From: a virus
Length of the DNA stretch: 64,000 nucleotides
Direction: 5' to 3' (one strand)
Virus record (IMG/VR): IMGVR_UViG_3300016476_001289
Shown here piece by piece: positions 1 through 64,000 of this stretch. Numbering within the stretch: the first letter of the stretch is position 1; the number at the start of each line of letters is the position of its first letter. The notes under the pieces are model-generated. The model saw only the letters and a program-made list of their open reading frames with translations. It was not told the DNA's origin and ran no database searches. The position numbers were made by a program, and so were the translations under genes.

Positions 1-172
1 CTAATGGGAAGTGATAAAATAAAAATAGCAAAGTGATAAACATAAACAACACTAAAAACAAAAACACATATCTTTCATTATCTCTTATAAATCTTTTCAA
101 CATAAAATCCTATCCTTGTAAAGTTGTCTTGTGCTATATAACATAAACTTATAAAACAAGGTAGGATTTTTA

Positions 173-1381
173 ATGATTGACAGATACCTAACTGATGAGA
201 TGTCTTATATATGGTCAGACACTAATAAATTTAAAAAATGGCTTCTCATAGAAGAACTTGTTTCTAAATACCAAGACACACCTGAATCACTATTAGAGAA
301 ATTTAAGTCTATTGTTATAGATAAAGAGAGAATATTAGAAATAGAATCTAAAACTAAACATGACTTTATAGCCTTTATAGAGTTTATAGAAGAACAGCAA
401 CCTGATTTAGCTTCCTATTTACATAAGGGACTTACAAGTTCAGATATATTAGATACTACTACCGCCCTTATATTAAAAGAAGCAGGGGAACAAATTATAT
501 ATCGTATAGATAATCTCTTATATGTCTTAAAAGACAAAGCTATAAAACATAAATATACATCTATGTTAGGCAGGAGTCATGGTATGTATGGTGAACCTAT
601 AACCTTTGGTTTAGTAATGACTTCATTTTATAGTGAGTGGTTAAGGAATAAAGAGAGATTAAGAGTAGCGATTGAAAATATCACCTATGGTAAAATATCA
701 GGACCTATGGGTAATTATACAAATATATCACCTTATGTAGAAGAGAATGTCTTAAATGAGTTAGGGTTAAAGATAGAACCTATATCTACACAGATAATAC
801 CTAGAGATCGCCATGCAGAGTTCTTTATGGTGATAGGTCTTATAGGAAGTAGTTTAGAGAGATTAGGTGTAGAGATAAGGAACTTACAACAGTCTTCAGT
901 AGGTGAGGTGAGTGAAGGGTTTAGTAAAGGGCAGAAGGGGTCATCTGCAATGCCCCATAAGAAGAACCCAATAGGGAGTGAGAATATATGTGGGTTAGCG
1001 AGATTATTAAGAGGGTATGTATTACCTGTATTAGAGAATGTGCCATTATGGTATGAGAGAGATATGAGTCATTCATCGGTGGAGAGGGTGGTGTTTATAG
1101 ATAGTACAGGATTATGTGATTATGCGATAAAGAGGATGGTGGGAATAATAGAGAATTTAGAGGTGCATAAGGATATAATGGAGAAGCATATAACAGAGAG
1201 TAGGGGGGTGTATAATTCACAGTCGAAGTTAATGAAGTTAATGGAGAGTTTAAAGAGTAGGGAGAAAGCATATGAGGTGATACAGAAGATGGTATTTAGT
1301 GGAGAGGTATTAGAAGATGAGAAGGATTATAAGGAGTATGTGGATTATATATATAAGAGAGTATATGGTTTAGATAAGTAA
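173..1381 (+). CDS. purB: Adenylosuccinate lyase
   Basis: Fumarate-lyase signature GSSAMPHKKNP, plus GRSHG, LHKGLTSSD and ERDMSHSSVER; 402 aa. Confidence 0.95.
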   Translation: MIDRYLTDEMSYIWSDTNKFKKWLLIEELVSKYQDTPESLLEKFKSIVIDKERILEIESKTKHDFIAFIEFIEEQQPDLASYLHKGLTSSDILDTTTALILKEAGEQIIYRIDNLLYVLKDKAIKHKYTSMLGRSHGMYGEPITFGLVMTSFYSEWLRNKERLRVAIENITYGKISGPMGNYTNISPYVEENVLNELGLKIEPISTQIIPRDRHAEFFMVIGLIGSSLERLGVEIRNLQQSSVGEVSEGFSKGQKGSSAMPHKKNPIGSENICGLARLLRGYVLPVLENVPLWYERDMSHSSVERVVFIDSTGLCDYAIKRMVGIIENLEVHKDIMEKHITESRGVYNSQSKLMKLMESLKSREKAYEVIQKMVFSGEVLEDEKDYKEYVDYIYKRVYGLDK

Positions 1382-1430
1382 TTTATAAACTCCTATATGG
1401 ATATAAACTAATATAGGAGTAATTACATAT

Positions 1431-2135
1431 ATGAGATACCCATTATATAAAAAATATGCCATGCCAGTCGATCCAAGAGTCCTTGAACAAGAAGATTTTG
1501 ACTTTGAAAGTGCAGATAAAATAAAGAGTCTTGTAAGTAAGTTGAAAAAAATAGAAGGTATACAAGAATTTGATTTTTACCAGGAAGAAATTCAAGAAGA
1601 ACTTAGAGAATTGTGGTTTTATGTAGATGTTAAAAAAGGAATAAATTTAAAAGATAGGGAAAAGATATTACCTGTATTTAAAGAACTTGCTCGTATTTTC
1701 AAAGAAAATGAAGTAATACACACAACTGCATATCGTGGGATCACTTTACCTAGACCTTATTATAATCAACTATCAGATGCTTTTGATACAGAAATGCACG
1801 GTGAGTGGTTTTCTGTATCTTCCTTCCCTAGAACGAAAGAATTAATAGAAAGTCTAGCTTATGGTTTAAGATCATGGTCATGGTATTATTCTAATGCAGA
1901 AGGTTGGGCAGGATCTAATATTAATTACCAAGAGGATTCTTATGCTGATTCGATTATATTTGAGTATACCTCCCCTAAAATCGTATTCGATTGTAACTCC
2001 TATTTGAAAGAATACTATTTTCGGAAACACAAATCTCCTTTTGATCCCAACGAAGTCATTATATATCTAAAGAACCCTAAAGCGGTTAAAGCTAAAATGC
2101 TAGGAGAAAGAAAATGGTTAATAAAAATAAAATGA
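1431..2135 (+). CDS. ADP-ribosyltransferase-like protein (R-S-E type), paralog 1, with MRYPLY leader
   Basis: YRG ... LAYGLRSWS ... FDPNEVI; RBS GGAG; paralogous to the next three ORFs. Confidence 0.55.
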   Translation: MRYPLYKKYAMPVDPRVLEQEDFDFESADKIKSLVSKLKKIEGIQEFDFYQEEIQEELRELWFYVDVKKGINLKDREKILPVFKELARIFKENEVIHTTAYRGITLPRPYYNQLSDAFDTEMHGEWFSVSSFPRTKELIESLAYGLRSWSWYYSNAEGWAGSNINYQEDSYADSIIFEYTSPKIVFDCNSYLKEYYFRKHKSPFDPNEVIIYLKNPKAVKAKMLGERKWLIKIK

Positions 2136-2845
2136 GATACCCATTATATAACAAATACGGGATGGCAGTAGACCCTAGAATTCTTCAAGAAGATTATGAA
2201 TCTGAAGGTGTAGACACTATTCCTGAACTTATATCTCTTTTAAAGAGTATTAGATCAGTTGAAGAATATGAGGCAGTTGATGATATTGTAAGAACACAGA
2301 TTAGTGATTTATGGTTTTTAACAAATAAAGGTAAAGGGATAAATTTAAGAGATAGAGAAAAATTAATACCTATCTTTCAACAACTTTCTCGTATCTTTAA
2401 AAAAAAAGAACACCTTACATCTCGTGTATATCGTGGGGTGGCACTTCCTAAGATATATAAAAACCTTTTGACTCAAAGTTTTATAGAAGATCTTAATGCA
2501 GAAGGGAAAGTAGACCTACATTCTCATCCTGAAGTAATTCAAAAAGTAGAGAACCTCGCTTATGGTTTAAGATCATGGACTAAGGATTATGATATAGCAA
2601 ATGAGTGGTCTTATGGTAGTGAAGAACAGGATAGTATTATTTTTGAAGCATCGAGTAAGTTTGCAGTACTTGATTGTAATTCCTATTTTAATACGATGTG
2701 GGAAAAAATAGCAACAAAACAAAAGAGGATGCCTTTTGATTTTGATGAAGTCATCTGTCATTTAGATAACCCTCAAGTGACATATATACAAATGATAGAA
2801 GAAAAAGCAACCACTACAACCTATTGGCTTGTTGGAATAAGATGA
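2132..2845 (+). CDS. ADP-ribosyltransferase-like protein, paralog 2
   Basis: Start moved to MRYPLYNKYG (ATGA overlap with previous stop); YRG, LAYGLRSWT, FDFDEVI. Confidence 0.55.
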   Translation: MRYPLYNKYGMAVDPRILQEDYESEGVDTIPELISLLKSIRSVEEYEAVDDIVRTQISDLWFLTNKGKGINLRDREKLIPIFQQLSRIFKKKEHLTSRVYRGVALPKIYKNLLTQSFIEDLNAEGKVDLHSHPEVIQKVENLAYGLRSWTKDYDIANEWSYGSEEQDSIIFEASSKFAVLDCNSYFNTMWEKIATKQKRMPFDFDEVICHLDNPQVTYIQMIEEKATTTTYWLVGIR

Positions 2846-2853
2846 TTACATAT

Positions 2854-3579
2854 ATGAGATACCCCTTATATAATAAATACGCTATGCCTATGGATTCTAA
2901 AGTTCTAGAATCAGAAAGATATTCCGAAGGTCTAGATATAATCCCTTATCTCTTATCTCTCCTAAAAAAAGTAAATCTTAAAAACTTCTCCACCTATGAA
3001 TCTGAGATACGAGAACTTACTAATAAATTATGGTATTTAAATTTTGATAAAGGCATAAGTTTAAGAGATAGAGAAGTCTTATTACCTGTCTTTAAAGAAT
3101 ATTCTCGTATTCTAAAACCTTATGAAGAAACACCTAGTGTTATATATCGTGGAGTTTCTTTACCTAATATATATAAGAAAGCTATAACAAATACTTTTGG
3201 TTCTACAGATAGACTTATAAAACCTAATGAAAACCATAAAGTGAAAGACATATTAGAAAATTTAGCTTATGGGTTAAGATCCTGGACTAAAGATAAAACA
3301 AATGCTTATGGATATGCAAGTAAAGAAGACGATGACCTTAAAGATGGTGTGGTATATATATATAAGCAACCTAAAGTAATATTTGATTGTGATGCTTATT
3401 TTAGTTTTACTAAGACTATGGATAACTGGTCTTCTATAACAGACCCTTTTGATAGAAAAGAAATAATCTCTTATGTAGAAAATCCTAAAATAGTAGGAAT
3501 AAAGAGGTCTTATTATAAAGACGATTTTGAAGCAAGTCCAGGTGATGCTTCTATATGGGAAGTTGAAATAATATTTTAA
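2854..3579 (+). CDS. ADP-ribosyltransferase-like protein, paralog 3
   Basis: Start moved to MRYPLYNKYA; YRG, LAYGLRSWT, FDRKEII. Confidence 0.55.
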   Translation: MRYPLYNKYAMPMDSKVLESERYSEGLDIIPYLLSLLKKVNLKNFSTYESEIRELTNKLWYLNFDKGISLRDREVLLPVFKEYSRILKPYEETPSVIYRGVSLPNIYKKAITNTFGSTDRLIKPNENHKVKDILENLAYGLRSWTKDKTNAYGYASKEDDDLKDGVVYIYKQPKVIFDCDAYFSFTKTMDNWSSITDPFDRKEIISYVENPKIVGIKRSYYKDDFEASPGDASIWEVEIIF

Positions 3580-3623
3580 TATATTGATATATGTATATAT
3601 ACAAAATAAGGAGTATAGACAAT

Positions 3624-4457
3624 ATGTTTTTCAAAGAAATTTTTAGTAGCCGTAGAGCTAATAGCTTAATTCACCCTGATGTCTTAAAAGATGATTTTAG
3701 TTCCCTAGAACCAAAAGAATATTCAGATATGAAAATATCTGAAATGGCACAATATATCTACGATATGGATATCGATGATGAAGATGAAATTCTTTTTCTT
3801 GCTGAATGGTGGGAAAAAATTTGGTGGAATGTAAATCTAGGTGCAGGTATCCCTATGAAAGATAGAGAAAAATTAGTCCCTGCTTTCAGGGCTATGGGTA
3901 TGGTCTTTAACTATAAAGACTCTTTCCCTACTCTATATCGTGGTGTATATGCTAGACACCAAATCCTTAAAGCTGTTTCTAATGTTATTCTAGGGAATGG
4001 TCATATTTCAGGTGTCATCTCTCAAAATAGCCCCTTATTTATCACCCTTGCTAAAAAATATGGTGTCTCTAAAGCTAATGATATGATTAACCAAGAAACA
4101 ATCCCTGTACCTAAAGAACTATATAATAATAATCCTGCTGAAAAGATTATTAAAGGTCTCTCTTATGGTACTAGGTCTTGGACGGAAGATAAAAAAGATG
4201 CTCTTAAATGGGCTTTTGGTATCTCTGAAAAAGTTATTCCAGGTTCAGATAAATTTGTATTCGCTTTTAAAAACCCAGGTGAAAATGCCTTATTTGAATG
4301 TAATGGTTTTATAGACCACTTCGATGAAGTTATTGGTGAAGAAGCTAAAACTTTTGATGCCGATGAAGTTATTGTTAATGTTCACAATCCTCAAATTGTT
4401 AGCGTCACCCTATCTCCCCATTCTAATGGTTCAAGATATATCGTTACCATTAAGTGA
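3624..4457 (+). CDS. ADP-ribosyltransferase-like protein, paralog 4 (divergent, with internal insertion)
   Basis: RBS AAGGAG before MFFKEIFSSRRA; KDREKL, YRG, LSYGTRSWT, FDADEVI. Confidence 0.5.
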   Translation: MFFKEIFSSRRANSLIHPDVLKDDFSSLEPKEYSDMKISEMAQYIYDMDIDDEDEILFLAEWWEKIWWNVNLGAGIPMKDREKLVPAFRAMGMVFNYKDSFPTLYRGVYARHQILKAVSNVILGNGHISGVISQNSPLFITLAKKYGVSKANDMINQETIPVPKELYNNNPAEKIIKGLSYGTRSWTEDKKDALKWAFGISEKVIPGSDKFVFAFKNPGENALFECNGFIDHFDEVIGEEAKTFDADEVIVNVHNPQIVSVTLSPHSNGSRYIVTIK

Positions 4458-4853
4458 TTTTAAAGTGTCACCATCCATAAACCCATTTTCTTCACTATAA
4501 TATATTATTACACCATTAGGTAATGTTATATATAACTCGTCTTCATAATATGTACTAGACCATATACTACTATCCTTATATATAATCTTACAATCATCTG
4601 AACTTAATCTTATCTCCACCCTTGTTATATATTCCCCATCACCCGTCTCTTCCGATATACTTGCTATAAACTCACACTCTTCTAATTGAAGATCAAATAT
4701 ACTCACTAACCCAGATTCTTTACCTATAAAAGTAAATAACACACTTTGTGTTACTATATCTTCATATATCATTATATCCGTATATACCGATAACTTATCG
4801 TCTATGCTTATTAAGTTATTCTCTATAAGTCCTGTTGAAATTATGTAATCCAT
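4431..4853 (-). CDS. Hypothetical acidic protein
   Basis: AGGAG RBS before MDYIIS; start shifted from the ORF track. Confidence 0.6.
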   Translation of the reverse strand: MDYIISTGLIENNLISIDDKLSVYTDIMIYEDIVTQSVLFTFIGKESGLVSIFDLQLEECEFIASISEETGDGEYITRVEIRLSSDDCKIIYKDSSIWSSTYYEDELYITLPNGVIIYYSEENGFMDGDTLKSLNGNDIS

Positions 4854-4911
4854 TTTATATCTCCTTATAAAGATATAATACCCTAGATTTCTACCACCCT
4901 CCACCTAAAAA

Positions 4912-5094
4912 TTAACTTTTAAGCCTTTTCAAAAGCTCAGATAGAAAATTCACCGATGGATTCGCTATCGTCCTTTGCATAAAGATTAAGTCTTCTCTAA
5001 CTTCTTGTACTACTTTCTCATTTTTACAAATTACTAAATAACTCTCAATCTCAGATTGTAGCCTTTTAGCTTCTTCTACTTTTCTCTTAATCAC
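4912..5094 (-). CDS. Small hypothetical protein
   Basis: 60 aa, GGAGG RBS, co-oriented with neighbours. Confidence 0.55.
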   Translation of the reverse strand: MIKRKVEEAKRLQSEIESYLVICKNEKVVQEVREDLIFMQRTIANPSVNFLSELLKRLKS

Positions 5095-5110
5095 TTTGAA
5101 ATCCTCCTAT

Positions 5111-5272
5111 CTAATCTTCTTTCTTTATTGCTTTAGCTAAGAACTTAGCTAAGTCGTTTAGGTTTATGGTCTTCACCACAGGGGCGACATCTTCTTTTTG
5201 TTCTAATGATTTAGGATCTTCTTTATTGTCATCACTATAAATCATTTTTGGTTTTGTAATTTCTACATCCAT
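5111..5272 (-). CDS. Small hypothetical protein (53 aa, MDVEITKPKM...KAIKKED), below the ORF-track cutoff
   Basis: Translated by hand; AAGGAAG upstream; fills the gap in the minus-strand run. Confidence 0.55.
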   Translation of the reverse strand: MDVEITKPKMIYSDDNKEDPKSLEQKEDVAPVVKTINLNDLAKFLAKAIKKED

Positions 5273-5311
5273 ATTATTACTTCCTTTCTCTTATATATTA
5301 TATTATATATC

Positions 5312-5779
5312 TCAAATCCTATCTTCTGTTTGTGGTCCGCAATATACCCATACTGCCCTTATTCTATCTATCACTTCAATTATAAACTTACTCAAAGACA
5401 TTTCTATTTTTATCTTAGAATCCTGAATAGTCAACTCCACTAAATCTTTATCTTTAAAAAGTAAATCTCTTGTATAGCTATAGTGACAAACACTACCATT
5501 ATTATTCAAAATCATGACATACCCACTTATATTGTTATCACATACAAATATCGTTATCCTATCTCTAACCCATTTTCTTATAGGACTATTTTCAATATTA
5601 TTTTCTTCTTCCTTAAAATGTAATTCATTTAAAAACTCTTCTATAATTCCCTTATGAAAAAATTCCCATGCTAAATCTTCATTCTGTTCTTCCTTGATCC
5701 TATTAAGACTTGCCTTAATAGTATTCCAAGCGATATTGTTTATCGTTCTCTTATTGTTTTTGATAATTGTCTTTTTCAT
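5312..5779 (-). CDS. Hypothetical protein
   Basis: 155 aa; start overlaps the vWA gene stop. Confidence 0.65.
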   Translation of the reverse strand: MKKTIIKNNKRTINNIAWNTIKASLNRIKEEQNEDLAWEFFHKGIIEEFLNELHFKEEENNIENSPIRKWVRDRITIFVCDNNISGYVMILNNNGSVCHYSYTRDLLFKDKDLVELTIQDSKIKIEMSLSKFIIEVIDRIRAVWVYCGPQTEDRI

Positions 5780-6594
5780 CTTCTAGGAAACAACCCTTCT
5801 AGGACGGTAATCATTTTTTGTCCTAATGTCTTTGGATCTCTTACACAAATAATATTCTTTGGTATTGCTTTTAAATACCTTTCTTCTGTGTAATAACTAT
5901 CTGCAAATACAATTCCTACAAGGTGAATACCTTGCGCCTTTGCTAAATCTACAAAACTTTGTAGATAAGGATAAACACCATTATCTTCACCATCAGTTAA
6001 AAAGAACGCTACTCTTTTTTGAGCATTTATCTTTTTCACCATATCCAATGCTACTTGGATATATTGACTTACATAAGTGCCTGTATGTGGTTGATACTTC
6101 CAAGCTTCCATAAATATCTCATCAGTCCATTTTTCTTTTGAGTCTTTTAACATACAAGCTTGTGCAACATGGGAATCTGTCGCACCACTAGCATCACCTG
6201 CACTATAACTATCCACACCCACTAAACTACAATTTGAGATAACACCCATGCTCTCAGTCATTTTACCTACCGTATATGCAGCACTTATTACTTTTTCCCA
6301 TGTTGTAGGTCTTCCTGAATCCATACTACCACTAAAATCAATAGCAAATGAAAATCCACATTTTACACTTGGGATTCTATTAAAAGTCTCATATCGATCT
6401 CTATTCTCAATGTTTCTCTTAAGACTCATAAAAGTATCTGTGATTGACGATGAATTTAAATTCGCACCTTCAATCTCAGTGGTTCTTTGCATATTCTCAG
6501 TCATCAATAATCTTCTAAGTTTCATTGCTTGTGGTCTTAAACCTAAATCAATTAAATCAACGACTGCTTTTTGTTTTTGTGTTAAACTTCTCAT
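5776..6594 (-). CDS. von Willebrand factor A domain protein (partner of MoxR/CobS-type AAA+)
   Basis: MIDAS motif DFSGSM, FFLTDG; directly downstream of the AAA+ gene. Confidence 0.85.
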   Translation of the reverse strand: MRSLTQKQKAVVDLIDLGLRPQAMKLRRLLMTENMQRTTEIEGANLNSSSITDTFMSLKRNIENRDRYETFNRIPSVKCGFSFAIDFSGSMDSGRPTTWEKVISAAYTVGKMTESMGVISNCSLVGVDSYSAGDASGATDSHVAQACMLKDSKEKWTDEIFMEAWKYQPHTGTYVSQYIQVALDMVKKINAQKRVAFFLTDGEDNGVYPYLQSFVDLAKAQGIHLVGIVFADSYYTEERYLKAIPKNIICVRDPKTLGQKMITVLEGLFPRR

Positions 6595-6606
6595 ATTATT
6601 ACTTCC

Positions 6607-7677
6607 TTATTCTAAATCGAGGGGACAAATGTTACTATCTGCTGTTGCATTGCTATAAGCATTGACATCAATTTTCAAAATTGGGTCTAATGCACCTACA
6701 AGCTGTTCTGCATTACGAGGATCTTTGAAAGCACCATCAACAACTAGTAATGTTGCTAGTTTCAAAGCTTCATTAAATGCTTTGCTCACACCAATATCTA
6801 AAAATCCTAATGCTGACTTAGCTAGGATATTAGCATCTCTTAAACTCACTTCAAGTGGTAATCCTAAAGTCTTTACGGTGTTTCTCAACACATCTAAAAC
6901 ATCAGCAATCATTTTAGCTTGAGGTTTATCTAATCTCTTGTGATCAGCCATAATGATTTTAATCTCTTGATCCTTAGTAGGAAGGTCTGCTCTAATACGA
7001 GCAAAACGATTCATAATTGAAGCATCGATAGGGTTCGCAATCATAGTGCCATTAGGATCACCATCAACACCTGTATTACCTGTTGCAATAAAGAGTGTGC
7101 CAGGTAATACAGGGATCGCACCACCACGAACATTGTCAATCAAATATGCACTATTACCTACTTGTAAAGCATTTCTCAAAATCTCTAAATCTTGAGGTCT
7201 TGCACGATCCATATCGGATAATAAAATCACATAAGGATAAAGCTTACCATCACGACCTTTAAAACCTTTTACTGCTTTAGCTAGTTCACCATCACTTACA
7301 AAGGATTCAGTGCCACCTGAAGCTGTTGATCTTAATTCAGTGCGACATACCCAGTTATTCGCATTGATACCATCTTTGAAGGCAAATGCTTTAAAAGGGA
7401 TTCTAAATTCAGCACAAATTTGCTCAACGATAGTATCTTTACCACTACCTGCAACACCTTGAATGTATGTGTGTAATTTTGTGTTTAACATACAAAATGT
7501 TGCCATCATCTTCCAATTGCCTGTCTTTTTATCTTCAACAAAATTCTCAATGCCATTTGCTTTTGCATTTTGTGATAACAATTCTGCGTCAGTTAATGGA
7601 TTCACTTTACTTGTGATACCACAAAAAGCTTTAGCGAATACGGAATAAGGATTGAATGCTTGTCTTTGCTTTGCCAT
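6607..7677 (-). CDS. MoxR/CobS/CbbQ-like AAA+ ATPase
   Basis: Walker A GVAGSGKD, Walker B-like ILLSDMDRA, IATGN, ASIMNRF, SLR helix. Confidence 0.85.
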   Translation of the reverse strand: MAKQRQAFNPYSVFAKAFCGITSKVNPLTDAELLSQNAKANGIENFVEDKKTGNWKMMATFCMLNTKLHTYIQGVAGSGKDTIVEQICAEFRIPFKAFAFKDGINANNWVCRTELRSTASGGTESFVSDGELAKAVKGFKGRDGKLYPYVILLSDMDRARPQDLEILRNALQVGNSAYLIDNVRGGAIPVLPGTLFIATGNTGVDGDPNGTMIANPIDASIMNRFARIRADLPTKDQEIKIIMADHKRLDKPQAKMIADVLDVLRNTVKTLGLPLEVSLRDANILAKSALGFLDIGVSKAFNEALKLATLLVVDGAFKDPRNAEQLVGALDPILKIDVNAYSNATADSNICPLDLE

Positions 7678-7963
7678 GATGATTCCTTTCTTAAGAAAAA
7701 TGTAGTTAAAATATCAAATCTTATAAAAACATAAAATTTGATTTTCATCATTGGTAAATCTTATATGTTTTGAACTATTTTTTTCACCAAGTTTAAAATG
7801 TTTAGATATTTCAATCACTTACCAAATAGCCTCGCGGCTGATAAAATGTAGAAATCTAGCGTCAGATTAAATGTAGAAATCTAGGGGGAAAAAGGGGTCG
7901 GGTGGGGGGTCCGCATCCACCCCTTTCATAGATATATAAAACAATATAAAACCCTTTTTATCA

Positions 7964-8000
7964 CCTAGAAATAGGGGGTATGCGGACCCCTATTTCTAGG
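7964..8000. repeat. Perfect 14-bp hairpin
   Basis: CCTAGAAATAGGGG-gtatgcgga-CCCCTATTTCTAGG. Confidence 0.9.
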
Positions 8001-8097
8001 ATAGATTTCTACATTTAATCTGAGCCTAGATTTCTACATTTTATCCGCCGCAGGCGGGTCTCCTAAGTTATCAAAATATCTAAACTTTTTAAAATCG

Positions 8098-8125
8098 TTG
8101 AAAAAAAAGACTCAAAACATAGCAT
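8098..8125 (+). promoter_or_regulatory. Possible sigma70-type promoter for the rightward operon
   Basis: TTGAAA-N16-TAGCAT about 40 bp upstream of 8167; a related sequence lies in the mirror arm. Confidence 0.3.
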
Positions 8126-8166
8126 ATTTGAATGATGAAAAAACTCTTTTTTGAAAGGTTTAACTT

Positions 8167-9150
8167 ATGTTAAAGCAATTAACCACAGACGCTTTAGAAG
8201 GCGCAATTTTACAATCCTTAAGTGATTCACCACAATCACCTAAAGAGATTAAAACAAAAGTAGTCGTTATCCTCGCAAGTGATAACTATGAAACTAATTT
8301 AACTACTTCAACAGGACTCGATAACCTCTATATCAAAGTTAAAGACAAATTGAGATCCTGGGGTAAGAAAGGAATTAATTGTAAAGACATAGGTAATGCT
8401 CAATGGGTTCTCGCAAATAGTGAAGTCGTTGAAACTTCACCTAAACCTGTTAAAACACCTAAACCTGTTAAACAAGCTATTGTCGTTAATGAAGAACCTA
8501 CTATCGTTAATGAAGAACCTACTATCGTTGAGACTCAACCTATCGTCAATGATGAACCTATCGTTGAGACTCAACCTATCATCGTTGAACCTAAAACACA
8601 ACCTATCACCATTGAACAACCTAAAAAACAAAACAACACAAAAAAGGAAGAAACTCTTATGGAAACTATTAACAAAAATATCGATATGTGGATTGAAAGA
8701 GCAAAAGCTGACGGTCAAGAAATTGAAAGCACCATTCATGATCTCGAATGTCCTTCAATCCGTGCTTTAGCAATTTCTACCACAAAATGCTTTAGTGATT
8801 ACAAAGCTACGGATGATGAATGTAAAATTTGTCCTCTTGCTAAATGGTGCAGTGAATCACTTAAAAATAACTCTAAGGTGAGCAATGTTCAAGCATACAT
8901 TGCGAACCCCCGTTTAGAAGCAGAAGCAAAGGCAGAAGCTGATGCAAAAGCAAAAGCAAAAGCGGATGCCAAAGCTCAACAACCTGTTGTAAGTCAAAAG
9001 CTAAATGACGCTGTAAGCAAGTTTGGTAAACAAGAGATTGAACTTCAAAGTGATATTAAATGCACAATCACTGGAGACTTGCTCAAAGCAGGAACTAAAG
9101 GATATTTTGTAAATACAATCGGTGTCGTTTCACCTCGTTGCTTTGCTTAA
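8167..9150 (+). CDS. Multidomain hypothetical protein (possible winged-helix N-terminus, PTIV/EPI repeats, Cys cluster, AK-rich linker)
   Basis: 327 aa; repeats at ~8480-8610; CFSDY...ECKICPLAKWC. Confidence 0.7.
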   Translation: MLKQLTTDALEGAILQSLSDSPQSPKEIKTKVVVILASDNYETNLTTSTGLDNLYIKVKDKLRSWGKKGINCKDIGNAQWVLANSEVVETSPKPVKTPKPVKQAIVVNEEPTIVNEEPTIVETQPIVNDEPIVETQPIIVEPKTQPITIEQPKKQNNTKKEETLMETINKNIDMWIERAKADGQEIESTIHDLECPSIRALAISTTKCFSDYKATDDECKICPLAKWCSESLKNNSKVSNVQAYIANPRLEAEAKAEADAKAKAKADAKAQQPVVSQKLNDAVSKFGKQEIELQSDIKCTITGDLLKAGTKGYFVNTIGVVSPRCFA

Positions 9151-9183
9151 TCACATTACCACCTACACACAAAGGAAATACAC

Positions 9184-9948
9184 ATGACTACTTATATTGA
9201 AAACCTTGAAGCTAACTTGGATAACCTTAGAATCCAAGAATCTAATATTAGAACTGAAATTACTCGCCTTGAAAAAATCTCTAATAATATTGAGTATGCT
9301 GATCACTACTTTCAAAGAACCCAAAAAGAACTCCAAAGACTCTTTCAAGAGCTTGGAACTAATACTATGCCCCAATCTTTTGACCAGCTATCACAAATTA
9401 TCTTAAACAATAGCTTTGATCCCCAAACTCTTATTGATGTTAATAACCAAATACACGCTCTAAGAGATTCTCTTCCTAATACCAGTTTAATAGAAAATAC
9501 TATTAGACTCTCTAAGGATATTGGCTTCACCAGTGATTTACTTGTCATCTTTAATGATATTTGGAATGCCATTAGAGTTAATGGCACTACTAATGCTATT
9601 AAACCTTCTAATTTCAAAAATGAACTTATCACCCAATCCGAAAATAATTCACATAATTATTGGAGTTATCCCAGAACACAATACAAATTAGAAGAAGGTT
9701 CTACTAGAAAAATCTCTAAGGCAATTAGCGTTAATATATGCAAAAACCTTAAAGGCGTTGTGGTCTACCTTATTGACCTCAAATCTAATATGAGAACAAA
9801 ATTTGTCTTAACTGATAGTAATAGTGAAGCTTCTCAAGAGTTATCTATGTGGCTTAAAGGTACTGACCTTTATCAACCTATTGCAAAATTACCTCCCCTC
9901 CCAAGAGATTCTTTTAAACAAACTATCATCGATGCATTTTTAAATTAA
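9184..9948 (+). CDS. Hypothetical protein with N-terminal coiled coil
   Basis: 254 aa, AAGGA RBS. Confidence 0.7.
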   Translation: MTTYIENLEANLDNLRIQESNIRTEITRLEKISNNIEYADHYFQRTQKELQRLFQELGTNTMPQSFDQLSQIILNNSFDPQTLIDVNNQIHALRDSLPNTSLIENTIRLSKDIGFTSDLLVIFNDIWNAIRVNGTTNAIKPSNFKNELITQSENNSHNYWSYPRTQYKLEEGSTRKISKAISVNICKNLKGVVVYLIDLKSNMRTKFVLTDSNSEASQELSMWLKGTDLYQPIAKLPPLPRDSFKQTIIDAFLN

Positions 9949-9957
9949 GGATTTTTT

Positions 9958-10476
9958 ATGTCTTATTCAAATTATGAAAACCTTCCTGATAATCTTAAAC
10001 CACTAGCATACATGAATGTTATTACTAAATACATTCCTGAAAATACTAAAAATTTCAATCTCAAGTCCACACTTCAATGGAATTGGTGCAGTGAATATTT
10101 TGAACCTATTGCCGTCTTCTATGACCCCTTTACTGATAAAGTAAATGTTCACCTCTCTTATGACAAAAGAGAAATGGCTTACTATATACACACATTCTCA
10201 CCAGATACTAAAACCATAGATGTCCTCAAAAGTGATATTCTTGGCTTCCCTTGTATGACCCTTAACTATGACGGAACTTTCCCCATCACCTATCCTACAA
10301 ATATAAACCCCATTGTAGATACCCATGCTAAACACATATATCAACATTGTCTTAAAATAGGTAGAGAATACCACCAAGCTTTACTAACCTTTGAACAATT
10401 TATCAATACTTGTAATCTACACAATTTAAACTTCAATACCACCACAGGTGAAATACTATGTCCTACACAAAATTAA
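9958..10476 (+). CDS. Hypothetical protein
   Basis: 172 aa, AAGGA RBS. Confidence 0.65.
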   Translation: MSYSNYENLPDNLKPLAYMNVITKYIPENTKNFNLKSTLQWNWCSEYFEPIAVFYDPFTDKVNVHLSYDKREMAYYIHTFSPDTKTIDVLKSDILGFPCMTLNYDGTFPITYPTNINPIVDTHAKHIYQHCLKIGREYHQALLTFEQFINTCNLHNLNFNTTTGEILCPTQN

Positions 10477-10877
10477 AAAACAATAAACGAATCTTCAATA
10501 ACAAAAACACTAACCACAAATTTAAAGATATTCTCCCCACCGTCCTAGAAGAAATTAACTTTTCTCTTAAAGACAAATCTATGGAAGGCTTCTTCGATAT
10601 CCACACCTACCAAAAATCTAATATGCTTATACAAATTAGATTTAACCCCGATGACCCAGATACCCAATATCTCTTCTCTGAACCTCAAAATGAATTTTGT
10701 TTTGAAGTTAAACCTAACAACGATTCCTATGACTTATTCTTGTCTGTGATTGAGAATGAATACATTATGCGGACCGTTGACAAAGAACTTGATTGTTCTC
10801 TTGAATGTGCTTTTAACAACCTCTTTGAATACTTAAGAGCAGGTTACTCTGACTCTTCTTTTTGTATCACTAAGTAA
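10458..10877 (+). CDS. Hypothetical protein
   Basis: 139 aa within a co-oriented run. Confidence 0.65.
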   Translation: MSYTKLKNNKRIFNNKNTNHKFKDILPTVLEEINFSLKDKSMEGFFDIHTYQKSNMLIQIRFNPDDPDTQYLFSEPQNEFCFEVKPNNDSYDLFLSVIENEYIMRTVDKELDCSLECAFNNLFEYLRAGYSDSSFCITK

Positions 10878-10890
10878 AGGATTTATACAT

Positions 10891-11460
10891 ATGAACATTG
10901 ATTCATTACAACTCGATAACCAATTCCGATTTGATGAAAGTCTTGACTTTATCACTGAAGATACCAATTACGATCAACCTCTTGTTATGGTCTATCCTCA
11001 AATCGCTGTCGTTGATCAAAATGGTGCTCCCGCTATCCTACTCGTTGTCTATGGTTCTACCTCTGATGATTTTAAGAAACTTTCTCTTAAAACCACCTCA
11101 GGTGAAACTAGGGGTTATAAACGAAAAGGTGAATTTGATGATATTTGTTATTACTTCCTACCTACTTCTAAGTCAGGTGAAATAACTTTATCCGATGGCA
11201 CTAATACTTATCTTGTCTCATGGGATATTATTGATGAATACACCACTAAATTCACCAATCACTATTCTAAAGCTTCTATCCTATTCCTACATGATTATGG
11301 CATCATCCCTGAAGATACCACTAAGCTTAAAGAATATTATATTGAACTTTATCAAAGTCTTGGTGAAGTTGATCCTGAAGAAGGTGAAAATGAATACCAA
11401 GCTAAATTCAAAACACATATCTATAACAAACTCCAAGAACTTCAAAAAATCAATAACTAA
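10891..11460 (+). CDS. Hypothetical protein, paralog of 11490-12002
   Basis: Shared YYFLPxSKSGEIT, DEYTTKFTNH, ASILF..DYGI, KLKE.YIELY. Confidence 0.8.
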   Translation: MNIDSLQLDNQFRFDESLDFITEDTNYDQPLVMVYPQIAVVDQNGAPAILLVVYGSTSDDFKKLSLKTTSGETRGYKRKGEFDDICYYFLPTSKSGEITLSDGTNTYLVSWDIIDEYTTKFTNHYSKASILFLHDYGIIPEDTTKLKEYYIELYQSLGEVDPEEGENEYQAKFKTHIYNKLQELQKINN

Positions 11461-11489
11461 CCTAACCACCATACAAAAAGGATATTCCT

Positions 11490-12002
11490 ATGAATTTACA
11501 ACTTGAAGAACAATTTCTCTTTGATGACAGTTTTGAGTTTCCTCCTTCTGTCAGTGTTTACCCTTACATCACCGTCAATGGCTCTGACCCTATTATCTGG
11601 ATCAGTGCTTATGGCACTAACACTAAACTATTTAAGAAACTCATTATCAAAACTACAATAGGTGAAACTAAAACCCACCAAGAGAAAGGTGATAATGATG
11701 ATATGGAATATTACTTCCTACCTTATTCTAAATCAGGTGAAATAACCATATCTATAGGCAATGACACCTATACTCTCTCTTGGGATCATTTAGATGAATA
11801 TACCACCAAATTCACTAACCACTTTTCTAATGCCTCTATCCTATTCATAAAAGATTATGGCATTGCCCCTAATGATATCACTAAACTTAAAGAACATTAT
11901 ATTGAACTTTATCATAGTGTAGATTCCACTACTGAAACTGCTTCTAAATTTAAAGCTTATCTTTTTAACAAACTTCAAGAAATTCAAGCCTTAGGTAAAT
12001 AA
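11490..12002 (+). CDS. Hypothetical protein, paralog of 10891-11460
   Basis: Tandem paralog with clear amino-acid and DNA similarity. Confidence 0.8.
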   Translation: MNLQLEEQFLFDDSFEFPPSVSVYPYITVNGSDPIIWISAYGTNTKLFKKLIIKTTIGETKTHQEKGDNDDMEYYFLPYSKSGEITISIGNDTYTLSWDHLDEYTTKFTNHFSNASILFIKDYGIAPNDITKLKEHYIELYHSVDSTTETASKFKAYLFNKLQEIQALGK

Positions 12003-12005
12003 CAT

Positions 12006-12623
12006 ATGAACTTAGGTAAAATAAACTTTAACAAAAACAATTTAGATTTTAACACCGTCCTTATATCACATACCTATAACCAACCCTATATGTTAGGTGA
12101 AACACCTGTCACACAAGACCTCTATTATAGAGTCACTGCTAGTAACCCTAGCAAATTCATAGGTAACCCTAATCGCCCTGTTGAACAAGTCTCTTTTTAT
12201 GATGCTATGTTGTTTTGTAATATACTAAGTTCTAAATTTAACCTTGAACCTTATTACACTATAAATACTAACAATATCAAAATAAATGACACTTCCAGTG
12301 GTTTTAGATTACCTACTGCAACTGAATGGCACTTCGCTTGTACTGATTACCACGATATAAAGAAAGTTAATATTCTCGATATAGCTTGGTGTAAAGAAAA
12401 TTCAAATTCTACCACCCACCCCGTAGCTACTAAGAGACCTAATACATGGGGGCTATATGATATGTGTGGTAATGTTGATGAATGGGTACTCCACCATGAG
12501 ATTATAGGTTGTGGTGGTTCTTGGAAAGAACCCCACCTTCATATACCCACAGCAGTCCGATGTGGTTTTCCTTACAATACTCGCAATAATGATCTCGGTT
12601 TTCGTATCGCTAAAAATCTATAG
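12006..12623 (+). CDS. FGE-sulfatase (formylglycine-generating enzyme-like, C-type lectin fold) domain protein
   Basis: RPVEQVSFYDA..FCN, GFRLPTATEW, PNTWGLYDMCGNVDEW, GGSW, LGFRIA. Confidence 0.9.
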   Translation: MNLGKINFNKNNLDFNTVLISHTYNQPYMLGETPVTQDLYYRVTASNPSKFIGNPNRPVEQVSFYDAMLFCNILSSKFNLEPYYTINTNNIKINDTSSGFRLPTATEWHFACTDYHDIKKVNILDIAWCKENSNSTTHPVATKRPNTWGLYDMCGNVDEWVLHHEIIGCGGSWKEPHLHIPTAVRCGFPYNTRNNDLGFRIAKNL

Positions 12624-12641
12624 AAAGGATTATATTTATAT

Positions 12642-13058
12642 ATGCTACACAATCACCTTAAACTTAGAACTGCTATGAGAAACCACCTCTCTGACTTTTC
12701 TTACACCCTTAAACATATCTCTGATATTCGTTCCTTTGGTTTATTCTCTAACACTAAACACTCTTCTAATATGATTGACTACACTCTCATTAATGAAGAT
12801 TCCGAAGTCTTTATTAAACTTGTTAATATGGACTCCAGACCTAAACACAATTTAACTCCCTTTGTCGTTTTCTTTTCTTTTAAAGAATCTGATCTCCCCA
12901 CCTTACTTGACGGTGGTAAAATTACTTTCTCTATTGATGAACCCTTCTCTGATCTCATTCAAGAGGATATGTCTTTAGATCACTTTCTTAACACTCTCTC
13001 TACTATCGTTAAGAAACTTAAAACTACTAAAAATATTAACCTACTCAAAATCATCTAA
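12642..13058 (+). CDS. Hypothetical protein
   Basis: 138 aa, AAAGGA RBS. Confidence 0.65.
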   Translation: MLHNHLKLRTAMRNHLSDFSYTLKHISDIRSFGLFSNTKHSSNMIDYTLINEDSEVFIKLVNMDSRPKHNLTPFVVFFSFKESDLPTLLDGGKITFSIDEPFSDLIQEDMSLDHFLNTLSTIVKKLKTTKNINLLKII

Positions 13059-13353
13059 TCTTTTATTTTCCACCCCACCCTTAGATTTCTTTACCTGTAT
13101 ATATACACCACACCTATACACCTATGTACATCTACTATGCGAGTTTATGCGGACCCCTTACCCTAATAATAAACAGAGGGGATAGTTTTTTCAGTTTTCA
13201 ATTTTTTCAATTTTATTTTTTATATTTACTTGGGGGTAAACCTTATTAGAAATACACCTATCACATATTGCATTTTCATGCCTTATATGATAGAGTATAT
13301 CCTATAAATGATATTTATATTCTTTTTTTATAAATTTGGAGGTAGAAAATAAG
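13059..13353. other. Candidate replication origin at a strand-skew inversion
   Basis: C-rich to G-rich flip on the + strand between co-oriented genes; ATGCGGACCCC at 13147; T-rich tract ~13185-13230. Confidence 0.4.
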
Positions 13354-13764
13354 ATGGCATTAACAAAAATAGGAGAAAAGAGTAAAAAGAGGGAAGGAAT
13401 AGACAATCCTGTATATGATAGTCATGATATAGGGTTAGTAGTATATATGAGAGATCTATTAGAAGAGATAGGGTTTTATACAGATGAAAGAGTAGATGAT
13501 AATAGTAGGCATATTAAATATAGTATAGGGTATATAAGTAAGCCTATAGTGATAGTGGGATATAATGCTATAAAGGGATATAGTATATACTTTATGGGAA
13601 AGAGAGAATATAAGGTGAGAAAGTTAGGAGGAGTAATATCGTATGAGTATATGGAGAATTATGTAGAAGTAGATAAGGGTGTGAATATAAGTATAAGAGA
13701 TTTTACAGATAAGATATTAGGGACTATAAGAGAAGTATGGGTTAGTAATAATAAAGGAGAATAA
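13354..13764 (+). CDS. Hypothetical protein
   Basis: GGAGG RBS before MALTKIG. Confidence 0.65.
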   Translation: MALTKIGEKSKKREGIDNPVYDSHDIGLVVYMRDLLEEIGFYTDERVDDNSRHIKYSIGYISKPIVIVGYNAIKGYSIYFMGKREYKVRKLGGVISYEYMENYVEVDKGVNISIRDFTDKILGTIREVWVSNNKGE

Positions 13765-13765
13765 G

Positions 13766-14950
13766 ATGAAAAGAGAATTAGGGCAAGTATATACAGAGAA
13801 GACAGAGATAGAGAAGATGATTTCCTTAATAGAGAATAGGGATAGGGGGATAAGGGTATTAGAGCCTAGTGTTGGTGAGTGTAGGATATATGAAGTATTA
13901 AGGGGTATGTATGATAAAGTAGATGGGATAGAGATAGATGTAGGAGTGATACCGATAATATATATGGGTGAGATAAAGAACATAGATTTTTTTGAATATG
14001 AAAGTAGTAGTGGGTATGACTTAATAGTGTGTAATCCACCATATGTGAAATATAATAAGATAATAGAGAGTACGAGGAATAAATTAGATCATGTATTTTT
14101 TAATGAGTTATCAAACTTGTATTTACATTTTATAAAGAAGTGTATAGATTTATTGGTCGAGGGTGGTGAGATGGTATTTATAAATCCTGTGGAGTTTATA
14201 AAATTGACATCAGGGAAAGAGTTGAATGAGTATATATATGATAAAGGTACGATAACGGATTTTATAGATTATGGTGATAAGAAGGTATTTAAGGGGGCGA
14301 GTCCGAATGTGTGTATATGGAAGTATAAGAAAGGGTTAAAAGATAGGGTGTGTAGGTATGGAGTTAGTGGTGAGGAGAAAGAGTTTAGGATAAACAAGGG
14401 TGGAGTGATATATTTTGGTTCTGTGGGGGGAGAAGAAGGGATAGAGTTGGGGGATATATTTGAGATAAAGGTTGGTGGGTTTAGTGGAGCAGACAAGATA
14501 TTTACGAGTTTGGGTGGGAATAAGGAATTTGTGTATTCAGAGACGAGGGTGAGTGGGGGGTTGAGGAGGATGTATTATAATGTAGAGAGTGAAGAGTTGG
14601 AGAAGTATAAGGAAGAATTAATGGGACGGGGGTGTAGGAAGTTTAATGAGAGTAATTGGTATGAGTGGGGGAGGAATTATCCTGAGAGTGAAAGGAAGAG
14701 GATATATGTTAATTGTAAGACGAGGGTGGAAAAGCCATTTTTTTTGAGTGGGTGTAAGAATTTTGATGGTTCAGTATTGGGGTTATTTTTGAGGGATGAG
14801 ACAATGGATGAGGAGGTGTTATGTGAGAAATTAAATAGTATGGATTGGGGTGGGTTGGGATTTAAGTGTGGAGGTAGGTATATATTTGGGCAGAGGACAT
14901 TATCGAGTGTTCTAGTGGAAAGAAGTCTATTTTATGATAAGGGTAAGTAA
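13766..14950 (+). CDS. N6-adenine DNA methyltransferase (gamma class, Eco57I/TaqI-like)
   Basis: LGQVYT, VLEPSVG motif I, CNPPY motif IV, NLYLHFI. Confidence 0.88.
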   Translation: MKRELGQVYTEKTEIEKMISLIENRDRGIRVLEPSVGECRIYEVLRGMYDKVDGIEIDVGVIPIIYMGEIKNIDFFEYESSSGYDLIVCNPPYVKYNKIIESTRNKLDHVFFNELSNLYLHFIKKCIDLLVEGGEMVFINPVEFIKLTSGKELNEYIYDKGTITDFIDYGDKKVFKGASPNVCIWKYKKGLKDRVCRYGVSGEEKEFRINKGGVIYFGSVGGEEGIELGDIFEIKVGGFSGADKIFTSLGGNKEFVYSETRVSGGLRRMYYNVESEELEKYKEELMGRGCRKFNESNWYEWGRNYPESERKRIYVNCKTRVEKPFFLSGCKNFDGSVLGLFLRDETMDEEVLCEKLNSMDWGGLGFKCGGRYIFGQRTLSSVLVERSLFYDKGK

Positions 14951-15024
14951 TATAATATATATTGGTATATAAGCATAAAGCATATATACAGATATACAAA
15001 TAAACAGATAAAGGAAAAGAAAAG

Positions 15025-16197
15025 ATGTCATTAGATACAAAGTATAGACCAATAAGATATAGTGATGTGGTGGGGAATGAAGGAGTGGTAAAGGTATTAA
15101 AAGGAATCGTATCGAGTGGTCGTGGTCGTAGTAGTTCATATATCTTTGCTGGGTTATGGGGAGGTGGGAAGACGACATTAAGTAGGATATTAGCTCGTGC
15201 GTTGGTATGTGATGGTCCAGTGGGAGGAGAGCCATGTGATGAATGTTTTAATTGTAAGAGTGCCTTAGGTGGAGTATCAGATGCGATAGTGGAGTTTGAT
15301 GCTGCGTCAAAGTCAACGAAGGGTGATATACAGGGTTTATTGGAGTCATTGGAGTATAGTTCATTTAGTGGGAAGAGGAGGGTGTATATAATAGACGAAG
15401 CTCATGCTATAGGTTCGAGTGCTGCAGATGCTTTATTAAAGAGTTTAGAAGAGAATGTGGTAGGGAGTGATAGTGAGAAGAAGATGGTGTGTATATTTTG
15501 TACGACAGAAGTGGAGAAGATAAGGGGGGCGATAAAGAGTAGGTGTGCGCCAGTATTTACGATAAAGCCTTCGACAGTGGGAGATATAGCGAATAGGATG
15601 GAGTATATATGTGGGAAAGAGGGTGTTACAATGGTAGAGAGGAAGGCATTAGAGATGATAGCAGAGATGAATGAGGGGCATATAAGGGATTGTTTAAAGA
15701 GTTTAGAGGGTGTGATAGCGATGGGGGGAGTGACGGTGGACTTAGTTCGTAAGTATTTACATATGGATAGGAATGATGGTGTGTGTGATATATTATTGAG
15801 TAGTAGTGGTGGTGAGATGATAAGTAGGGTGAAAGAGATGTTATTAGTAACGCCTGTGAGTGTGTTATATGAGAAGTTGATAGATTGTAGTATGGTGACA
15901 TTTGGGTTAATGAATGGTGTAAAAATAGGGTTGGAGAGGTGGGATGAGAAGAAGATAAGGGAGATAGGGGTATCGGTGGATAGTGGGAGGTTAATGGGGA
16001 TAGTGGAGTCATTGGGGAGTAAGTCGGTGAAAGCGACAGGGAATATGTTGATATGTGAGTTATATAGGGAGTTATATGGGTCTGTGGAAGTAAAAAAAGT
16101 GGTGGTGGAAGGTAAAAAGGAGATATTGGAGAAAAAAGATGAAAAAATGAGTATCACAAGTTATATAATGGTGGTAAATAATATGTTAAAAGAATAA
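15025..16197 (+). CDS. dnaX: DNA polymerase III subunit gamma/tau (clamp loader)
   Basis: KYRP..DVVG, Walker A GGGKTT, C-x8-C-x2-C-x2-C zinc module, IIDEAH, ALLKSLEE, SRC. Confidence 0.92.
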   Translation: MSLDTKYRPIRYSDVVGNEGVVKVLKGIVSSGRGRSSSYIFAGLWGGGKTTLSRILARALVCDGPVGGEPCDECFNCKSALGGVSDAIVEFDAASKSTKGDIQGLLESLEYSSFSGKRRVYIIDEAHAIGSSAADALLKSLEENVVGSDSEKKMVCIFCTTEVEKIRGAIKSRCAPVFTIKPSTVGDIANRMEYICGKEGVTMVERKALEMIAEMNEGHIRDCLKSLEGVIAMGGVTVDLVRKYLHMDRNDGVCDILLSSSGGEMISRVKEMLLVTPVSVLYEKLIDCSMVTFGLMNGVKIGLERWDEKKIREIGVSVDSGRLMGIVESLGSKSVKATGNMLICELYRELYGSVEVKKVVVEGKKEILEKKDEKMSITSYIMVVNNMLKE

Positions 16198-16215
16198 ATA
16201 ATAGGAGATATATAT

Positions 16216-16917
16216 ATGGCAGTACCTACAAGGTTGGGTGGGAAGTCAAAAGAAGACAAGTGGGTAGTGTTAGAGATGACGAGTCGAGGGGAAGATGAAG
16301 CGAGGTGTGGTGGTTTGGTGGATATAGTGAGTCGTATAGGGAGGATAGAGAAAGACGACATATATATACCAGTGATAAAGACGGGTGGGGTGGTGACCTT
16401 TTTAATAGAAGGGTATATATTTATAAAGAGTGGGTATCCGTCATCGAGTTATTATAGGTTATTGGATAGTAGTTATATAGACAATAGTTTTGTATCAGTG
16501 GATGAGAAGACGGGGTTATTTTTTCATAGTGTGATAAGTGATGAAGAGTTGAAGGGGATGGTGAACAAGGCGATATGTCGGGGGGCAGTATTGGACATAG
16601 GAGGTCGTGGTAGGATAAAGAATGGTGATTTTAAGGGTTTTGAGGGGGAGATAGTGGACATAATCAATTTAGGGGAAGTGGAAAAAGAGAGTGGTGTGGA
16701 GAGGTTAAGGAGGTGGGTGATATGTGGGTGTCCGGATATGAGGGTGGTTCGTAGGAATCGTGTGAGGGAGTGGGTTATATTGGGGTGTAAGAAAGGTAAA
16801 GAGGTAGTGGGGATAAAGTATGAGAGTGAGTTGACATATTATGTGATATTGATCAAGATGCGGAGTGTGGAGATATTAACGGTGATAGATGGATTTAGTT
16901 TAGAAGGAGTGAAATAA
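16216..16917 (+). CDS. NusG/RfaH-like transcription antiterminator
   Basis: NGN-like KWVVL ... IYIPV ... LIEGYIFIK, KOW motif RIKNGDFKGFEGEI. Confidence 0.75.
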   Translation: MAVPTRLGGKSKEDKWVVLEMTSRGEDEARCGGLVDIVSRIGRIEKDDIYIPVIKTGGVVTFLIEGYIFIKSGYPSSSYYRLLDSSYIDNSFVSVDEKTGLFFHSVISDEELKGMVNKAICRGAVLDIGGRGRIKNGDFKGFEGEIVDIINLGEVEKESGVERLRRWVICGCPDMRVVRRNRVREWVILGCKKGKEVVGIKYESELTYYVILIKMRSVEILTVIDGFSLEGVK

Positions 16918-16918
16918 G

Positions 16919-17497
16919 ATGGATCATAGATTATTAGAGAGTTTATTTAGTGAAGAAGATGGATTAGCGTCATTACCATCATATTATGATGAGTTAGATG
17001 ATGAGAGTCAGGGTTTATTTAATTTAGTGTTAGAAGAGATGGAGAAGATAAGTCCATTAGAAGCAGACATAATAGAGTTGCATTTAAAGGGGATAAGTCA
17101 GTCGTTATTAGGTAAGATATTTGGTTTTACACAGCCGAATATACATTATCGATTAAATAGGGCGACAGAGAGATTAAAGATGATGGTGCAGATAGAGGAT
17201 TTTGGTGAAGAAGAGTTAGTGGAGAGGTTATCAACGGTGTTTTGTAATGAGAAGGATTTGAAGGTGATGGTGTATATATATTTATGGAGTAGTCAGTCGA
17301 AGGTGGCGAAGTTGATAGGGGAATCGCAGGGAAAAGTTCGGTATAGGTTTATGAAGGGGTTGAGAGTATTAGAAGAGATAGAAGAGTTGAGTGATATATA
17401 TAAGTCATTGAAGTTGGTGGGGGAGAATATAAGTTTATTGCGTGGTGCACACAAGACAGAAGAGATGAAGAGTATGATAGCGAAGGTGATATTATGA
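16919..17497 (+). CDS. Sigma-factor region-4-like protein with two HTH motifs
   Basis: ISPLEADIIELH.KGISQSLLGKIFGFTQPNIHYRLNRA, and a second SQSKVAKLIGESQGKVRYRF. Confidence 0.65.
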   Translation: MDHRLLESLFSEEDGLASLPSYYDELDDESQGLFNLVLEEMEKISPLEADIIELHLKGISQSLLGKIFGFTQPNIHYRLNRATERLKMMVQIEDFGEEELVERLSTVFCNEKDLKVMVYIYLWSSQSKVAKLIGESQGKVRYRFMKGLRVLEEIEELSDIYKSLKLVGENISLLRGAHKTEEMKSMIAKVIL

Positions 17498-17766
17498 CAG
17501 CAGAAAAAGTGATATTTGCAAAGGATTTAGTGACATCTTGGTTAAACAAGATAAAAGAGAAAGAGTATAGTATAACGGTGCATCCTAGAGAAGAGAATGG
17601 GTTTGTATTCCCTGAGAGGTTTTTGAGGGGGGTGACAGATAACAATAAGGATTGGGCTGAGATTAAGGTAGTGGAAGGGAAGGTGGTGATAAAGAGTAAA
17701 GATGCGATAAAGATGGCGAGTTTAATAATATATATAGAGGGAATGGGATATAATGTAGAAGAGTAA
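17494..17766 (+). CDS. Hypothetical protein
   Basis: 90 aa, ATGA-coupled to the previous gene. Confidence 0.65.
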   Translation: MTAEKVIFAKDLVTSWLNKIKEKEYSITVHPREENGFVFPERFLRGVTDNNKDWAEIKVVEGKVVIKSKDAIKMASLIIYIEGMGYNVEE

Positions 17767-17792
17767 TATGATTTTTTTATAAGGGAGTTAAT

Positions 17793-18116
17793 ATGTATAC
17801 AGAGATAAGAGAAGGTAGGAGAAAAGTGATAGATGGGGAGATAGATCAAGTAGATGTAAGGGTTCTAGTGGAAGAGTTAAAATATAAGAGAATGGGGGAA
17901 GTTTTTTATTTATTAGGTGATAATATAAAAAGGGGTGTGATATTAGAAGTGACAGAAGATAACAAGATAAAGATGGGGAACTATCAATATGATTTTTTGA
18001 ATAAGTATATTCGTAATACAACAGGTTTAAAGATGGAAGGGTTAGATAATAGGTTTTTGGTGGAGCATTTAATCATTAAAACGAGAGATGAGTGGGCGAA
18101 GGTAAATAATAATTAA
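17793..18116 (+). CDS. Hypothetical protein
   Basis: 107 aa, GGGAG RBS. Confidence 0.6.
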   Translation: MYTEIREGRRKVIDGEIDQVDVRVLVEELKYKRMGEVFYLLGDNIKRGVILEVTEDNKIKMGNYQYDFLNKYIRNTTGLKMEGLDNRFLVEHLIIKTRDEWAKVNNN

Positions 18117-18164
18117 ATAGTATAGCTGTATTTAGAACATCTTTTGTAAAGGGAGAAATCTAAA

Positions 18165-21100
18165 ATGATACAGCTCAATGGGAATATCACACTAGTTGTA
18201 GGGGAAACTTATCAATTAACAGTAAATAATCTTGAACTCACTATGCCTTATAGTGATATAAAACACTCTATTGACATCTCTTTAGGTGTGGGAGTAACAA
18301 CATATAAGCTTAAATTTCCTGATTTAGGAAATGGGACTAAAGTACAGGGTTTATTGAATGGTGTGAGTATAAAAGCAGGTAAGGATGTTACTTTAACATC
18401 ATCTACTTCTTTAAAGTCATATAAGAGAGGAACAGTAACATATTGGTCAATAGAAGTTATAGCTAATCCTGTGGTGGTGGTAGAAGATAATAATGTCCCT
18501 CAAATAGGATTATTAGCAATAGATCCTAATAATATAAACACAACAGATGACATACCCGAAGGTGTTGTGAATTTATATTATTTAGATTCAAGGGCGAGAG
18601 AGAGTATATCAGCAACAGCGCCTATTGATTATGATAATGTCACAGGTGTTATAAGCACCGAGCTTACACAATATACGAATGCTGATGTAGGTCTTTTATT
18701 TACAAATGGTGTTCATACGGGTATAAGTTTTACAGCACAAGCGAATAGAATAAATGCTACGGTGTCATTAAGTGGTTTTAGTTTAGATGCTTTAAGTGAT
18801 GTTGTATTAGGGGGTTTAGGGTTACAGACGGGGCAGGTGTTAAAGTATAGTGCTAATAAGTGGATAAATACTAAGTTATTAAGCACTGAATTATCGGATT
18901 CTGATCTTTTAATGAGGAGGGCAGACAATTTAAATAATTTAGGTAATGTAGCGACAGCGAGGAATAATTTAGGTTTGGGGAGTGCTGCGTTATTAGATTC
19001 TAATGTGGTTATTACAACATCAAGTAATATAGGGGACTTGGGGAATGTAATGTTAGCTAATTTAGTTAATGGTCATATTTTAAAATATAGTAGTGCTACA
19101 GATAAATGGTTTAATACTAAATTAGGTGTGGGAGATATAGAAGGTCTTGTAGGTGTCTATGCACCTATAAACAGTCCTACTTTTACAGGAATACCACAAG
19201 CACCTGCACCTGCTAATAATAGTAATAGCACTCAAATAGCAACAACAGCTTGGGTTAAAGCAAGAATAGCTGAAGGTGGTGGAGGTGGTGGAGGTGGTGC
19301 AACACAATTAAATGATTTATCAGATGTTAATATAGATGACTTAACACAAGCAGTGGGACAAACATTAAGATTTAATGGTGTGGAATATGTAAATGCTAAA
19401 TTAGCAAGTACTGATTTGTCAAATAGTGCTAGTATAGTGTTAGCAAATACAGCACCTCATTTTATAACTCAAGGTCAAGGTGATAATTCTACTAAGGTGG
19501 CAACAACAGCTTATGTAGACACTGCCGTAGGTGGTGTAAGTTCAGATAAGATAGATGCTATTATAACAAGTGCGGGGTTTAATAATGATGGTACTAAGCC
19601 TAATTACTCATCTACTAATTATATTCTCAATACTGATAGTTTATTAGTAGCTACTGGTAAAATAGACACTCAATTAAAGAGTACACAAGATGAAGTAAAT
19701 ACTATTGAATCAAGTTTAGGGTTGAATGCGAACGGGTCTCGACCTGTTTATACTTCCACTAATTATATACTTAATACTGAGACTCACCATGTTGCTATTA
19801 GTAATCTTGATAGTGCTTTGTTTAATGTCGAATCTTCTTTGGGTACAGCTAGTGGATATGATGTTGGTAATAATAACAACCAATTACCTTTAGCTCAAGA
19901 TGTAGCTTTATTAGGAAGAGCTGTTAATAGTTTTACAGGGTCTATTAAAATTGCGGGTGATGGTTCTCAATCTATTAGTTTATTTAATGGTATTTTCCCC
20001 TTATTCTCTGTTAATGGTTCGGGGAATGTCTTAACAGAAGGAACATTACAAGTTACAGGAACATCTAATTTAAGTAGTATTTTAATCCAACCTGGACATA
20101 CAATACAAAACTTATTAGGTGGACAGGTGTCTTTTGGTGCAGGTGGTATAACTACTACCGGTCCTATTAATGGACATGATATAACAGCTAGTGGTATTTT
20201 ATCTGGTAATAGTTTAACAATAACCACTACCTCATCTTTAGGAACAGCATCTGCTAATACACCCAATGCTAGTGATAATAGCACAAGAGTAGCTACTACT
20301 GCTTATGTTCAAAACGAGTTAAGTAGTTTCTCAACTTCTTTAGAAGGGTTATCAGATGTTAATTTAACGGATCTACTAGCTAATGAAGTTCTTTTATATA
20401 ATGGTATTAAATGGGTGAATAGTGGTTTAGATATAAATCTTATTAATGGATTAGGGTCTAGTGCTACTTTAGATACCACTGATGTGTTATTAGTGGCTAA
20501 TAACCTAAATGATTTAAATGATGTTCCTATTGCTAGAAATAATTTAGGATTAGGGTCGAGTGCAACTTTAAATGCAGGGACTCATGCAGGTGAAGTATTG
20601 CTTATAAGTGTTAATGACACCTTACCTATATTATCGGGTGTGAATTTAACAGGTGTGTTAAAGACTTCTCAAGCAGGATTACCTAATGGTATAGCAACAC
20701 TTGATAATACAGGTAAACTTAGTTCGGATCAACTTCCTGATATAGCTATTACTTTTGTTGATGTTGTTGCTAATGAAGGAGATAAACCTGCAGCAGGACC
20801 TGAAAATATAGGTCATGTTTATATTGTAACATCTACAAGTAAAACATATATTTCTGATGGTACAACATGGGTGGAATTATTAAGTGCGAGTGATTTAGCA
20901 ATAGCTTCAGCACAAACTGAAATTGATCGTATGGAAACAGCTATAGGATTAGCTATTAATGGTGATTTTATACCTTTCAATGGTACTAATTATCTAGACA
21001 CTGCTGAGACTATTACAGAGTCTTTAACTCTCTTAGATACTGAGATTAAAGCTAACAGTGATACTTTAGGTAGTTTTGGTGATATTGTCAATTTAGACAC

Positions 21101-22745
21101 TACTGATGTTTTCCAAGTTGTAAATGCTTTTAGTGAAATAGGTGCTGATTTTGTAGCACAAGGTAATGCTAGGACTCATTTAGGTTTAGGGTCAAGTGCT
21201 GTATATAATGCTGGAACTATAGCCAATACTGTCTTATTACTAGATGTTAATGGTGCTATTGATTCTAGTATCTTAAATAAAGCAATAACAATAGGTGGTG
21301 TTAATATAGGTGATATTGTAACTATCAATGATACAGTTAATGCACTTATAGACATACCTACATTAAAAAATGATTTAGCGTTAGCGAGTACTGATTTAAC
21401 GGATAGTGATAATTTACCTAGACTAGATGCTGTGTTAAACACATTTATAGGTGATATAAATGCTAATAGTTTAGAAGTAACAACATCATTAGCGAGTGAT
21501 AGTTTAACAGTAGCAACCACTTCATCATTAGCAGAAGCATATGCAACAACACCTAATCCTAATGAAGATAGTAATCGAGTAGCAACAACAGCATGGGTTA
21601 GAGGTGTTGTAAGTGAAACAATAGGGGCTACAACTTTAAATGAATTAACAGATGTAGTAGCACCTAATCCATTAACAAATGAAGTCCTTATCTATAATGG
21701 GACTAATTGGGTAAATAGTGTTATAGACATAGCTATTGTAGATGGTGCAGGTACAAGTGTTACTTATGATGTAGGTACAGGTGTAGATAATATAGTATTA
21801 CTAGATAATACAGGTGCTATAAGTTCTGTGATTTTAGATCGTGCTACTAGCATTGGTGGTTTATTAATCACGGATATATTAACCCTAGATTCAAATATAA
21901 CAGCACTTATAGATATACCTACATTAAAAAATGATTTAGCGTTAGCGAGTACTGATTTAACAGATAGTGTTAATTTACCTAGATTAGATGCTGTGTTAAA
22001 TACATTTACTGGGGATTTAACAGTTCAAGGGGTTACGAATTTAGGTGAGTCTTATGTAACAACACCTAATGCTAATGATGATAGTACAAGAATAGCGTCT
22101 ACAGAATGGGTTGTAGATTATGTAGGGAATGTAGGAGGGGCTACAACTTTAGATCAATTAACAGATGTAGTAGCACCTAATCCTTTAGCTAGTGAAGCAC
22201 TTATCTATAATGGTACTAATTGGGTAAATAGTGGTATTAATATCTCTATTATATCAGGAACAGGTTCGAGTGCTACCTATGATGCAGGAGTTAATGCTAA
22301 TGAAGTCTTATTATTAGATAATACTGGGGCTATTGATAGTAATATTTTAAATCTAGCTACTACAATAGGTGGTCTTAATGTAGGAGATATTTTAACTGTC
22401 AATGATGATATAAATGCTCTTATAGACATACCTACATTAAAGACTGATTTAGATTTATCTATAACAGATTTGAATGATGTAGATATAGCAGGGATAGATG
22501 TAAATCAGACTTTAGTTTGGGATGGTGCGAAGTTTATTCCTGTGTATACTAATAGTCTACTTGTAGATAATCAAGGTAGATATATAGAAGCCTTTGATTG
22601 TGGATTAGTGACAGATTTAGTGGTAGGTTCAAGTATGGATTTTCAGGATGCTAGTGGGACAGGTGGAACACCATTAAATGCTGAGGATCTCTTTTTAAAC
22701 ACGGTTTATTTTTCACAAGAAGATTATGGGCCTCTTATAGGGTAA
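18165..22745 (+). CDS. Large tail-fibre-like structural protein
   Basis: Typical fibre motifs: SPTFTGIPQAP..NSTQIATTAWV, LNDLSDV, ARNNLGLGS, GIATLD..GKL; internal duplications. Confidence 0.8.
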   Translation: MIQLNGNITLVVGETYQLTVNNLELTMPYSDIKHSIDISLGVGVTTYKLKFPDLGNGTKVQGLLNGVSIKAGKDVTLTSSTSLKSYKRGTVTYWSIEVIANPVVVVEDNNVPQIGLLAIDPNNINTTDDIPEGVVNLYYLDSRARESISATAPIDYDNVTGVISTELTQYTNADVGLLFTNGVHTGISFTAQANRINATVSLSGFSLDALSDVVLGGLGLQTGQVLKYSANKWINTKLLSTELSDSDLLMRRADNLNNLGNVATARNNLGLGSAALLDSNVVITTSSNIGDLGNVMLANLVNGHILKYSSATDKWFNTKLGVGDIEGLVGVYAPINSPTFTGIPQAPAPANNSNSTQIATTAWVKARIAEGGGGGGGGATQLNDLSDVNIDDLTQAVGQTLRFNGVEYVNAKLASTDLSNSASIVLANTAPHFITQGQGDNSTKVATTAYVDTAVGGVSSDKIDAIITSAGFNNDGTKPNYSSTNYILNTDSLLVATGKIDTQLKSTQDEVNTIESSLGLNANGSRPVYTSTNYILNTETHHVAISNLDSALFNVESSLGTASGYDVGNNNNQLPLAQDVALLGRAVNSFTGSIKIAGDGSQSISLFNGIFPLFSVNGSGNVLTEGTLQVTGTSNLSSILIQPGHTIQNLLGGQVSFGAGGITTTGPINGHDITASGILSGNSLTITTTSSLGTASANTPNASDNSTRVATTAYVQNELSSFSTSLEGLSDVNLTDLLANEVLLYNGIKWVNSGLDINLINGLGSSATLDTTDVLLVANNLNDLNDVPIARNNLGLGSSATLNAGTHAGEVLLISVNDTLPILSGVNLTGVLKTSQAGLPNGIATLDNTGKLSSDQLPDIAITFVDVVANEGDKPAAGPENIGHVYIVTSTSKTYISDGTTWVELLSASDLAIASAQTEIDRMETAIGLAINGDFIPFNGTNYLDTAETITESLTLLDTEIKANSDTLGSFGDIVNLDTTDVFQVVNAFSEIGADFVAQGNARTHLGLGSSAVYNAGTIANTVLLLDVNGAIDSSILNKAITIGGVNIGDIVTINDTVNALIDIPTLKNDLALASTDLTDSDNLPRLDAVLNTFIGDINANSLEVTTSLASDSLTVATTSSLAEAYATTPNPNEDSNRVATTAWVRGVVSETIGATTLNELTDVVAPNPLTNEVLIYNGTNWVNSVIDIAIVDGAGTSVTYDVGTGVDNIVLLDNTGAISSVILDRATSIGGLLITDILTLDSNITALIDIPTLKNDLALASTDLTDSVNLPRLDAVLNTFTGDLTVQGVTNLGESYVTTPNANDDSTRIASTEWVVDYVGNVGGATTLDQLTDVVAPNPLASEALIYNGTNWVNSGINISIISGTGSSATYDAGVNANEVLLLDNTGAIDSNILNLATTIGGLNVGDILTVNDDINALIDIPTLKTDLDLSITDLNDVDIAGIDVNQTLVWDGAKFIPVYTNSLLVDNQGRYIEAFDCGLVTDLVVGSSMDFQDASGTGGTPLNAEDLFLNTVYFSQEDYGPLIG

Positions 22746-22799
22746 TAATATATCTATTTTCTCTTATTTTAAAAAGCTTTTTTTAAATAGGAGATTATA

Positions 22800-25700
22800 A
22801 TGTCTGTTCGTAGAGTCCAATTAAGAAGAGGTACTACTGCTGAAAATAATGCTTTCACAGGTGCTGTTGGTGAAATCACGGTCAATACTTCTAATAATTC
22901 TATTAGAGTTCATGATGGTGCTACTTTAGGGGGGGAAGAAACAGCAAAGGCTGATTTATCTAACATATTGCCTAGTACAAATGTAGATTTTAATGCTCAA
23001 AAAATTGTTAATGTTGCTAATCCCGTAGATAATCAAGATGTTGCCACCAAATTGTATGTTGATACTCATGGTGGTGGGGGTGGTTCTCTTGCTACATTAA
23101 GTGATGTTGATGTAGCAGGTGTTGCTCCTGGAGAATATCTTAAATACTCAGGTACTGAATGGATAAATGACTCTTTATCTACAGCGGATTTATCTGATGG
23201 TGTTGATATTGCTATGCTCGTTGGTGGTACTCTTACTGCTAATCTTGATGGTAATGCTTTAACTTCATCTACATGGTTAAATGCTATGACTTTAAATTTA
23301 ACAGGCACTGTTCTTACAGGCTCTGTTGCTTTTGATGGTTCTACGACAGCTAATTTAAATGCTTCCTTAAATGATGCTTCTATTGAAAACTCTAAACTTG
23401 TTAATAGTTCTATTGCTATTAGCACTTATGATTTAGCATTAGGTGGGACTTTACACTTATCTAATGATTTTGCCATATCTGCAGGTGGGACTTTAAGTTT
23501 CGCTGGTGGTGGGGGTGCTCCTACATCTCTTGATGATTTAGTAGACACTAATATTGGTGCTTACGCTTCAGGTCAAGTTCTCGTTTATAATACTGATAAT
23601 AGTAAATGGGAAAATAAGGTCATTACAGGCGATGCTTCTTTAACAGCTTCAGGTACTTTAACTTTAGGTGCTATAAGTAATGATAAACTTGTTAATAGTT
23701 CTATTGGAATAGGAACTTATGATTTAGCATTAGGTGGAACTTTAGCATTATCTAATGACTTTCAAGTTTCTTTAGGTGGTACTTTATCTCTTGTAGGTGG
23801 TAGTAATGTTGGAAACTTTACCTTTACTAATGGGGATATTGAAAACCCCACAGATAATTATATAAGTGTTATAGCTTCCAATTATGCTCAATTAGAAAGC
23901 AATACTAGTTATATTTGGGTAGAACAAGATTTCGCTCATGTTGAAGTTAATACTAATGTGTGGGATTTCACTGCTAATGGGACTCTTATTCTTCCTGCTA
24001 ATGGGGATATTTTTGATAGTAATGGTAATTCTGTCCTCGTAAAGTCTATTAATGACTTAAATGATGTTAGTGTAGGAGGTCTTGGTGCTAGTCAAGTTCT
24101 CATTTATAATAATGATACTTCTAATTGGGAAAATAAGACTCTCTCAGGGGACGCTACTATTACAACATCGGGTACTTTAACTTTAAGTGCTATAAGTAAT
24201 GCTAAACTTGTTAATAGCTCTATTAACATTGGGGGACAAGATATATCATTAGGTGGGACAGTTAATCTTGATGGTGGTTTAAGCATTATAGGTAGTACTT
24301 TAAGTGTAGGTAATGTAGCTACTGCTAGTGCTTTATTTACCGCAGTTACTTTAAGCATCGGAGGATCAGTAATTACAGGATCTGTTTCTTTTGATGGTTC
24401 ATCTAGTGTAGAGATTTTAGCAGATGTTACACCTTTATCTATTACTGATGGGATGATTGCTAATGCTACTATAAGTAATGCTAAACTCGTACATGACTTT
24501 ATTGCTTTTAATAACCATGAAGTTCATTTAAGTGAAGGGGTTACTATTAATGGCACAGATGGTGAGATTTCTGTTGTCGCTAATCAAGGTGTATATACTA
24601 TTGGTCTAGCAGGTACTATTGTAGCTTCTTCTGCTATTGCTCTTGCTAAAACTATTAATCTTGCAGGTGATTTAACGGGGTCAGTAAGTTTAGACAATGC
24701 TTTTGCTGCTGTTACCTTAACCGCTACTTTGGGAACTATTACTAATGCTCAATTACAACATAGTTTTATTGCTGTTAATGACTTCCAAGTTTCTTTAGGC
24801 AATAATCTTGATGTTGTAGGTGCTAATGGTGTTAGTATCACTATGGATGAACCTAATAGTCTTATGACTATTGGTCTAGGGACTTTAACTAATGCTAATC
24901 TTGAATTTTCATCTATTAACATAGGTGGGACAGATTTTGCTTTAGGCAGTACATTAAATTTATCTGACCTTGCCATTACAGGTAGTACCTTAGGTTTAAG
25001 CATTGGCAATAGTGTTATTACTAATGATAATCTTGTTAATCCTTCTATTAATATAGGTGGATATGATTTAGCATTAGGTGGGACTCTTAATTTAAGTACT
25101 GAGTTTAATATTACAGGTGTCACTTTGTCTTTAGGGACTATTAGTATAGATAACCTATCTAATAATAGCATCACATTTGCTGATTCTGATAGTAATGAAA
25201 CTATCGCATTAGGTGGGACTTTAACTTTCTTAGGTGTAGATAATGAAACCTCTATTTTTCTATTGAATGGGGAAGTTAATGTTGGTCTTGCAAATGATGT
25301 CGAAGTTCAAGGTAATTTAACCGTTAATTCTAGTGCTTCTGTCTTAGGCGATTTATATGCTAGTAGCATTATCGAATCTTCTCTTGGTGCAGGTATCTCT
25401 TTACAAGACAATACTGCTATTAAAGCAAACTTAGATGTTTATAATCCTACAGGTGCTTTAATACATGGCACTACTGTTTATCTATATGTTAAATATGGCG
25501 CTAATTCTCTTGCTAATGGTGAATACTTCCATGTCTTTAAAACAAATGATAATGGCAGGATTCGTCAAGTTATTCCTTTAACTTTATTACAAGACGGTGG
25601 ACAGAATAAACTTGCTGTTAAACCTAGTGGTATTTATGAATATGAAGCTATTGCTGGTGATTATACTAATGATGATCATGTTCCAAATGCTTCTTTTGTT

Positions 25701-27704
25701 ATAGATACCGAAGGTGGCACATATACTTATCAAATTAGATGTTATACAAGTAATGATGATGGTACTGAATTTGAAGTAGCTTTCTCTTTAAATGATGCAA
25801 ATCCCGCTCCTACTTATAGTATATTATTTACTTCTAATGATGGTTCAGCTTATGATAGAGAATATTCAATATCTTATGACAGTGCTTTAAATATGGCTGT
25901 AAATTTTGGGGCGATCTCTACTTTCAATCAAACAGAAAAATCTTTAACCTTTAATTCATCTACTGGTAATCTTATTGTTGAAGGGTCTGTTTCTTCTTAT
26001 GGGTTAGACACTAAGAATTCTAGTGGTGCTACTATATTTGAAGTCACTAATGAAGTGATTACAAGTAGTGATTTTTCTATCGCAGGTGGAACTTTAACCT
26101 TTGCTGTTAAAGATGGTGCTAATGTTGAAGTATTTACTATCGATAGCAATACAGGTGATACTAGCATTAATGGGGATTTAACAGTAACAGGCAGTCTTAT
26201 AGTTAATGGGACAGTTACTGCTATTAATACTGTTAATTTAGATGTTGAAGATAGTCTTATTGAATTAGCACATGGGACAGTGGGCGCTCCTATTAATGAT
26301 TCAGGTTTTGTTATTGCTCGTGGCGATGAACCAAGTGCTACTTTATTTTGGAATGAAAATACAGACACCTTTATTTTTGCTACAAGTACATCTATTAATA
26401 GTCTAAGCACTGGTAATCTATTAAATTTAGGTGGGACTTTAACTTATGGTCAAGTAAGAATGGGTGCTATTAGTCTTGTAGATAATCAAGCAACATCTTT
26501 GGATATTAAAGAAGGTTCTAATAGTTATTTAAAGTTTGTTACCACTGATAGTTCTGAAAAAGTAGTCTTTGGTAAAAAATTTGAAGCTCCTACAGAAAGT
26601 AAAATTGCAGACTTAGAATTTCAAACAGGTTATATTTATGTTTCTAGTGGTAATCTAGCGATCAATACAAATGGGGGTAATGTTAGTATTGATGATAATG
26701 TTGCTATTAGTGGAACATTTAAACTTGGACATAATACCCAAGAAGGTGAATCTAATAATGTAGGTGTTCGTTTTGATTATTATGATTCACCATTAATCAA
26801 TGCAGAAGATATTGTTAATGGGACTCAATATATTATCCAAACTGTAGGTAATTCCGATTTTACTCTTGTAGGTGCTTTATTCAACCAACAAAATTGGATA
26901 TTCACTGCTAATGCTAATGGTACTCCTTTACTCGTAGGTACTACAGGTAAAGTTTATCCTTATGCTGAATTAAAGACAGGTTTCTTTGGGCATGATAAAT
27001 CCGATCATGCTTTTACCATGTATAACACCTATACTAATGAAGCTACTTTGGGAGATGCTAAATTTAATAACCTAACACTTACAGGTGAATTAATTGGTAA
27101 TGCTCAAACTGCTAGTGCTTTACTCTCAGCAGTTACTTTAAGTATTGGTGGGTCTATCATTACAGGTTCAGTTTCTTTTGATGGTTCAACTAGTGTAGAG
27201 ATTTTGGCAGATATAACACCTAATAGCATTACAGGTGGTATGATCGCTAATACTACTATTGCTAATGCTAATTTAGTGAATGATTCTGTTTATATAGGTA
27301 GCCATACTTTATCTTTAGGTGGTACTTTAAACTTGTCTAATGATTTTACCATAACTGCTGGTGGGACATTATCTTTAGCTGGTTCACTAGGTGGAGAGAC
27401 GAGATATACTTGTACTGACCCTGTTTTCGTAACGGATGCTACTACTTTAACCGCACCCATATCTACTGTAAATAAAGATGCTTATTTCTTAAATAATAGT
27501 GGGACACCTGGAACTGTTAATTTATTTGAATTAACAAGTAATGACTATAATGGTTATGTATTAGCGATATTTAATACTGATACTGCTACTATGACTATTG
27601 ATGGGTTTGGAACTCAGACAATAGGTGGGGCATTGACTAAGGATATTTTATCAGGTGGGTGTCTAACTATTATGGCTAAGGGAACATCCTGGTATATAAT
27701 GTAA
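22800..27704 (+). CDS. Tail fibre with Mtd/hyaluronidase-type N-terminal domain
   Basis: VQLRRGTTAEN.AFTGAVGEITV......RVHDG...GG; NVANPV..QDVATKLYVD; SSINIGG..LGGTL repeats. Confidence 0.82.
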   Translation: MSVRRVQLRRGTTAENNAFTGAVGEITVNTSNNSIRVHDGATLGGEETAKADLSNILPSTNVDFNAQKIVNVANPVDNQDVATKLYVDTHGGGGGSLATLSDVDVAGVAPGEYLKYSGTEWINDSLSTADLSDGVDIAMLVGGTLTANLDGNALTSSTWLNAMTLNLTGTVLTGSVAFDGSTTANLNASLNDASIENSKLVNSSIAISTYDLALGGTLHLSNDFAISAGGTLSFAGGGGAPTSLDDLVDTNIGAYASGQVLVYNTDNSKWENKVITGDASLTASGTLTLGAISNDKLVNSSIGIGTYDLALGGTLALSNDFQVSLGGTLSLVGGSNVGNFTFTNGDIENPTDNYISVIASNYAQLESNTSYIWVEQDFAHVEVNTNVWDFTANGTLILPANGDIFDSNGNSVLVKSINDLNDVSVGGLGASQVLIYNNDTSNWENKTLSGDATITTSGTLTLSAISNAKLVNSSINIGGQDISLGGTVNLDGGLSIIGSTLSVGNVATASALFTAVTLSIGGSVITGSVSFDGSSSVEILADVTPLSITDGMIANATISNAKLVHDFIAFNNHEVHLSEGVTINGTDGEISVVANQGVYTIGLAGTIVASSAIALAKTINLAGDLTGSVSLDNAFAAVTLTATLGTITNAQLQHSFIAVNDFQVSLGNNLDVVGANGVSITMDEPNSLMTIGLGTLTNANLEFSSINIGGTDFALGSTLNLSDLAITGSTLGLSIGNSVITNDNLVNPSINIGGYDLALGGTLNLSTEFNITGVTLSLGTISIDNLSNNSITFADSDSNETIALGGTLTFLGVDNETSIFLLNGEVNVGLANDVEVQGNLTVNSSASVLGDLYASSIIESSLGAGISLQDNTAIKANLDVYNPTGALIHGTTVYLYVKYGANSLANGEYFHVFKTNDNGRIRQVIPLTLLQDGGQNKLAVKPSGIYEYEAIAGDYTNDDHVPNASFVIDTEGGTYTYQIRCYTSNDDGTEFEVAFSLNDANPAPTYSILFTSNDGSAYDREYSISYDSALNMAVNFGAISTFNQTEKSLTFNSSTGNLIVEGSVSSYGLDTKNSSGATIFEVTNEVITSSDFSIAGGTLTFAVKDGANVEVFTIDSNTGDTSINGDLTVTGSLIVNGTVTAINTVNLDVEDSLIELAHGTVGAPINDSGFVIARGDEPSATLFWNENTDTFIFATSTSINSLSTGNLLNLGGTLTYGQVRMGAISLVDNQATSLDIKEGSNSYLKFVTTDSSEKVVFGKKFEAPTESKIADLEFQTGYIYVSSGNLAINTNGGNVSIDDNVAISGTFKLGHNTQEGESNNVGVRFDYYDSPLINAEDIVNGTQYIIQTVGNSDFTLVGALFNQQNWIFTANANGTPLLVGTTGKVYPYAELKTGFFGHDKSDHAFTMYNTYTNEATLGDAKFNNLTLTGELIGNAQTASALLSAVTLSIGGSIITGSVSFDGSTSVEILADITPNSITGGMIANTTIANANLVNDSVYIGSHTLSLGGTLNLSNDFTITAGGTLSLAGSLGGETRYTCTDPVFVTDATTLTAPISTVNKDAYFLNNSGTPGTVNLFELTSNDYNGYVLAIFNTDTATMTIDGFGTQTIGGALTKDILSGGCLTIMAKGTSWYIM

Positions 27705-27766
27705 TGTGATATTTATTTTATTAAAAGCCCCATTATAAAGACCAACTTTATTCCGAGAGGCTTGAT

Positions 27767-30700
27767 ATGTCCTATTTAATAGATGCTAATATAAATAATG
27801 TTAAAGTGTCAGGTAATACAGATCCTTATGCTTTAACTTCAACAGATGAAATTTTTCTTGCACAAGATAATCAAATTGTTATTTTGCCTGAACCTACTAT
27901 TGTCAATAAAGGTAGAACTTATACCATTAAACTTAATGGTTCTTTTACAAGTGGTGTCTTTGTTAGAAACCATTTAAGTTCTCTTATCTATACGATCAAT
28001 AAAGATTATGGCACTGTTAATATCATTTCCGATGGCACAACATGGGTTGTACTCGCTGATGCTATTCAAGTTTCAGAAATTGCTACTACCACTTATGTTC
28101 AAGAATCTACTTGGAATAATGTAGGTGCGTGGAATGGTATTGATACTTATAATGCCAAAGATGTTGTTTCTTATGAAGGTTCTTCATGGTTAGCATTACA
28201 AACAAGTACAAACTCAACACCTGTTGAAGGTGCGGATTGGACTCTTATTGCTTCTAAAGGTGATCAAGGTCTTCAAGGTCTTCAAGGGGACGCAGGTGCT
28301 GATGGCGTTTCTATTGTATCTTCTACCATTATTGGGGGCGACCTATTTATTGAATACTCTAATGATTTAGGTAACCCTACAAATGTTGGGACAGTGGTTG
28401 GTGCAGATGGTGCTGATGCCGTATGGTATTTTCAAGGCGCATGGTCAAATGCCACTAATTATGTTTTAGGTGATGTTGTTACATATAATGGTTCATCTTG
28501 GTATGCTCTTCAAGCTAATAATAACTCAGCACCTGTTGAAGGCGCTAATTGGACATTGATCGCTTCTAAAGGTGATTCTTATTTTGTAGCTACAGGGGTT
28601 GATCTTTCTTTAACTACAAGTAATGCTACATCAGGTGGAGATTTAACTTTTATAACAGGGGATGGCACTAGTGGTCAAGGGGGCAGTACTACTTTCACAT
28701 TGGGTGAATCAATAGATGTTTTAGGGGGTTCTTTTCAAGTCAATGCAGGGGATTCTACTTATGGTGGGGGTGGTGCTATTTCTTTATATAGTGGCAATAC
28801 TACAGGGGGTGCTGGTGGGAGTCTTCTTTTAGAAGCTGGGGATACTTACTTTGGCACTAATGGCGGTAATGTTACTATTAATGCAGGTTTTGGTAATATA
28901 GGTACAGGTGGTAGCGTTAATCTTACCGCAGGTTATACAAAAACAGGTAATGCAGGTGGTATTTCTTTAACTACAGGTGATGCTCTTACTTTGGGTAATG
29001 GTGGAAATTTAACTCTTCAAACAGGCACTGGTTTTGGCGCTACTAAAAATGCAGGTAACATTATCCTAAATCCCGGCGATGCTGGTAATGGTGCTATTGC
29101 AGGTAATGTTCAAATCCAAAGTGATATGACTGTTACAGGCGCTATTGATGTTAATACTATTACTTTAGGTGATAATGAAGCAAGTGCTTTAGATATCACT
29201 GAATCTACTAATAGTTATTTGAAATTTGTTACCACTAATGGTTCTGAAAAAGTTATTGTAGGTAAAGAGTTATCTGTTGTTAATGCTGACTTAAATGTTA
29301 AAGATGGTTCTAATAACACAGTCTTTAATGTAGAAAGTACTACAGGCGATACAAATATTAGTGGGAATTTAACAGTAACAGGAAGCCTTATCGTTAATGG
29401 CTCTACTACTACTATTAATACTGTTAATCTTAATGTTACAGATAGCCTTATTCAATTAGCTGATGGCGTTACAGGTGCGCCTGTTAATGACGCTGGTTTT
29501 ATCATTGCTCGTGGCGATGAAAATAATGCTAGTCTATTTTGGAATGAGAATAGTGATACTTTTATCTTTGCTACAGCTACTAGCTTAAATTCAGATTTCA
29601 CAGGTGATATCTTAATAGCTGGGGGGACTATTACTTATAGTGCAGTAAGATTAGGCAGTTTAGAAGCTAATTCTATTAGTGGCATTACAGGTGGCAGTAC
29701 TTTATCTGTTACTGGTGATTTAATAGGTAATGCAGATACTTCATCTTCATGGTTAAATCCTATGACTTTAAATCTTGGCGGTGATTTATCAGGTTCTATT
29801 GCTTTTGATGGTTCTAGTACAGTAACTTTAAATGCTACTTTGGGGACAGTTTCTATTGCCAATCTTGAGTATTCATCTATTAATATTGGGGGAAGTAATA
29901 TTAGCTTAGGTGGTACTTTAAACCTAGAGAATTTAGCCATTACAGGTTCTACTTTAGGGTTAAATATTGGAAGTGGTGTTATTACTAATGCTAATTTGGA
30001 AAACTCATCTATTAATATTGGTGGAAGTAATATTGCATTAGGTGGGACTCTTAACTTATCTAGCGATTTTGCTTTTGATGGGGGTACTCTTGTTTTAGGT
30101 GGGACTTTATCTGTTTATTCAACAGGTGCGATTGCTTTAGCTAAAACTATTAATTTAGCTGGTGCGATTACAGGTTCTATTAATCTTAATGATCAAACAA
30201 GTGCTGTTACTTTAAACACTTCTTATAGTGGCACTATTACTAATGCTGATCTTGAATATTCTTCTATTAACATTGGGGGAAGTAATATTTCTCTAGGTGG
30301 GACATTAAATGTAGCTGGAGATTCTTATATTACTTTAGGCGTTACAGGTTCTACTCTTAGTGCTTCCCTAAGCACGATTGATAATGCTCAATTAGAATAT
30401 TCATCTATTAATATTGGTGGAAGCAATATTTCTTTAGGTGGGACTTTAAACTTAGAGAATTTAGCAATAACAGGTTCTACTTTAGGATTAAATATTGGCA
30501 ATAATGTTATCACTAATGCCAATCTTGTTAATGATTCTATTAATATTGGTGGGAGTAATATTAGCTTAGGGGGAACAATTAACCTTGATGGTGGTTTAAG
30601 TGTTACAGGTTCTACATTAAGTGTAGGTAATGTAGCTACTTCATCTTCATGGTTAAATGCCATGACTTTAAGTATTGGTGGGACAATTCTTACAGGGTCT

Positions 30701-32821
30701 ATTTCTTTTAATGGTTCTAGTCCTGTTACTCTTTTAGCTGATGTTGTCCCTAATAGCATTACAGGTGGAATGATTGCTAATGCTACCATCACTAATGCTA
30801 ATCTTATTAATGATTCTATTAATATTGATGGTGTTGATTTCTCTTTGGGAAGTACTTTAAATGTAGCTGGGGATTCTTATATTACTCTTGGCGTTACAGG
30901 TACAACCTTAAGTGCAAGTTTAAGCACTATTGATAATGCTATTTTAGAAAATGATTCAGTAAGAATAGGTTCTTATGATTTAGCATTAGGTGGCACATTA
31001 AATTTAGAGAATTTAACCATTACAGGAGCTACTTTAAGTTTAGCAAATACTATTAACTTAACTGATGAAGCTGTAAATGCTTTAGAATTTGCTGAAGGTG
31101 CTAATACCTATCTTAAGTTTATTACTACAGGTGGGGCAGAAGAAGTTTATTTAGGAAAGCCTGTAAGTTTATCTCAAATTAATCTTACTGATAATCAAGC
31201 CACTGCTTTAGATATTACTGAATCCACAAATTCTTATTTGAAATTTGTCACTACTGATGCTGGTGAAAAAGTTGTTGTAGGTAAAACTTTAGATTTAAGT
31301 GAAGGTAATATTATTAATGTAGGTAGTGTTGCTTTAGATAGTATTAGTGCAGATGGTTCTTCTATTGCTATTAATCTTACTGATAACCAAGCTAGTGCTT
31401 TGGATATTACTGAAGGTGCTAATAGTTATCTTAAGTTTGTTACCACTAATTCATCTGAAAAATTAGAAGTAAGAAAGACACTTAAACTTTCTGATGATCT
31501 TTATGTTTTAGATAAACCTGAAGTTGTTGCTCAAACTTTATATCTCTATGTTAAATACAATGCGACTTCTCAAGGTGATAATGAATATTTTTATATTTTT
31601 AGAACACCCGATGGTGGTGCTACAAGAGAAGTTGTCCCTTTAAGTAATTTAAGCAATTTACAAGAAGATACTTCTTTAGGATATAAGAGATATATTGCAA
31701 GTCAAACATCTGCATATACTAATACTACACCTACTGCCACACCTAACGCTTCTTTCATTATTGATACAGCATATACTTATTATTTCATTATTAGAACAGA
31801 TTATGATGATACTACACCTAATAAAGATTTTGAAGCTTATGTATCTACAAGTAATGCTAAATCTAACCCCACCTATAATGATGTCTTGCCTTATGGTGCA
31901 GGTTTTTCTGATGATGGTGAAGGTAATAAATATGCTATCCTAATTGATAGTTCTTCTTGGGTTTATTCTTCTACGGATGCGCCTGTCACTGTTTCTAATA
32001 GAGTTTCTGATCCTGTTAGTTCTGTTAATACTTTTATTGTCGATAATTTAACAGGTAACACCACTATTAAAGGTACTTTAGATTTAAGTGATGGTAATAT
32101 TACTAATGTCGGTAGTATTGCTTTAGATAGTATTAGTGCAGATGCTTCTTCTATTGCTATTAATTTAACTGATAATCAAGCTAGTGCTTTAGATATTACT
32201 GAATCTACTAATTCTTATCTTAAATTTGTCACTACCAATGCTAGTGAAAAAGTGGTAGTGGGTAAAGATTTAGAATTGAGTGCCAATAATTCAGTTTTAA
32301 TTAAAAAAGCTACCACTGCAACAGATCCCTTAATTGTTCTCAATAGTGATACTACACTTGTTGCTAATGCTCAAACTGCTGTTGTTGCTTCTGTTGAAAG
32401 AGGTAGTAATGCTACTTCTGATGCTCAAATCATTTGGGATGAAGATTATTTATCTTGGAAATTACAAAATAGTAGTTCCGAACAAAAAATTATCCAAACA
32501 CAACCTTATCTTGATGCTACTATTACAACATCAAATACTTCGTTATCTGCTAATAATTTAGATCAATTAGAAAAGATATATCTTGTAGAGAATGGCGCTA
32601 CTTCTATTGAGTTAACTCTTTTTCAATTAGGTGGTGCTACGGATTACTCAGGTTATAAAGTTATCATCAAAAAAATAGATAATGGTGTTGGAAATATCAC
32701 TGTTAAACCCTATACAGGTGAAACTATTGATGGCGCTAGTGATTCTATTGGTGTTACAATTAGCGCAGGATATGGAAGCTTAACTTTACTAGCCTATGGT
32801 TCTGCATGGTATGTTATTTAA
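27767..32821 (+). CDS. Tail fibre/adhesin with two CBM5/12-like repeats, a short collagen stretch and Gly-rich repeats
   Basis: GAW....Y...DVV.Y.GSSW twice; GDQGLQGLQGDAG; repeats shared with the 22800 gene. Confidence 0.8.
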   Translation: MSYLIDANINNVKVSGNTDPYALTSTDEIFLAQDNQIVILPEPTIVNKGRTYTIKLNGSFTSGVFVRNHLSSLIYTINKDYGTVNIISDGTTWVVLADAIQVSEIATTTYVQESTWNNVGAWNGIDTYNAKDVVSYEGSSWLALQTSTNSTPVEGADWTLIASKGDQGLQGLQGDAGADGVSIVSSTIIGGDLFIEYSNDLGNPTNVGTVVGADGADAVWYFQGAWSNATNYVLGDVVTYNGSSWYALQANNNSAPVEGANWTLIASKGDSYFVATGVDLSLTTSNATSGGDLTFITGDGTSGQGGSTTFTLGESIDVLGGSFQVNAGDSTYGGGGAISLYSGNTTGGAGGSLLLEAGDTYFGTNGGNVTINAGFGNIGTGGSVNLTAGYTKTGNAGGISLTTGDALTLGNGGNLTLQTGTGFGATKNAGNIILNPGDAGNGAIAGNVQIQSDMTVTGAIDVNTITLGDNEASALDITESTNSYLKFVTTNGSEKVIVGKELSVVNADLNVKDGSNNTVFNVESTTGDTNISGNLTVTGSLIVNGSTTTINTVNLNVTDSLIQLADGVTGAPVNDAGFIIARGDENNASLFWNENSDTFIFATATSLNSDFTGDILIAGGTITYSAVRLGSLEANSISGITGGSTLSVTGDLIGNADTSSSWLNPMTLNLGGDLSGSIAFDGSSTVTLNATLGTVSIANLEYSSINIGGSNISLGGTLNLENLAITGSTLGLNIGSGVITNANLENSSINIGGSNIALGGTLNLSSDFAFDGGTLVLGGTLSVYSTGAIALAKTINLAGAITGSINLNDQTSAVTLNTSYSGTITNADLEYSSINIGGSNISLGGTLNVAGDSYITLGVTGSTLSASLSTIDNAQLEYSSINIGGSNISLGGTLNLENLAITGSTLGLNIGNNVITNANLVNDSINIGGSNISLGGTINLDGGLSVTGSTLSVGNVATSSSWLNAMTLSIGGTILTGSISFNGSSPVTLLADVVPNSITGGMIANATITNANLINDSINIDGVDFSLGSTLNVAGDSYITLGVTGTTLSASLSTIDNAILENDSVRIGSYDLALGGTLNLENLTITGATLSLANTINLTDEAVNALEFAEGANTYLKFITTGGAEEVYLGKPVSLSQINLTDNQATALDITESTNSYLKFVTTDAGEKVVVGKTLDLSEGNIINVGSVALDSISADGSSIAINLTDNQASALDITEGANSYLKFVTTNSSEKLEVRKTLKLSDDLYVLDKPEVVAQTLYLYVKYNATSQGDNEYFYIFRTPDGGATREVVPLSNLSNLQEDTSLGYKRYIASQTSAYTNTTPTATPNASFIIDTAYTYYFIIRTDYDDTTPNKDFEAYVSTSNAKSNPTYNDVLPYGAGFSDDGEGNKYAILIDSSSWVYSSTDAPVTVSNRVSDPVSSVNTFIVDNLTGNTTIKGTLDLSDGNITNVGSIALDSISADASSIAINLTDNQASALDITESTNSYLKFVTTNASEKVVVGKDLELSANNSVLIKKATTATDPLIVLNSDTTLVANAQTAVVASVERGSNATSDAQIIWDEDYLSWKLQNSSSEQKIIQTQPYLDATITTSNTSLSANNLDQLEKIYLVENGATSIELTLFQLGGATDYSGYKVIIKKIDNGVGNITVKPYTGETIDGASDSIGVTISAGYGSLTLLAYGSAWYVI

Positions 32822-32888
32822 TAGATATTTAATATCTTTACACTTAGTATAATCCTTGTCTTATTATTTTTACATAAAGGATCTTACT

Positions 32889-33218
32889 ATGTCTTTATTT
32901 TTTCGTAATGGTTGGTCTACTATTAAATCTTCTATTAATACCACCACCTATGCCTTAACACTAGATGATTCTATTTATATAGCATATCCTGGTCAAACTG
33001 TTACTTTTCCTGAACCCTCCACTTGTATAGGTCAAACTTATACAATTAAATTGGGTGCTAATCATGGTGGAAGTGGTGATACTGTTACCATTAATGTTGC
33101 AGGTGGGGGCAATATTGAAGGTTCTTCAACACATTCTTTAAATTCATCTTGGGTTTTTCATAGATTTGTAGCAGGTAGGAATAGTGCAGGAAGTTTTACT
33201 TGGATGTTTATTACTTAA
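32889..33218 (+). CDS. Small fibre-associated protein (stand-alone connector-like module)
   Basis: AAAGGA RBS before MSLFF; TVTFPEPS...GQTYTIK, homologous to the N-termini of 27767 and 33267. Confidence 0.7.
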   Translation: MSLFFRNGWSTIKSSINTTTYALTLDDSIYIAYPGQTVTFPEPSTCIGQTYTIKLGANHGGSGDTVTINVAGGGNIEGSSTHSLNSSWVFHRFVAGRNSAGSFTWMFIT

Positions 33219-33266
33219 TTTATAAAAACTCTTTTTGAGTAAGAACCTATTGGAGAGAGATAAATT

Positions 33267-34580
33267 ATGACAATACTATATAAACACAATATCCAAAGTA
33301 CTAAAAAAGCACTAAGTAGTACAACATATACCTTAAGTCTTAGTGATTCAATATATCTTGGATATAATGGTCAAACTATAAATTTACCTGACCCTTCTAC
33401 TTGTAGGGGGCAAAAATTTACAATTAAACTTCCGGATTCTTATAGTACAGGTATTACAATAGATGCAGGTGCTTCTTTTCTTATTGATGGGGTAAGAACA
33501 TATATAATAAAAACAAGTTATGGTTTTGTAGAATTGATCTCAAATTCAGATAGCTGGTCTATTGTTAATAGCTCGTATAATTTTACACCTAATTTTTCTA
33601 CTAATACTTTCACCCTTAATTTAACAGATAATCAAGCGACTTCTTTAGATATTAAAGAAGGATCTACTTCTTATTTAAAATTTGATACTTCTAATAGTGC
33701 AGAGAAGATCACTATGGGGAAGCCCCTAATAGTAGTCGGAAATGTTAATATTAAAGATGGTTCAGATAATACTAAATTTAGTATTGATAGCAGTACTGGG
33801 GATACTATTGTAGCAGGTAATTTAACAGTCAATGGGACTACTACTACCATTAATAGTACTACAACTACATTTGATGATATTATTATGACTCTAGGTGGAG
33901 ATTCTGCACCTACATCAGATGATAATAAAGATCGTGGTATAGAATTTAGGTGGCATAATGGGTCAAGTGCTAAAGTAGGTTTCTTTGGGTATGATGATAG
34001 TGCTGAAGAATTTATTTTTATTCCTGATGCTACAAATACAAGCAGTGTGTTTAGTGGGACTGTGGGTAATGCTCGTTTTGCAGGGTTGACTCTTTTAAAT
34101 AGTCTTGATGTTACTAATGGTGAAACATATTTAGGTGCTTTAGATGCCACAGGTGCAGTTACTTTTGGTAGCACTTTATCTGTAACAGGTGCAATTACAG
34201 GTATTACTACTACTCAAACTGCTCTTGATAATTCTACTAAACTTGCTTCTACTGCTTATGTTCAAAATGCCACCCGAGTTAATACTACTACTAAAACTAC
34301 TAATTATACCTTAGCTTTAGCTGATGAGGGTTATATGGTTATTATGAATAGTGCTAGTCCTACTACTCTAACAGTACCTCTTAATTCATCTGTTACTATT
34401 CCTGTAGGTGCTCAATTTATTATTAGTAGACTTGGTGCAGGTACTGTCAATATAGCTTCATCCGCTACTATATATTCAGTATCTTCTAATAAAAATATTG
34501 CTAATCAGTATGGTGCTGTTACTCTTATTAAAACAGGTACTGATACTTGGTATCTTTTTGGCGATCTTTCAGCAAGTTAA
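33267..34580 (+). CDS. Tail fibre protein
   Basis: GNLTVNGTTTTINST, DRGIEFRWH, DNSTKLASTAYV, C-terminal TDTWYLFGDL. Confidence 0.78.
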   Translation: MTILYKHNIQSTKKALSSTTYTLSLSDSIYLGYNGQTINLPDPSTCRGQKFTIKLPDSYSTGITIDAGASFLIDGVRTYIIKTSYGFVELISNSDSWSIVNSSYNFTPNFSTNTFTLNLTDNQATSLDIKEGSTSYLKFDTSNSAEKITMGKPLIVVGNVNIKDGSDNTKFSIDSSTGDTIVAGNLTVNGTTTTINSTTTTFDDIIMTLGGDSAPTSDDNKDRGIEFRWHNGSSAKVGFFGYDDSAEEFIFIPDATNTSSVFSGTVGNARFAGLTLLNSLDVTNGETYLGALDATGAVTFGSTLSVTGAITGITTTQTALDNSTKLASTAYVQNATRVNTTTKTTNYTLALADEGYMVIMNSASPTTLTVPLNSSVTIPVGAQFIISRLGAGTVNIASSATIYSVSSNKNIANQYGAVTLIKTGTDTWYLFGDLSAS

Positions 34581-34587
34581 GGTCTTT

Positions 34588-35298
34588 ATGTTTCTATCTT
34601 CTCACGGTATTATTAAAAAATACACAGCACCCGCTTCCTTAAATTTAGTAGGTACGATGAAATTTAATGGTACGGCTTCTAGTAACTTATCTATTGCTAA
34701 CGATGCTAATCTTGCTGTAGGTTTAAGTGATTTTACTATTGAATGGTATCAATACCAAACAGATAGTAATTCTTATCCCAGAATTTTTTCAATAGGTTCT
34801 TATTCTACTGCGGATCTTGCTGTTTCTTTTGAATCAGGAATATTTTATGTATTTATTGGTGGTGGTATGGCAGGACAAGGATCAGGTGCTACTTCTATGG
34901 GGTCTTTAGGTACTTATAAAAATGAATGGGTTCATTTTGCTATTACTAGACAATCAGGGACTTTAAGGTCTTTTAAAAATGGGACTCTTTTGAGTACTGC
35001 TAGTAAAAACTTAGACCTTGCTAATACTACTTCTGCTCTTAGAATAGGTAATGAAACTACAACTTCTGCTAATGCTGCATTTGGTGGGTGGATTTCTAAT
35101 TTCAGGTGGGTTAAAGGATCTGCTTTATATACTTCTAATTTCTCAAGACCCTTAGCACCATTATCTAATGTTTCGGGTACCGAATTATTATTATTATCAT
35201 CTACAAGTGGTGCTTTAAATACAGATAGTTCATCTAGGAATAGGACTATTACTAATAGTAGTGTAACTTGGCAATCCTTCTCTTCTACGATGGTTTGA
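34588..35298 (+). CDS. LamG/concanavalin A-like lectin domain protein
   Basis: DFTIEWY, EWVHFAITRQSG...F.NG, LRIG, GWISNFRWVKG.ALY; start shifted to MFLSS. Confidence 0.85.
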   Translation: MFLSSHGIIKKYTAPASLNLVGTMKFNGTASSNLSIANDANLAVGLSDFTIEWYQYQTDSNSYPRIFSIGSYSTADLAVSFESGIFYVFIGGGMAGQGSGATSMGSLGTYKNEWVHFAITRQSGTLRSFKNGTLLSTASKNLDLANTTSALRIGNETTTSANAAFGGWISNFRWVKGSALYTSNFSRPLAPLSNVSGTELLLLSSTSGALNTDSSSRNRTITNSSVTWQSFSSTMV

Positions 35299-35349
35299 TA
35301 AAGTATATATAATTCACCCCTATTATGATAAATAATTTGGAGTTTTTAT

Positions 35350-38300
35350 ATGTCAGTTATAATATTTAAAAAAGGCACTACTGCCCAAAATGATGCTTAT
35401 AGGGGTCAAAGTGGAGAAATTACCATTGACACCACTAAAAAAACCATTCGTGTACATGATGGTAGTGTTTTAGGTGGTGCTGAAATGGCACTCTCTGACC
35501 TTTCTAACACTAATGTCCAAGATCAAATAGATAATGGTAATACAAGACTTGATACTTTAGAAAATGATACGACTACTGAAATTCAAAATAGAATTGATGG
35601 AGATTTTGCACTTCAAAGTGAATTAGATACCACCCAATCAGGCGCAGGTCTAAATACTAATGGTTCTTATTCTATACCTGAAGGTAATACTTATTTAGCA
35701 GGAACGGATTCTTTAAGAAGCGCCCTTCTTGCTCTTGATATTTCTTTAGCCACAGAAGCAGGAAATATCTCTAATATCCAAGACCAATTAGATACTGAAA
35801 TTCAAAATAGAATAGATGCTGATAATGCTATTGACCTTAGAATTGATGATGTGGAATTACACCATCTTCATGCTAATAGCTTTTATGCTAATAATGGGAT
35901 TACCGATATTCAAACAGAAATTGATAATGTAGGCGTTACTCAAAATCAAGTTATCTTTGTTACTAGTGGATCTTTTGCTGGTGCTACCATCTCTATTAAC
36001 AATAAAACGGATATGGCTATCGTTGCACCTGATATTGGTGATAATATGGCTACATTATCAGGTGGTAGAGCATTGACTATTGAAGGTACTTCAGAGAAAA
36101 TAAGAATCGCCAATTTAAAAATAGAAGGCGCTGTTAATATTACAGGTTCTAAAGGTCGCCATTATTTCTCAGATTGTGAATTTCAAGGTGGTGTTAATAT
36201 TGATGGAACTACAGATACTACTAACACTTTTATTGTTTTTCAAGATTGTACTTTTAAGAATCAAAATATAAACTTATCTAATCTTACTAATTGTGTGGTA
36301 TATTTTGATAATTGTAATTTTGAAAATAGAAGAGTCGTACCTACTAATTGTACTACATCACCTTATGTTGCTATTATCTCTAATTCTATTAGATTAAATG
36401 TTTTGCAAACTAACTTTGCTAATGGTGTTGCCTTAGTAGGTCGTATTGGATATGCAAATCAAGTTGTTAAAACCTATACTTCATCTACTAACTTTATCTC
36501 TGCACTTAATGTAGAAACTTCATTTACTGGTTCTTATAATGAACTTAGAGATATACCTACTTTAGTTCTTGCTTCTACTAGTTTAACAGATAGTGCAGAT
36601 CTATTAAGAACTTCTGATAAAGGTGTTGCTAATGGTGTTGCTGAACTTGATGCTAATGGTCTTATTCCTAACCACCATTTGCCACCTTTAGCTTTAAGTA
36701 AACCTTATGTTGTTAATACTATCATTGAAAGAGATGCTTTATCTGTGGAAATGGGTGATGTTGCGATTGTTGTTAATGATATTGACCCTGACAATAATGG
36801 TAATTATATTTATGATGCAGATGCGCCATCTTGGATTAAGTTATATAATGCCACCGCACCTGTAGATAGTGTAAATGGTTCTACAGGAACTGTTACTTTA
36901 TTTACAGGTGATATTAGTGAAGGTGCAGGTGCTTTATTACAACCTTCTAATAAATGGTTCACCGACCAAAGAGCAATAGATGCTGTTGTTACTTCTAATA
37001 TTAATACTAATGACAAAGCACCTTCAACACAGACTGTTAAGTCTTATGTTACAGGTATTACAGATGCTTTGGATACTCGTTTAACTTCTGTTGAGAATGA
37101 TGCTGTAAATCACGCTACTGTTGTTTATGTTGATAGTGGTTTAGCTGGTAAAGTTAATACTAGCGACTATACTGCTAGTGATGTATTAACTAAGATTAAA
37201 ACAGTCGATGGCTCAACTTCAGGATTAGATGCAGATTTACTTGATGGTTTAGATGCTTCTGATTTTGTTAAAATGACAACAGACCAAACTATTGCAGGTA
37301 TAAAAACTTTCTCATCTGCACCTATCGTGCCTGATCAATCTGCTCTTGATAATTCAACAAAATCAGCTAATACTAAATATGTAGATACAGCTATCCAAAA
37401 TGTTACTGATTTACAAGGCGCTTCAGGTCAAGTCTTATATAAAGGTTCTTATGATCCTACTACTAATACACCTTCTTTAAGCACAGCCAAAAAAGGTTAT
37501 TTATATGTAGCTTCCGATAATGGTACTTTAGCAGGTGTCAATTTAAATACTGACGATCAAATCTTGTTTGTTAAAGATGTTTCAGGTGGTGTTGTGGCAG
37601 ATACTGATTTTGTTATTGATAGTGGTCTTGCTAATGGTTCTATTATTGTTAGAAATATCACTTCTAATAACTCTACTATGGTTTCTAATGCTTATCATAT
37701 ATATCAAGATTCTAATAATTGGGGTCTAAAAATTCCAGCATTAGATCAAACTCAAGTAGGATATGTGATTTATCTTAGACATAGAGGAACAGGTGTTTTA
37801 TCTTTAACTCGATTTGATACTTCATATACTGCTAACTTCTATTTTAATAATACACTATCTATTAATACCTTGTCTTTATCTTCTACAGGTGAATATATCT
37901 TTAGATGTTCTTCTATTCAAGGGACAACTATAACTTGGGAAGTTACTTGTACAAATAAAAATGCTTTAAGAACCACAGATGATTTAACTGAAGGGTCTAC
38001 TAATAAATATGCTAGTGCTAGTAATGTTAGAACCCATTTAAGTGGCACAGCACCTATTAGTTATGATAATAGTACAGGTGTTATTTCTACAACTCTAACT
38101 CAATATACAGATGCTAATGCTAAAAGTGCTACTGTTGTTAATAGCATGGCAGGTTCTCAAACAGATCAAGCACCAAGCGTAGATAGTGTTAAAAATTATT
38201 ATACTGCAGGAACAGGTATTAGTATTTCATCAGGTCAAATATCAGCTTCTTTAAGTAGTTTTAGTGTTAATGCTTTAAGTGATGTTGATACAACTACTTC

Positions 38301-38688
38301 AGCGCCTACATCAGGTCAAGCATTAGCTTGGAATGGGACAAATTGGACACCCCAATCTATTAGTGGTTTTTCTATTGCTACAGGTAATAGGTCAATATCT
38401 ACAAATACTGTAGCCACTGCAACATCTGATGAAACTTATTACATAGCAACATCAGCTTTAACAGTAACATTACCTACCCCAAGTTCATCTAATGTAGGTA
38501 AAAAAATTATTGTTAAGTCATATACGAATGGTGCAGTAACAATCGCTTCTAATAGTGGTAGTCAAATCATTTATGATAGCACTACAGCATCAGCTTCTGT
38601 AGTACACACAGCAAACTTTCCTGGATTCTCTACAACTTTCATTTGTTTAGAAGTTGGTTCAGGGACTTATTTTTGGGTAGTCGTCTAA
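35350..38688 (+). CDS. Tail fibre/spike with Mtd-type N-terminus and probable beta-helix region
   Basis: FKKGTTAQN...GEITID.....RVHDG...GG; FxDCxF repeats; GSTSGLDADLLDG; KGVANGVAELD. Confidence 0.8.
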   Translation: MSVIIFKKGTTAQNDAYRGQSGEITIDTTKKTIRVHDGSVLGGAEMALSDLSNTNVQDQIDNGNTRLDTLENDTTTEIQNRIDGDFALQSELDTTQSGAGLNTNGSYSIPEGNTYLAGTDSLRSALLALDISLATEAGNISNIQDQLDTEIQNRIDADNAIDLRIDDVELHHLHANSFYANNGITDIQTEIDNVGVTQNQVIFVTSGSFAGATISINNKTDMAIVAPDIGDNMATLSGGRALTIEGTSEKIRIANLKIEGAVNITGSKGRHYFSDCEFQGGVNIDGTTDTTNTFIVFQDCTFKNQNINLSNLTNCVVYFDNCNFENRRVVPTNCTTSPYVAIISNSIRLNVLQTNFANGVALVGRIGYANQVVKTYTSSTNFISALNVETSFTGSYNELRDIPTLVLASTSLTDSADLLRTSDKGVANGVAELDANGLIPNHHLPPLALSKPYVVNTIIERDALSVEMGDVAIVVNDIDPDNNGNYIYDADAPSWIKLYNATAPVDSVNGSTGTVTLFTGDISEGAGALLQPSNKWFTDQRAIDAVVTSNINTNDKAPSTQTVKSYVTGITDALDTRLTSVENDAVNHATVVYVDSGLAGKVNTSDYTASDVLTKIKTVDGSTSGLDADLLDGLDASDFVKMTTDQTIAGIKTFSSAPIVPDQSALDNSTKSANTKYVDTAIQNVTDLQGASGQVLYKGSYDPTTNTPSLSTAKKGYLYVASDNGTLAGVNLNTDDQILFVKDVSGGVVADTDFVIDSGLANGSIIVRNITSNNSTMVSNAYHIYQDSNNWGLKIPALDQTQVGYVIYLRHRGTGVLSLTRFDTSYTANFYFNNTLSINTLSLSSTGEYIFRCSSIQGTTITWEVTCTNKNALRTTDDLTEGSTNKYASASNVRTHLSGTAPISYDNSTGVISTTLTQYTDANAKSATVVNSMAGSQTDQAPSVDSVKNYYTAGTGISISSGQISASLSSFSVNALSDVDTTTSAPTSGQALAWNGTNWTPQSISGFSIATGNRSISTNTVATATSDETYYIATSALTVTLPTPSSSNVGKKIIVKSYTNGAVTIASNSGSQIIYDSTTASASVVHTANFPGFSTTFICLEVGSGTYFWVVV

Positions 38689-38704
38689 AGGAAGAAGAAT
38701 AAAA

Positions 38705-39787
38705 ATGACTTTAAGATTCAATGAGAATGATACTAACATTGCTAATGGTATTCTTAAATTAGATGCCAATGCAAAAGTTACGCTAGATAAACTAGACACC
38801 ACTACTTCAGCGCCTACAAGTGGACAGCTTTTAAAGTATAATGGCACTAATTGGGCGCCCGGTAATGTTACAGGTTCTAATTTCACTTGGCCCACTGCTG
38901 CTCTTAATACAGGTGCTAATACCTTATCTGTAGGTAATTATTACTATACCGGCACAAATGGTATTACTTGTACTGTTACATTACCTTCAACAGGTAATTC
39001 AGGCGATATTATTTACATTCATAATATGGGGGGTAGTTCTGTTACTACAAACGCACTACAATATTATTGGAATGGTGCTTATTTTAATGGTCAAACTTTT
39101 GCTTTTACTGCTAATGATGTTTTTGTATTCACACGATTAAATACATCTAATGCGTGGTTTATTTCTACCCAAGTTTCTCAAAATTTAAGAATCACCACTA
39201 ATATTAGTGAAGGCACTAATTTGTATTTTACTGATGAAAGGGCGCAAGATGCTAGTGCGAGTCTTTTAACAAGTGGTACGCATACAGGTATTAGCTTTAC
39301 TTATACTTCTACTCAAGATACAGCTAATAGGATTGACGCTACAGTTTCTTTAGGTATAGATGCTTTAACAGATGTTGATACAACAACTGTAGCGCCTACT
39401 AATGGTCAAGCCTTAGCATGGCAATCAGCCACTTCTAAATGGATTCCCCAAACAGTAAGTGGTGCGGGTGGTGGTAGTGGTTTAGTTTTTCATACGAATG
39501 TTACTACTAATAATACTATCTTAAATCCACCAAGTGGTGAAACTATGGTTTTAGTGAAAAATGGTAGTACTGCATTTAATGTTTATTTACCTGCTATGTT
39601 AGGAAAAGATACTTATAAAATACATATTAAAAGAATAGGCACTGCTTATGTCACAGTTAATGTTAATGCTTCCGATACTACTAAATACATTGAATCAACA
39701 GGTAACTCTACCTTTGTTTTAAGTATTACAGGGACTTGTTTGACTCTTGTAGCTAATGAAACAGACGGTATTTGGTATATCGTTTAG
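38705..39787 (+). CDS. Short fibre protein, paralog of 41231-41749
   Basis: Identical first 20 aa MTLRFNENDTNIANGILKLD; LTDVDTTTVAPTNGQALAWQS. Confidence 0.75.
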   Translation: MTLRFNENDTNIANGILKLDANAKVTLDKLDTTTSAPTSGQLLKYNGTNWAPGNVTGSNFTWPTAALNTGANTLSVGNYYYTGTNGITCTVTLPSTGNSGDIIYIHNMGGSSVTTNALQYYWNGAYFNGQTFAFTANDVFVFTRLNTSNAWFISTQVSQNLRITTNISEGTNLYFTDERAQDASASLLTSGTHTGISFTYTSTQDTANRIDATVSLGIDALTDVDTTTVAPTNGQALAWQSATSKWIPQTVSGAGGGSGLVFHTNVTTNNTILNPPSGETMVLVKNGSTAFNVYLPAMLGKDTYKIHIKRIGTAYVTVNVNASDTTKYIESTGNSTFVLSITGTCLTLVANETDGIWYIV

Positions 39788-39799
39788 AAAGAGATTATT

Positions 39800-40246
39800 A
39801 TGAGTTATTTAGCAAAAACACTAATTGACCCTGTTGTAGGGCAGTATATGTTCTCTTATCCTGCAGCTACAGGTGTAGTAAACCATATCTATACACCTAT
39901 TTATATAAATGGAACAAGTACTTTTACTAGCTATGCTTCTATATCAGGTAATGGTATCGTATTACAGCCAGGTAATTATTTTATTGAGTGCTACTTAGGT
40001 GGCGTTAAATCAGCTTTTAACGCCACCTTATATTATAAGTTAGTTATAGACGGTGTAGATGCAGTAGCACCTAAAGGATGGGGATATATTACTTTTGGTT
40101 ATACAACAACAGCACCTGATGGTTTTCAATACGATCTAACTGTTCCTGAAGGCACTACATCAACGATTCAAGTTAAATGTCATTCTGTATACTTAACTGT
40201 AACTTACAACACCAATAATGGCACGATGTTAATATGGAGAATATAA
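39800..40246 (+). CDS. Small fibre-tip/receptor-binding protein (possibly C1q/BclA-C-like beta-sandwich)
   Basis: 148 aa, beta-rich, IVLQPGNYFI; position in the fibre locus. Confidence 0.5.
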   Translation: MSYLAKTLIDPVVGQYMFSYPAATGVVNHIYTPIYINGTSTFTSYASISGNGIVLQPGNYFIECYLGGVKSAFNATLYYKLVIDGVDAVAPKGWGYITFGYTTTAPDGFQYDLTVPEGTTSTIQVKCHSVYLTVTYNTNNGTMLIWRI

Positions 40247-40249
40247 AAA

Positions 40250-40723
40250 ATGTCTTATTTACCTGAAACCCCTATTAAATATGTTAAAGCTGCAACCACA
40301 GCAAGTGCTACAGGTTTTGGAACTCATTTATGGGATTACTTAGGTAATCAAGATGCTGTGTTTTGTAGAAAAACTACTGCTAAGTATAATAACACCCCCC
40401 TTAAAGGTTTATATTTCTCTAACTGGTTCTTTTCTTGTGGGTCTTTCACCGTAGATTATCAATTTACTGTAAGATTTAATACTGTAGGTGATAATTTTGC
40501 AGATACTAGCTATTCAGGTGCTACTTTCTATAGAAATATCTATATGTGTAATATGTCACAAATTTATGGTACTACTCTTTATCATAGCAGTGTAATGGCT
40601 TTAGGAAGTCCCATTTATGGAATTAACTCTTCAGCGACTAAAGACTCTGTGGGTGCCGCGAGAGCAACATCAAGAAATCTTAGTAGTCATATTTTTATGC
40701 TACCTGTAGCGGAGAATCAATAA
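40250..40723 (+). CDS. Small fibre-associated protein
   Basis: 157 aa, MSY start, tightly packed. Confidence 0.55.
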   Translation: MSYLPETPIKYVKAATTASATGFGTHLWDYLGNQDAVFCRKTTAKYNNTPLKGLYFSNWFFSCGSFTVDYQFTVRFNTVGDNFADTSYSGATFYRNIYMCNMSQIYGTTLYHSSVMALGSPIYGINSSATKDSVGAARATSRNLSSHIFMLPVAENQ

Positions 40724-40724
40724 A

Positions 40725-41213
40725 ATGTATGTACCTTCTAATATTATTAGACTTCCAAATATTATATTGATCCCTGATCAAATAAACACAGGTGGTGCAG
40801 GAACTAAAGCTACATTCACCAATGCCCAAGCATCTTCTAGTTATTCTCATTTTGATCTTGAAGAAAATACTAATTATACTATTGAAGTAGATACTACTGT
40901 AATCACTGTTACAAAGAAAACTTTAGTAAGAGCTACTTTAAAACAATATACTACAGCTGTAAACCAATCCTACTTATATGGAATATTTGATAACACTTCA
41001 AATACACAATTAGGTTGTCAAGGAGGGTATGGTTATTTAAGCGCTTCTTATGCAACACCTAATGGTGGGGCATTGAATAACTACCATAATAGTGCGGATG
41101 CTATTATAGAAGCTAATACTTCTTTCTATTTAAAAATAGTTTCAGTATCACCTTCAGGTGGTGGTGTCTATGCTAAACATAGTAAAGTTTACCTTTTCCA
41201 ACTTGAACCTTAA
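40725..41213 (+). CDS. Small fibre-associated protein
   Basis: 162 aa, beta-rich. Confidence 0.55.
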   Translation: MYVPSNIIRLPNIILIPDQINTGGAGTKATFTNAQASSSYSHFDLEENTNYTIEVDTTVITVTKKTLVRATLKQYTTAVNQSYLYGIFDNTSNTQLGCQGGYGYLSASYATPNGGALNNYHNSADAIIEANTSFYLKIVSVSPSGGGVYAKHSKVYLFQLEP

Positions 41214-41230
41214 CATAGGATACCTTTAAA

Positions 41231-41749
41231 ATGACTTTAAGATTTAATGAAAATGACACTAACATTGCTAATGGTATTCTTAAATTAGATTCTAATGGTA
41301 GATTACCCATAGATAGAGTCCCTGATCCTTTTAGTATCGACTCTTTAACAGATGTTGATACCACAACTGTAGCACCCACTAATGGTCAAGCTTTGGCTTG
41401 GCAATCTTCTACTAGCCTTTGGATTCCCCAATCCTTTAGTGGTTCTTCAAGAGAAACTATTATTACAACAACAAGTAATGCTTATGTCCCATCTAGCGTT
41501 ACAGGTGCTACTATTGCCATTACTTATATCTTATCACCCACTGCTAATGGTACTGTTACCTTAACTAATATCACAGCATCTGGTAATTCAGGATTAAAAC
41601 TTACTTTTAAAAAGAAAACAGCTTTTTTAATGGCGATTGTCCCCGCTACAGGTGAAACAATAGACGGCTTTTCAGGTGGAACTGATTTGATTCAACAATA
41701 TGCTTCTTTAAGCATTATCTCTGACGGTACTTCTTGGAATATCGTATAA
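41231..41749 (+). CDS. Short fibre protein, paralog of 38705-39787
   Basis: Shared N-terminus and LTDVD motif; C-terminal ETIDG...YASLSIISDGTSWNIV. Confidence 0.75.
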   Translation: MTLRFNENDTNIANGILKLDSNGRLPIDRVPDPFSIDSLTDVDTTTVAPTNGQALAWQSSTSLWIPQSFSGSSRETIITTTSNAYVPSSVTGATIAITYILSPTANGTVTLTNITASGNSGLKLTFKKKTAFLMAIVPATGETIDGFSGGTDLIQQYASLSIISDGTSWNIV

Positions 41750-41760
41750 GGTGTAATAAT

Positions 41761-42186
41761 ATGTCTTTTTTAATAAAACCACCTACTATTATACCAGGTT
41801 TTGCTATCTTTAATGGCACTACCGCCACAGCTAATACTTTTTCTTTTAAAGAAGGTACTTTTACTGCGACATCAGGTAATGGCACAAATACTTTAACTTT
41901 TGGAGGTGGTTTTAGATATATGATCACCTTAGATTTTGCTACACCTAATAGCTTATCTACCTTTGCAAGTTTTAATATCCGTGCTATAAAAACTTATGGG
42001 TCTGTAACAGTCACAGGTAATACTTGTTATTCAAGAGCTAGTCCAACTTTTAGTTTTGATCAAAGTTGGATGTCTTCCATTTGTTTTGATGCACATTCAG
42101 ATTTCACTCTTAGTCTTATCTATACCTATAATAGTCAAAGAGTTTCTTCATCTTGTTTAATATCTATTTGGAGGTTTCCATTATGA
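41761..42186 (+). CDS. Small fibre-associated protein
   Basis: Start shifted to MSFLIK; C-terminal ISIWRF resembles LIWRI of 39800. Confidence 0.55.
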   Translation: MSFLIKPPTIIPGFAIFNGTTATANTFSFKEGTFTATSGNGTNTLTFGGGFRYMITLDFATPNSLSTFASFNIRAIKTYGSVTVTGNTCYSRASPTFSFDQSWMSSICFDAHSDFTLSLIYTYNSQRVSSSCLISIWRFPL

Positions 42187-42593
42187 GTTATGAAGGTTCT
42201 ACAAGTCGTGCCACTCGATCAGTATGGCGACACCTATCTCAAGGCTATTCTTCAGCACCCCTTGCACAAATGACAGCTTCTTATCAAAGTGGTGGTTCAG
42301 GTTCACCACAAAGAATTAAAAATACTTTTAATTTAGATGTTATTAGTCTTCAAAGTAGAGTAGTGTATACCACGACTAGTTATACCCACCATCTTGGATC
42401 GCCAATCAATAGTAATGATGTTGTTAATGGCTGGTGTATGGTTGATTCTAATAGCACTCTTAATGAAAGATGGTATCCACCTTATTCTATGGGGATTGCT
42501 AGTGTTAGATTTAATGTCTATACAAATTTTTCCCATAATGCTAATGGTACTTCAGGTCTTACTGGAACTGTATGGTCTATTTTAGAATGGTAA
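42183..42593 (+). CDS. Small fibre-associated protein
   Basis: GGAGG RBS before MSYEGS; ATGA overlap. Confidence 0.55.
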   Translation: MSYEGSTSRATRSVWRHLSQGYSSAPLAQMTASYQSGGSGSPQRIKNTFNLDVISLQSRVVYTTTSYTHHLGSPINSNDVVNGWCMVDSNSTLNERWYPPYSMGIASVRFNVYTNFSHNANGTSGLTGTVWSILEW

Positions 42594-42600
42594 TCTTATT

Positions 42601-43566
42601 ATGAGCTATATCCCCACACAAACTTTAAATATGAGTCTTTTTTCTCTTGAAACCAGCTTTGATTCTGTTCCGGGTACTCAAGACCCTACTTATAACCCAC
42701 TTATTGTAGATGGTCTTGAAATACATGGTTTTCTTGATAGGCAAACGCATATCTCAGGTAAATATATTGAAGGCATTACAGTAGACCCCACAGGTATCTA
42801 TTTACCACAGGGATACTCTTATATCCTAGATCCTTATATTTATTATTCATCAGGCACTACTTATCAACCTTCTCCTTATTTTAGTTGGATTATTGATGGT
42901 GTTGAAGATACTACCCTTAAATTTGCTAGTCATTATGCTACCGATGTTGGTGTTACCGCACCTAATACAGCTACAGGTAGGGGTTATAGGGGATTAAAAT
43001 ATATTGATTGTTCTTCAGCATCTAAGGTCATAAAATTAAAAGCTCAAGGTGTTTGGTCAAGTATGGGTAATGTTTATTTTGATAATCAACAGACTAATGC
43101 TGTTTTAACTTCTACCCATAAAAGCCATATTCTTGTTTATGCTATCCCCAGTGCTGATATTTCTAACCCATCTGTTACTTCTTTAGATATGTCTTTTACT
43201 AGCTTAGGAACTTCAGGTTCTTATTCTACTAATGCTTTTTTCTTAGGTGCTACTTTACAAACGATTCAATTACCTACTGAAGCACTTAATAAATATTGTA
43301 TCTACAACCCACCTAATACACCTACCCCCGCTAATGATACTAACTATCTTACACCTACAAACCCCAGTGTAGGTGATTTTATAGGTTTAATGATTGCTAG
43401 GGGTGCTGTATCTACCACCGCCACCGTAAGTTGTAGTTCCCCAGCACAAACATTATTAACAGCCACTAGCGCATCTAATACTAATACTTGTTATATGTGG
43501 CAATGGACAGGTATTAGATGGGTTGAAATCCCCTTTTCTACCTTCGGTCTTGTTAAAATACCTTAA
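42601..43566 (+). CDS. Fibre-associated protein
   Basis: 321 aa; GIYLPQGYSY; C-terminal PTNPSVGD...WQWTGIRW. Confidence 0.6.
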   Translation: MSYIPTQTLNMSLFSLETSFDSVPGTQDPTYNPLIVDGLEIHGFLDRQTHISGKYIEGITVDPTGIYLPQGYSYILDPYIYYSSGTTYQPSPYFSWIIDGVEDTTLKFASHYATDVGVTAPNTATGRGYRGLKYIDCSSASKVIKLKAQGVWSSMGNVYFDNQQTNAVLTSTHKSHILVYAIPSADISNPSVTSLDMSFTSLGTSGSYSTNAFFLGATLQTIQLPTEALNKYCIYNPPNTPTPANDTNYLTPTNPSVGDFIGLMIARGAVSTTATVSCSSPAQTLLTATSASNTNTCYMWQWTGIRWVEIPFSTFGLVKIP

Positions 43567-43583
43567 TTTTCGAGGGTCCGCAT

Positions 43584-44360
43584 TCACCCCATTATCTCTC
43601 TTATTTTCTTAGCAAAGAATTCTCTCAAGGGTGGCAACGCTAATGATTTATTCTTATACTCACTATATATCACACCACTAGATCTTAATATCCTTATCTT
43701 CCAAATATGCCCTTCTCTATTTATATCCATATATCCTTGAAACCCATTTTTAAACTCTATATAATACTCAGACCCATTCTCTATATGATTCTCTGTCTTT
43801 AATGTTATTTCATACTTCACTAATATACTCTTTAAAGTACTTATAAAATACTCATAAGGATCATTCCCTATCTTCTTCATAAAATCACCTAAAAACTCTT
43901 TTATATATGGGACATTAGGTATATCAGATTCTGCTTTTTCTATATATTCTCCCATAACATTATATAATGTTATCTCCCAATTATACTTATATTCTTTTTC
44001 TTGTATGCGGACCACATCTAATCTCACTTTTACTAAATACCCATTTGGCGAAGTCGCTTTAACATTCCATACAATATAATCTTTTAACCTTAAACTACCC
44101 TCTGTTCTCTCCACTATATTAAAACTATTTCTATTTAATATCTGTCTCACCGTACTCGTTATATAATTATAACTATCATTTTCTAACTTACTAGGATTCT
44201 TTTTTTTATTCCTATATTTAGATACACATATATTACATACACCATATCCTTCTTTTTTATCTTGATTCCACTTCATAGCCCCTTTTTCACCTAAATCTAC
44301 TTCACCATAACATATACTACACTTTAAGCTATTAGACTTGTCTTGTTCTGTGTTATCCAT
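43584..44360 (-). CDS. Hypothetical protein with N-terminal CxxC...CxxC zinc motif
   Basis: CSIC ... CNIC; 258 aa. Confidence 0.65.
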   Translation of the reverse strand: MDNTEQDKSNSLKCSICYGEVDLGEKGAMKWNQDKKEGYGVCNICVSKYRNKKKNPSKLENDSYNYITSTVRQILNRNSFNIVERTEGSLRLKDYIVWNVKATSPNGYLVKVRLDVVRIQEKEYKYNWEITLYNVMGEYIEKAESDIPNVPYIKEFLGDFMKKIGNDPYEYFISTLKSILVKYEITLKTENHIENGSEYYIEFKNGFQGYMDINREGHIWKIRILRSSGVIYSEYKNKSLALPPLREFFAKKIREIMG

Positions 44361-45196
44361 ATCGACTTCTCCTTTATGTTAGCTATTTCTCTTCCATTTA
44401 AATCCACCTGAAATAAAGACCCTTTATGTGTATTAGAATTTAATCTATATTCTTCTTTTGAATGATTAAAATATAAATTACCTAAACCATACATTATTAG
44501 TTTACCATGATATATGCCATATCTTTGTCTTACATGAGAACCATGACCCATTATTATATCACTCCCACCTTTGTCTATTAACCCCTTAGCAAATTCACTT
44601 TGCCACCTTTCAGGGATTAACTTATATTCCTTCCCCCAATGTATTGAATTTATTATCACATACTCAGGATATAACACCCTATACATTTTGATTATATCTA
44701 TATAATTATTTCTCCCATCTAATGTTAATACATTAGCCACATGACCCCTACTACCTGAATATATTGTCGTTACACTAAAAAACAATATCTTTTTATCATG
44801 ATCTATATAAGGCTCATATCTATCACCATATATAGAAGCACCACTATATCCTATGTTGTTATTCTCTAATATCTCTAAGGTCTCTTTTATCCCACTTGGT
44901 GAGAAATCTCCACTATGATTATTAGCAAATGATACTAAATCTACTTTACCATTTACTAATGCCCTTACACTATCTGGTCTCCCTCTTAAATATACATCAC
45001 CTTCTTTTTTTCTCTTCTCATGTTCACCATTACATATAGGATTCTCTAGATTCACTATAAATAAATCCCTCTTTATAGAATTTAGATCATTTAAAGGTGT
45101 TAATAGATTATATTCTATATATGTCTGATCTTCCATTGTATATCGACCAAACATCACATCACCACCAAATAATAGTCTTATATTCATCTTATTCAC
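44324..45196 (-). CDS. CapA/PGA_cap family metallophosphatase-like protein
   Basis: GGDVM, VNLENP, SFANNH..D, SIHWGKEY, IMGHGSHV, YGLGN. Confidence 0.9.
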   Translation of the reverse strand: MNKMNIRLLFGGDVMFGRYTMEDQTYIEYNLLTPLNDLNSIKRDLFIVNLENPICNGEHEKRKKEGDVYLRGRPDSVRALVNGKVDLVSFANNHSGDFSPSGIKETLEILENNNIGYSGASIYGDRYEPYIDHDKKILFFSVTTIYSGSRGHVANVLTLDGRNNYIDIIKMYRVLYPEYVIINSIHWGKEYKLIPERWQSEFAKGLIDKGGSDIIMGHGSHVRQRYGIYHGKLIMYGLGNLYFNHSKEEYRLNSNTHKGSLFQVDLNGREIANIKEKSIWITQNKTSLIA

Positions 45197-45231
45197 CTCT
45201 TATTTTATACTAATAGGTGAATATAAACTAC

Positions 45232-45474
45232 TTAGTGTTTTATTGACTCTTTAAATGCTTCCCATTTTTCTCTATCATAATTATATATCTGTGGGTCTAA
45301 AAATTCTAATCTTTCTACATTCCTATCTACTATAAAGATTACATGATTCCCAAACCATTTTGATACTGGTAACCATAAGATATAATCATATTCTTTAGGT
45401 AACACCATATATAACGACTCATTCACTATTGATATCACTTCTTCATTTTTTACCACAAATAAGGTCTTTTCCAT
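45232..45474 (-). CDS. Small hypothetical protein
   Basis: 80 aa, co-oriented. Confidence 0.55.
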   Translation of the reverse strand: MEKTLFVVKNEEVISIVNESLYMVLPKEYDYILWLPVSKWFGNHVIFIVDRNVERLEFLDPQIYNYDREKWEAFKESIKH

Positions 45475-45566
45475 ATTCTTATACTCTCTATTTTTTTCTC
45501 TTTATTTATTATACTTATATAAGTTGTATATTACTACTTTTTCCCACTATCTATGGAGATATTATC

Positions 45567-46010
45567 ATGGCAGAAAAACTTCTCACAGCCAATGAAAAGA
45601 CACAGGGTAAGCCTTTTCCGAACTTCAGTTTCGCAGAGCTCGAATTCTATTCTAGAATCCCTTCTGAATTAATACCTAATGCTACAACCTTATTAAAGAA
45701 TCTTCAAGCTCTTAGAGATGCTTGTGGTAAACCTATTGTAATACGATCAGGATATCGAGACGAATCTCGTCAAGCTATTGTTAACGAAAAAGTCAAAAAG
45801 TCGCAGCATTCCCTGGCTGCGGCATCGGACATTACAATTAAAGGTATGACACCTAAAGAAGTAGCAAATCTTATAGAAAAATTAATTTCTGAAAAAAAAA
45901 TGGATGAGGGCGGCATAGGCGTATATTCAGATTTTGTTCATTACGACTGTCGTTGCAACTTGACAGTTGCTAAGGATTTTCCCACAGCTCGTGCTAGATG
46001 GAATGGCTAA
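45567..46010 (+). CDS. Peptidase M15A-like (D-Ala-D-Ala carboxypeptidase/endolysin fold)
   Basis: PNFS..E, LRD..GKPI.I.SGYR, SQH....A.DI, GGIGVY.DFVH.D; GGAG RBS before MAEK. Confidence 0.88.
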   Translation: MAEKLLTANEKTQGKPFPNFSFAELEFYSRIPSELIPNATTLLKNLQALRDACGKPIVIRSGYRDESRQAIVNEKVKKSQHSLAAASDITIKGMTPKEVANLIEKLISEKKMDEGGIGVYSDFVHYDCRCNLTVAKDFPTARARWNG

Positions 46011-49000
46011 ATAAACTCTTTGAAGAGTTCCTCCATAGGAGATGAAATAACTTCTTCTTTAACTTCTTCAATATTTTCTACAAGTTCTAAAACAAGAGAT
46101 TCAGGTGATAAAATAGAAAGAGTCTCTTTAATAGTTAGAATGACATTATTAAGTTCACCTAGTTCTTCTAAAGAGAGTGTTTTACCTTTTCTATCATTTA
46201 GGTAGTTCTTGATAGGAAAAAAAGAACCTACTTTATATAGCCATACTGCTTTAGGAACATCCTTAAAATAAGAGGTATTATTAATATAAAGATTATTGCC
46301 CTTAAACTTAAAAGAAGAAATAGTATAGTCTTTACCTGAGAAGGTTTTATATAATGGGGTGTTAATAGATGGAGTTAAGTTCATATGAAGAACTCTTAAT
46401 TTCCTACCTATCTCTTTATGATAGGTGAAGGTATCCATAGAATCAGGGTAAGGTATTCTAGGATAATCTAATTTGAGAAATTCATTATATTGAGTGATAT
46501 AGGTGGAGTCATGTAGGATACCATAGCAGTAATCAATAATATCTATAGCTTCTATATTAGAATCCAATTTTTTAAATACAGTAGTAATGTGTAAGGTGTC
46601 GATATTTTCTTTAATTTGTGTACCACCATAAATACCCATAGGGTCTTCTACATGAACTAAGAAAGGGGCGGAATATACTCGATTTCCCCCTTTAAAAATT
46701 TTATGCTCTATAGGATGCTTTGAAATAAAAATATGAGAAAAGGAATCTTTTTCTTGGGGTGTCTTAGTATAAGAAATATAAAAGTTTTCTTTAATATCTA
46801 CTTGTTTAACAAGTTCTAAAGATGACGAAGATGTTAAATCGGAATCAAAATAAAATCGGTTATCATAACAGCGATAACAGATTTGTCGATACTCTCCCTT
46901 ACCTTTTTTAGCTAAATTCCCCCTATCTTTAATTTCGGTATTAGGTGGTAATTTATCACTATCTATAAAGTCTTTGATTTTCTTTTCTAGGTCTTTTTTA
47001 TTACTGTCAATAACAAGGGTGTCACAAGAAGTGGTAATACCTGTTTGTTTGACATCAAAAAGATCATGTAAAGAAAAAGTATTAATTGAGTCGGAATAGA
47101 CTTCATAGATGGTTTCTTCAAGAGGACAGAAAAACTTTTCTTTTGTAAAGATAGGAAGTTCGGTGAAAGAAATATCTTTAATAGTATTTTCTTTTAAGTA
47201 TTTTAATTTCTCTTCTTTAGAACCTATTAAATCTCTATAAAAGACTTTACCTAAAGAATGGGGTTTCTTTTTACCTGTTTTCACAAAGAAAGAAATACAA
47301 ACAGATGCTTTAATTTCAAAAACATTCTCACCCTTAATATTAAGGATATAAATCTCATCAAAAGATTTAAGGAGAGACTCCCTAACCCCCAACATGGTAG
47401 GGGCCATCAGAAAAGAGTTGTTGGTTATATAGGTAAGAACACCAAAACCAGTATTGTCTATAAAATACTGACCATATCGGATAAACTTGATGTAATCATC
47501 TTGTATTCTGCCTTTACCATAAGAGGATATGAGGTTTTGAATAAAATCGGATTTATTTGTAGAGTGAGCTAAATAAGGAGGATTACCTATAACTAGAGAA
47601 ATAGGTTTATTTCTAGTTTCTTGGGTGAGGTTATTTTCTTTAACAAGTTTTTTTAAGAAATTATCTGCTCCTTTAAAGAGACCTTGATTTTCACTAGGGT
47701 CAAGAGAGTCAGTAAGAAACACATTAAGTTTATCTATTTTCTTAATACCTGTTTTTTCAATTTCTTCAATAACATTGAGTCTTGCTAAGGTGTAAGCAAT
47801 AACCATTACTTCAAAGGCATTAAGTCTATCCATAAGACTAGGTGAATATAATTCCCAGTTATATTCTTTCATTTCAGTATGTATATACTGAACTATTCTT
47901 CTTAGGTAGTTACCTGTCCCTGTAGCAGGGTCTAGGATTTGAACTTTATATTGAGATTTGCCTTTTGAATCTATATATTTTTCATCAGAACAGATGCCTT
48001 CTGTGATTCCTAATTTATCTTTAAAAAGATCATCAGCAGATTTTATCATGAAATCAACAATTTCAACTGGAGTGTACCATACTCCTTTTTCTTTTTTCAT
48101 TTGTTTATTATATTGCTCAAGAAAATTTTCATAGAAGTAGGTAGTATCGAAGTCTGTAATATTACTAGAGATGTTATTTAACAAGCTCACAATAGACTCT
48201 AAAACTAACAATAAGTCATTTTCAATATTACTAATTTCACCTGACTCATCAGTGATTGCTTTTTTCAAAAAGAACTTAAGTAATTCATGAATAGATGGGA
48301 TGTTTTCATGAGATTCTTTTAAAGAGAAAGGCTTACTTGTTTTAATAGAATGGTGTTTAGCATAAGATAAACCATAGATAATAATTTGAGCATACAAAGA
48401 AGCAAATTCTTCTTCAGATAGAGAAGTGATAAGATTATCTTTAAAGAGATCAAATTCTTCATGTATCTTAGTACTTACTGATTTGTTTTGTAGTTTAGAC
48501 AATACAAGAGTATCTAATATTTTAGCTTTCTCTGCTAAGAGATAAGCGAGTTCTTGTGATGAACTGATAGGAATAGGTTCTTTAGCATATCCTTTGATTT
48601 GTTCTATCATAAGAGATACTGTTTCTAATCCTGAGTTATCAAAGAGACCTTCTTTAAGAGAGTAAAGCATAAATTGGTTTCCTTTGTCATAAGAAGAATG
48701 GTTCTTTTTAAGAAATTTAAAGTCTTCAAAGTTAGTGTAAATAAGATTAGGATAGTTTTTCATATACCTAACTATTTGTTCTGTATCCTCAGGTAAGGGG
48801 TCTTGGTAATTCTTAGCTTCTAGATAGAAGACTATCTTCCCATCATATTCACCACAAAGATCTACTTTATCTGTATCTTTACAATTTCTAGGTTGGATTA
48901 CAAAATTATACTCTGGAAATAATTTTTGAAGGAACTCTTCTTTAAAGGTAGCAAGACAGTCATCTTCACCTGAGATGCCTTTCTTTTTCTTTTGTTCCAT

Positions 49001-49042
49001 TATATTCTTAAAATTTTTAGCAATTTTGATTTGTTCTTGCAT
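46007..49042 (-). CDS. Fused restriction-modification enzyme (Type IIG / Type ISP-like: nuclease + N6-MTase + specificity domain)
   Basis: N-terminal D..D...LEAK nuclease motif; GVWYTP, ILDPATGTG, GNPPY; C-terminal FLKLDYPRIP...GRKLRVLH. Confidence 0.85.
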   Translation of the reverse strand: MQEQIKIAKNFKNIMEQKKKKGISGEDDCLATFKEEFLQKLFPEYNFVIQPRNCKDTDKVDLCGEYDGKIVFYLEAKNYQDPLPEDTEQIVRYMKNYPNLIYTNFEDFKFLKKNHSSYDKGNQFMLYSLKEGLFDNSGLETVSLMIEQIKGYAKEPIPISSSQELAYLLAEKAKILDTLVLSKLQNKSVSTKIHEEFDLFKDNLITSLSEEEFASLYAQIIIYGLSYAKHHSIKTSKPFSLKESHENIPSIHELLKFFLKKAITDESGEISNIENDLLLVLESIVSLLNNISSNITDFDTTYFYENFLEQYNKQMKKEKGVWYTPVEIVDFMIKSADDLFKDKLGITEGICSDEKYIDSKGKSQYKVQILDPATGTGNYLRRIVQYIHTEMKEYNWELYSPSLMDRLNAFEVMVIAYTLARLNVIEEIEKTGIKKIDKLNVFLTDSLDPSENQGLFKGADNFLKKLVKENNLTQETRNKPISLVIGNPPYLAHSTNKSDFIQNLISSYGKGRIQDDYIKFIRYGQYFIDNTGFGVLTYITNNSFLMAPTMLGVRESLLKSFDEIYILNIKGENVFEIKASVCISFFVKTGKKKPHSLGKVFYRDLIGSKEEKLKYLKENTIKDISFTELPIFTKEKFFCPLEETIYEVYSDSINTFSLHDLFDVKQTGITTSCDTLVIDSNKKDLEKKIKDFIDSDKLPPNTEIKDRGNLAKKGKGEYRQICYRCYDNRFYFDSDLTSSSSLELVKQVDIKENFYISYTKTPQEKDSFSHIFISKHPIEHKIFKGGNRVYSAPFLVHVEDPMGIYGGTQIKENIDTLHITTVFKKLDSNIEAIDIIDYCYGILHDSTYITQYNEFLKLDYPRIPYPDSMDTFTYHKEIGRKLRVLHMNLTPSINTPLYKTFSGKDYTISSFKFKGNNLYINNTSYFKDVPKAVWLYKVGSFFPIKNYLNDRKGKTLSLEELGELNNVILTIKETLSILSPESLVLELVENIEEVKEEVISSPMEELFKEFI

Positions 49043-49237
49043 GGTTGTTATGTCCTTTCAAGGACATATTATAGTAATTCGGTATGTCACTCAAGCCATA
49101 AAATTTATCTATAAGAATATTGTAAAAAGAGGGGGATGGAGAGTTTGTTTTAATTCTTCCAAGCAATGTATTATGTTGGAATATTTTTTACATATATGAT
49201 AAAATTTTAAAAATTCATCTAGAAAGGACAAATTAAA

Positions 49238-50176
49238 TTGGAAGAATTTTTAAATAAGATAATTTGTGGTGATTGTATTGAAGTCATGAAAAAGATACCG
49301 GACAATTCAATCGCTGCTTGTATAACAGACCCTCCATATAACTATGAATTTGCAGGACATAAATGGGATAAAGAAGAAATAAAAAGAAGAACAGAGCGAG
49401 TTCAAAACTCTTCTACGCTAGTAAAGAATATGCCCTACGGTAGTAGCTTGTCTGGAGGAGTGAGAAATGAAAGTTGGTACAAAAAGAATCGAGAAAATAT
49501 TGTTGAATATCAAAAATGGGTTGAAGAATGGGGTAAAGAACTTTATAGGATACTGAAGCCTGGAGCATATGTTTTTACATTTAATAGTACTAGAACAGTT
49601 GCCCATATCCAAGTAGGACTTGAAAATGTGGGTTTTTATACTAGAGATATAATAGCATGGAGAAGAAACAGTGGGATACCAAAGGGGTTAAATATAACCA
49701 AAAAACTAGAGAAGATGGGTGTAGAAGATTCTAAAAGATGGGATGGGTGGCATAGTTGTCTCCGAAATGAATGGGAAGCAATATCATTAGTTCAGAAACC
49801 ATTGTCTAATAACTATATTGAAACGATTAACCAATACAAAGTTAGTGTGCTTCATGCGAAAGTAAATGGTAAATTTCAATCAAATATAATTGAGGATATA
49901 AAGAGAGATTCAAAAGATGATTTCAATGACCACATAACAGTGAAACCCGTAGATTTAATAAAAATGTTGATTGAGATGTCAGTTCCAAAATACGAAGACA
50001 ACTTAGTTATAGATCCTTTCATGGGATCTGGTACAACGGCAGTGGCAGCTTCAAGTTTAGGGGTAGGATTTGTTGGGGTTGAGATTGATAGTGGATATGT
50101 TGAAATAGCACAGAAACGATTGGATAAGGGAGTTGAGAGTATAGATTTATCCTTTGATGGTGAAGAAGAGGATTAG
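49238..50176 (+). CDS. DNA methyltransferase, N4/N6 beta class
   Basis: ITDPPY ... HITVKP ... IDPFMGSGTT; TTG start with AAAGGA RBS. Confidence 0.92.
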   Translation: MEEFLNKIICGDCIEVMKKIPDNSIAACITDPPYNYEFAGHKWDKEEIKRRTERVQNSSTLVKNMPYGSSLSGGVRNESWYKKNRENIVEYQKWVEEWGKELYRILKPGAYVFTFNSTRTVAHIQVGLENVGFYTRDIIAWRRNSGIPKGLNITKKLEKMGVEDSKRWDGWHSCLRNEWEAISLVQKPLSNNYIETINQYKVSVLHAKVNGKFQSNIIEDIKRDSKDDFNDHITVKPVDLIKMLIEMSVPKYEDNLVIDPFMGSGTTAVAASSLGVGFVGVEIDSGYVEIAQKRLDKGVESIDLSFDGEEED

Positions 50177-50184
50177 TGGTGGGG

Positions 50185-50658
50185 TTAATCAAATCTACAC
50201 ATATCATGAATTTCTTGAATAGATTCTCTCATTAATTTCTCTTCTTTTTCTCGTTTTTCCATATTATCAAACCATTCTTTTTCGTTTTTTTCATACTCAG
50301 CTTCATCTCGACACATTTGTTCATATTCTTTAACTTCTTCAAGATATACAGGATCAGGAAAAGAGACCCATCTAAAGAAAAAATGTCCTTCTAATTGAAG
50401 ATTTTGACAATAGGACATGAGAGAATATTTAAAAATAGATCGGAAGAGAGGGGTGAGTTCGGCTTCTTTTAGGGGATGGTCATAGATAGTTTCGGGTGGT
50501 GGTGTCTCAATTAAATTTTTTGCACAGAGTAAAAAATCTTTGAGTACTTCAATTTTAAGAGAGCCATCTTCATAATAGTCATCTGAAAAGAAAGAGTATT
50601 GATAGATGATATGATCTTTTTCAATTTGGATATGGGAGATGATATAAGGTGTAATCAT
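50185..50658 (-). CDS. Hypothetical protein, paralog of 52185-52736
   Basis: Shared SLK.E.L.D, PPETIYD.PL.E.E..P, RW.S.P. Confidence 0.75.
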   Translation of the reverse strand: MITPYIISHIQIEKDHIIYQYSFFSDDYYEDGSLKIEVLKDFLLCAKNLIETPPPETIYDHPLKEAELTPLFRSIFKYSLMSYCQNLQLEGHFFFRWVSFPDPVYLEEVKEYEQMCRDEAEYEKNEKEWFDNMEKREKEEKLMRESIQEIHDMCRFD

Positions 50659-50746
50659 GAGTAATCCTTTTTAGGTAGTGGTCTCTTTATATTATATTTA
50701 TATAATACACCATTATAGAAAAAACCTAAAAAAAGGATACCCTAAA

Positions 50747-51361
50747 ATGATTAGTAAAAAGATCGCTTCTTTAGAAGAGCGTTTAGCTAGACTTGAAGCT
50801 AAATTAATCAATAAATTTGATTATCTAGAACCCATTGAAAAATCTAACTACAAGAAACATAAATCTATCAATAAATCCCTTTATCTAGAACCCATTGAAA
50901 AATCAGACTATAGAAAACATAAATCTATCAATAAATCTCTTTATCTAGAACCTATTGAAAATACTAAACATAAATTTATTGATAAATCTCTTTATGTAGA
51001 ACCCATTGAAAAATCAGACTATAGAAAACATAAATCTATCAATAAATCCCTTTATCTAGAACCTATTGAAAAATTCGATTATGTAGAACCTATTGAAAAA
51101 TCTAACTATAAGAAACATAAATCTATCAATAAATCCCTTTATCTAGAACCTATCTTAAAAAAAAGTTCATTTAAATCTATGGTTGAAATGATAGACCCTA
51201 GAACAAAAAGAGTAGAAGCAGTAGATACTTTAGATAGCTTCTATGAGAATAATATGGATGATGAAGAAGTAATAGAAGCTTTAGATGAATTGAAATCAGG
51301 TTTAAAGTCAGAAGTATTAGTCCCTACAGGACAAGGTTATTATATATTAAAGCTTAAATAG
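50747..51361 (+). CDS. KIASLE-leader protein with internal 20-aa tandem repeats
   Basis: AAAGGA RBS before MISKKIASLEERLARLEAKL; YLEPIEKS.Y.KHKSINKSL repeats. Confidence 0.75.
   Translation: MISKKIASLEERLARLEAKLINKFDYLEPIEKSNYKKHKSINKSLYLEPIEKSDYRKHKSINKSLYLEPIENTKHKFIDKSLYVEPIEKSDYRKHKSINKSLYLEPIEKFDYVEPIEKSNYKKHKSINKSLYLEPILKKSSFKSMVEMIDPRTKRVEAVDTLDSFYENNMDDEEVIEALDELKSGLKSEVLVPTGQGYYILKLK
50820..51155 (+). repeat. Intragenic 60-bp tandem repeat with in-frame shortened units
   Basis: TTATCTAGAACC(C/T)ATTGAAAAATC...CATAAATCTATCAATAAATC recurs about 6-7 times. Confidence 0.9.
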
Positions 51362-51365
51362 GATA

Positions 51366-51722
51366 TTATTTGCTGGAAGCCATATCTAATACGGACATAT
51401 CACCTACTACGGTAGCCATATCAATCACTACTGACATATCACCTGCTATAATTGATATATCCCCTACGATTGTAGCCATATCGCTTACTACAGTAGATTC
51501 CATATCAGTTGAAGAAGCCATATCACTTACGGACACATCAGCCATATCACTTACTTCGGTAACCATATCTGTAGAAGAAGCCATATCAACCACTATGGTA
51601 GACATATCAGAAGAAGTCATATCGGTGGTTGTAGCAACGGATTTAGTTTCTTTATCTCCACTACAAGCGAGAAACAAGAAAGCACTTAAAAGAATAGTAA
51701 ATAGAGTTTTCATAACTAACAC
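51366..51722 (-). CDS. Lipoprotein with Asp-Met (DM) repeats
   Basis: Signal peptide and lipobox FLAC; many DMS/DMA/DMT units. Confidence 0.75.
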   Translation of the reverse strand: MLVMKTLFTILLSAFLFLACSGDKETKSVATTTDMTSSDMSTIVVDMASSTDMVTEVSDMADVSVSDMASSTDMESTVVSDMATIVGDISIIAGDMSVVIDMATVVGDMSVLDMASSK

Positions 51723-51838
51723 CTTTTATTAGAGTTTATGTATTACACAAAACATAAAGCATAAACAAAATATTCAATACTACTTTTATAAAGTAGTATA
51801 TATAAGTATAAACTTTTATAAACAAAAGGACTCATAAA

Positions 51839-52195
51839 ATGATTAGTTCAAAAATCGCTTCTTTGGAAGCAAGATTAGCCAGACTCGAAGGCAAATTAAT
51901 GAGCAAAAAAGCTTGGGGTAAAACTCTTGAAGAAGAAGTAATGCCTCAAGTTGAAGCTGGTATTGCCGATGCAGGTGGAGAAATTGTAGATGTTAAATTA
52001 CAAAAAGGTACACACAATAGATGTCAAATGACAATTATGACTCCCAGAGGGATGAAAAGTGTAACTTGGCAAGTATTTACTGACTATGGTTACAATGAAT
52101 ATCTGTTTGAAGTAAATAATAAGATTATTCCTTCTCTAGATGAAGTTTCAGGTTATGAACTTGGTCAATACCTTGTATTGAAGGCTAGAGGATAG
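51839..52195 (+). CDS. KIASLE-leader protein
   Basis: MISSKIASLEARLARLEGKLMSKKA followed by a unique domain. Confidence 0.8.
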   Translation: MISSKIASLEARLARLEGKLMSKKAWGKTLEEEVMPQVEAGIADAGGEIVDVKLQKGTHNRCQMTIMTPRGMKSVTWQVFTDYGYNEYLFEVNNKIIPSLDEVSGYELGQYLVLKARG

Positions 52196-52736
52196 AATCA
52201 TCATCATCTTCATTAGAATGAAAATAATGATATTTACGATCTTCTTCTAAGAGTTTTTTATATTCCCCATCGTCTTCTTCTATTTCTTTTTCTAATTCTT
52301 CTATTAAGATCTCCCTTTCGAGCTTCTCGTAAAAGGCTGCTTCTCTCATCTCTTGTTCTATCATAGATCTGATTTCTTCTCTTTCTTCAAGAAGTTCTTT
52401 CAACTCACCAAAGATACATTTATCAAAAGCATAAGGAATAGGGTATGAAATCCACCTAGTAGTATTTTCTCTCTCAAAAGAATTACAGAAACCAGCATTT
52501 AATTGAAGACCAAATTTCTCAAGGATAGGAGAAATCTCACATTCTCTTAATGGACGGTCATAAATAGTCTCAGGTGGGGTGTAATTAGAAAATGGTTGTA
52601 GGTGAGAGATAAGATCTCTAAGGATTTCTGTTTTGAGAGATTGGTCTGGTAAATAATCAGTAGGTTGGAAGAAATATTCGTAATGGATATTATTGTGACT
52701 GAAACTAATCACAAAGTAAAGATGATTACTATTCAT
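52185..52736 (-). CDS. Hypothetical protein, paralog of 50185-50658
   Basis: Shared motifs; acidic coiled-coil tail. Confidence 0.75.
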   Translation of the reverse strand: MNSNHLYFVISFSHNNIHYEYFFQPTDYLPDQSLKTEILRDLISHLQPFSNYTPPETIYDRPLRECEISPILEKFGLQLNAGFCNSFERENTTRWISYPIPYAFDKCIFGELKELLEEREEIRSMIEQEMREAAFYEKLEREILIEELEKEIEEDDGEYKKLLEEDRKYHYFHSNEDDDDSIL

Positions 52737-52790
52737 AGTATTCCTTTGTTGTGGGTTTATAATGTATTATATTAAGAGGAGAATAGTAAG

Positions 52791-53072
52791 ATGAAAGAAT
52801 TAGATGATTATGATGTTTTATTATGTTTGATCTACCATTTACATCCATTTTTAGTAATGGATGTAGCTAAAGAGATACATATAAAGCCTGAAGAATTAGG
52901 TTTTATCCTAAGTGTGTTTAAAGACCACCCTGTAATATTAAAGCATAAAGAAGAAGCATTAAAAAATGATAATTATATAAGAGATATGGTTATTGGTATA
53001 TTTGAAGGGACTATATATAAAGAGGCTATCCTTTCGCTCTTTCTCTTGAATGAATCCCCCAATAGAACATAA
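52791..53072 (+). CDS. Hypothetical protein
   Basis: 93 aa, GAGGAG RBS. Confidence 0.6.
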   Translation: MKELDDYDVLLCLIYHLHPFLVMDVAKEIHIKPEELGFILSVFKDHPVILKHKEEALKNDNYIRDMVIGIFEGTIYKEAILSLFLLNESPNRT

Positions 53073-53799
53073 TTTTTAATCGGGGGCTTAAAAAAGGTGT
53101 AGCTTCTTCTGGATCTTCACTATAAGCTTCAATAGCGACATCGAAATCATCTTGAAATTTTTTACCTACATATTCTATAAGACTAGGGTTCTTTTTGACT
53201 GCTTCTAAGACAAGTATTTTACTTTGTTTTAAAGTAGGTGAAAGAAAGATAAAATTAGTGGGGTCTGCCTTAACACAAGCAAAGGCTATATCAAAATCAT
53301 CATTATAAGAATTAAGTAGTTTATCTAATAAGTGGATGGCATAACCTGAATCAGACATAATATTAAAATCATTTCTAATATAGATTTTAGGGTCATCACA
53401 TAAGGGAAGAATGAAGTTCTTATCTTTTAGTAGTTTTGTGGGTAATTTACTAAGAAATCTTGAATCTATTGAACAGATAAGATTAGCTTTCTTTTTAGTA
53501 GTAATAGTGAAGTGTTGGGATAAGAACCATTCCATATTATATAAGAAGATAGGTTCATTTAGTGCTATTTCAATAGGTGTTAAGTCCCAAGTTAGTTCTT
53601 CAGTATCTAAAACAAGATCATCATCATATTTATCTACATTAGTAGTAAAAACTTCTGTGATATCCAGAGAAGTACATAGTAGTTGAAGGACTTCCTTATC
53701 CTTAGGTTTAGCTAAGGTGTATAGGCAAATATCTCTATTTTCAATAGATTTTTCAAAGAGTATAACTTTCATATAGTCTATCTCACTTTCATTGAACAT
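53026..53799 (-). CDS. DUF4116-like repeat protein
   Basis: DDFDIAFACVK..., LKQSKILVLEAVKKNP.LIEYV...QDDFDVA repeats. Confidence 0.7.
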   Translation of the reverse strand: MFNESEIDYMKVILFEKSIENRDICLYTLAKPKDKEVLQLLCTSLDITEVFTTNVDKYDDDLVLDTEELTWDLTPIEIALNEPIFLYNMEWFLSQHFTITTKKKANLICSIDSRFLSKLPTKLLKDKNFILPLCDDPKIYIRNDFNIMSDSGYAIHLLDKLLNSYNDDFDIAFACVKADPTNFIFLSPTLKQSKILVLEAVKKNPSLIEYVGKKFQDDFDVAIEAYSEDPEEATPFLSPRLKIMFYWGIHSRERAKG

Positions 53800-53946
53800 A
53801 TTATATGAAAGTGGAAAATAAAAAAGGGAACATCTGTTAAGACATTCCCTTTTCTACAAAAAAACTAACCAACCAACACAAAAAAGTGTTTGTTAAAATG
53901 TTTATAGCATAACTTATATAAACTAGCAAATTTATTAAGAGAAAAA

Positions 53947-54150
53947 ATGTACGAGATGTTATTTATGGGGCAACCTATACTTGTTTATGATGTATCTAGT
54001 GCTATAAGAGAAGGTTTAGTCTTTAAGGTGAAACAAATAAGTCTATATAAGACAGGTGAAGATACCTTGTTTTTCTTAGAATTAAAGAGTGGGATACATT
54101 ATAAGATTTTATTAGAATATTTAGATAGTGGGTGGAAGATCGTTAAATAA
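53947..54150 (+). CDS. Small hypothetical protein
   Basis: 67 aa ORF filling the gap. Confidence 0.45.
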   Translation: MYEMLFMGQPILVYDVSSAIREGLVFKVKQISLYKTGEDTLFFLELKSGIHYKILLEYLDSGWKIVK

Positions 54151-54691
54151 GTTTATCTACAAGACCATGTTTTAAACATTCTTCTGAATTAAACCATAGG
54201 TCTCTTTTAAGCATTTTTACAATTTGTTTCTTTTTAAGTTTAGAGTGTTTTTTATAGAACTTATAAAATTGTTCCATGAGTTTATCTAGGTTTGCTTTTT
54301 CATCTTTAAGGTTTTCATAAGTGCCTTCAGTCCATTGACTTACTTGATGAATAAGCATATAGCCATATTCTTGCATGAATCTCTTCTTACCCACCATAGA
54401 CAATAAAGTACCTGCACTAGCGACACCACCTTCTACATAGGTATAAACAGGTACTTTATTATTTAAAATATGACCTGCCCCAGCAAGACCGCTATATACA
54501 TCACCACCATAAGAGTGGATATGTAGGTGGATAACGGGTGGGATTTCTAAATCATAGGTGAGTTGTCTATCTAGGGATAATTGAGTAGCTTCTCTTAAAG
54601 TGCTGACTAATCCTTGAATTGATTTAGGATTTACTTCATCATAATAGTAGATATGTAAGTCTTTTCTTGTGATACCAGAAGATTCTAACAT
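54143..54691 (-). CDS. clpP: ClpP-like serine protease
   Basis: IHSYGGDVYSG, GGVASAG (catalytic Ser), MLIHQ (His), RDLWFNSEECLKHGLVD. Confidence 0.85.
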   Translation of the reverse strand: MLESSGITRKDLHIYYYDEVNPKSIQGLVSTLREATQLSLDRQLTYDLEIPPVIHLHIHSYGGDVYSGLAGAGHILNNKVPVYTYVEGGVASAGTLLSMVGKKRFMQEYGYMLIHQVSQWTEGTYENLKDEKANLDKLMEQFYKFYKKHSKLKKKQIVKMLKRDLWFNSEECLKHGLVDKLI

Positions 54692-54763
54692 TTAAAATAG
54701 CCTTTCTTTTATTTATTAAATACATAGCATATTTATGAAAAGTCTAAATTCAAGGAGCTATGT

Positions 54764-55816
54764 ATGTCATGTAAGATACCAGCAGGGTCAGTAGCGACCC
54801 TAGTACAAGGGAATAAAGTTCTCTTTGATGGTGTATTATACAATCTAGATGATTGTGTGATAGAAAAAGGTGTACATTTTGAGACAAAAGCTAATGTAAA
54901 AGAAGTAGGTGTCGATTCACCTAAATCCGAAGCTAATGAATCAAATGAACAAAAAACAGAAGAACCTAAACCTAAAAAGTTTAAGAAACCTGTTGTTAAA
55001 CCATCCTCAGTGGATGAAAATATTGAAAATACTCAAGTACCACAACCACAAAAAAAGGATGATGAAATGGGATTACCTGTTCAAGCACCTCAAGATTCTA
55101 CACCAGGACAAGGGCAACCTGTTCAACCTATACAACAACCTGTAGGTTATCCACAACAACCTATGCAACCACCTGTAAATATGCAACTTCCACAAGGGTA
55201 TGCTTTACCTCCAGGATTTACTGTTCCACAACAAGCACAACAATACATTCCACAACAATTCATGCCTCAACAACCACAAGAGACTCATGCCACCACTGAA
55301 CATAATCAAGATGGTATGGATATGAACATGATTAAGACTATCTTGAACATAGCAGGGGATAATCCTGTTGTTCTCGTAGCCTTAATTGGTGCATATCTAG
55401 GTTTCACCTGGATGAAGAAGATGGAAAAGATCAAAGAAAAAGAAGCTGAAAATGGTGGTCAACACGCATCAGCTTGTGATAGTGATCGTAAGAGTCTTAA
55501 TTCTAAATTCTCTGATATGGACTTTAAAGTTCAAAAAATCGATATGCTTGAAAATAAAGTTAAGCAAATGGGTGATGTTAATGGTCGTCTTACTAAACTT
55601 GAAGAAAATAGTAATGGTTTAACCTTTAATGACACCACAGAACTTGAAGAAGCTTTAGCTAAAGTAGTTAAGAAAGTAGAAGCTCTTGATAAGAAGATTG
55701 CGTCATTAGTTGCAGGAACAACAGCACCTAAAGCAGTAGAACCTGTTAAGAAACCTACTAAAGCTAAAGAAACTAAATCTGTTGCAGAATTTCCACCTGA
55801 AGAAGATGATGAATAA
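54764..55816 (+). CDS. Membrane protein with Pro/Gln-rich region, one TM helix and coiled coil
   Basis: PQ-rich middle; VVLVALIGAYLGFTW; heptad-rich C-terminus. Confidence 0.7.
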   Translation: MSCKIPAGSVATLVQGNKVLFDGVLYNLDDCVIEKGVHFETKANVKEVGVDSPKSEANESNEQKTEEPKPKKFKKPVVKPSSVDENIENTQVPQPQKKDDEMGLPVQAPQDSTPGQGQPVQPIQQPVGYPQQPMQPPVNMQLPQGYALPPGFTVPQQAQQYIPQQFMPQQPQETHATTEHNQDGMDMNMIKTILNIAGDNPVVLVALIGAYLGFTWMKKMEKIKEKEAENGGQHASACDSDRKSLNSKFSDMDFKVQKIDMLENKVKQMGDVNGRLTKLEENSNGLTFNDTTELEEALAKVVKKVEALDKKIASLVAGTTAPKAVEPVKKPTKAKETKSVAEFPPEEDDE

Positions 55817-55878
55817 TTTTATATAATCGTATTTCTTATTTGTATAGTATGAGTTGAACTTTTAAAAAAAGGAAACTC

Positions 55879-56634
55879 ATGTTAAAATATCTCCCTATAT
55901 TATTGTTTATGTTTGCTTGTTCTAAAAATGAAGCACAACCTGTTGTTGTTAAAGATCAAGGTATTGTTGTTGTAAAAGACAAGTCTCTACCACTCGATCA
56001 AAGTCTACCTGAAAAAGACCAAGAAGTTAAAGCAGTAGACCCTGACAAAAAACACCCAATCCCTGAAACTGTTGATTGTGAAAAGTTCTTTACTGCTGAG
56101 GGGATTGCAGAAGCACATAAAACCAATTCACCTTATATTGCCGACAAAGAATATTTCTTGATTGAAAAAAATGCTGACTATGTTTTAACATTAAGACTAG
56201 GTTATCTACCACAAGAAAAGTTCCTTGCTATTTTCATGACAACAGCGGGGAAGAAAAAAGTCTGTTATGATAAAGAAACATCACTCATGTTCACTCTTTT
56301 ACATGATGAAGATACTGGAGAGAGAAGAAGCTATATGCTAGATGGTATCCACAATCAAAATTGTGGTACTGCTCGTAAGGTTCAAGATAAGAACAAAGCA
56401 GTAGGCATTTACTTAGTGCCTGAAAGAAGTAAGTTCTTTCAGTTTGCTATGGTTGCAAGAAGTATAGGTGCTTGGGCAATTATGGAGCATAAGAATTATA
56501 AAGGTATTGTAGGTCAACATTATAGTGAAAACCATTCACTTGCTTTAATGAATGGTTTTAGATGTGCTTATAAAGCTATGGGGTATACTCATCTCACAGT
56601 AACAAATTTACTCGATAACACAGTGAAAGACTAA
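55879..56634 (+). CDS. Lipoprotein, paralog family member 1
   Basis: Signal and lipobox MFAC; DCEK...RCAY.A.G. Confidence 0.75.
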   Translation: MLKYLPILLFMFACSKNEAQPVVVKDQGIVVVKDKSLPLDQSLPEKDQEVKAVDPDKKHPIPETVDCEKFFTAEGIAEAHKTNSPYIADKEYFLIEKNADYVLTLRLGYLPQEKFLAIFMTTAGKKKVCYDKETSLMFTLLHDEDTGERRSYMLDGIHNQNCGTARKVQDKNKAVGIYLVPERSKFFQFAMVARSIGAWAIMEHKNYKGIVGQHYSENHSLALMNGFRCAYKAMGYTHLTVTNLLDNTVKD

Positions 56635-56637
56635 GCT

Positions 56638-57378
56638 ATGTATAAATATCTATTAATTGTTGTATGTTTATTCTCTTGTAATAAGCAAACAGAAGCTCAA
56701 GAGAAGCAACCTGAAGTTAAACAAACTCAAACGGAAGTTAAACAAACTGAACCTGTTAAAGTAGCAGAACCCGTTAAGGTTAAAAACGGCAGTCTTAATA
56801 TCCCTAAAGGTAAAGATTGTGAAAAGCATCTCCCTAAAGATGCCCTTAAACAAAGTAAAAAAAATGATGGATATTACATCCCTAAAGAATCTTTTTGGTT
56901 TGTGAATATGAAAGGCGAAGGTGTATTATTAGCTAATTTCACGGTTGTAGACATGAAATTAAAGTTCACAGTCAATCTCTTGAATGGTAATAAAGTTAAC
57001 TGTATTGAAGAGAATAGTGATCTTGGTATTAGATTTAATAAACATCAAATCCATATCCTTGAATCTAAGTTCCCAAGAAACTGTAATGACCCAAGCAAAA
57101 CAGAGGAAAGAGTCGGTGCTATGGCTATTTATACACTTCCTTTAAATAGCACTCTTTTTAAAGAACTCTTATTAAAACCTGTTGAGTTTTTAGGTATAGA
57201 ATTAAAAGGAAAAGGGTATGCTTTTTTTCAAGTTACGAAAGAAGAAACCCCTATCGAACTACAAAATGCTGCTAGATGTGCTTATGAAGCATTTGGTGGA
57301 GCAGATCAAATTAACTTAGAAGATGAGGATTTCTTAATAGATACTCTAGCACATCCAGATGAAAATTCAAACGAGTAA
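56638..57378 (+). CDS. Lipoprotein, paralog family member 2
   Basis: LFSC lipobox; IPKGKDC, PLNSTLFKELL, LQNAARCAY. Confidence 0.78.
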   Translation: MYKYLLIVVCLFSCNKQTEAQEKQPEVKQTQTEVKQTEPVKVAEPVKVKNGSLNIPKGKDCEKHLPKDALKQSKKNDGYYIPKESFWFVNMKGEGVLLANFTVVDMKLKFTVNLLNGNKVNCIEENSDLGIRFNKHQIHILESKFPRNCNDPSKTEERVGAMAIYTLPLNSTLFKELLLKPVEFLGIELKGKGYAFFQVTKEETPIELQNAARCAYEAFGGADQINLEDEDFLIDTLAHPDENSNE

Positions 57379-57379
57379 A

Positions 57380-58015
57380 ATGATGAAATACTATTTATTA
57401 ATGATTCTTATTGTTGTCTCTTCTTGTAAGGACAAAGAAAAAGTTAGTATCCCTAAAGGAAAAGACTGTGATGTCTATTTCCCACAAGATGCTATGGCTC
57501 AAAGTAAAAAAAATAATAACTTCTTTATTAATGAAAGAAGATCTATTTACACTGGAGATGAAGGGATCTTATTAACTAATCTCCTTATCAAAGACACTAA
57601 ATTCCACCTAGCTATTAATATCTTAAATGGTAATAAAGTCATTTGTATAAAAGAAAATAGTCTTCTTGGTGTAAGAATATTTGAAAATAATAACACCCAT
57701 TTAATCAAAGGCGATTTTGACAGAAATTGTAAACAACAATCTGACCCTAAAGGTAATGGGGCAATAGGATTATTTGAAGTTCCTTTAAATAGCACTTTAT
57801 TTAAAGAACTCCTAACAAAAAAAGTAGGTGTCATTGGTGTAGGTTTAGATAATGTTAATGCTTTATTTAAGCCATTAGACCAAGAAACTGCTTTAGATTT
57901 ACAAAATGCTGCTAGATGTGCTTATGATGCTTTTGGTGGAGAAGAGACTATTAATTTATCTAATGATAATCTTCTTATAGACACTGTTTATCATGTAGAT
58001 AAGCCAAACGATTAA
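57380..58015 (+). CDS. Lipoprotein, paralog family member 3
   Basis: VSSC lipobox; same motifs as 56638; start shifted to MMKYY. Confidence 0.78.
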   Translation: MMKYYLLMILIVVSSCKDKEKVSIPKGKDCDVYFPQDAMAQSKKNNNFFINERRSIYTGDEGILLTNLLIKDTKFHLAINILNGNKVICIKENSLLGVRIFENNNTHLIKGDFDRNCKQQSDPKGNGAIGLFEVPLNSTLFKELLTKKVGVIGVGLDNVNALFKPLDQETALDLQNAARCAYDAFGGEETINLSNDNLLIDTVYHVDKPND

Positions 58016-58439
58016 TAATCTTTTTATAGATATAGATATATAGATATAAACATAACATAATAAGGAGTCTCCCATGAGATACCCACATATAACCAGAAGA
58101 GCTAGTTCTTTTTATTCACGAAGAGCTTCAGCTTCAGCTCCCTATGCAAAATGGAATCATGAAATCTTGAATATCAAAGAAGAAACCTATGTGTTTTTAG
58201 ATGAAGCTTTGAAAAAAATCGCTAGATTGAATAATGAATTAGTTCAAACCGCAGTCGAAGCGCAAGATCCAGAAGTTAAAAAAATCCTTAATTCTTTATT
58301 AAAATTGTATCAAACCTACCAAACTTCTCTCTATGAGAAAGCAGGTGATATACAAGAAGATTTAGGAAATGAAGTTGGTCATTCTTGGTAATATCTTCTT
58401 ATAGATATTGCTTATCATGTAGATAAGCCAAACGATTAA
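57969..58439 (+). repeat. 47-bp direct repeat pair (57969-58015 and 58393-58439) flanking one gene
   Basis: ATCTTCTTATAGA(C/T)A(C/T)TG(T/C)TTATCATGTAGATAAGCCAAACGATTAA, 44/47 identical. Confidence 0.9.
58074..58391 (+). CDS. MRYP-leader helical protein
   Basis: TAAGGAG RBS; MRYPHITRRASSFYSRRASA. Confidence 0.75.
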   Translation: MRYPHITRRASSFYSRRASASAPYAKWNHEILNIKEETYVFLDEALKKIARLNNELVQTAVEAQDPEVKKILNSLLKLYQTYQTSLYEKAGDIQEDLGNEVGHSW

Positions 58440-58671
58440 ATATAAAATTTAATAATTCAACATTTCCTTTCTGACTATTTACTAGATACTCTACATAATC
58501 TAATCTTCTAGGGTCTTCTTCTTTTTTAAGACATAAACCTGCATATAAAACGATTAGATCAAAGTATTTGGTATTAACATTTAATTCAGTAAGACTCTTT
58601 TCTATATCTAACTTTCTTAAACTTCGTAAGAATTGTGCTTCATATTGAAGTTGTCTTTCTCTTGTGTACAT
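58399..58671 (-). CDS. Hypothetical protein
   Basis: 90 aa, AAGGA RBS. Confidence 0.6.
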   Translation of the reverse strand: MYTRERQLQYEAQFLRSLRKLDIEKSLTELNVNTKYFDLIVLYAGLCLKKEEDPRRLDYVEYLVNSQKGNVELLNFIFNRLAYLHDKQYL

Positions 58672-58682
58672 AGAGATTTCCT

Positions 58683-59438
58683 TTAAAATAGAGTGGATGC
58701 TTCACCTTGTATATAATTACAAGCTAGTTTATAATATGTAGGATCTAATTCTATCCCTACTGATTTTCTATTTAATCTTTGTGCTTCTATAAGAGTTGTC
58801 CCTGATCCTGTAAAAGGATCAAAAATAGTGTCTCCTACAAAACTAAAGTATTTAATACACCTATAAGGTAAATCAGATGGGAATGGTGCAGGGTGCTTTC
58901 TATGTGTAGCTGATTCAGGTTTCATTTTCCATAAACCATTAGACCATGAAACAAATTCTTCACCTGTAATATCATCTTCACGCTTAATAGCTTTTTTCCA
59001 AGAATCTTTATAGAAAACAAGAATAAGTTCAGTAGGAGATATAATCAAAGGTGCAGATGCTGATTTATATGACCCCCATGCTGTCCCACCTTCAAAATAG
59101 CCTTTATCCCAAATAACATCACATTTATACTTCCAACCTATTTCTTTAGCTATGTAGCATAAATCGGGACCTATAGTCTTAGAACCACCTAATGTGGTGG
59201 AAAATGGAATATTTAAACACAAACGACCTGTTGTATTACTCCAATCATAACAATTCTTTAACCATTTACGACTAAACTCTAAATACTCATCATATTGTAG
59301 AGTGTCATCATTTGAATTATATTCAATCCCAACATTATAAGGTGGGGATGTTATAATAAGATCAATAAATGGTTCTTGAAATAAAGAACTATCCGTACAA
59401 TCTCCATGATATAACTTCACATCTCTAAACTCAAACAT
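58683..59438 (-). CDS. DNA methyltransferase, N4-cytosine/N6 beta class
   Basis: ITSPPYN, HPAPFP, FDPFTGSGTT. Confidence 0.92.
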   Translation of the reverse strand: MFEFRDVKLYHGDCTDSSLFQEPFIDLIITSPPYNVGIEYNSNDDTLQYDEYLEFSRKWLKNCYDWSNTTGRLCLNIPFSTTLGGSKTIGPDLCYIAKEIGWKYKCDVIWDKGYFEGGTAWGSYKSASAPLIISPTELILVFYKDSWKKAIKREDDITGEEFVSWSNGLWKMKPESATHRKHPAPFPSDLPYRCIKYFSFVGDTIFDPFTGSGTTLIEAQRLNRKSVGIELDPTYYKLACNYIQGEASTLF

Positions 59439-59470
59439 TCTTAAATGTCCTTTCTTTTTCTTGTCTTATA

Positions 59471-60235
59471 TTAAAATAATGTTTGTTGCTTTACATTTTC
59501 TTCATTTAACCATACCACTTCATTAAACTCTTTCATTTGGCAATTTAATATTGTCTTTAAAGGTTTAAAGGGCAACCATGTTGCTTTTTCTCCCTCACAG
59601 ACTATTACTTGCCCCTCTCTTCCTTTACACCATTCACCTAAATGACTAAAATCTATTTTATTAGATGAATGAGCATATCCCTTACCTTCATGTTGATAAG
59701 GTGGGTCGATAAACCAAGTAGCTTGTTCATTATCTATATCTTCATAAGACTTTTGTTCTATTGTCCAATGACGAATATGTTCTAATTGTTCTGCTATTTT
59801 AATCTTATTTAATTCAGTCCATGTGTTATAATTTCTAGGTTTATATACTTCACCTGATTTAGATATAAATCCTTGAACTGATTTCATACTACGACTTGTC
59901 CATTTAGTATCAGGTCTATAATTAGATGAATGTATCCAATAACCTATTAACCATTTAGCTTCTTGGGGGATATTATAATCATTGACTGATTTGTCAAAAT
60001 CTATCATAGGCAAGTCTAAGATTTCTTCTTTCTTAGCATGGATAAGATAATCCCACAGACCACAGATAACATCATATTTGTCATATAACTTAACTTGTTT
60101 ATGTGGGTAATGTAAGGCATAACAAGCAGACCCTGCAAATGGTTCTATTAGTATATTATGTTTAGGTGAAGGGTAGTGTTTAGCTAAATTATATTTACTA
60201 CCAAAGTAGCTAAAAAATGGTTTAAGTGGTTTCAT
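59471..60235 (-). CDS. Dam-like (D12 class) DNA adenine methyltransferase, copy 1
   Basis: FSYFGSK, IEPFAGSA, FIDPPY. Confidence 0.88.
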   Translation of the reverse strand: MKPLKPFFSYFGSKYNLAKHYPSPKHNILIEPFAGSACYALHYPHKQVKLYDKYDVICGLWDYLIHAKKEEILDLPMIDFDKSVNDYNIPQEAKWLIGYWIHSSNYRPDTKWTSRSMKSVQGFISKSGEVYKPRNYNTWTELNKIKIAEQLEHIRHWTIEQKSYEDIDNEQATWFIDPPYQHEGKGYAHSSNKIDFSHLGEWCKGREGQVIVCEGEKATWLPFKPLKTILNCQMKEFNEVVWLNEENVKQQTLF

Positions 60236-60295
60236 TTTTTTTCCTTTATAGGATGAATATATATAATGTTAAACTATTATTATAGGAGATATACC

Positions 60296-60727
60296 ATGAT
60301 TAACTCAAAAATCGCTTCATTAGAAGCAAGATTAACTAGACTCGAAGGCAAATTAATGAGCAAAAAAGCAGGACATCAAATGCCTGACCCTGCTCTCGTA
60401 AAATTTCAAATCAAGACCCTTTTAAAAGAAGGTGCATATCAATTAGAAGGTTTTGAAGTTAAAGCATTAAGCCCACTTTCTTACTTTCCTGCTACCCATG
60501 CCATTCGTATTGTATGTATTAATGATCAAGGTAATTCAGTTGTACTTGATCTTCATTGTAGCAACAATGTAATTGTTGGACAAACATTGAATGTTTTCGA
60601 TCATATGTATAATACTAAAGTTGTTTATAATAACAGCAATGAAGATTTAGGTGGAGATTTTATTGGTGAAGATTTAACCAAACCAAGTACCGTAAGAGAT
60701 CTTATCAGTTTATTACAATTACAATAA
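60296..60727 (+). CDS. KIASLE-leader protein
   Basis: AGGAG RBS before MINSKIASLEARLTRLEGKLMSKKA; unique payload. Confidence 0.8.
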   Translation: MINSKIASLEARLTRLEGKLMSKKAGHQMPDPALVKFQIKTLLKEGAYQLEGFEVKALSPLSYFPATHAIRIVCINDQGNSVVLDLHCSNNVIVGQTLNVFDHMYNTKVVYNNSNEDLGGDFIGEDLTKPSTVRDLISLLQLQ

Positions 60728-60731
60728 ACCA

Positions 60732-61466
60732 TTAGAATAAAGTTCTTTGTCTTATATTATTCTCATTTAACCATACCACCTCTTCAGTCCTACCACCTCC
60801 ACTATTTAATATCGTCTTTAAAGGTTGAAAAGGTAACCATTTAGCTTTATCACTTTCACAGACTATTACTTGTCCTTCTCTTCCTTTACACCATTCACCT
60901 AAATGACTAAAATCTATATTCTTTGAACTCTCTTTATAGACTTTCCCTTCACTCTCATAAGGTGGATCTATAAACCATGTAGCTTCTTCATTATCTATTA
61001 TATCATAAGACTTTTGTTCTATTGTCCAATGTCTTATATCATCCACCTGATTTGCTATTCTTTTCTTAGTAGTAGGATTCCAAGAATCTGCCCATTCTAT
61101 TTCAAATCTCTCACTAGCATAAGATGACATTTTAGTAGCAGGTATAGACCTAGCTTTAACTAACCAAAATCCTATTAACCATTTAGCTTCTTGTGGGATA
61201 TTAGGATAATCATCTATACTCTTACCTAATTCTATTAAAGGTAAATCTAATATCTCTTCTTTTTTCACCTTAATTAAGTAATCCCATATCCCACAAATAG
61301 CATCATATTTGTCATATAACTTAACTTGTTTATAGTGATAATGAAGAGCATAACAAGCAGATCCTGCAAAGGGTTCTATTAGAACATTGTATCTAGGTGA
61401 AGGATAATGTTTAGCTAAAAAGTATTTACTACCAAAATAGCTAAAAAATGGTTTAAGGGGTTTCAT
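60732..61466 (-). CDS. Dam-like DNA adenine methyltransferase, copy 2
   Basis: Close paralog of 59471-60235 with a divergent central segment. Confidence 0.88.
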   Translation of the reverse strand: MKPLKPFFSYFGSKYFLAKHYPSPRYNVLIEPFAGSACYALHYHYKQVKLYDKYDAICGIWDYLIKVKKEEILDLPLIELGKSIDDYPNIPQEAKWLIGFWLVKARSIPATKMSSYASERFEIEWADSWNPTTKKRIANQVDDIRHWTIEQKSYDIIDNEEATWFIDPPYESEGKVYKESSKNIDFSHLGEWCKGREGQVIVCESDKAKWLPFQPLKTILNSGGGRTEEVVWLNENNIRQRTLF

Positions 61467-61526
61467 TTTTTTTCCTTTTATTTTATATCTAAGAATATAT
61501 GAAACTATTATTATAGGAGATATACC

Positions 61527-61931
61527 ATGATTAACTCAAAAATCGCTTCTTTAGAAGCAAGATTATCTAGACTCGAAGGCAAATTACAAAGAAGAATTGC
61601 TTCATCTTTCCCAACGAGAGAAGAATTTATAGAACTATTAGAGAGAAATTCTAGAGGTTGGTTCTCTAATTGGACTTGGATGGAAGGATTTAGTGATGGA
61701 CTACCCACAGAATATAAAAAGAGTATAGTTATGGGAGTACCTTCAAATAATGAAAGATTGTCGGTTACTCTTCTTTTTACTGAAGCTTTTGCTAAAGGCA
61801 CAATAACAATTAGAATTACCACCTTAAATGCAGATTTTAAAAAGAACCTTAAAACAGTACAATATAATTTAGATGATTTTTATACAACAGATGTAAATCA
61901 TCTTCTTGACACAATAAAAAGCATGATGTAA
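61527..61931 (+). CDS. KIASLE-leader protein
   Basis: MINSKIASLEARLSRLEGKLQRRIAS; unique payload. Confidence 0.8.
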   Translation: MINSKIASLEARLSRLEGKLQRRIASSFPTREEFIELLERNSRGWFSNWTWMEGFSDGLPTEYKKSIVMGVPSNNERLSVTLLFTEAFAKGTITIRITTLNADFKKNLKTVQYNLDDFYTTDVNHLLDTIKSMM

Positions 61932-61937
61932 TTTGTC

Positions 61938-61965
61938 TTTACTCTATTTAAATTTATAGAGTAAA
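61938..61965. terminator. Possible hairpin terminator
   Basis: TTTACTCTAT-N8-ATAGAGTAAA just after the stop at 61931; AT-rich stem. Confidence 0.3.
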
Positions 61966-62003
61966 ATGGTGATTTCCTGTATAATATTTTCAGAAGACTT
62001 TCT

Positions 62004-62360
62004 ATGTTTAAAACTACTCAAATAAATGATTTTATCATCACCGATTTTATAGACGATTCTCAATATAAATATGTTTTAGGCGACTTACACGATTTAGATT
62101 GGGAAATGTCTTTATCAGGTGCTTGGTTTCAAGCTATTCTATTTTGTAATAAGTTAAGTGAAATTTATAATTTACCTTATGCTTATCTTGTATTTAAAGA
62201 TGAAAAAGGTAATTTGGAAGCTGAAGATACAGGTAAAAATGGAATAAGACTACCAAGTCCAAAACTTCAAATCTCTTTATATGAAGATGAATTAACTGAA
62301 GAGAATGATAAAGGTAATAGATTTAGGGTGTGGATGTATTCTTCTCAACCCAGTAATTAG
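62004..62360 (+). CDS. Degenerate/truncated FGE-sulfatase-like protein
   Basis: WFQAILFCNKLS..YNLPYAY...GIRLPS matches the N-terminal half of 12006; catalytic-core motifs missing. Confidence 0.55.
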   Translation: MFKTTQINDFIITDFIDDSQYKYVLGDLHDLDWEMSLSGAWFQAILFCNKLSEIYNLPYAYLVFKDEKGNLEAEDTGKNGIRLPSPKLQISLYEDELTEENDKGNRFRVWMYSSQPSN

Positions 62361-62775
62361 CACCTCTTCTAGCAGAATCTTTATTTTTATATCCCACCAT
62401 AGTTGCTATTTCTGACCATTTAAGTCCTTTTTCTCTTAATTCAAAAGCAACTCTTCCTCTACTTTTTCTTGTATTTTCTATTTCTATTCCTGTTCTATCT
62501 CTATATTTATAAAAGTTATCTCTAAGAGTTCTAATGGGCATACCTAATAATCTTGCTATATCTTTATGAGTCATACCAAGTTTTGCGAGGGTGTTCGCAT
62601 ACTCTATCATTTTGCTATTATTTGGCTTATTTAGGTTATTTAAAACTTCCCATTTGTATGCTTTTCGCCTAGCATTTCTATCACTGATGCCTAAAACTTC
62701 ACCTACTTCGATCCATTTCATACCTTGAGATTTTAACTCATAAGCTAATTTCCACCCTTCATAATCAGCTTTCAT
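62323..62775 (-). CDS. Protein with three tandem HTH motifs
   Basis: GMKWIEVGEVLGIS, GMTHKDIARLLGMP, GLKWSEIATMVGY. Confidence 0.75.
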   Translation of the reverse strand: MKADYEGWKLAYELKSQGMKWIEVGEVLGISDRNARRKAYKWEVLNNLNKPNNSKMIEYANTLAKLGMTHKDIARLLGMPIRTLRDNFYKYRDRTGIEIENTRKSRGRVAFELREKGLKWSEIATMVGYKNKDSARRGANYWVEKNTSTP

Positions 62776-63062
62776 TTCTCAATCCCCTTTATAGCTTCAT
62801 ATATGTTTCTATATGTTTCTGTATTCTCACCACACTCAACGACAACTTTTTTAATTGCCTGTCCCTTATAATCAAAAGTCATGTTATATAAAGTATAACC
62901 TATATTAAAATCTACTTTTATGATTTCAATGTTAGGTGGTTTTATTTCACTTTCTGATTTAAGGATATTAGCACCAAGTTGGGTTTTTAAAATGCGAGGT
63001 ATAGCATTTTTATGGCTATATACACCTATGTTGTAAGGTATATTAATATTATTGACTTTCAT
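62772..63062 (-). CDS. Hypothetical protein
   Basis: 96 aa, coupled to the HTH gene. Confidence 0.55.
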   Translation of the reverse strand: MKVNNINIPYNIGVYSHKNAIPRILKTQLGANILKSESEIKPPNIEIIKVDFNIGYTLYNMTFDYKGQAIKKVVVECGENTETYRNIYEAIKGIEK

Positions 63063-63076
63063 ATCTACACTTCCTT

Positions 63077-63427
63077 GTGAGATTTACGATGAATATGAGT
63101 GAACAAAAAAAACTTTTTGAACATATCTTTAATACCACAGAGGGTATTACATTACTAGATGTTGTTGTATTACCTAGTGTTTTATCAGGTGACACGACCC
63201 ATCAAATTAGAGTTGAGTATAAAAACCCTAAAGGACTAACCGTATTAAATGTGAATATAGATGAGATACTTATTAAAGAAGTAATTATAAGAGTCCATCA
63301 AGGTGGTAGATTACCTTATGGTGAATATACTAAAGGCAAAGTTATAACAAAACTAGGTGATTTTAGAGGTAAGAAAATTAAAACAGATGTGATAGACAAG
63401 TTAGCTTATGAGTGTTCTTATACTTAA
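63077..63427 (+). CDS. Hypothetical protein
   Basis: 116 aa; start uncertain. Confidence 0.55.
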   Translation: MRFTMNMSEQKKLFEHIFNTTEGITLLDVVVLPSVLSGDTTHQIRVEYKNPKGLTVLNVNIDEILIKEVIIRVHQGGRLPYGEYTKGKVITKLGDFRGKKIKTDVIDKLAYECSYT

Positions 63428-63472
63428 TTTATAGAAAAAGATAGGTGAACTATAAAATGAGTGAACTTGTAA

Positions 63473-63808
63473 ATGAAAAGATTTGCTAGACTAGAAAATC
63501 GTATATCTCAAATAAAGTACGACACTTTATTCTATTACTTAAAATTAAAATTAGATACAGGCATTCTTGTGTTGGAAGATTTAACTACACATGAGAATTC
63601 TTTATATATGAGATATGGTTATGATAAAATATGTCTGTATATTTACATAGAAAATTCTAGTAATGTCGTAGGGTATATAGATATATATATGAAGTATCAA
63701 CCTGATAATTTAAAAAGTGCTTTTCCCATATCTTTACCTATATCTAATATAGATGGGATAGCTAAGGTGATAGCAACTAAAATAAACAAGTATTTAGAAA
63801 CTCACTAA
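63473..63808 (+). CDS. Hypothetical protein with eroded KIASLE-type leader
   Basis: MKRFARLENRI resembles RLARLENKL. Confidence 0.55.
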   Translation: MKRFARLENRISQIKYDTLFYYLKLKLDTGILVLEDLTTHENSLYMRYGYDKICLYIYIENSSNVVGYIDIYMKYQPDNLKSAFPISLPISNIDGIAKVIATKINKYLETH

Positions 63809-63855
63809 TTAGTTTATATACATATTGTTAGAAGTACATATAGGAGAGATATAAA

Positions 63856-64000
63856 ATGATTCGTAATAAAATTGCTTCTCTTGAAGCTCGTTTAGCTAGA
63901 CTTGAAAATAAGTTAGCAGCTAAACAAGTTGACTATAACTTATGGCAACTTTACGAAAAGCTAGTAAGAGAACTAGAAACTGAAGGCTATTATACTGATA
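63856..64000 (+). CDS. KIASLE-leader protein (truncated by window end)
   Basis: Hand translation MIRNKIASLEARLARLENKLAAKQVDYNLWQ...; AGGAG RBS. Confidence 0.8.
   Translation, partial: MIRNKIASLEARLARLENKLAAKQVDYNLWQLYEKLVRELETEGYYTD

Follow-up and report, generated by a model that had tools for sequence, protein, structure and literature searches.

A conserved, mirror-symmetric element between divergent operons of an uncultured freshwater huge phage, probably a bidirectional promoter region

The closest described system to the element reported here is that of the PeSLs of the T4-type phages RB49 and phi1, in which a strong early promoter is repeated together with a stem-loop formed by a G-run and a C-run (Arbiol et al. 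2010, PMC2839356). The PeSL stem-loop is located upstream of the promoter and acts as a terminator for transcription arriving from outside; shuffling, too, is mediated by the cassettes (PMC2839356). Our element lies between two divergent operons in a 64-kb stretch of phage DNA (the window) and is built around a 15-mer family, AAATGTAGAAATCTA, which we call M1, and an 11-mer family, ATGCGGACCCC, which we call M2. Its likeness to the PeSLs is that short cassettes recur in a phage genome (in a relative of the window's phage, twice, the second time between small ORFans), that they may be prone to recombination, and that a putative promoter is combined with what is in some copies a G/C stem-loop. 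In contrast, PeSLs have a plain sigma-70 consensus with no extra boxes, whereas no conserved canonical -35/-10 pair was found in the element, which adds two invariant boxes (M1 and M2) at fixed spacing, as well as a conserved hairpin-loop sequence. A further difference is that the same cassette is found across phages whose proteins are only 34-50% identical.

In the central control region of the Bacillus phage phi29, sites for the protein p4 are located between the divergent promoters A2c/A2b and A3. The region switches early to late, is not mirror-symmetric and is without an M2-type box; its likeness to the element is that several copies of one box lie between divergent (here putative) promoters, an arrangement that would let one factor co-regulate both directions. 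The C1 operators of phage P1 are dispersed and asymmetric and overlap the promoters that they repress. P1 resembles the element in having one asymmetric operator (a putative one in the case of M1) of about 17-18 bp at several sites in a large phage genome, whereas the M1 boxes of the element lie 40-110 nt upstream of the putative core promoter and always form arrays of two or three. Iteron origins (lambda ori, RSF1010 oriV) and the T4 origins ori(uvsY) and ori(34) are similar to the element in their repeated initiator-type sites, opposite-strand hairpins and winged-helix-like neighbour. Unlike iteron origins, the element has no AT-rich centre or skew switch, occurs in more than one copy per genome and is conserved into the putative promoters and leaders. 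In the searchable literature, the M1 and M2 motif strings matched nothing but primers, by chance.

The window belongs to an uncultured huge phage from freshwater. Its G+C content is 32%, and among its gene products are tail and tail-fibre proteins, DNA methyltransferases, a DnaX-type clamp loader, a CobS-like AAA+/VWA pair, an adenylosuccinate lyase and many ORFans. An intergenic region of 489 nt separates gene 6607-7677 (-) from the divergent gene 8167-9150 (+), and in it a repeat search detected inverted arms at 7756-7883 and 8002-8129 (128 nt, 80% complementary, 118 nt between them) and a perfect 14-nt stem at 7964-7977 and 7987-8000 with a loop of 9 nt. The mirror-symmetric element of about 400 bp that an earlier note had read from the letters is borne out by these arms, and its two motif copies per arm at about 25-bp spacing are borne out by four exact 15-mers: AAATGTAGAAATCTA is found at 7844 and 7869 (+) and at 8002 and 8027 (-), 25 nt apart in each arm. 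Three of the motif positions given in that note (7844, 7869 and 8002) stand, and the fourth, 8026, becomes 8027 when counted as a 15-mer. Its claim that identity is highest in the inner 44 bp or so and decays outwards also holds, since in the alignment the arms show just 2 differences across their inner 44 nt, which comprise two 15-mers and the spacer between them, and identity drops from there outwards. The same note had proposed a genome-wide search for the motif; within the 64 kb, the exact 15-mer has no copy beyond its four arm sites. The features of the element and its immediate neighbours are as follows.

5776-6594 (-): VWA protein, next gene in the left operon (VWA_2, 7.1e-06).
6607-7677 (-): AAA+ (AAA_5/CobS-like) ATPase, first gene of the left operon (Pfam AAA_5, 7.5e-05; PHROG 249, 2.9e-18).
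7742-7752 (-): purine-rich leader box AATGATGAAAA of the left arm, from the alignment; in most arms it lies about 10-20 nt past the AAAACATA box.
7763-7773 (-): gene-proximal box (TC)AAAACATA(T) of the left arm, a putative core-promoter element, from the conserved columns of 22 arms.
7808-7821 (-): TAAGTnnTTGAAAT box of the left arm, at a distance of 35-36 nt from the outermost M1; putatively a -35-like element or a site of activator binding or bending.
7840-7883 (+): left M1 pair, exact 15-mers with cores TGTAGAAATCT at 7847 and 7872, spacing 25.
7891-7926 (-): left M2, ATGCGGACCCC at 7906-7916, in a bulged hairpin of a G-run and a C-run, followed by a minus-strand T-run.
7917-7979 (no strand): centre between the M2 boxes, not conserved; 42-63 nt long with an AT fraction of 0.50-0.74 in 11 loci.
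7964-8000 (+): right M2, 7980-7990, lying in the loop and 3' stem of the perfect 14-bp hairpin.
8002-8045 (-): right M1 pair, cores at 8003 and 8028, spacing 25.
8045-8057 (+): short GC palindrome CCGCC-GCA-GGCGG past the outer M1, read from the sequence.
8064-8077 (+): right-arm counterpart of the TAAGTnnTTGAAAT box, here TAAGTTATCAAAAT, from the alignment.
8112-8143 (+): right-arm AAAACATAG box and AATGATGAAAA box, the putative core promoter and transcription start region, from alignment and spacing.
8153-9150 (+): SD sequence GAAAGG, followed by the gene that opens the right operon and encodes a 327-aa protein, from homologues and alignment.

Both motifs are far more frequent than expected in the 64-kb window. 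When up to two mismatches are allowed, AAATGTAGAAATCTA has 5 matches, a number reached in 0 of 100 shuffles, and with up to one mismatch ATGCGGACCCC has 5 sites against 0.09 expected. Two of these are the back-to-back copies at 7906-7916 (-) and 7980-7990 (+), just where the earlier note had placed them.

Neither mode of blastn retrieved a DNA match to the window among deposited or cultured phages, the 8167 protein likewise has no match among cultured or deposited phages, and protein-based scans of IMG/VR found no relatives. The nearest clamp loader, at 41% identity, is that of the uncultured 485-kb huge phage LR745208.1, from which the M1 core is absent. The product of gene 8167 has 10 homologues among public metagenome proteins, and a metagenome scan with an alignment of these homologues yielded 19 loci, from lake and river samples and the JACCD* assembly series. 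In 15 of 15 loci that cover the upstream region, the 8167 homologue is preceded by the element and the divergent AAA+ gene, and in all relatives the gene to the left of the element is an AAA+ gene starting MARQAFNP. Eleven of the 15 loci are distinct, and all arm statistics given here refer to the 22 arms of these 11 loci, which come from independent lake metagenomes. Conservation in relatives, on which the earlier note had made its proposal depend, is therefore present in eleven distinct loci.

From the centre towards either gene, the aligned arms have the same order of boxes in 22 of 22 cases: M2 (ATGCG(G/T)ACCCC), M1 in two or three copies, a short GC-rich segment (found at the outer-M1 position in most arms, as at 8045-8057), the TAAGTnnTTGAAAT box, a T/A-rich stretch, the AAAACATA box, a purine-rich (A)TGA.GAAAA box, the leader, an SD sequence (GAAAGG or similar) and the ATG. 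The 11-nt core of M1 is identical in 52 of 52 copies from the 11 loci (logo ATAAWA-TGTAGAAATCT-A), the M2 sequence (9-11 nt) is kept in 22 of 22 arms and always oriented toward the downstream gene, and conservation in the alignment continues outward into the leaders of both flanking genes. The arm columns outside the boxes are only about 38% identical between genomes, barely above chance in DNA so AT-rich, and the flanking protein is 34-50% identical among the relatives. Conservation of the boxes despite such divergence of both the protein and the non-box columns points to strong selection on them as sequence-specific sites, and the element is real, conserved and functional. We also considered M1 as a palindrome of the CRP/NtcA type and rejected this, as the logo shows a clearly asymmetric site with only TAGA/TCTA being symmetric.

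The distances between the boxes fall into rigid and free ones. In most of the 22 arms, the TAAGT box is found at 35-36 nt from the outermost M1; the distance between that M1 and the AAAACATA box is 84-87 nt (86±1) in 17 arms, and among the other five arms, four were mis-anchored by the pattern and have the box in the same alignment column, and one (L014_L) has no match. The leader is variable, with about 44-94 nt from the AAAACATA box to the ATG. Each arm has two or three M1 boxes at a spacing of 21-29 nt, occasionally 37-38 nt, and the gap from M2 to the first M1 ranges from 14 to 49 nt (22 arms). The two M2 boxes are 51-72 nt apart. Measured from innermost M1 to innermost M1, the distance between the arms is about 111-131 nt, a variation from which it follows that the arms behave as independent modules. 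A rigid link between M1 and the gene-proximal boxes, combined with free leader and arm spacing, would fit two head-to-head promoter modules rather than a single symmetric origin complex.

We consider the element to be probably a promoter region that works in both directions under the control of a factor and that consists of two standard cassettes placed head to head. The left cassette would drive the AAA+/VWA operon on the minus strand and the right one the operon of the winged-helix/zinc protein on the plus strand. The core promoter would be located near the AAAACATA box, some 45-95 nt upstream of the start codon, with the TAAGTnnTTGAAAT box about 50 nt upstream of the AAAACATA box and the outermost M1 another 35 nt upstream. 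M1, an asymmetric box of 18 bp in two or three copies about 24-25 bp apart, is the predicted site of a sequence-specific phage protein, which would act on this class of promoter as an activator or a repressor. M2, the innermost part of the module and often a G-run/C-run hairpin with a T-run, is a second predicted sequence-specific site and would delimit or insulate the transcription unit at its upstream edge. We infer the transcription starts in the arms, the binding of proteins to M1 and M2 and the direction of regulation from the sequence.

What favours this reading is the fixed spacing to the gene-proximal boxes followed by a free leader, as expected of a promoter with upstream factor sites, together with conservation that extends out to both leaders, which an origin would not need, and a second cassette in a relative between other, unrelated divergent small ORFs. 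Single M2 copies at unit boundaries, oriented as the downstream gene, also count in its favour, as do the PeSLs of T4-type phages, which provide an experimentally tested precedent for repeated cassettes of a promoter and a G/C stem-loop (PMC2839356). The duplicated promoter/operator for both operons that the earlier note had listed among its readings agrees with the mirrored conserved boxes, their fixed spacing and the second copy. The right-arm 13-mer ACATAGCATATTT recurs in a divergent intergenic region of 72 nt (54692-54763) that also shares the following ATGAAAAG with the right-arm gene-proximal boxes and is without M1 or M2. This recurrence at 54.7 kb suggests that the gene-proximal box may be a promoter element which is also used elsewhere.

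Against the promoter reading counts the fact that no canonical sigma-70 -35/-10 pair was found at a conserved position in the 22 arms, and the promoter-like matches (9/12) in the window are no more numerous than in shuffles. Two such matches overlap the right arm, TTATCA-16-TAAAAT at TAAGTTATCAAAAT, which is not above chance, and TTGAAA-16-TAGCAT at the AAAACATAG region (8112-8143). The distance from the TTGAAA of the TAAGT box to a TAAAAT-like stretch is only 13-15 nt, too short for sigma-70; activator-dependent promoters such as the T4 middle promoters have a geometry nearer to this spacing. Inspection of the arms by eye revealed no sigma-54 -24/-12 or Bacteroidota -33/-7 promoters, and the strong SD sequences would argue against a Bacteroidota host. 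The iteron-like, asymmetric inverted arrays beside a winged-helix gene count against the promoter reading as well.

To assess M2 further, we compared its copies both within and outside the element. The right-hand (plus) M2 hairpin has a DNA fold of -14.3 kcal/mol (z -7.3 against shuffles), and the earlier note's placement of this copy in a perfect 14-bp stem-loop is correct, the motif spanning the loop and the 3' stem. The minus copy likewise lies in a weaker stem, as had been claimed, namely a bulged hairpin of -12 kcal/mol on the plus strand (z -3.6 against shuffles). Strong M2 hairpins (z <= -3) are formed by 8-9 of the 22 copies, including both in the window, and five lineages are without one; a role of M2 as insulator or terminator can thus not be general. 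Where a hairpin forms, ATGCGG is in the loop and the stem sequences differ between loci, and the equivalent long hairpins of the relatives L026 and L028 differ from each other by one compensatory change. Only some of the M2 hairpins are followed by a T-run, and a scan for intrinsic terminators gave one weak site, 7990-7975 (-), with no excess over shuffles. No covariance model of Rfam 15 matched at its gathering score; there were two sub-threshold chance matches to microRNAs. Outside the element, the window contains three further M2 sites.

5333-5341 (-): M2 variant (T)TGCGGACC(A) in the last codons of gene 5312-5779 in the left operon.
13147-13157 (+): single M2 at the end of the right operon, heading a conserved non-coding element.
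43573-43583 (-): single M2 with one mismatch, located at a convergent junction and immediately behind the stop codon of gene 43584-44360 (-).

The variant at 5333-5341 is syntenic with an exact M2 on the minus strand in four relatives (L015 at 3354, L016 at 3357, L017 at 3375 and L026 at 3115). In the homologues of this 155-aa gene, M2 overlaps the Cys-Gly/Val-Pro end, and the G/T variation of the motif corresponds to Gly versus Val. It therefore seems to be the nucleotide motif rather than the protein that is conserved at this gene end: the G/T variant alters Gly to Val and the M2 motif is kept, which points to selection on a DNA or RNA motif. In relatives, one single M2 copy is located 16 nt before an SD sequence and ATG. 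The single copies outside the element are found at unit boundaries with the orientation of the next gene, a placement that would fit a boundary signal, i.e., a start, insulation, processing or antitermination site. We examined whether M2 orientation is tied to GC-skew boundaries and dropped the idea, as the sign of the skew beside M2 copies is inconsistent.

The window contains one cassette pair. A 275-kb contig of a relative contains two, the second flanked by ORFans: the loci L027 and L029 share this contig, and L029 carries a second complete element about 34 kb away, between the divergent genes 1190-1648 (-) and 2143-2463 (+). These neighbours are small ORFs with no Pfam matches, and neither is an AAA+ or an 8167 homologue. 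In the variable columns, the arms of L029 have an identity of 0.71-0.78 to the opposite arms of the first element and of 0.49-0.59 to those on the same side, and thus the second element represents the entire cassette pair, duplicated in inverted orientation.

The right operon (8167-13058) comprises the gene of the winged-helix/zinc protein and eight further genes, all on the plus strand. In the 8167 protein, a winged-helix-like N-terminal domain is followed by a Cys-rich middle part and then by a conserved module at the C-terminus. AlphaFold2 predicted a helix-helix-helix-strand-strand domain for residues 1-88 with a pLDDT of 82-94. Fold matches of the protein are all weak (E >= 0.18), those of the N-terminal domain being mostly to winged-helix nucleic-acid binders (H1/GH5, ZBP1 Z-alpha, Rok, Fur and ORC), and leads from the protein atlas are also of the HTH type, below the reliable range. 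Pfam and PHROGs assign no DNA-binding family to the operon proteins. Based on its predicted structure, the 8167 protein may be regarded as a reasonable candidate for binding M1 or M2, and as no more than a candidate. As a separate observation, its C-terminal 57 residues recur with 77% identity in a stand-alone 75-aa ORF of L029 (5947-6174), about 4 kb downstream of the second cassette and also present in L030 and L031; no paralogue of this C-terminal module was found in the window.

Several other explanations of the element have to be weighed against a bidirectional promoter region. M2 could itself be a promoter that is recognised by an RNA polymerase or sigma factor specific to the phage, or it could be an RNA hairpin signal comparable to lambda nut/boxB, such that transcripts would start at or just before M2 and run outward through M1 boxes serving as downstream operators or roadblocks, with the gene-proximal boxes as a second, tandem promoter. 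The invariable pointing of M2 to the downstream gene in all 22 arms speaks for this, as do the copy 16 nt before an SD sequence and ATG, which leaves no space for another promoter, the retention of the motif through the Gly-to-Val change, and the ATGCGG kept in the hairpin loop of many copies with stems that vary by locus. However, no phage RNA polymerase is seen in the window, where the matches near the three giant genes are of the tail or fibre type and not to polymerases; the copy at 43573 (-) faces the 3' end of a convergent gene; and the absence of a hairpin in five lineages and the few copies per 64 kb do not fit either, leaving M2 unlikely to be the promoter or such a signal. It is also unlikely, and in our judgement no better placed, that the element is an iteron-type origin at which the M1 arrays bind an initiator, possibly the winged-helix 8167 protein, the centre melts, and the outward M2 hairpins, one on each strand, signal the priming of synthesis in both directions. 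The ssiA and ssiB hairpins of the RSF1010 oriV are arranged for bidirectional priming in this way, and T4 ori(uvsY) and ori(34) are promoter-coupled origins, a type that would merge the origin and promoter readings. An origin would be consistent with invariant asymmetric repeats in two inverted arrays (the direct repeats are there at the sequence level), with often hairpin-forming M2 boxes on opposite strands, with an adjoining gene whose confidently predicted winged-helix-like N-terminal domain has the ORC winged helix among its weak matches, and with the single M2 that heads a conserved element at a sharp GC-skew flip (13.1-13.5 kb). Nevertheless, the GC skew does not change sign at the element itself (-0.16, -0.02, -0.08 and -0.09 in 500-nt steps over 7.0-9.0 kb), switching instead at about 4.4 and 13.1-13.5 kb; the centre is not conserved and, with an AT fraction of 0.50-0.74 against 0.66-0.69 locally, offers no AT-rich unwinding element; and the orientation of M2 does not follow the sign of the skew in any consistent manner. 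In addition, one relative has at least two cassettes, the second without an 8167 homologue as neighbour, and conservation and fixed spacing reach the gene-proximal boxes. The origin or packaging site suggested in the earlier note is accordingly weakened by the missing skew switch, the centre that is not AT-rich and the presence of more than one copy per genome.

A further possibility is that the arms and cassettes are primarily sites of shuffling or inversion, or a centromere or packaging site, with regulation being secondary. In the variable columns, left and right arms are more alike within a genome (mean 0.50, window 0.62) than between genomes (0.38), which suggests some gene conversion between the arms; the second cassette of the relative is an inverted duplicate of the first; and PeSLs do mediate exchange (PMC2839356). 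Yet the synteny of the first cassette is fixed in 11 of 11 loci, close relatives agree in the orientation of the centre, the invariance of the boxes and their rigid spacing point to a sequence-specific function and not mere homology, and no recombinase gene adjoins the element according to Pfam and PHROGs, so that we find a recombination or mobility feature quite improbable. A pair of joined inverted genome termini or a fold-back artefact of assembly, for which only the mirror symmetry speaks, can practically be discounted: in contigs of 180-300 kb, the element has an internal position (e.g., at about 243 kb and 209 kb of the 275-kb contig), the same genes flank it in independent assemblies from different samples, and the arms are 80% alike rather than identical. 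The earlier note had rightly thought a fold-back unlikely; its joined termini are refuted by the same internal positions and conserved flanking genes, and of its three readings it is the duplicated promoter/operator that fits the evidence.

Beyond a bidirectional promoter region at this locus, it is conceivable, though we advance this only tentatively, that M1 and M2 are DNA signals through which a freshwater huge-phage clade controls its transcription globally, by a system not described so far, with M2 possibly doubling as a replication start. In such a system, an invariant 18-bp factor site would be held at a fixed distance from a non-sigma-70 promoter, and the oriented 11-nt M2 box or hairpin would be a phage-specific start, antitermination or insulation signal. 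That M2 might double as a replication start signal is suggested by its heading the element at the 13.1-kb GC-skew flip. How huge phages time and insulate the expression of hundreds of genes is poorly understood, and this clade has no cultured member. The module is compact and recognisable by sequence alone, with near-invariant box cores (the M1 11-mer exact, the M2 9-mer but for one G/T position), and may serve as a signature in metagenome searches for related phages and their early or regulated operons. M1 and M2 also provide concrete DNA targets along with a short list of candidate binding proteins. Furthermore, the comparison sets the element apart from the nearby skew-flip element, which is the better origin candidate.

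The skew-flip element is itself a conserved non-coding one, found at 13059-13335 in the window and at about 12200-12450, 11820-12070 and 10000-10250 in L015, L016 and L017, respectively. It contains, in order, the single M2, AGGGG(A)TAGTTTTTTC, T-rich repeats and a CACATATTGCATTT box, and a degenerate M1-like sequence, TAGATTTCT, is located near it. From about 4.4 to 13.1 kb, the plus strand has a negative GC skew whatever the gene direction, the right operon being C-rich on its coding strand, and at 13.5-16 kb the skew jumps to +0.6 to +0.8 with no change in gene direction. Close to the distal end of the left operon, a lone degenerate M1, GGTAGAAATCTAG, is present at 4886-4897 (-) between the genes 4912-5094 and 4431-4904, in the orientation opposite to that of the arm M1 boxes. 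The TAAGTnnTTGAAAT box is confined to the arms of the element in both the window and the relatives.

Searches with M1 outside the relatives gave matches that we rejected. The 16-mer alone had 12 matches in IMG/VR, all single and due to chance, and the tandem-M1 pattern matched seven unrelated IMG/VR contigs, all without M2. Three unrelated, AT-rich IMG/VR contigs (L032 at 1400-1540, L034 at 1580-1740 and L038 at 2200-2400) have intergenic clusters of TGTAGA-nn-TCTACA, as full palindromes or halves and without M2, which may be a wider operator type or chance. In bacterial and archaeal genomes, the tandem-M1 pattern retrieved unrelated repeats that offer no clue to the host, mostly of 33 bp in Bacteroidales MAGs. 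This 33-bp direct repeat, with TGTAGAAATCTCA(C)AA, is present in the rumen and gut MAGs L040-L042, L044, L046, L047, L050 and L051 and is unrelated to the phage element.

Finally, the right leader (8132-8173) contains a 13-codon upstream ORF, ATGATGAAAAAA..., whose TAA overlaps the codons just past the main ATG. Some relatives have no ATG at this position; in others, gene callers took as the start the upstream ATG, which shares the reading frame of the main ORF, giving the N-terminal extensions of P0003-P0005.

Follow-up and report, generated by a model that had tools for sequence, protein, structure and literature searches.

A conserved N-terminal leader in an uncultured huge phage is most likely a tag that loads unrelated small proteins into the virus head

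We find that the same leader of ~20 residues opens five plus-strand open reading frames (ORFs 50747, 51839, 60296, 61527 and 63856, numbered by start) in a 64,000-nucleotide stretch of DNA, here called the window, from an uncultured huge phage whose own contig is 371,667 bp long; ORF 63473 is a decayed sixth. Carried with its junction by dozens of unrelated small proteins, the leader most likely serves, judging from sequence, as a tag for loading cargo into the virus head. These are the same ORFs that a preliminary description of this DNA had picked out. The five share the consensus M-I-x-x-K-I-A-S-L-E-x-R-L-x-R-L-E-x-K-L, in which 15 of the first 20 positions do not vary. The relevant features of the window are:

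50747–51361, plus strand: leader gene 1, 204 amino acids, leader helix at residues 1–25
51839–52195, plus strand: leader gene 2, 118 amino acids (protein P0003), junction S-K-K-A at residues 22–25
54143–54691, minus strand: ClpP-related protease (PF00574, 88.9 bits), among the leader genes
59471–61931: tandem duplication of a Dam-like methyltransferase gene (minus strand) and a leader gene (plus strand), from PF02086 and alignment
60296–60727, plus strand: leader gene 3, 143 amino acids, junction S-K-K-A-G, predicted alpha-beta4-alpha payload
61527–61931, plus strand: leader gene 4, 134 amino acids, junction R-R-I-A-S, singleton payload
63077–63427, plus strand: ORF without a leader, 116 amino acids, weakly resembling the 60296-type payload
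63457–63808, plus strand: decayed leader gene, present ORF 63473–63808, only the second half of the leader left
63856–64000, plus strand: leader gene 5, ending at the window edge; a full-length relative (P0006) has 149 amino acids

Leader genes lie away from head genes, their neighbours being methyltransferase genes and small accessory genes. In the window, a degenerate DNA pattern for K-I-A-S-L-E matches exactly the five leader-gene places (0.54 expected; five reached in 0 of 100 shuffles). DNA identity between leader genes over the first 60 nt is 0.68–0.97, and 0.90–0.97 among 51839, 60296 and 61527, the three already described as nearly identical. By 75 nt it has fallen to 0.23–0.37, the random level, and for most pairs BLASTP similarity stops after residue 20–25, with one pair extending to residue 48. 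Every leader-gene ATG has AGGA or GGAG just upstream, consistent with the strong ribosome-binding sites reported earlier. Four leader genes had been described as lone plus-strand genes set against minus-strand genes; this holds for 50747, 51839 and 60296, while 61527 is followed by another plus-strand gene. The former start of 63473 is an upstream ATG at 63457, which has a ribosome-binding site but is no longer in frame. The frame shift is consistent with a deletion of ~20 nt inside the leader. The 63473 payload is homologous to P0006, the 63856-type protein (E 6e-10), such that 63473 and 63856 are tandem paralogues.

The leader extends well beyond the window. Searching a leader profile against 1.84 billion representative proteins (cut-off E ≤ 1e-3), the count proposed in the preliminary description, gave 67 matches, 60 of them N-terminal, beginning within the first five residues of proteins of ~30–260 amino acids. 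Together with metagenome loci and a related 316-kb phage, G001, these matches bring the number of distinct leader-bearing proteins to at least 106, divided among 44 payload groups. Loci of relatives were found with the degenerate DNA pattern, full-length queries being unsuited since only the leader is common. In cultured or deposited phages nothing matched the leader genes at either the DNA or the protein level, and no leader was found in LR745208.1 (485 kb, uncultured), the nearest deposited record by clamp loader. The string K-I-A-S-L-E-E-R-I-x-x-L-E also lies inside long coiled-coil proteins in metagenomes. The same payload type bears different leader variants in different phages, and an orthologue of one payload (P0077) and a second set of G001 genes carry variant leaders built from repeated R-L-A-S-L units, which are the same motif. 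Leaders within one contig are barely more alike than leaders from different contigs (0.60 versus 0.54), a weak signal in which co-evolution of leaders with a genome-specific partner is not evident.

Across the family the leader is a 17-residue invariant amphipathic helix, M-[IF]-x-x-K-[IL]-A-S-L-E-A-R-[IL]-A-R-L-E. Its A, S, L, E and R residues are present in 44 of 44 payload groups, heptad positions b, c and f included, and positions a and d are hydrophobic (I2, I6, L9, L13, L16 and L20) with E at e and R/K at g. Synonymous sites at the invariant residues are saturated, arginine being encoded 25 times by CGT and 22 times by AGA, and leucine by five codons. Selection on the leader thus works at the protein level, with every helix face fixed, which together argue for a peptide read by a specific partner and not for a generic coiled coil or a DNA or RNA element; conservation as a DNA or RNA element is ruled out by the synonymous saturation. 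A terminator-like hairpin on the minus strand within the leader is due to the codons for A-S-L-E-A, and its T-run depends on the use of lysine AAA versus AAG, which are about equally frequent. We rejected a Sec, Tat or lipoprotein signal peptide, which requires a hydrophobic core of at least 10 residues behind a basic N-region, since the leader has no hydrophobic run and bears a charge at least every fourth or fifth position. Apart from one payload described below, the leader proteins have no Pfam or PHROG match, the trimerisation/coiled-coil families PF16331 and PF16326 being hit weakly and below cut-off.

The linker that follows the leader is disordered in both AlphaFold2 models. In 50747 it carries a 60-bp tandem repeat of 4.7 copies (50800–51074), so that an insertion of 116 residues is tolerated; pLDDT is 86–90 for the leader, below 50 for the repeats and ~90 for the C-terminal domain. 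The 60296 model (mean pLDDT 66.6) has a leader helix at residues 3–22, the disordered linker and then a 110-residue domain. The linker is therefore predicted to behave as a tether.

Beyond the linker the payloads have little in common. Profile–profile scores between payload groups equal those of a reversed-sequence control, one borderline pair aside (hhalign, 316 of 946 group pairs), and the dissimilarity noted by eye in the preliminary description is borne out by BLASTP and hhalign for most pairs but not for the paralogues 63473 and 63856. Folding the payloads, as had been suggested, gave two different topologies: alpha-beta4-alpha for 60296 and beta-beta-alpha-alpha-beta-beta for the 62-residue domain of 50747 (residues 143–204). 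The accompanying structure search gave no match informative of function for either. Foldseek found nothing at E ≤ 0.001 for 60296, whose best VIA match, to RWD/Mediator-like alpha-beta4-alpha domains, has Z 7.3, within the range typical of unmatched models; for the 50747 domain Foldseek found nothing and the best VIA match has Z 5.8. ESM Atlas offered no usable lead for the payloads of 61527 and 51839. Among 20 payloads scanned, one is DUF4116, an all-helical repeat (31.1 bits, cut-off 24.9); no other exceeded a Pfam cut-off and none falls in a toxin family. Payloads are mostly acidic (median pI 5.5), and Pfam, PHROG, Foldseek, VIA and ESM Atlas gave no recognisable function for any of them. 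Orthologues of the 60296 payload are present in related phages, and in alignments of relatives the 50747-type domain lies directly behind the leader, is duplicated or is fused to a second domain; for the 51839 payload no relatives were found. We also rejected a polymorphic toxin system: none of the payloads scanned matched a toxin family, and the genes downstream are unrelated and mostly on the opposite strand, whereas a cognate immunity gene would be expected there.

How payloads come to differ is exemplified by the tandem duplication. The two Dam-like methyltransferases are 66% identical and remain mostly alignable, whereas the two leader genes match at 85 of 87 nt over the stretch that starts at the ribosome-binding site and ends with leader codon 20, after which identity falls abruptly to random. 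This pattern indicates that payloads have been exchanged at the leader boundary, as the preliminary description had proposed in invoking recombination within the leader DNA. The family as a whole is modular, one constant leader being set on many unrelated payloads.

The junction points to the virus head. The basic-x-Ala/Ser junction first noticed in the window proves general: [KR]-x-A-[SGAT] occurs within 16 residues of the leader in 34 of 44 payload groups, compared with 1.3% of payload windows and 8.3% of composition-matched shuffles. K-I-A-S in the leader core also fits [KR]-x-A-[SG], which makes the putative cut position ambiguous. We analysed the head module of the related complete phage G001, where [KR]-x-A-[SG] is concentrated. 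An acidic, coiled-coil, scaffold-like ORF of 694 amino acids has 12 sites (1.64 expected; 12 reached in 0 of 5,000 shuffles) and a 967-residue ORF has 9 (1.42 expected; 0 of 5,000 shuffles). In the homologue of head-maturation proteases (phrog_18299, 9.7e-15) sites at 25 and 267 flank the PHROG-matched protease region, 115–260; the only site in the major head protein (phrog_2522, 1.3e-51) is at residues 27–30. The genes for these proteins lie next to the portal gene. From this motif distribution, cleavage at [KR]-x-A is putative. There are two candidate proteases, that of the G001 head module and the ClpP-related protein of the window. The latter matches phrog_94 (1.6e-34) and NF045542 (100 bits, below its cut-off of 120), and scores higher against phage head-maturation protease families than against ATP-dependent ClpP. 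It is a candidate, though not the sole one, for the enzyme acting on the tag. Since the basic-x-Ala junction is conserved and the same motif recurs in G001 head proteins, a packaging tag removed by a protease is the best-supported mechanism.

We infer docking, cleavage, packaging and ejection, as well as payload roles, along the following lines. The leader would serve as an N-terminal propeptide for both addressing and releasing cargo: it would direct small proteins to the prohead and afterwards be cleaved away, acting much like the capsid targeting sequence (CTS) of T4; we put the chances of this model at about even. Its architecture would be a helix, [KR]-x-A-[SG] a few residues on, a flexible linker of variable length and a small globular payload. 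The helix would let the precursor dock on a shared partner within the prohead as it assembles, probably the acidic scaffold protein with its leucine-zipper-like repeats. A head-maturation protease would then cut at [KR]-x-A|[SG], the motif that it carries itself and that recurs in the scaffold-like and major head proteins; the payload, now free within the capsid, would leave together with the DNA on ejection. Since such a tag can be moved from gene to gene, recombination within the conserved leader DNA could recruit new small proteins to the virion. More tentatively, and with some doubt, we propose a modular cargo-loading code across this clade of uncultured huge phages. The helix would be an address read on the scaffold's zipper repeats, [KR]-x-A|[SG] the release, and ~60 nt of conserved DNA the means by which any small protein may be recruited; the payload groups, at least 44, would be a library of injected proteins acting before phage gene expression, for example as defence inhibitors, and the R-L-A-S-L leaders would be parallel addresses.

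The regular heptads of the leader, with I2, I6, L9, L13, L16 and L20 at a/d, E at e and R/K at g, would also suit a short leucine zipper through which effector domains homo- or hetero-oligomerise, or dock on a non-virion hub in the infected cell, with neither packaging nor cleavage. A zipper would fit the free helix that AlphaFold2 places ahead of a flexible linker, the weak, sub-threshold matches to PF16331 and PF16326, and the K-I-A-S-L-E-E-R-I-x-x-L-E string within long metagenomic coiled-coil proteins. We nevertheless consider it rather unlikely: invariance is as strict at positions b, c and f as it is at a and d, which is unusual for self-association, 17 residues are short for a stable coiled coil, and it leaves unexplained both the strictly N-terminal position and the [KR]-x-A-[SG] junction shared with head-module proteins. 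The strictly N-terminal position, with a disordered linker behind it as a possible initiation site, would be accommodated if the leader were a degradation or regulatory tag by which a protease system, such as a phage ClpP-related enzyme with a host unfoldase, clears a class of early proteins at a set time; the ClpP-related gene does lie among leader genes (54143–54691). Yet its product is closer to head-maturation proteases than to ATP-dependent ClpP, 17 invariant residues are seldom needed by a degron, and the motif that the head protease shares with the scaffold-like and major head proteins speaks for head assembly, which makes such a tag quite improbable.

Very improbable is an ordinary, fast-evolving paralogue family of a single fold in which just the N-terminal helix is still recognisable. 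True paralogues do exist, namely the 63473/63856 type (E 6e-10) and two G001 leader genes that are 83% identical; by eye, many payloads comprise a helix, several strands and a C-terminal helix, and ORF 63077 shows a weak and insecure resemblance to the 60296 payload (hhalign probability 56%, E 1e-4). The homology along the full payload length that such a family implies, and that the preliminary description had named as contrary to its own proposal, is not what we found: comparisons of payload profiles (316 of 946 group pairs) stay, one borderline pair aside, at the level of the reversed control, the DUF4116 payload is an all-helical repeat, and the 62-residue domain of 50747 and the 110-residue domain of 60296 differ in topology. 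Moreover, in the tandem duplicate DNA identity is lost abruptly where the leader ends, yet the flanking genes can still mostly be aligned.

If the packaging-tag reading is true, these phages, not yet cultivable, have a second, independently evolved capsid-targeting system with a different address and protease code. At least 44 families of small proteins would then be marked as probable injected effectors, an entry point for new anti-defence proteins. The tag could also be used as a transferable handle by which large capsids are loaded with foreign proteins, and the [KR]-x-A|[SG] rule alone would let the processing of head proteins be predicted from sequence across the clade.

To our knowledge, T4 is the main phage for which the loading of protein cargo into the head is understood in detail. 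Encapsulation peptides of bacterial microcompartments have, as a general matter, the same architecture as the leader, an amphipathic helix of ~18 residues followed by a poorly conserved flexible linker and the cargo domain, but they are not conserved in sequence, are not cleaved and target a bacterial shell, not a virus head. In the giant phages phiKZ, 201phi2-1 and SPN3US N-terminal propeptides occur on head and ejection proteins; those of head proteins, some only 20–24 residues long, are removed by the prohead protease at a short motif (PMC10052503). That motif is A/S/G-x-E and, unlike the leader, these propeptides are not one sequence common to many unrelated proteins.

T4 internal proteins have in common only an N-terminal CTS of 10–19 residues, which is removed by gp21 and is sufficient to load foreign proteins (PMC9026906, PMC3012670). 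The two systems differ in several respects. The CTS has no sequence similarity to the leader; it spans 10–19 residues, whereas the 17-residue leader helix and its linker extend ~25 residues to the putative cut; and its site is L/I-x-E, compared with a putative [KR]-x-A|[SG] here. In the complete G001 genome PF03420 and PF07068 are without match, and neither a gp21-type (S77) protease nor a gp23-type capsid protein was found. Payload types are far more numerous here (at least 44) and mostly acidic, and their packaging is putative. The likenesses are of organization. As in IPI, IPII, IPIII and Alt of T4, a short N-terminal sequence is common to otherwise unrelated small proteins; to judge from the motif distribution in G001, it would end, as in T4, in the motif of the phage's own head protease; and in both the genes lie outside the head cluster, in polymorphic loci whose payloads are exchanged between related phages.

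Five plus-strand open reading frames (ORFs) of the window begin with the same sequence, the leader, a helix of about 20 residues. They are named here by their start positions, 50747, 51839, 60296, 61527 and 63856, the last being truncated by the window end. Fifteen of the first 20 leader positions are invariant (alignment A2), and a degenerate DNA pattern for K-I-A-S-L-E has five sites in the window, which are the five leader genes, with 0.54 expected by chance. In an all-against-all BLASTP of the window ORFs, most pairs of leader-gene proteins align over the first 20–25 residues and one pair over as many as 48; once the leader is trimmed off, no significant similarity is left among them. DNA identity among the leader genes is 0.68–0.97 in the first 60 nt and has dropped to that of random sequence by 75 nt into the gene; 51839 and 60296 have an additional 15 nt in common after the first 60. 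An AGGA or GGAG ribosome-binding site lies upstream of each ATG. The preliminary description is thus borne out in its five plus-strand genes with a common leader, its near-identical leader DNA and its ribosome-binding sites; the dissimilarity it claimed for the payloads, the variable remainders of these proteins, holds with the leader removed, except that the 63473 and 63856 types are paralogues. Upstream starts at GTG 50678 and ATG 60266 were rejected, since neither has a ribosome-binding site and the N-terminal position of the motif throughout the family also speaks against them.

The copy at 63473, previously described as eroded, indeed retains the second half of the leader alone. Its payload is homologous (E 6e-10) to P0006, a full-length relative of the truncated 63856 gene, and 63473 and 63856 are therefore tandem paralogues, one without its tag. 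Upstream, an ATG at 63457 with its own ribosome-binding site opens a different frame that reaches a stop after ten codons. This arrangement is consistent with a deletion of roughly 20 nt having taken away the first half of the leader.

Tail-fibre proteins of 1,100–1,700 aa are encoded in the window, together with a clamp loader and numerous DNA methyltransferases. One of its proteins sits on a 371,667-bp contig, so the phage is a huge, uncultured one; at the DNA level the window has no match among deposited phages. Scanning IMG/VR with a degenerate pattern turned up one related record of 316,221 bp, G001, rated 100% complete, whose core proteins are 40–75% identical to those of the window. G001 has at least ten clear-cut leader genes and some that diverge further, and none of their payloads is an orthologue of a window payload. 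A 32-column leader profile (alignment A4), searched against 1.84 billion representative proteins, confirmed that the leader recurs in wider databases: of 67 matches at E ≤ 1e-3, 60 begin in the first five residues of proteins of roughly 30–260 aa, and the remaining seven fall in coiled-coil stretches inside unrelated proteins. When metagenome contigs were scanned with a DNA pattern, at least 120 loci came up; about 70 among the matches listed are ORFs with the leader at the N-terminus. They occur several to a contig, and the contigs reach 300 kb in length. After merging, there are at least 106 distinct leader proteins (median length 144 aa among those listed), which fall into at least 44 payload groups (BLASTP, 1e-4). 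No leader was found in LR745208.1, a more distant record of 485 kb, and the tag therefore belongs to one clade.

With one representative per payload group, the leader core M-[IF]-x-x-K-[IL]-A-S-L-E-A-R-[IL]-A-R-L-E is almost invariant, and its A, S, L, E and R are kept in 44 of 44 groups. Heptad positions a and d are hydrophobic, and b, c and f are equally fixed. Codons at the conserved residues vary freely (CGT 25 times and AGA 22 times for arginine, five codons for leucine). Hence selection acts on the peptide, and on every face of it. A specific partner reading the leader would give such conservation; neither a generic zipper nor a nucleic-acid element would do so. The basic-x-Ala junction noted after the leader is also real: [KR]-x-A-[SGAT] occurs within 16 residues past the helix in 34 of the 44 groups, usually 4–5 residues past it, whereas its frequency is 1.3% in payload windows and 8.3% in composition-matched shuffles. 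The sequence C-terminal of the junction varies in length and has a high content of S, K, R, T and A. On the minus strand, the A-S-L-E-A codons form a GCTTC/GAAGC hairpin (51855–51872, 60312–60329, 61543–61560 and 63874–63887); a T-run follows three of the four, which score as intrinsic-terminator-like sites inside leaders. The family-wide codon variation suggests that these hairpins are incidental.

The payloads are mostly not one family. Profile–profile comparison of payload alignments, covering 316 group pairs, gave a probability above 80% for one pair only, and the remaining scores equalled those of the reversed-sequence control; among the pairs covered, payloads outside that one pair show no full-length homology. 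One payload group matches DUF4116 (31.1 bits; cut-off 24.9), a domain also found leaderless at window 53026–53799. In the AlphaFold2 model of the 60296 group (alignment A5, nine sequences; mean pLDDT 66.6), the leader helix stands free, and a disordered linker joins it to an alpha-beta4-alpha domain. The model of the 50747 group (alignment A6, fourteen sequences) has a confident leader helix (pLDDT 86–90), a disordered repeat tract and, in its C-terminal part, a confident 62-residue beta-beta-alpha-alpha-beta-beta domain. Folding thus gave two different topologies, and structure searches found no convincing structural relative of either. The 50747-type domain is found single, duplicated or joined to a second domain, so payloads are themselves modular, and the 50747 linker has been lengthened by about 116 residues through expansion of a 60-bp tandem repeat. 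Predicted mature parts have a median of 115 aa and are mostly acidic (median pI 5.5).

Swapping of payloads at the leader, as proposed in the preliminary description, agrees with a tandem duplication in the window, whose methyltransferases are 66% identical in protein:

59471–60727, first unit, Dam-like methyltransferase and leader gene
60732–61931, second unit, Dam-like methyltransferase and leader gene

From the ribosome-binding site through leader codon 20 the units are identical at 85 of 87 nt, and identity is random directly after. Since the 20 codons contain one synonymous difference alone, the stretch has the appearance of a tract that was recently converted or recombined. Moreover, the 60296-type payload lies behind three leader subtypes across different phages. 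Leader likeness is only slightly higher within a contig (0.60) than between contigs (0.54). Interspersed among the leader genes are five DNA methyltransferase genes in 16 kb (46007–50176 and 58683–61466): one Type ISP/Eco57I-like (1011 aa), two N6_N4 and two Dam-like. These neighbours are compatible with an anti-restriction role of the payloads, yet are no evidence for it. Other neighbouring genes are:

50185–50658 and 52185–52736, minus strand, paralogues (31% identity, E 3e-20) flanking the first two leader genes; no family match; one homologue in G001 (30594–31109)
51366–51722, minus strand, predicted lipoprotein-like ORF of D-M-A/S-rich repeats, overlapping an equally long plus-strand ORF (51370–51732)
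55879–58015, plus strand, three tandem paralogous predicted lipoproteins (hydrophobic N-terminus, Cys, then S/N/K and acidic residues); no PHROG or Pfam match

Variants of the leader keep the junction-like unit. In P0077, an orthologue of the 60296 payload protein, the acidic leader residues are replaced (R-R-A-S-L-R-R-R-L-A-G). Beside two canonical leader genes, G001 has four small genes (149825–152386, minus strand) beginning M-[YF]-[ST]-Q-R. In three of them two to three R-L-A-S-L-R units come next; the fourth has a single R-L-A-S-L-L unit and then K-K-A-S. These genes make up a second leader type, to which the P0077 variant is similar. A 105-aa window protein (58074–58391, plus strand) has R-R-A-S twice in its N-terminal part, at residues 8 and 16, and lacks the K-I-A-S-L-E helix; its N-terminus may be another protease-processed tag. 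The [KR]-x-A-S unit is common to all leader variants, which again indicates a protease motif.

G001, an independent complete genome, was scanned for motif enrichment over its 328 ORFs. The top [KR]-x-A-[SGA] enrichment is in a very acidic, scaffold-like 694-aa protein with coiled-coil repeats (287738–289822), which has 12 [KR]-x-A-[SG] sites where shuffling its own sequence predicts 1.64 (none of 5000 shuffles has as many as 12). Directly upstream of its gene is a head-maturation protease homologue (289836–291320; phrog_18299, 9.7e-15), whose PHROG-matched protease region (residues 115–260) lies between its own motif sites at 25 and 267. The portal gene (phrog_16240, 1.9e-32) precedes the protease by three genes, and the major head protein (phrog_2522, 1.3e-51), with its sole motif site at residues 27–30, lies two genes downstream. 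The leader ends in this motif too: S-K-K-A-S and S-R-T-A-S, for instance, are found in leader junctions as well as in the scaffold-like protein. A 967-aa protein (306638–309541, minus strand) has nine evenly spaced [KR]-x-A-S sites (1.42 expected; 0 of 5000 shuffles reach nine). Possibly it is an internal head protein or a polyprotein that is processed into fragments of about 100 residues. This distribution is that expected of a maturation-protease cleavage motif. The window itself encodes a ClpP-related protein (54143–54691) that scores best against head-maturation protease families, giving two candidate proteases for the tag, this one and that of the G001 head module.

The best-supported model, to which we give about an even chance on these sequence patterns, is that the leader is a propeptide that would address small proteins to the prohead and would then be cut off by the head protease. 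A plain oligomerisation zipper is unlikely, as it leaves both the junction motif and the invariance of b, c and f unexplained. Still less probable is a degradation tag for the ClpP-related enzyme, which explains less of the data, and an ordinary single-fold paralogue family is very improbable because the payload data contradict it.

A prohead-addressing propeptide has its counterpart in the capsid targeting sequence of T4, the sole element common to diverse T4 internal proteins, which gp21 removes (PMC9026906, PMC3012670). The likeness would be that of an N-terminal propeptide on diverse proteins. The leader lacks homology to the T4 sequence, and the protease type differs, no gp21-type enzyme having been found in G001; it is therefore at most a functional analogue of the T4 capsid targeting sequence.
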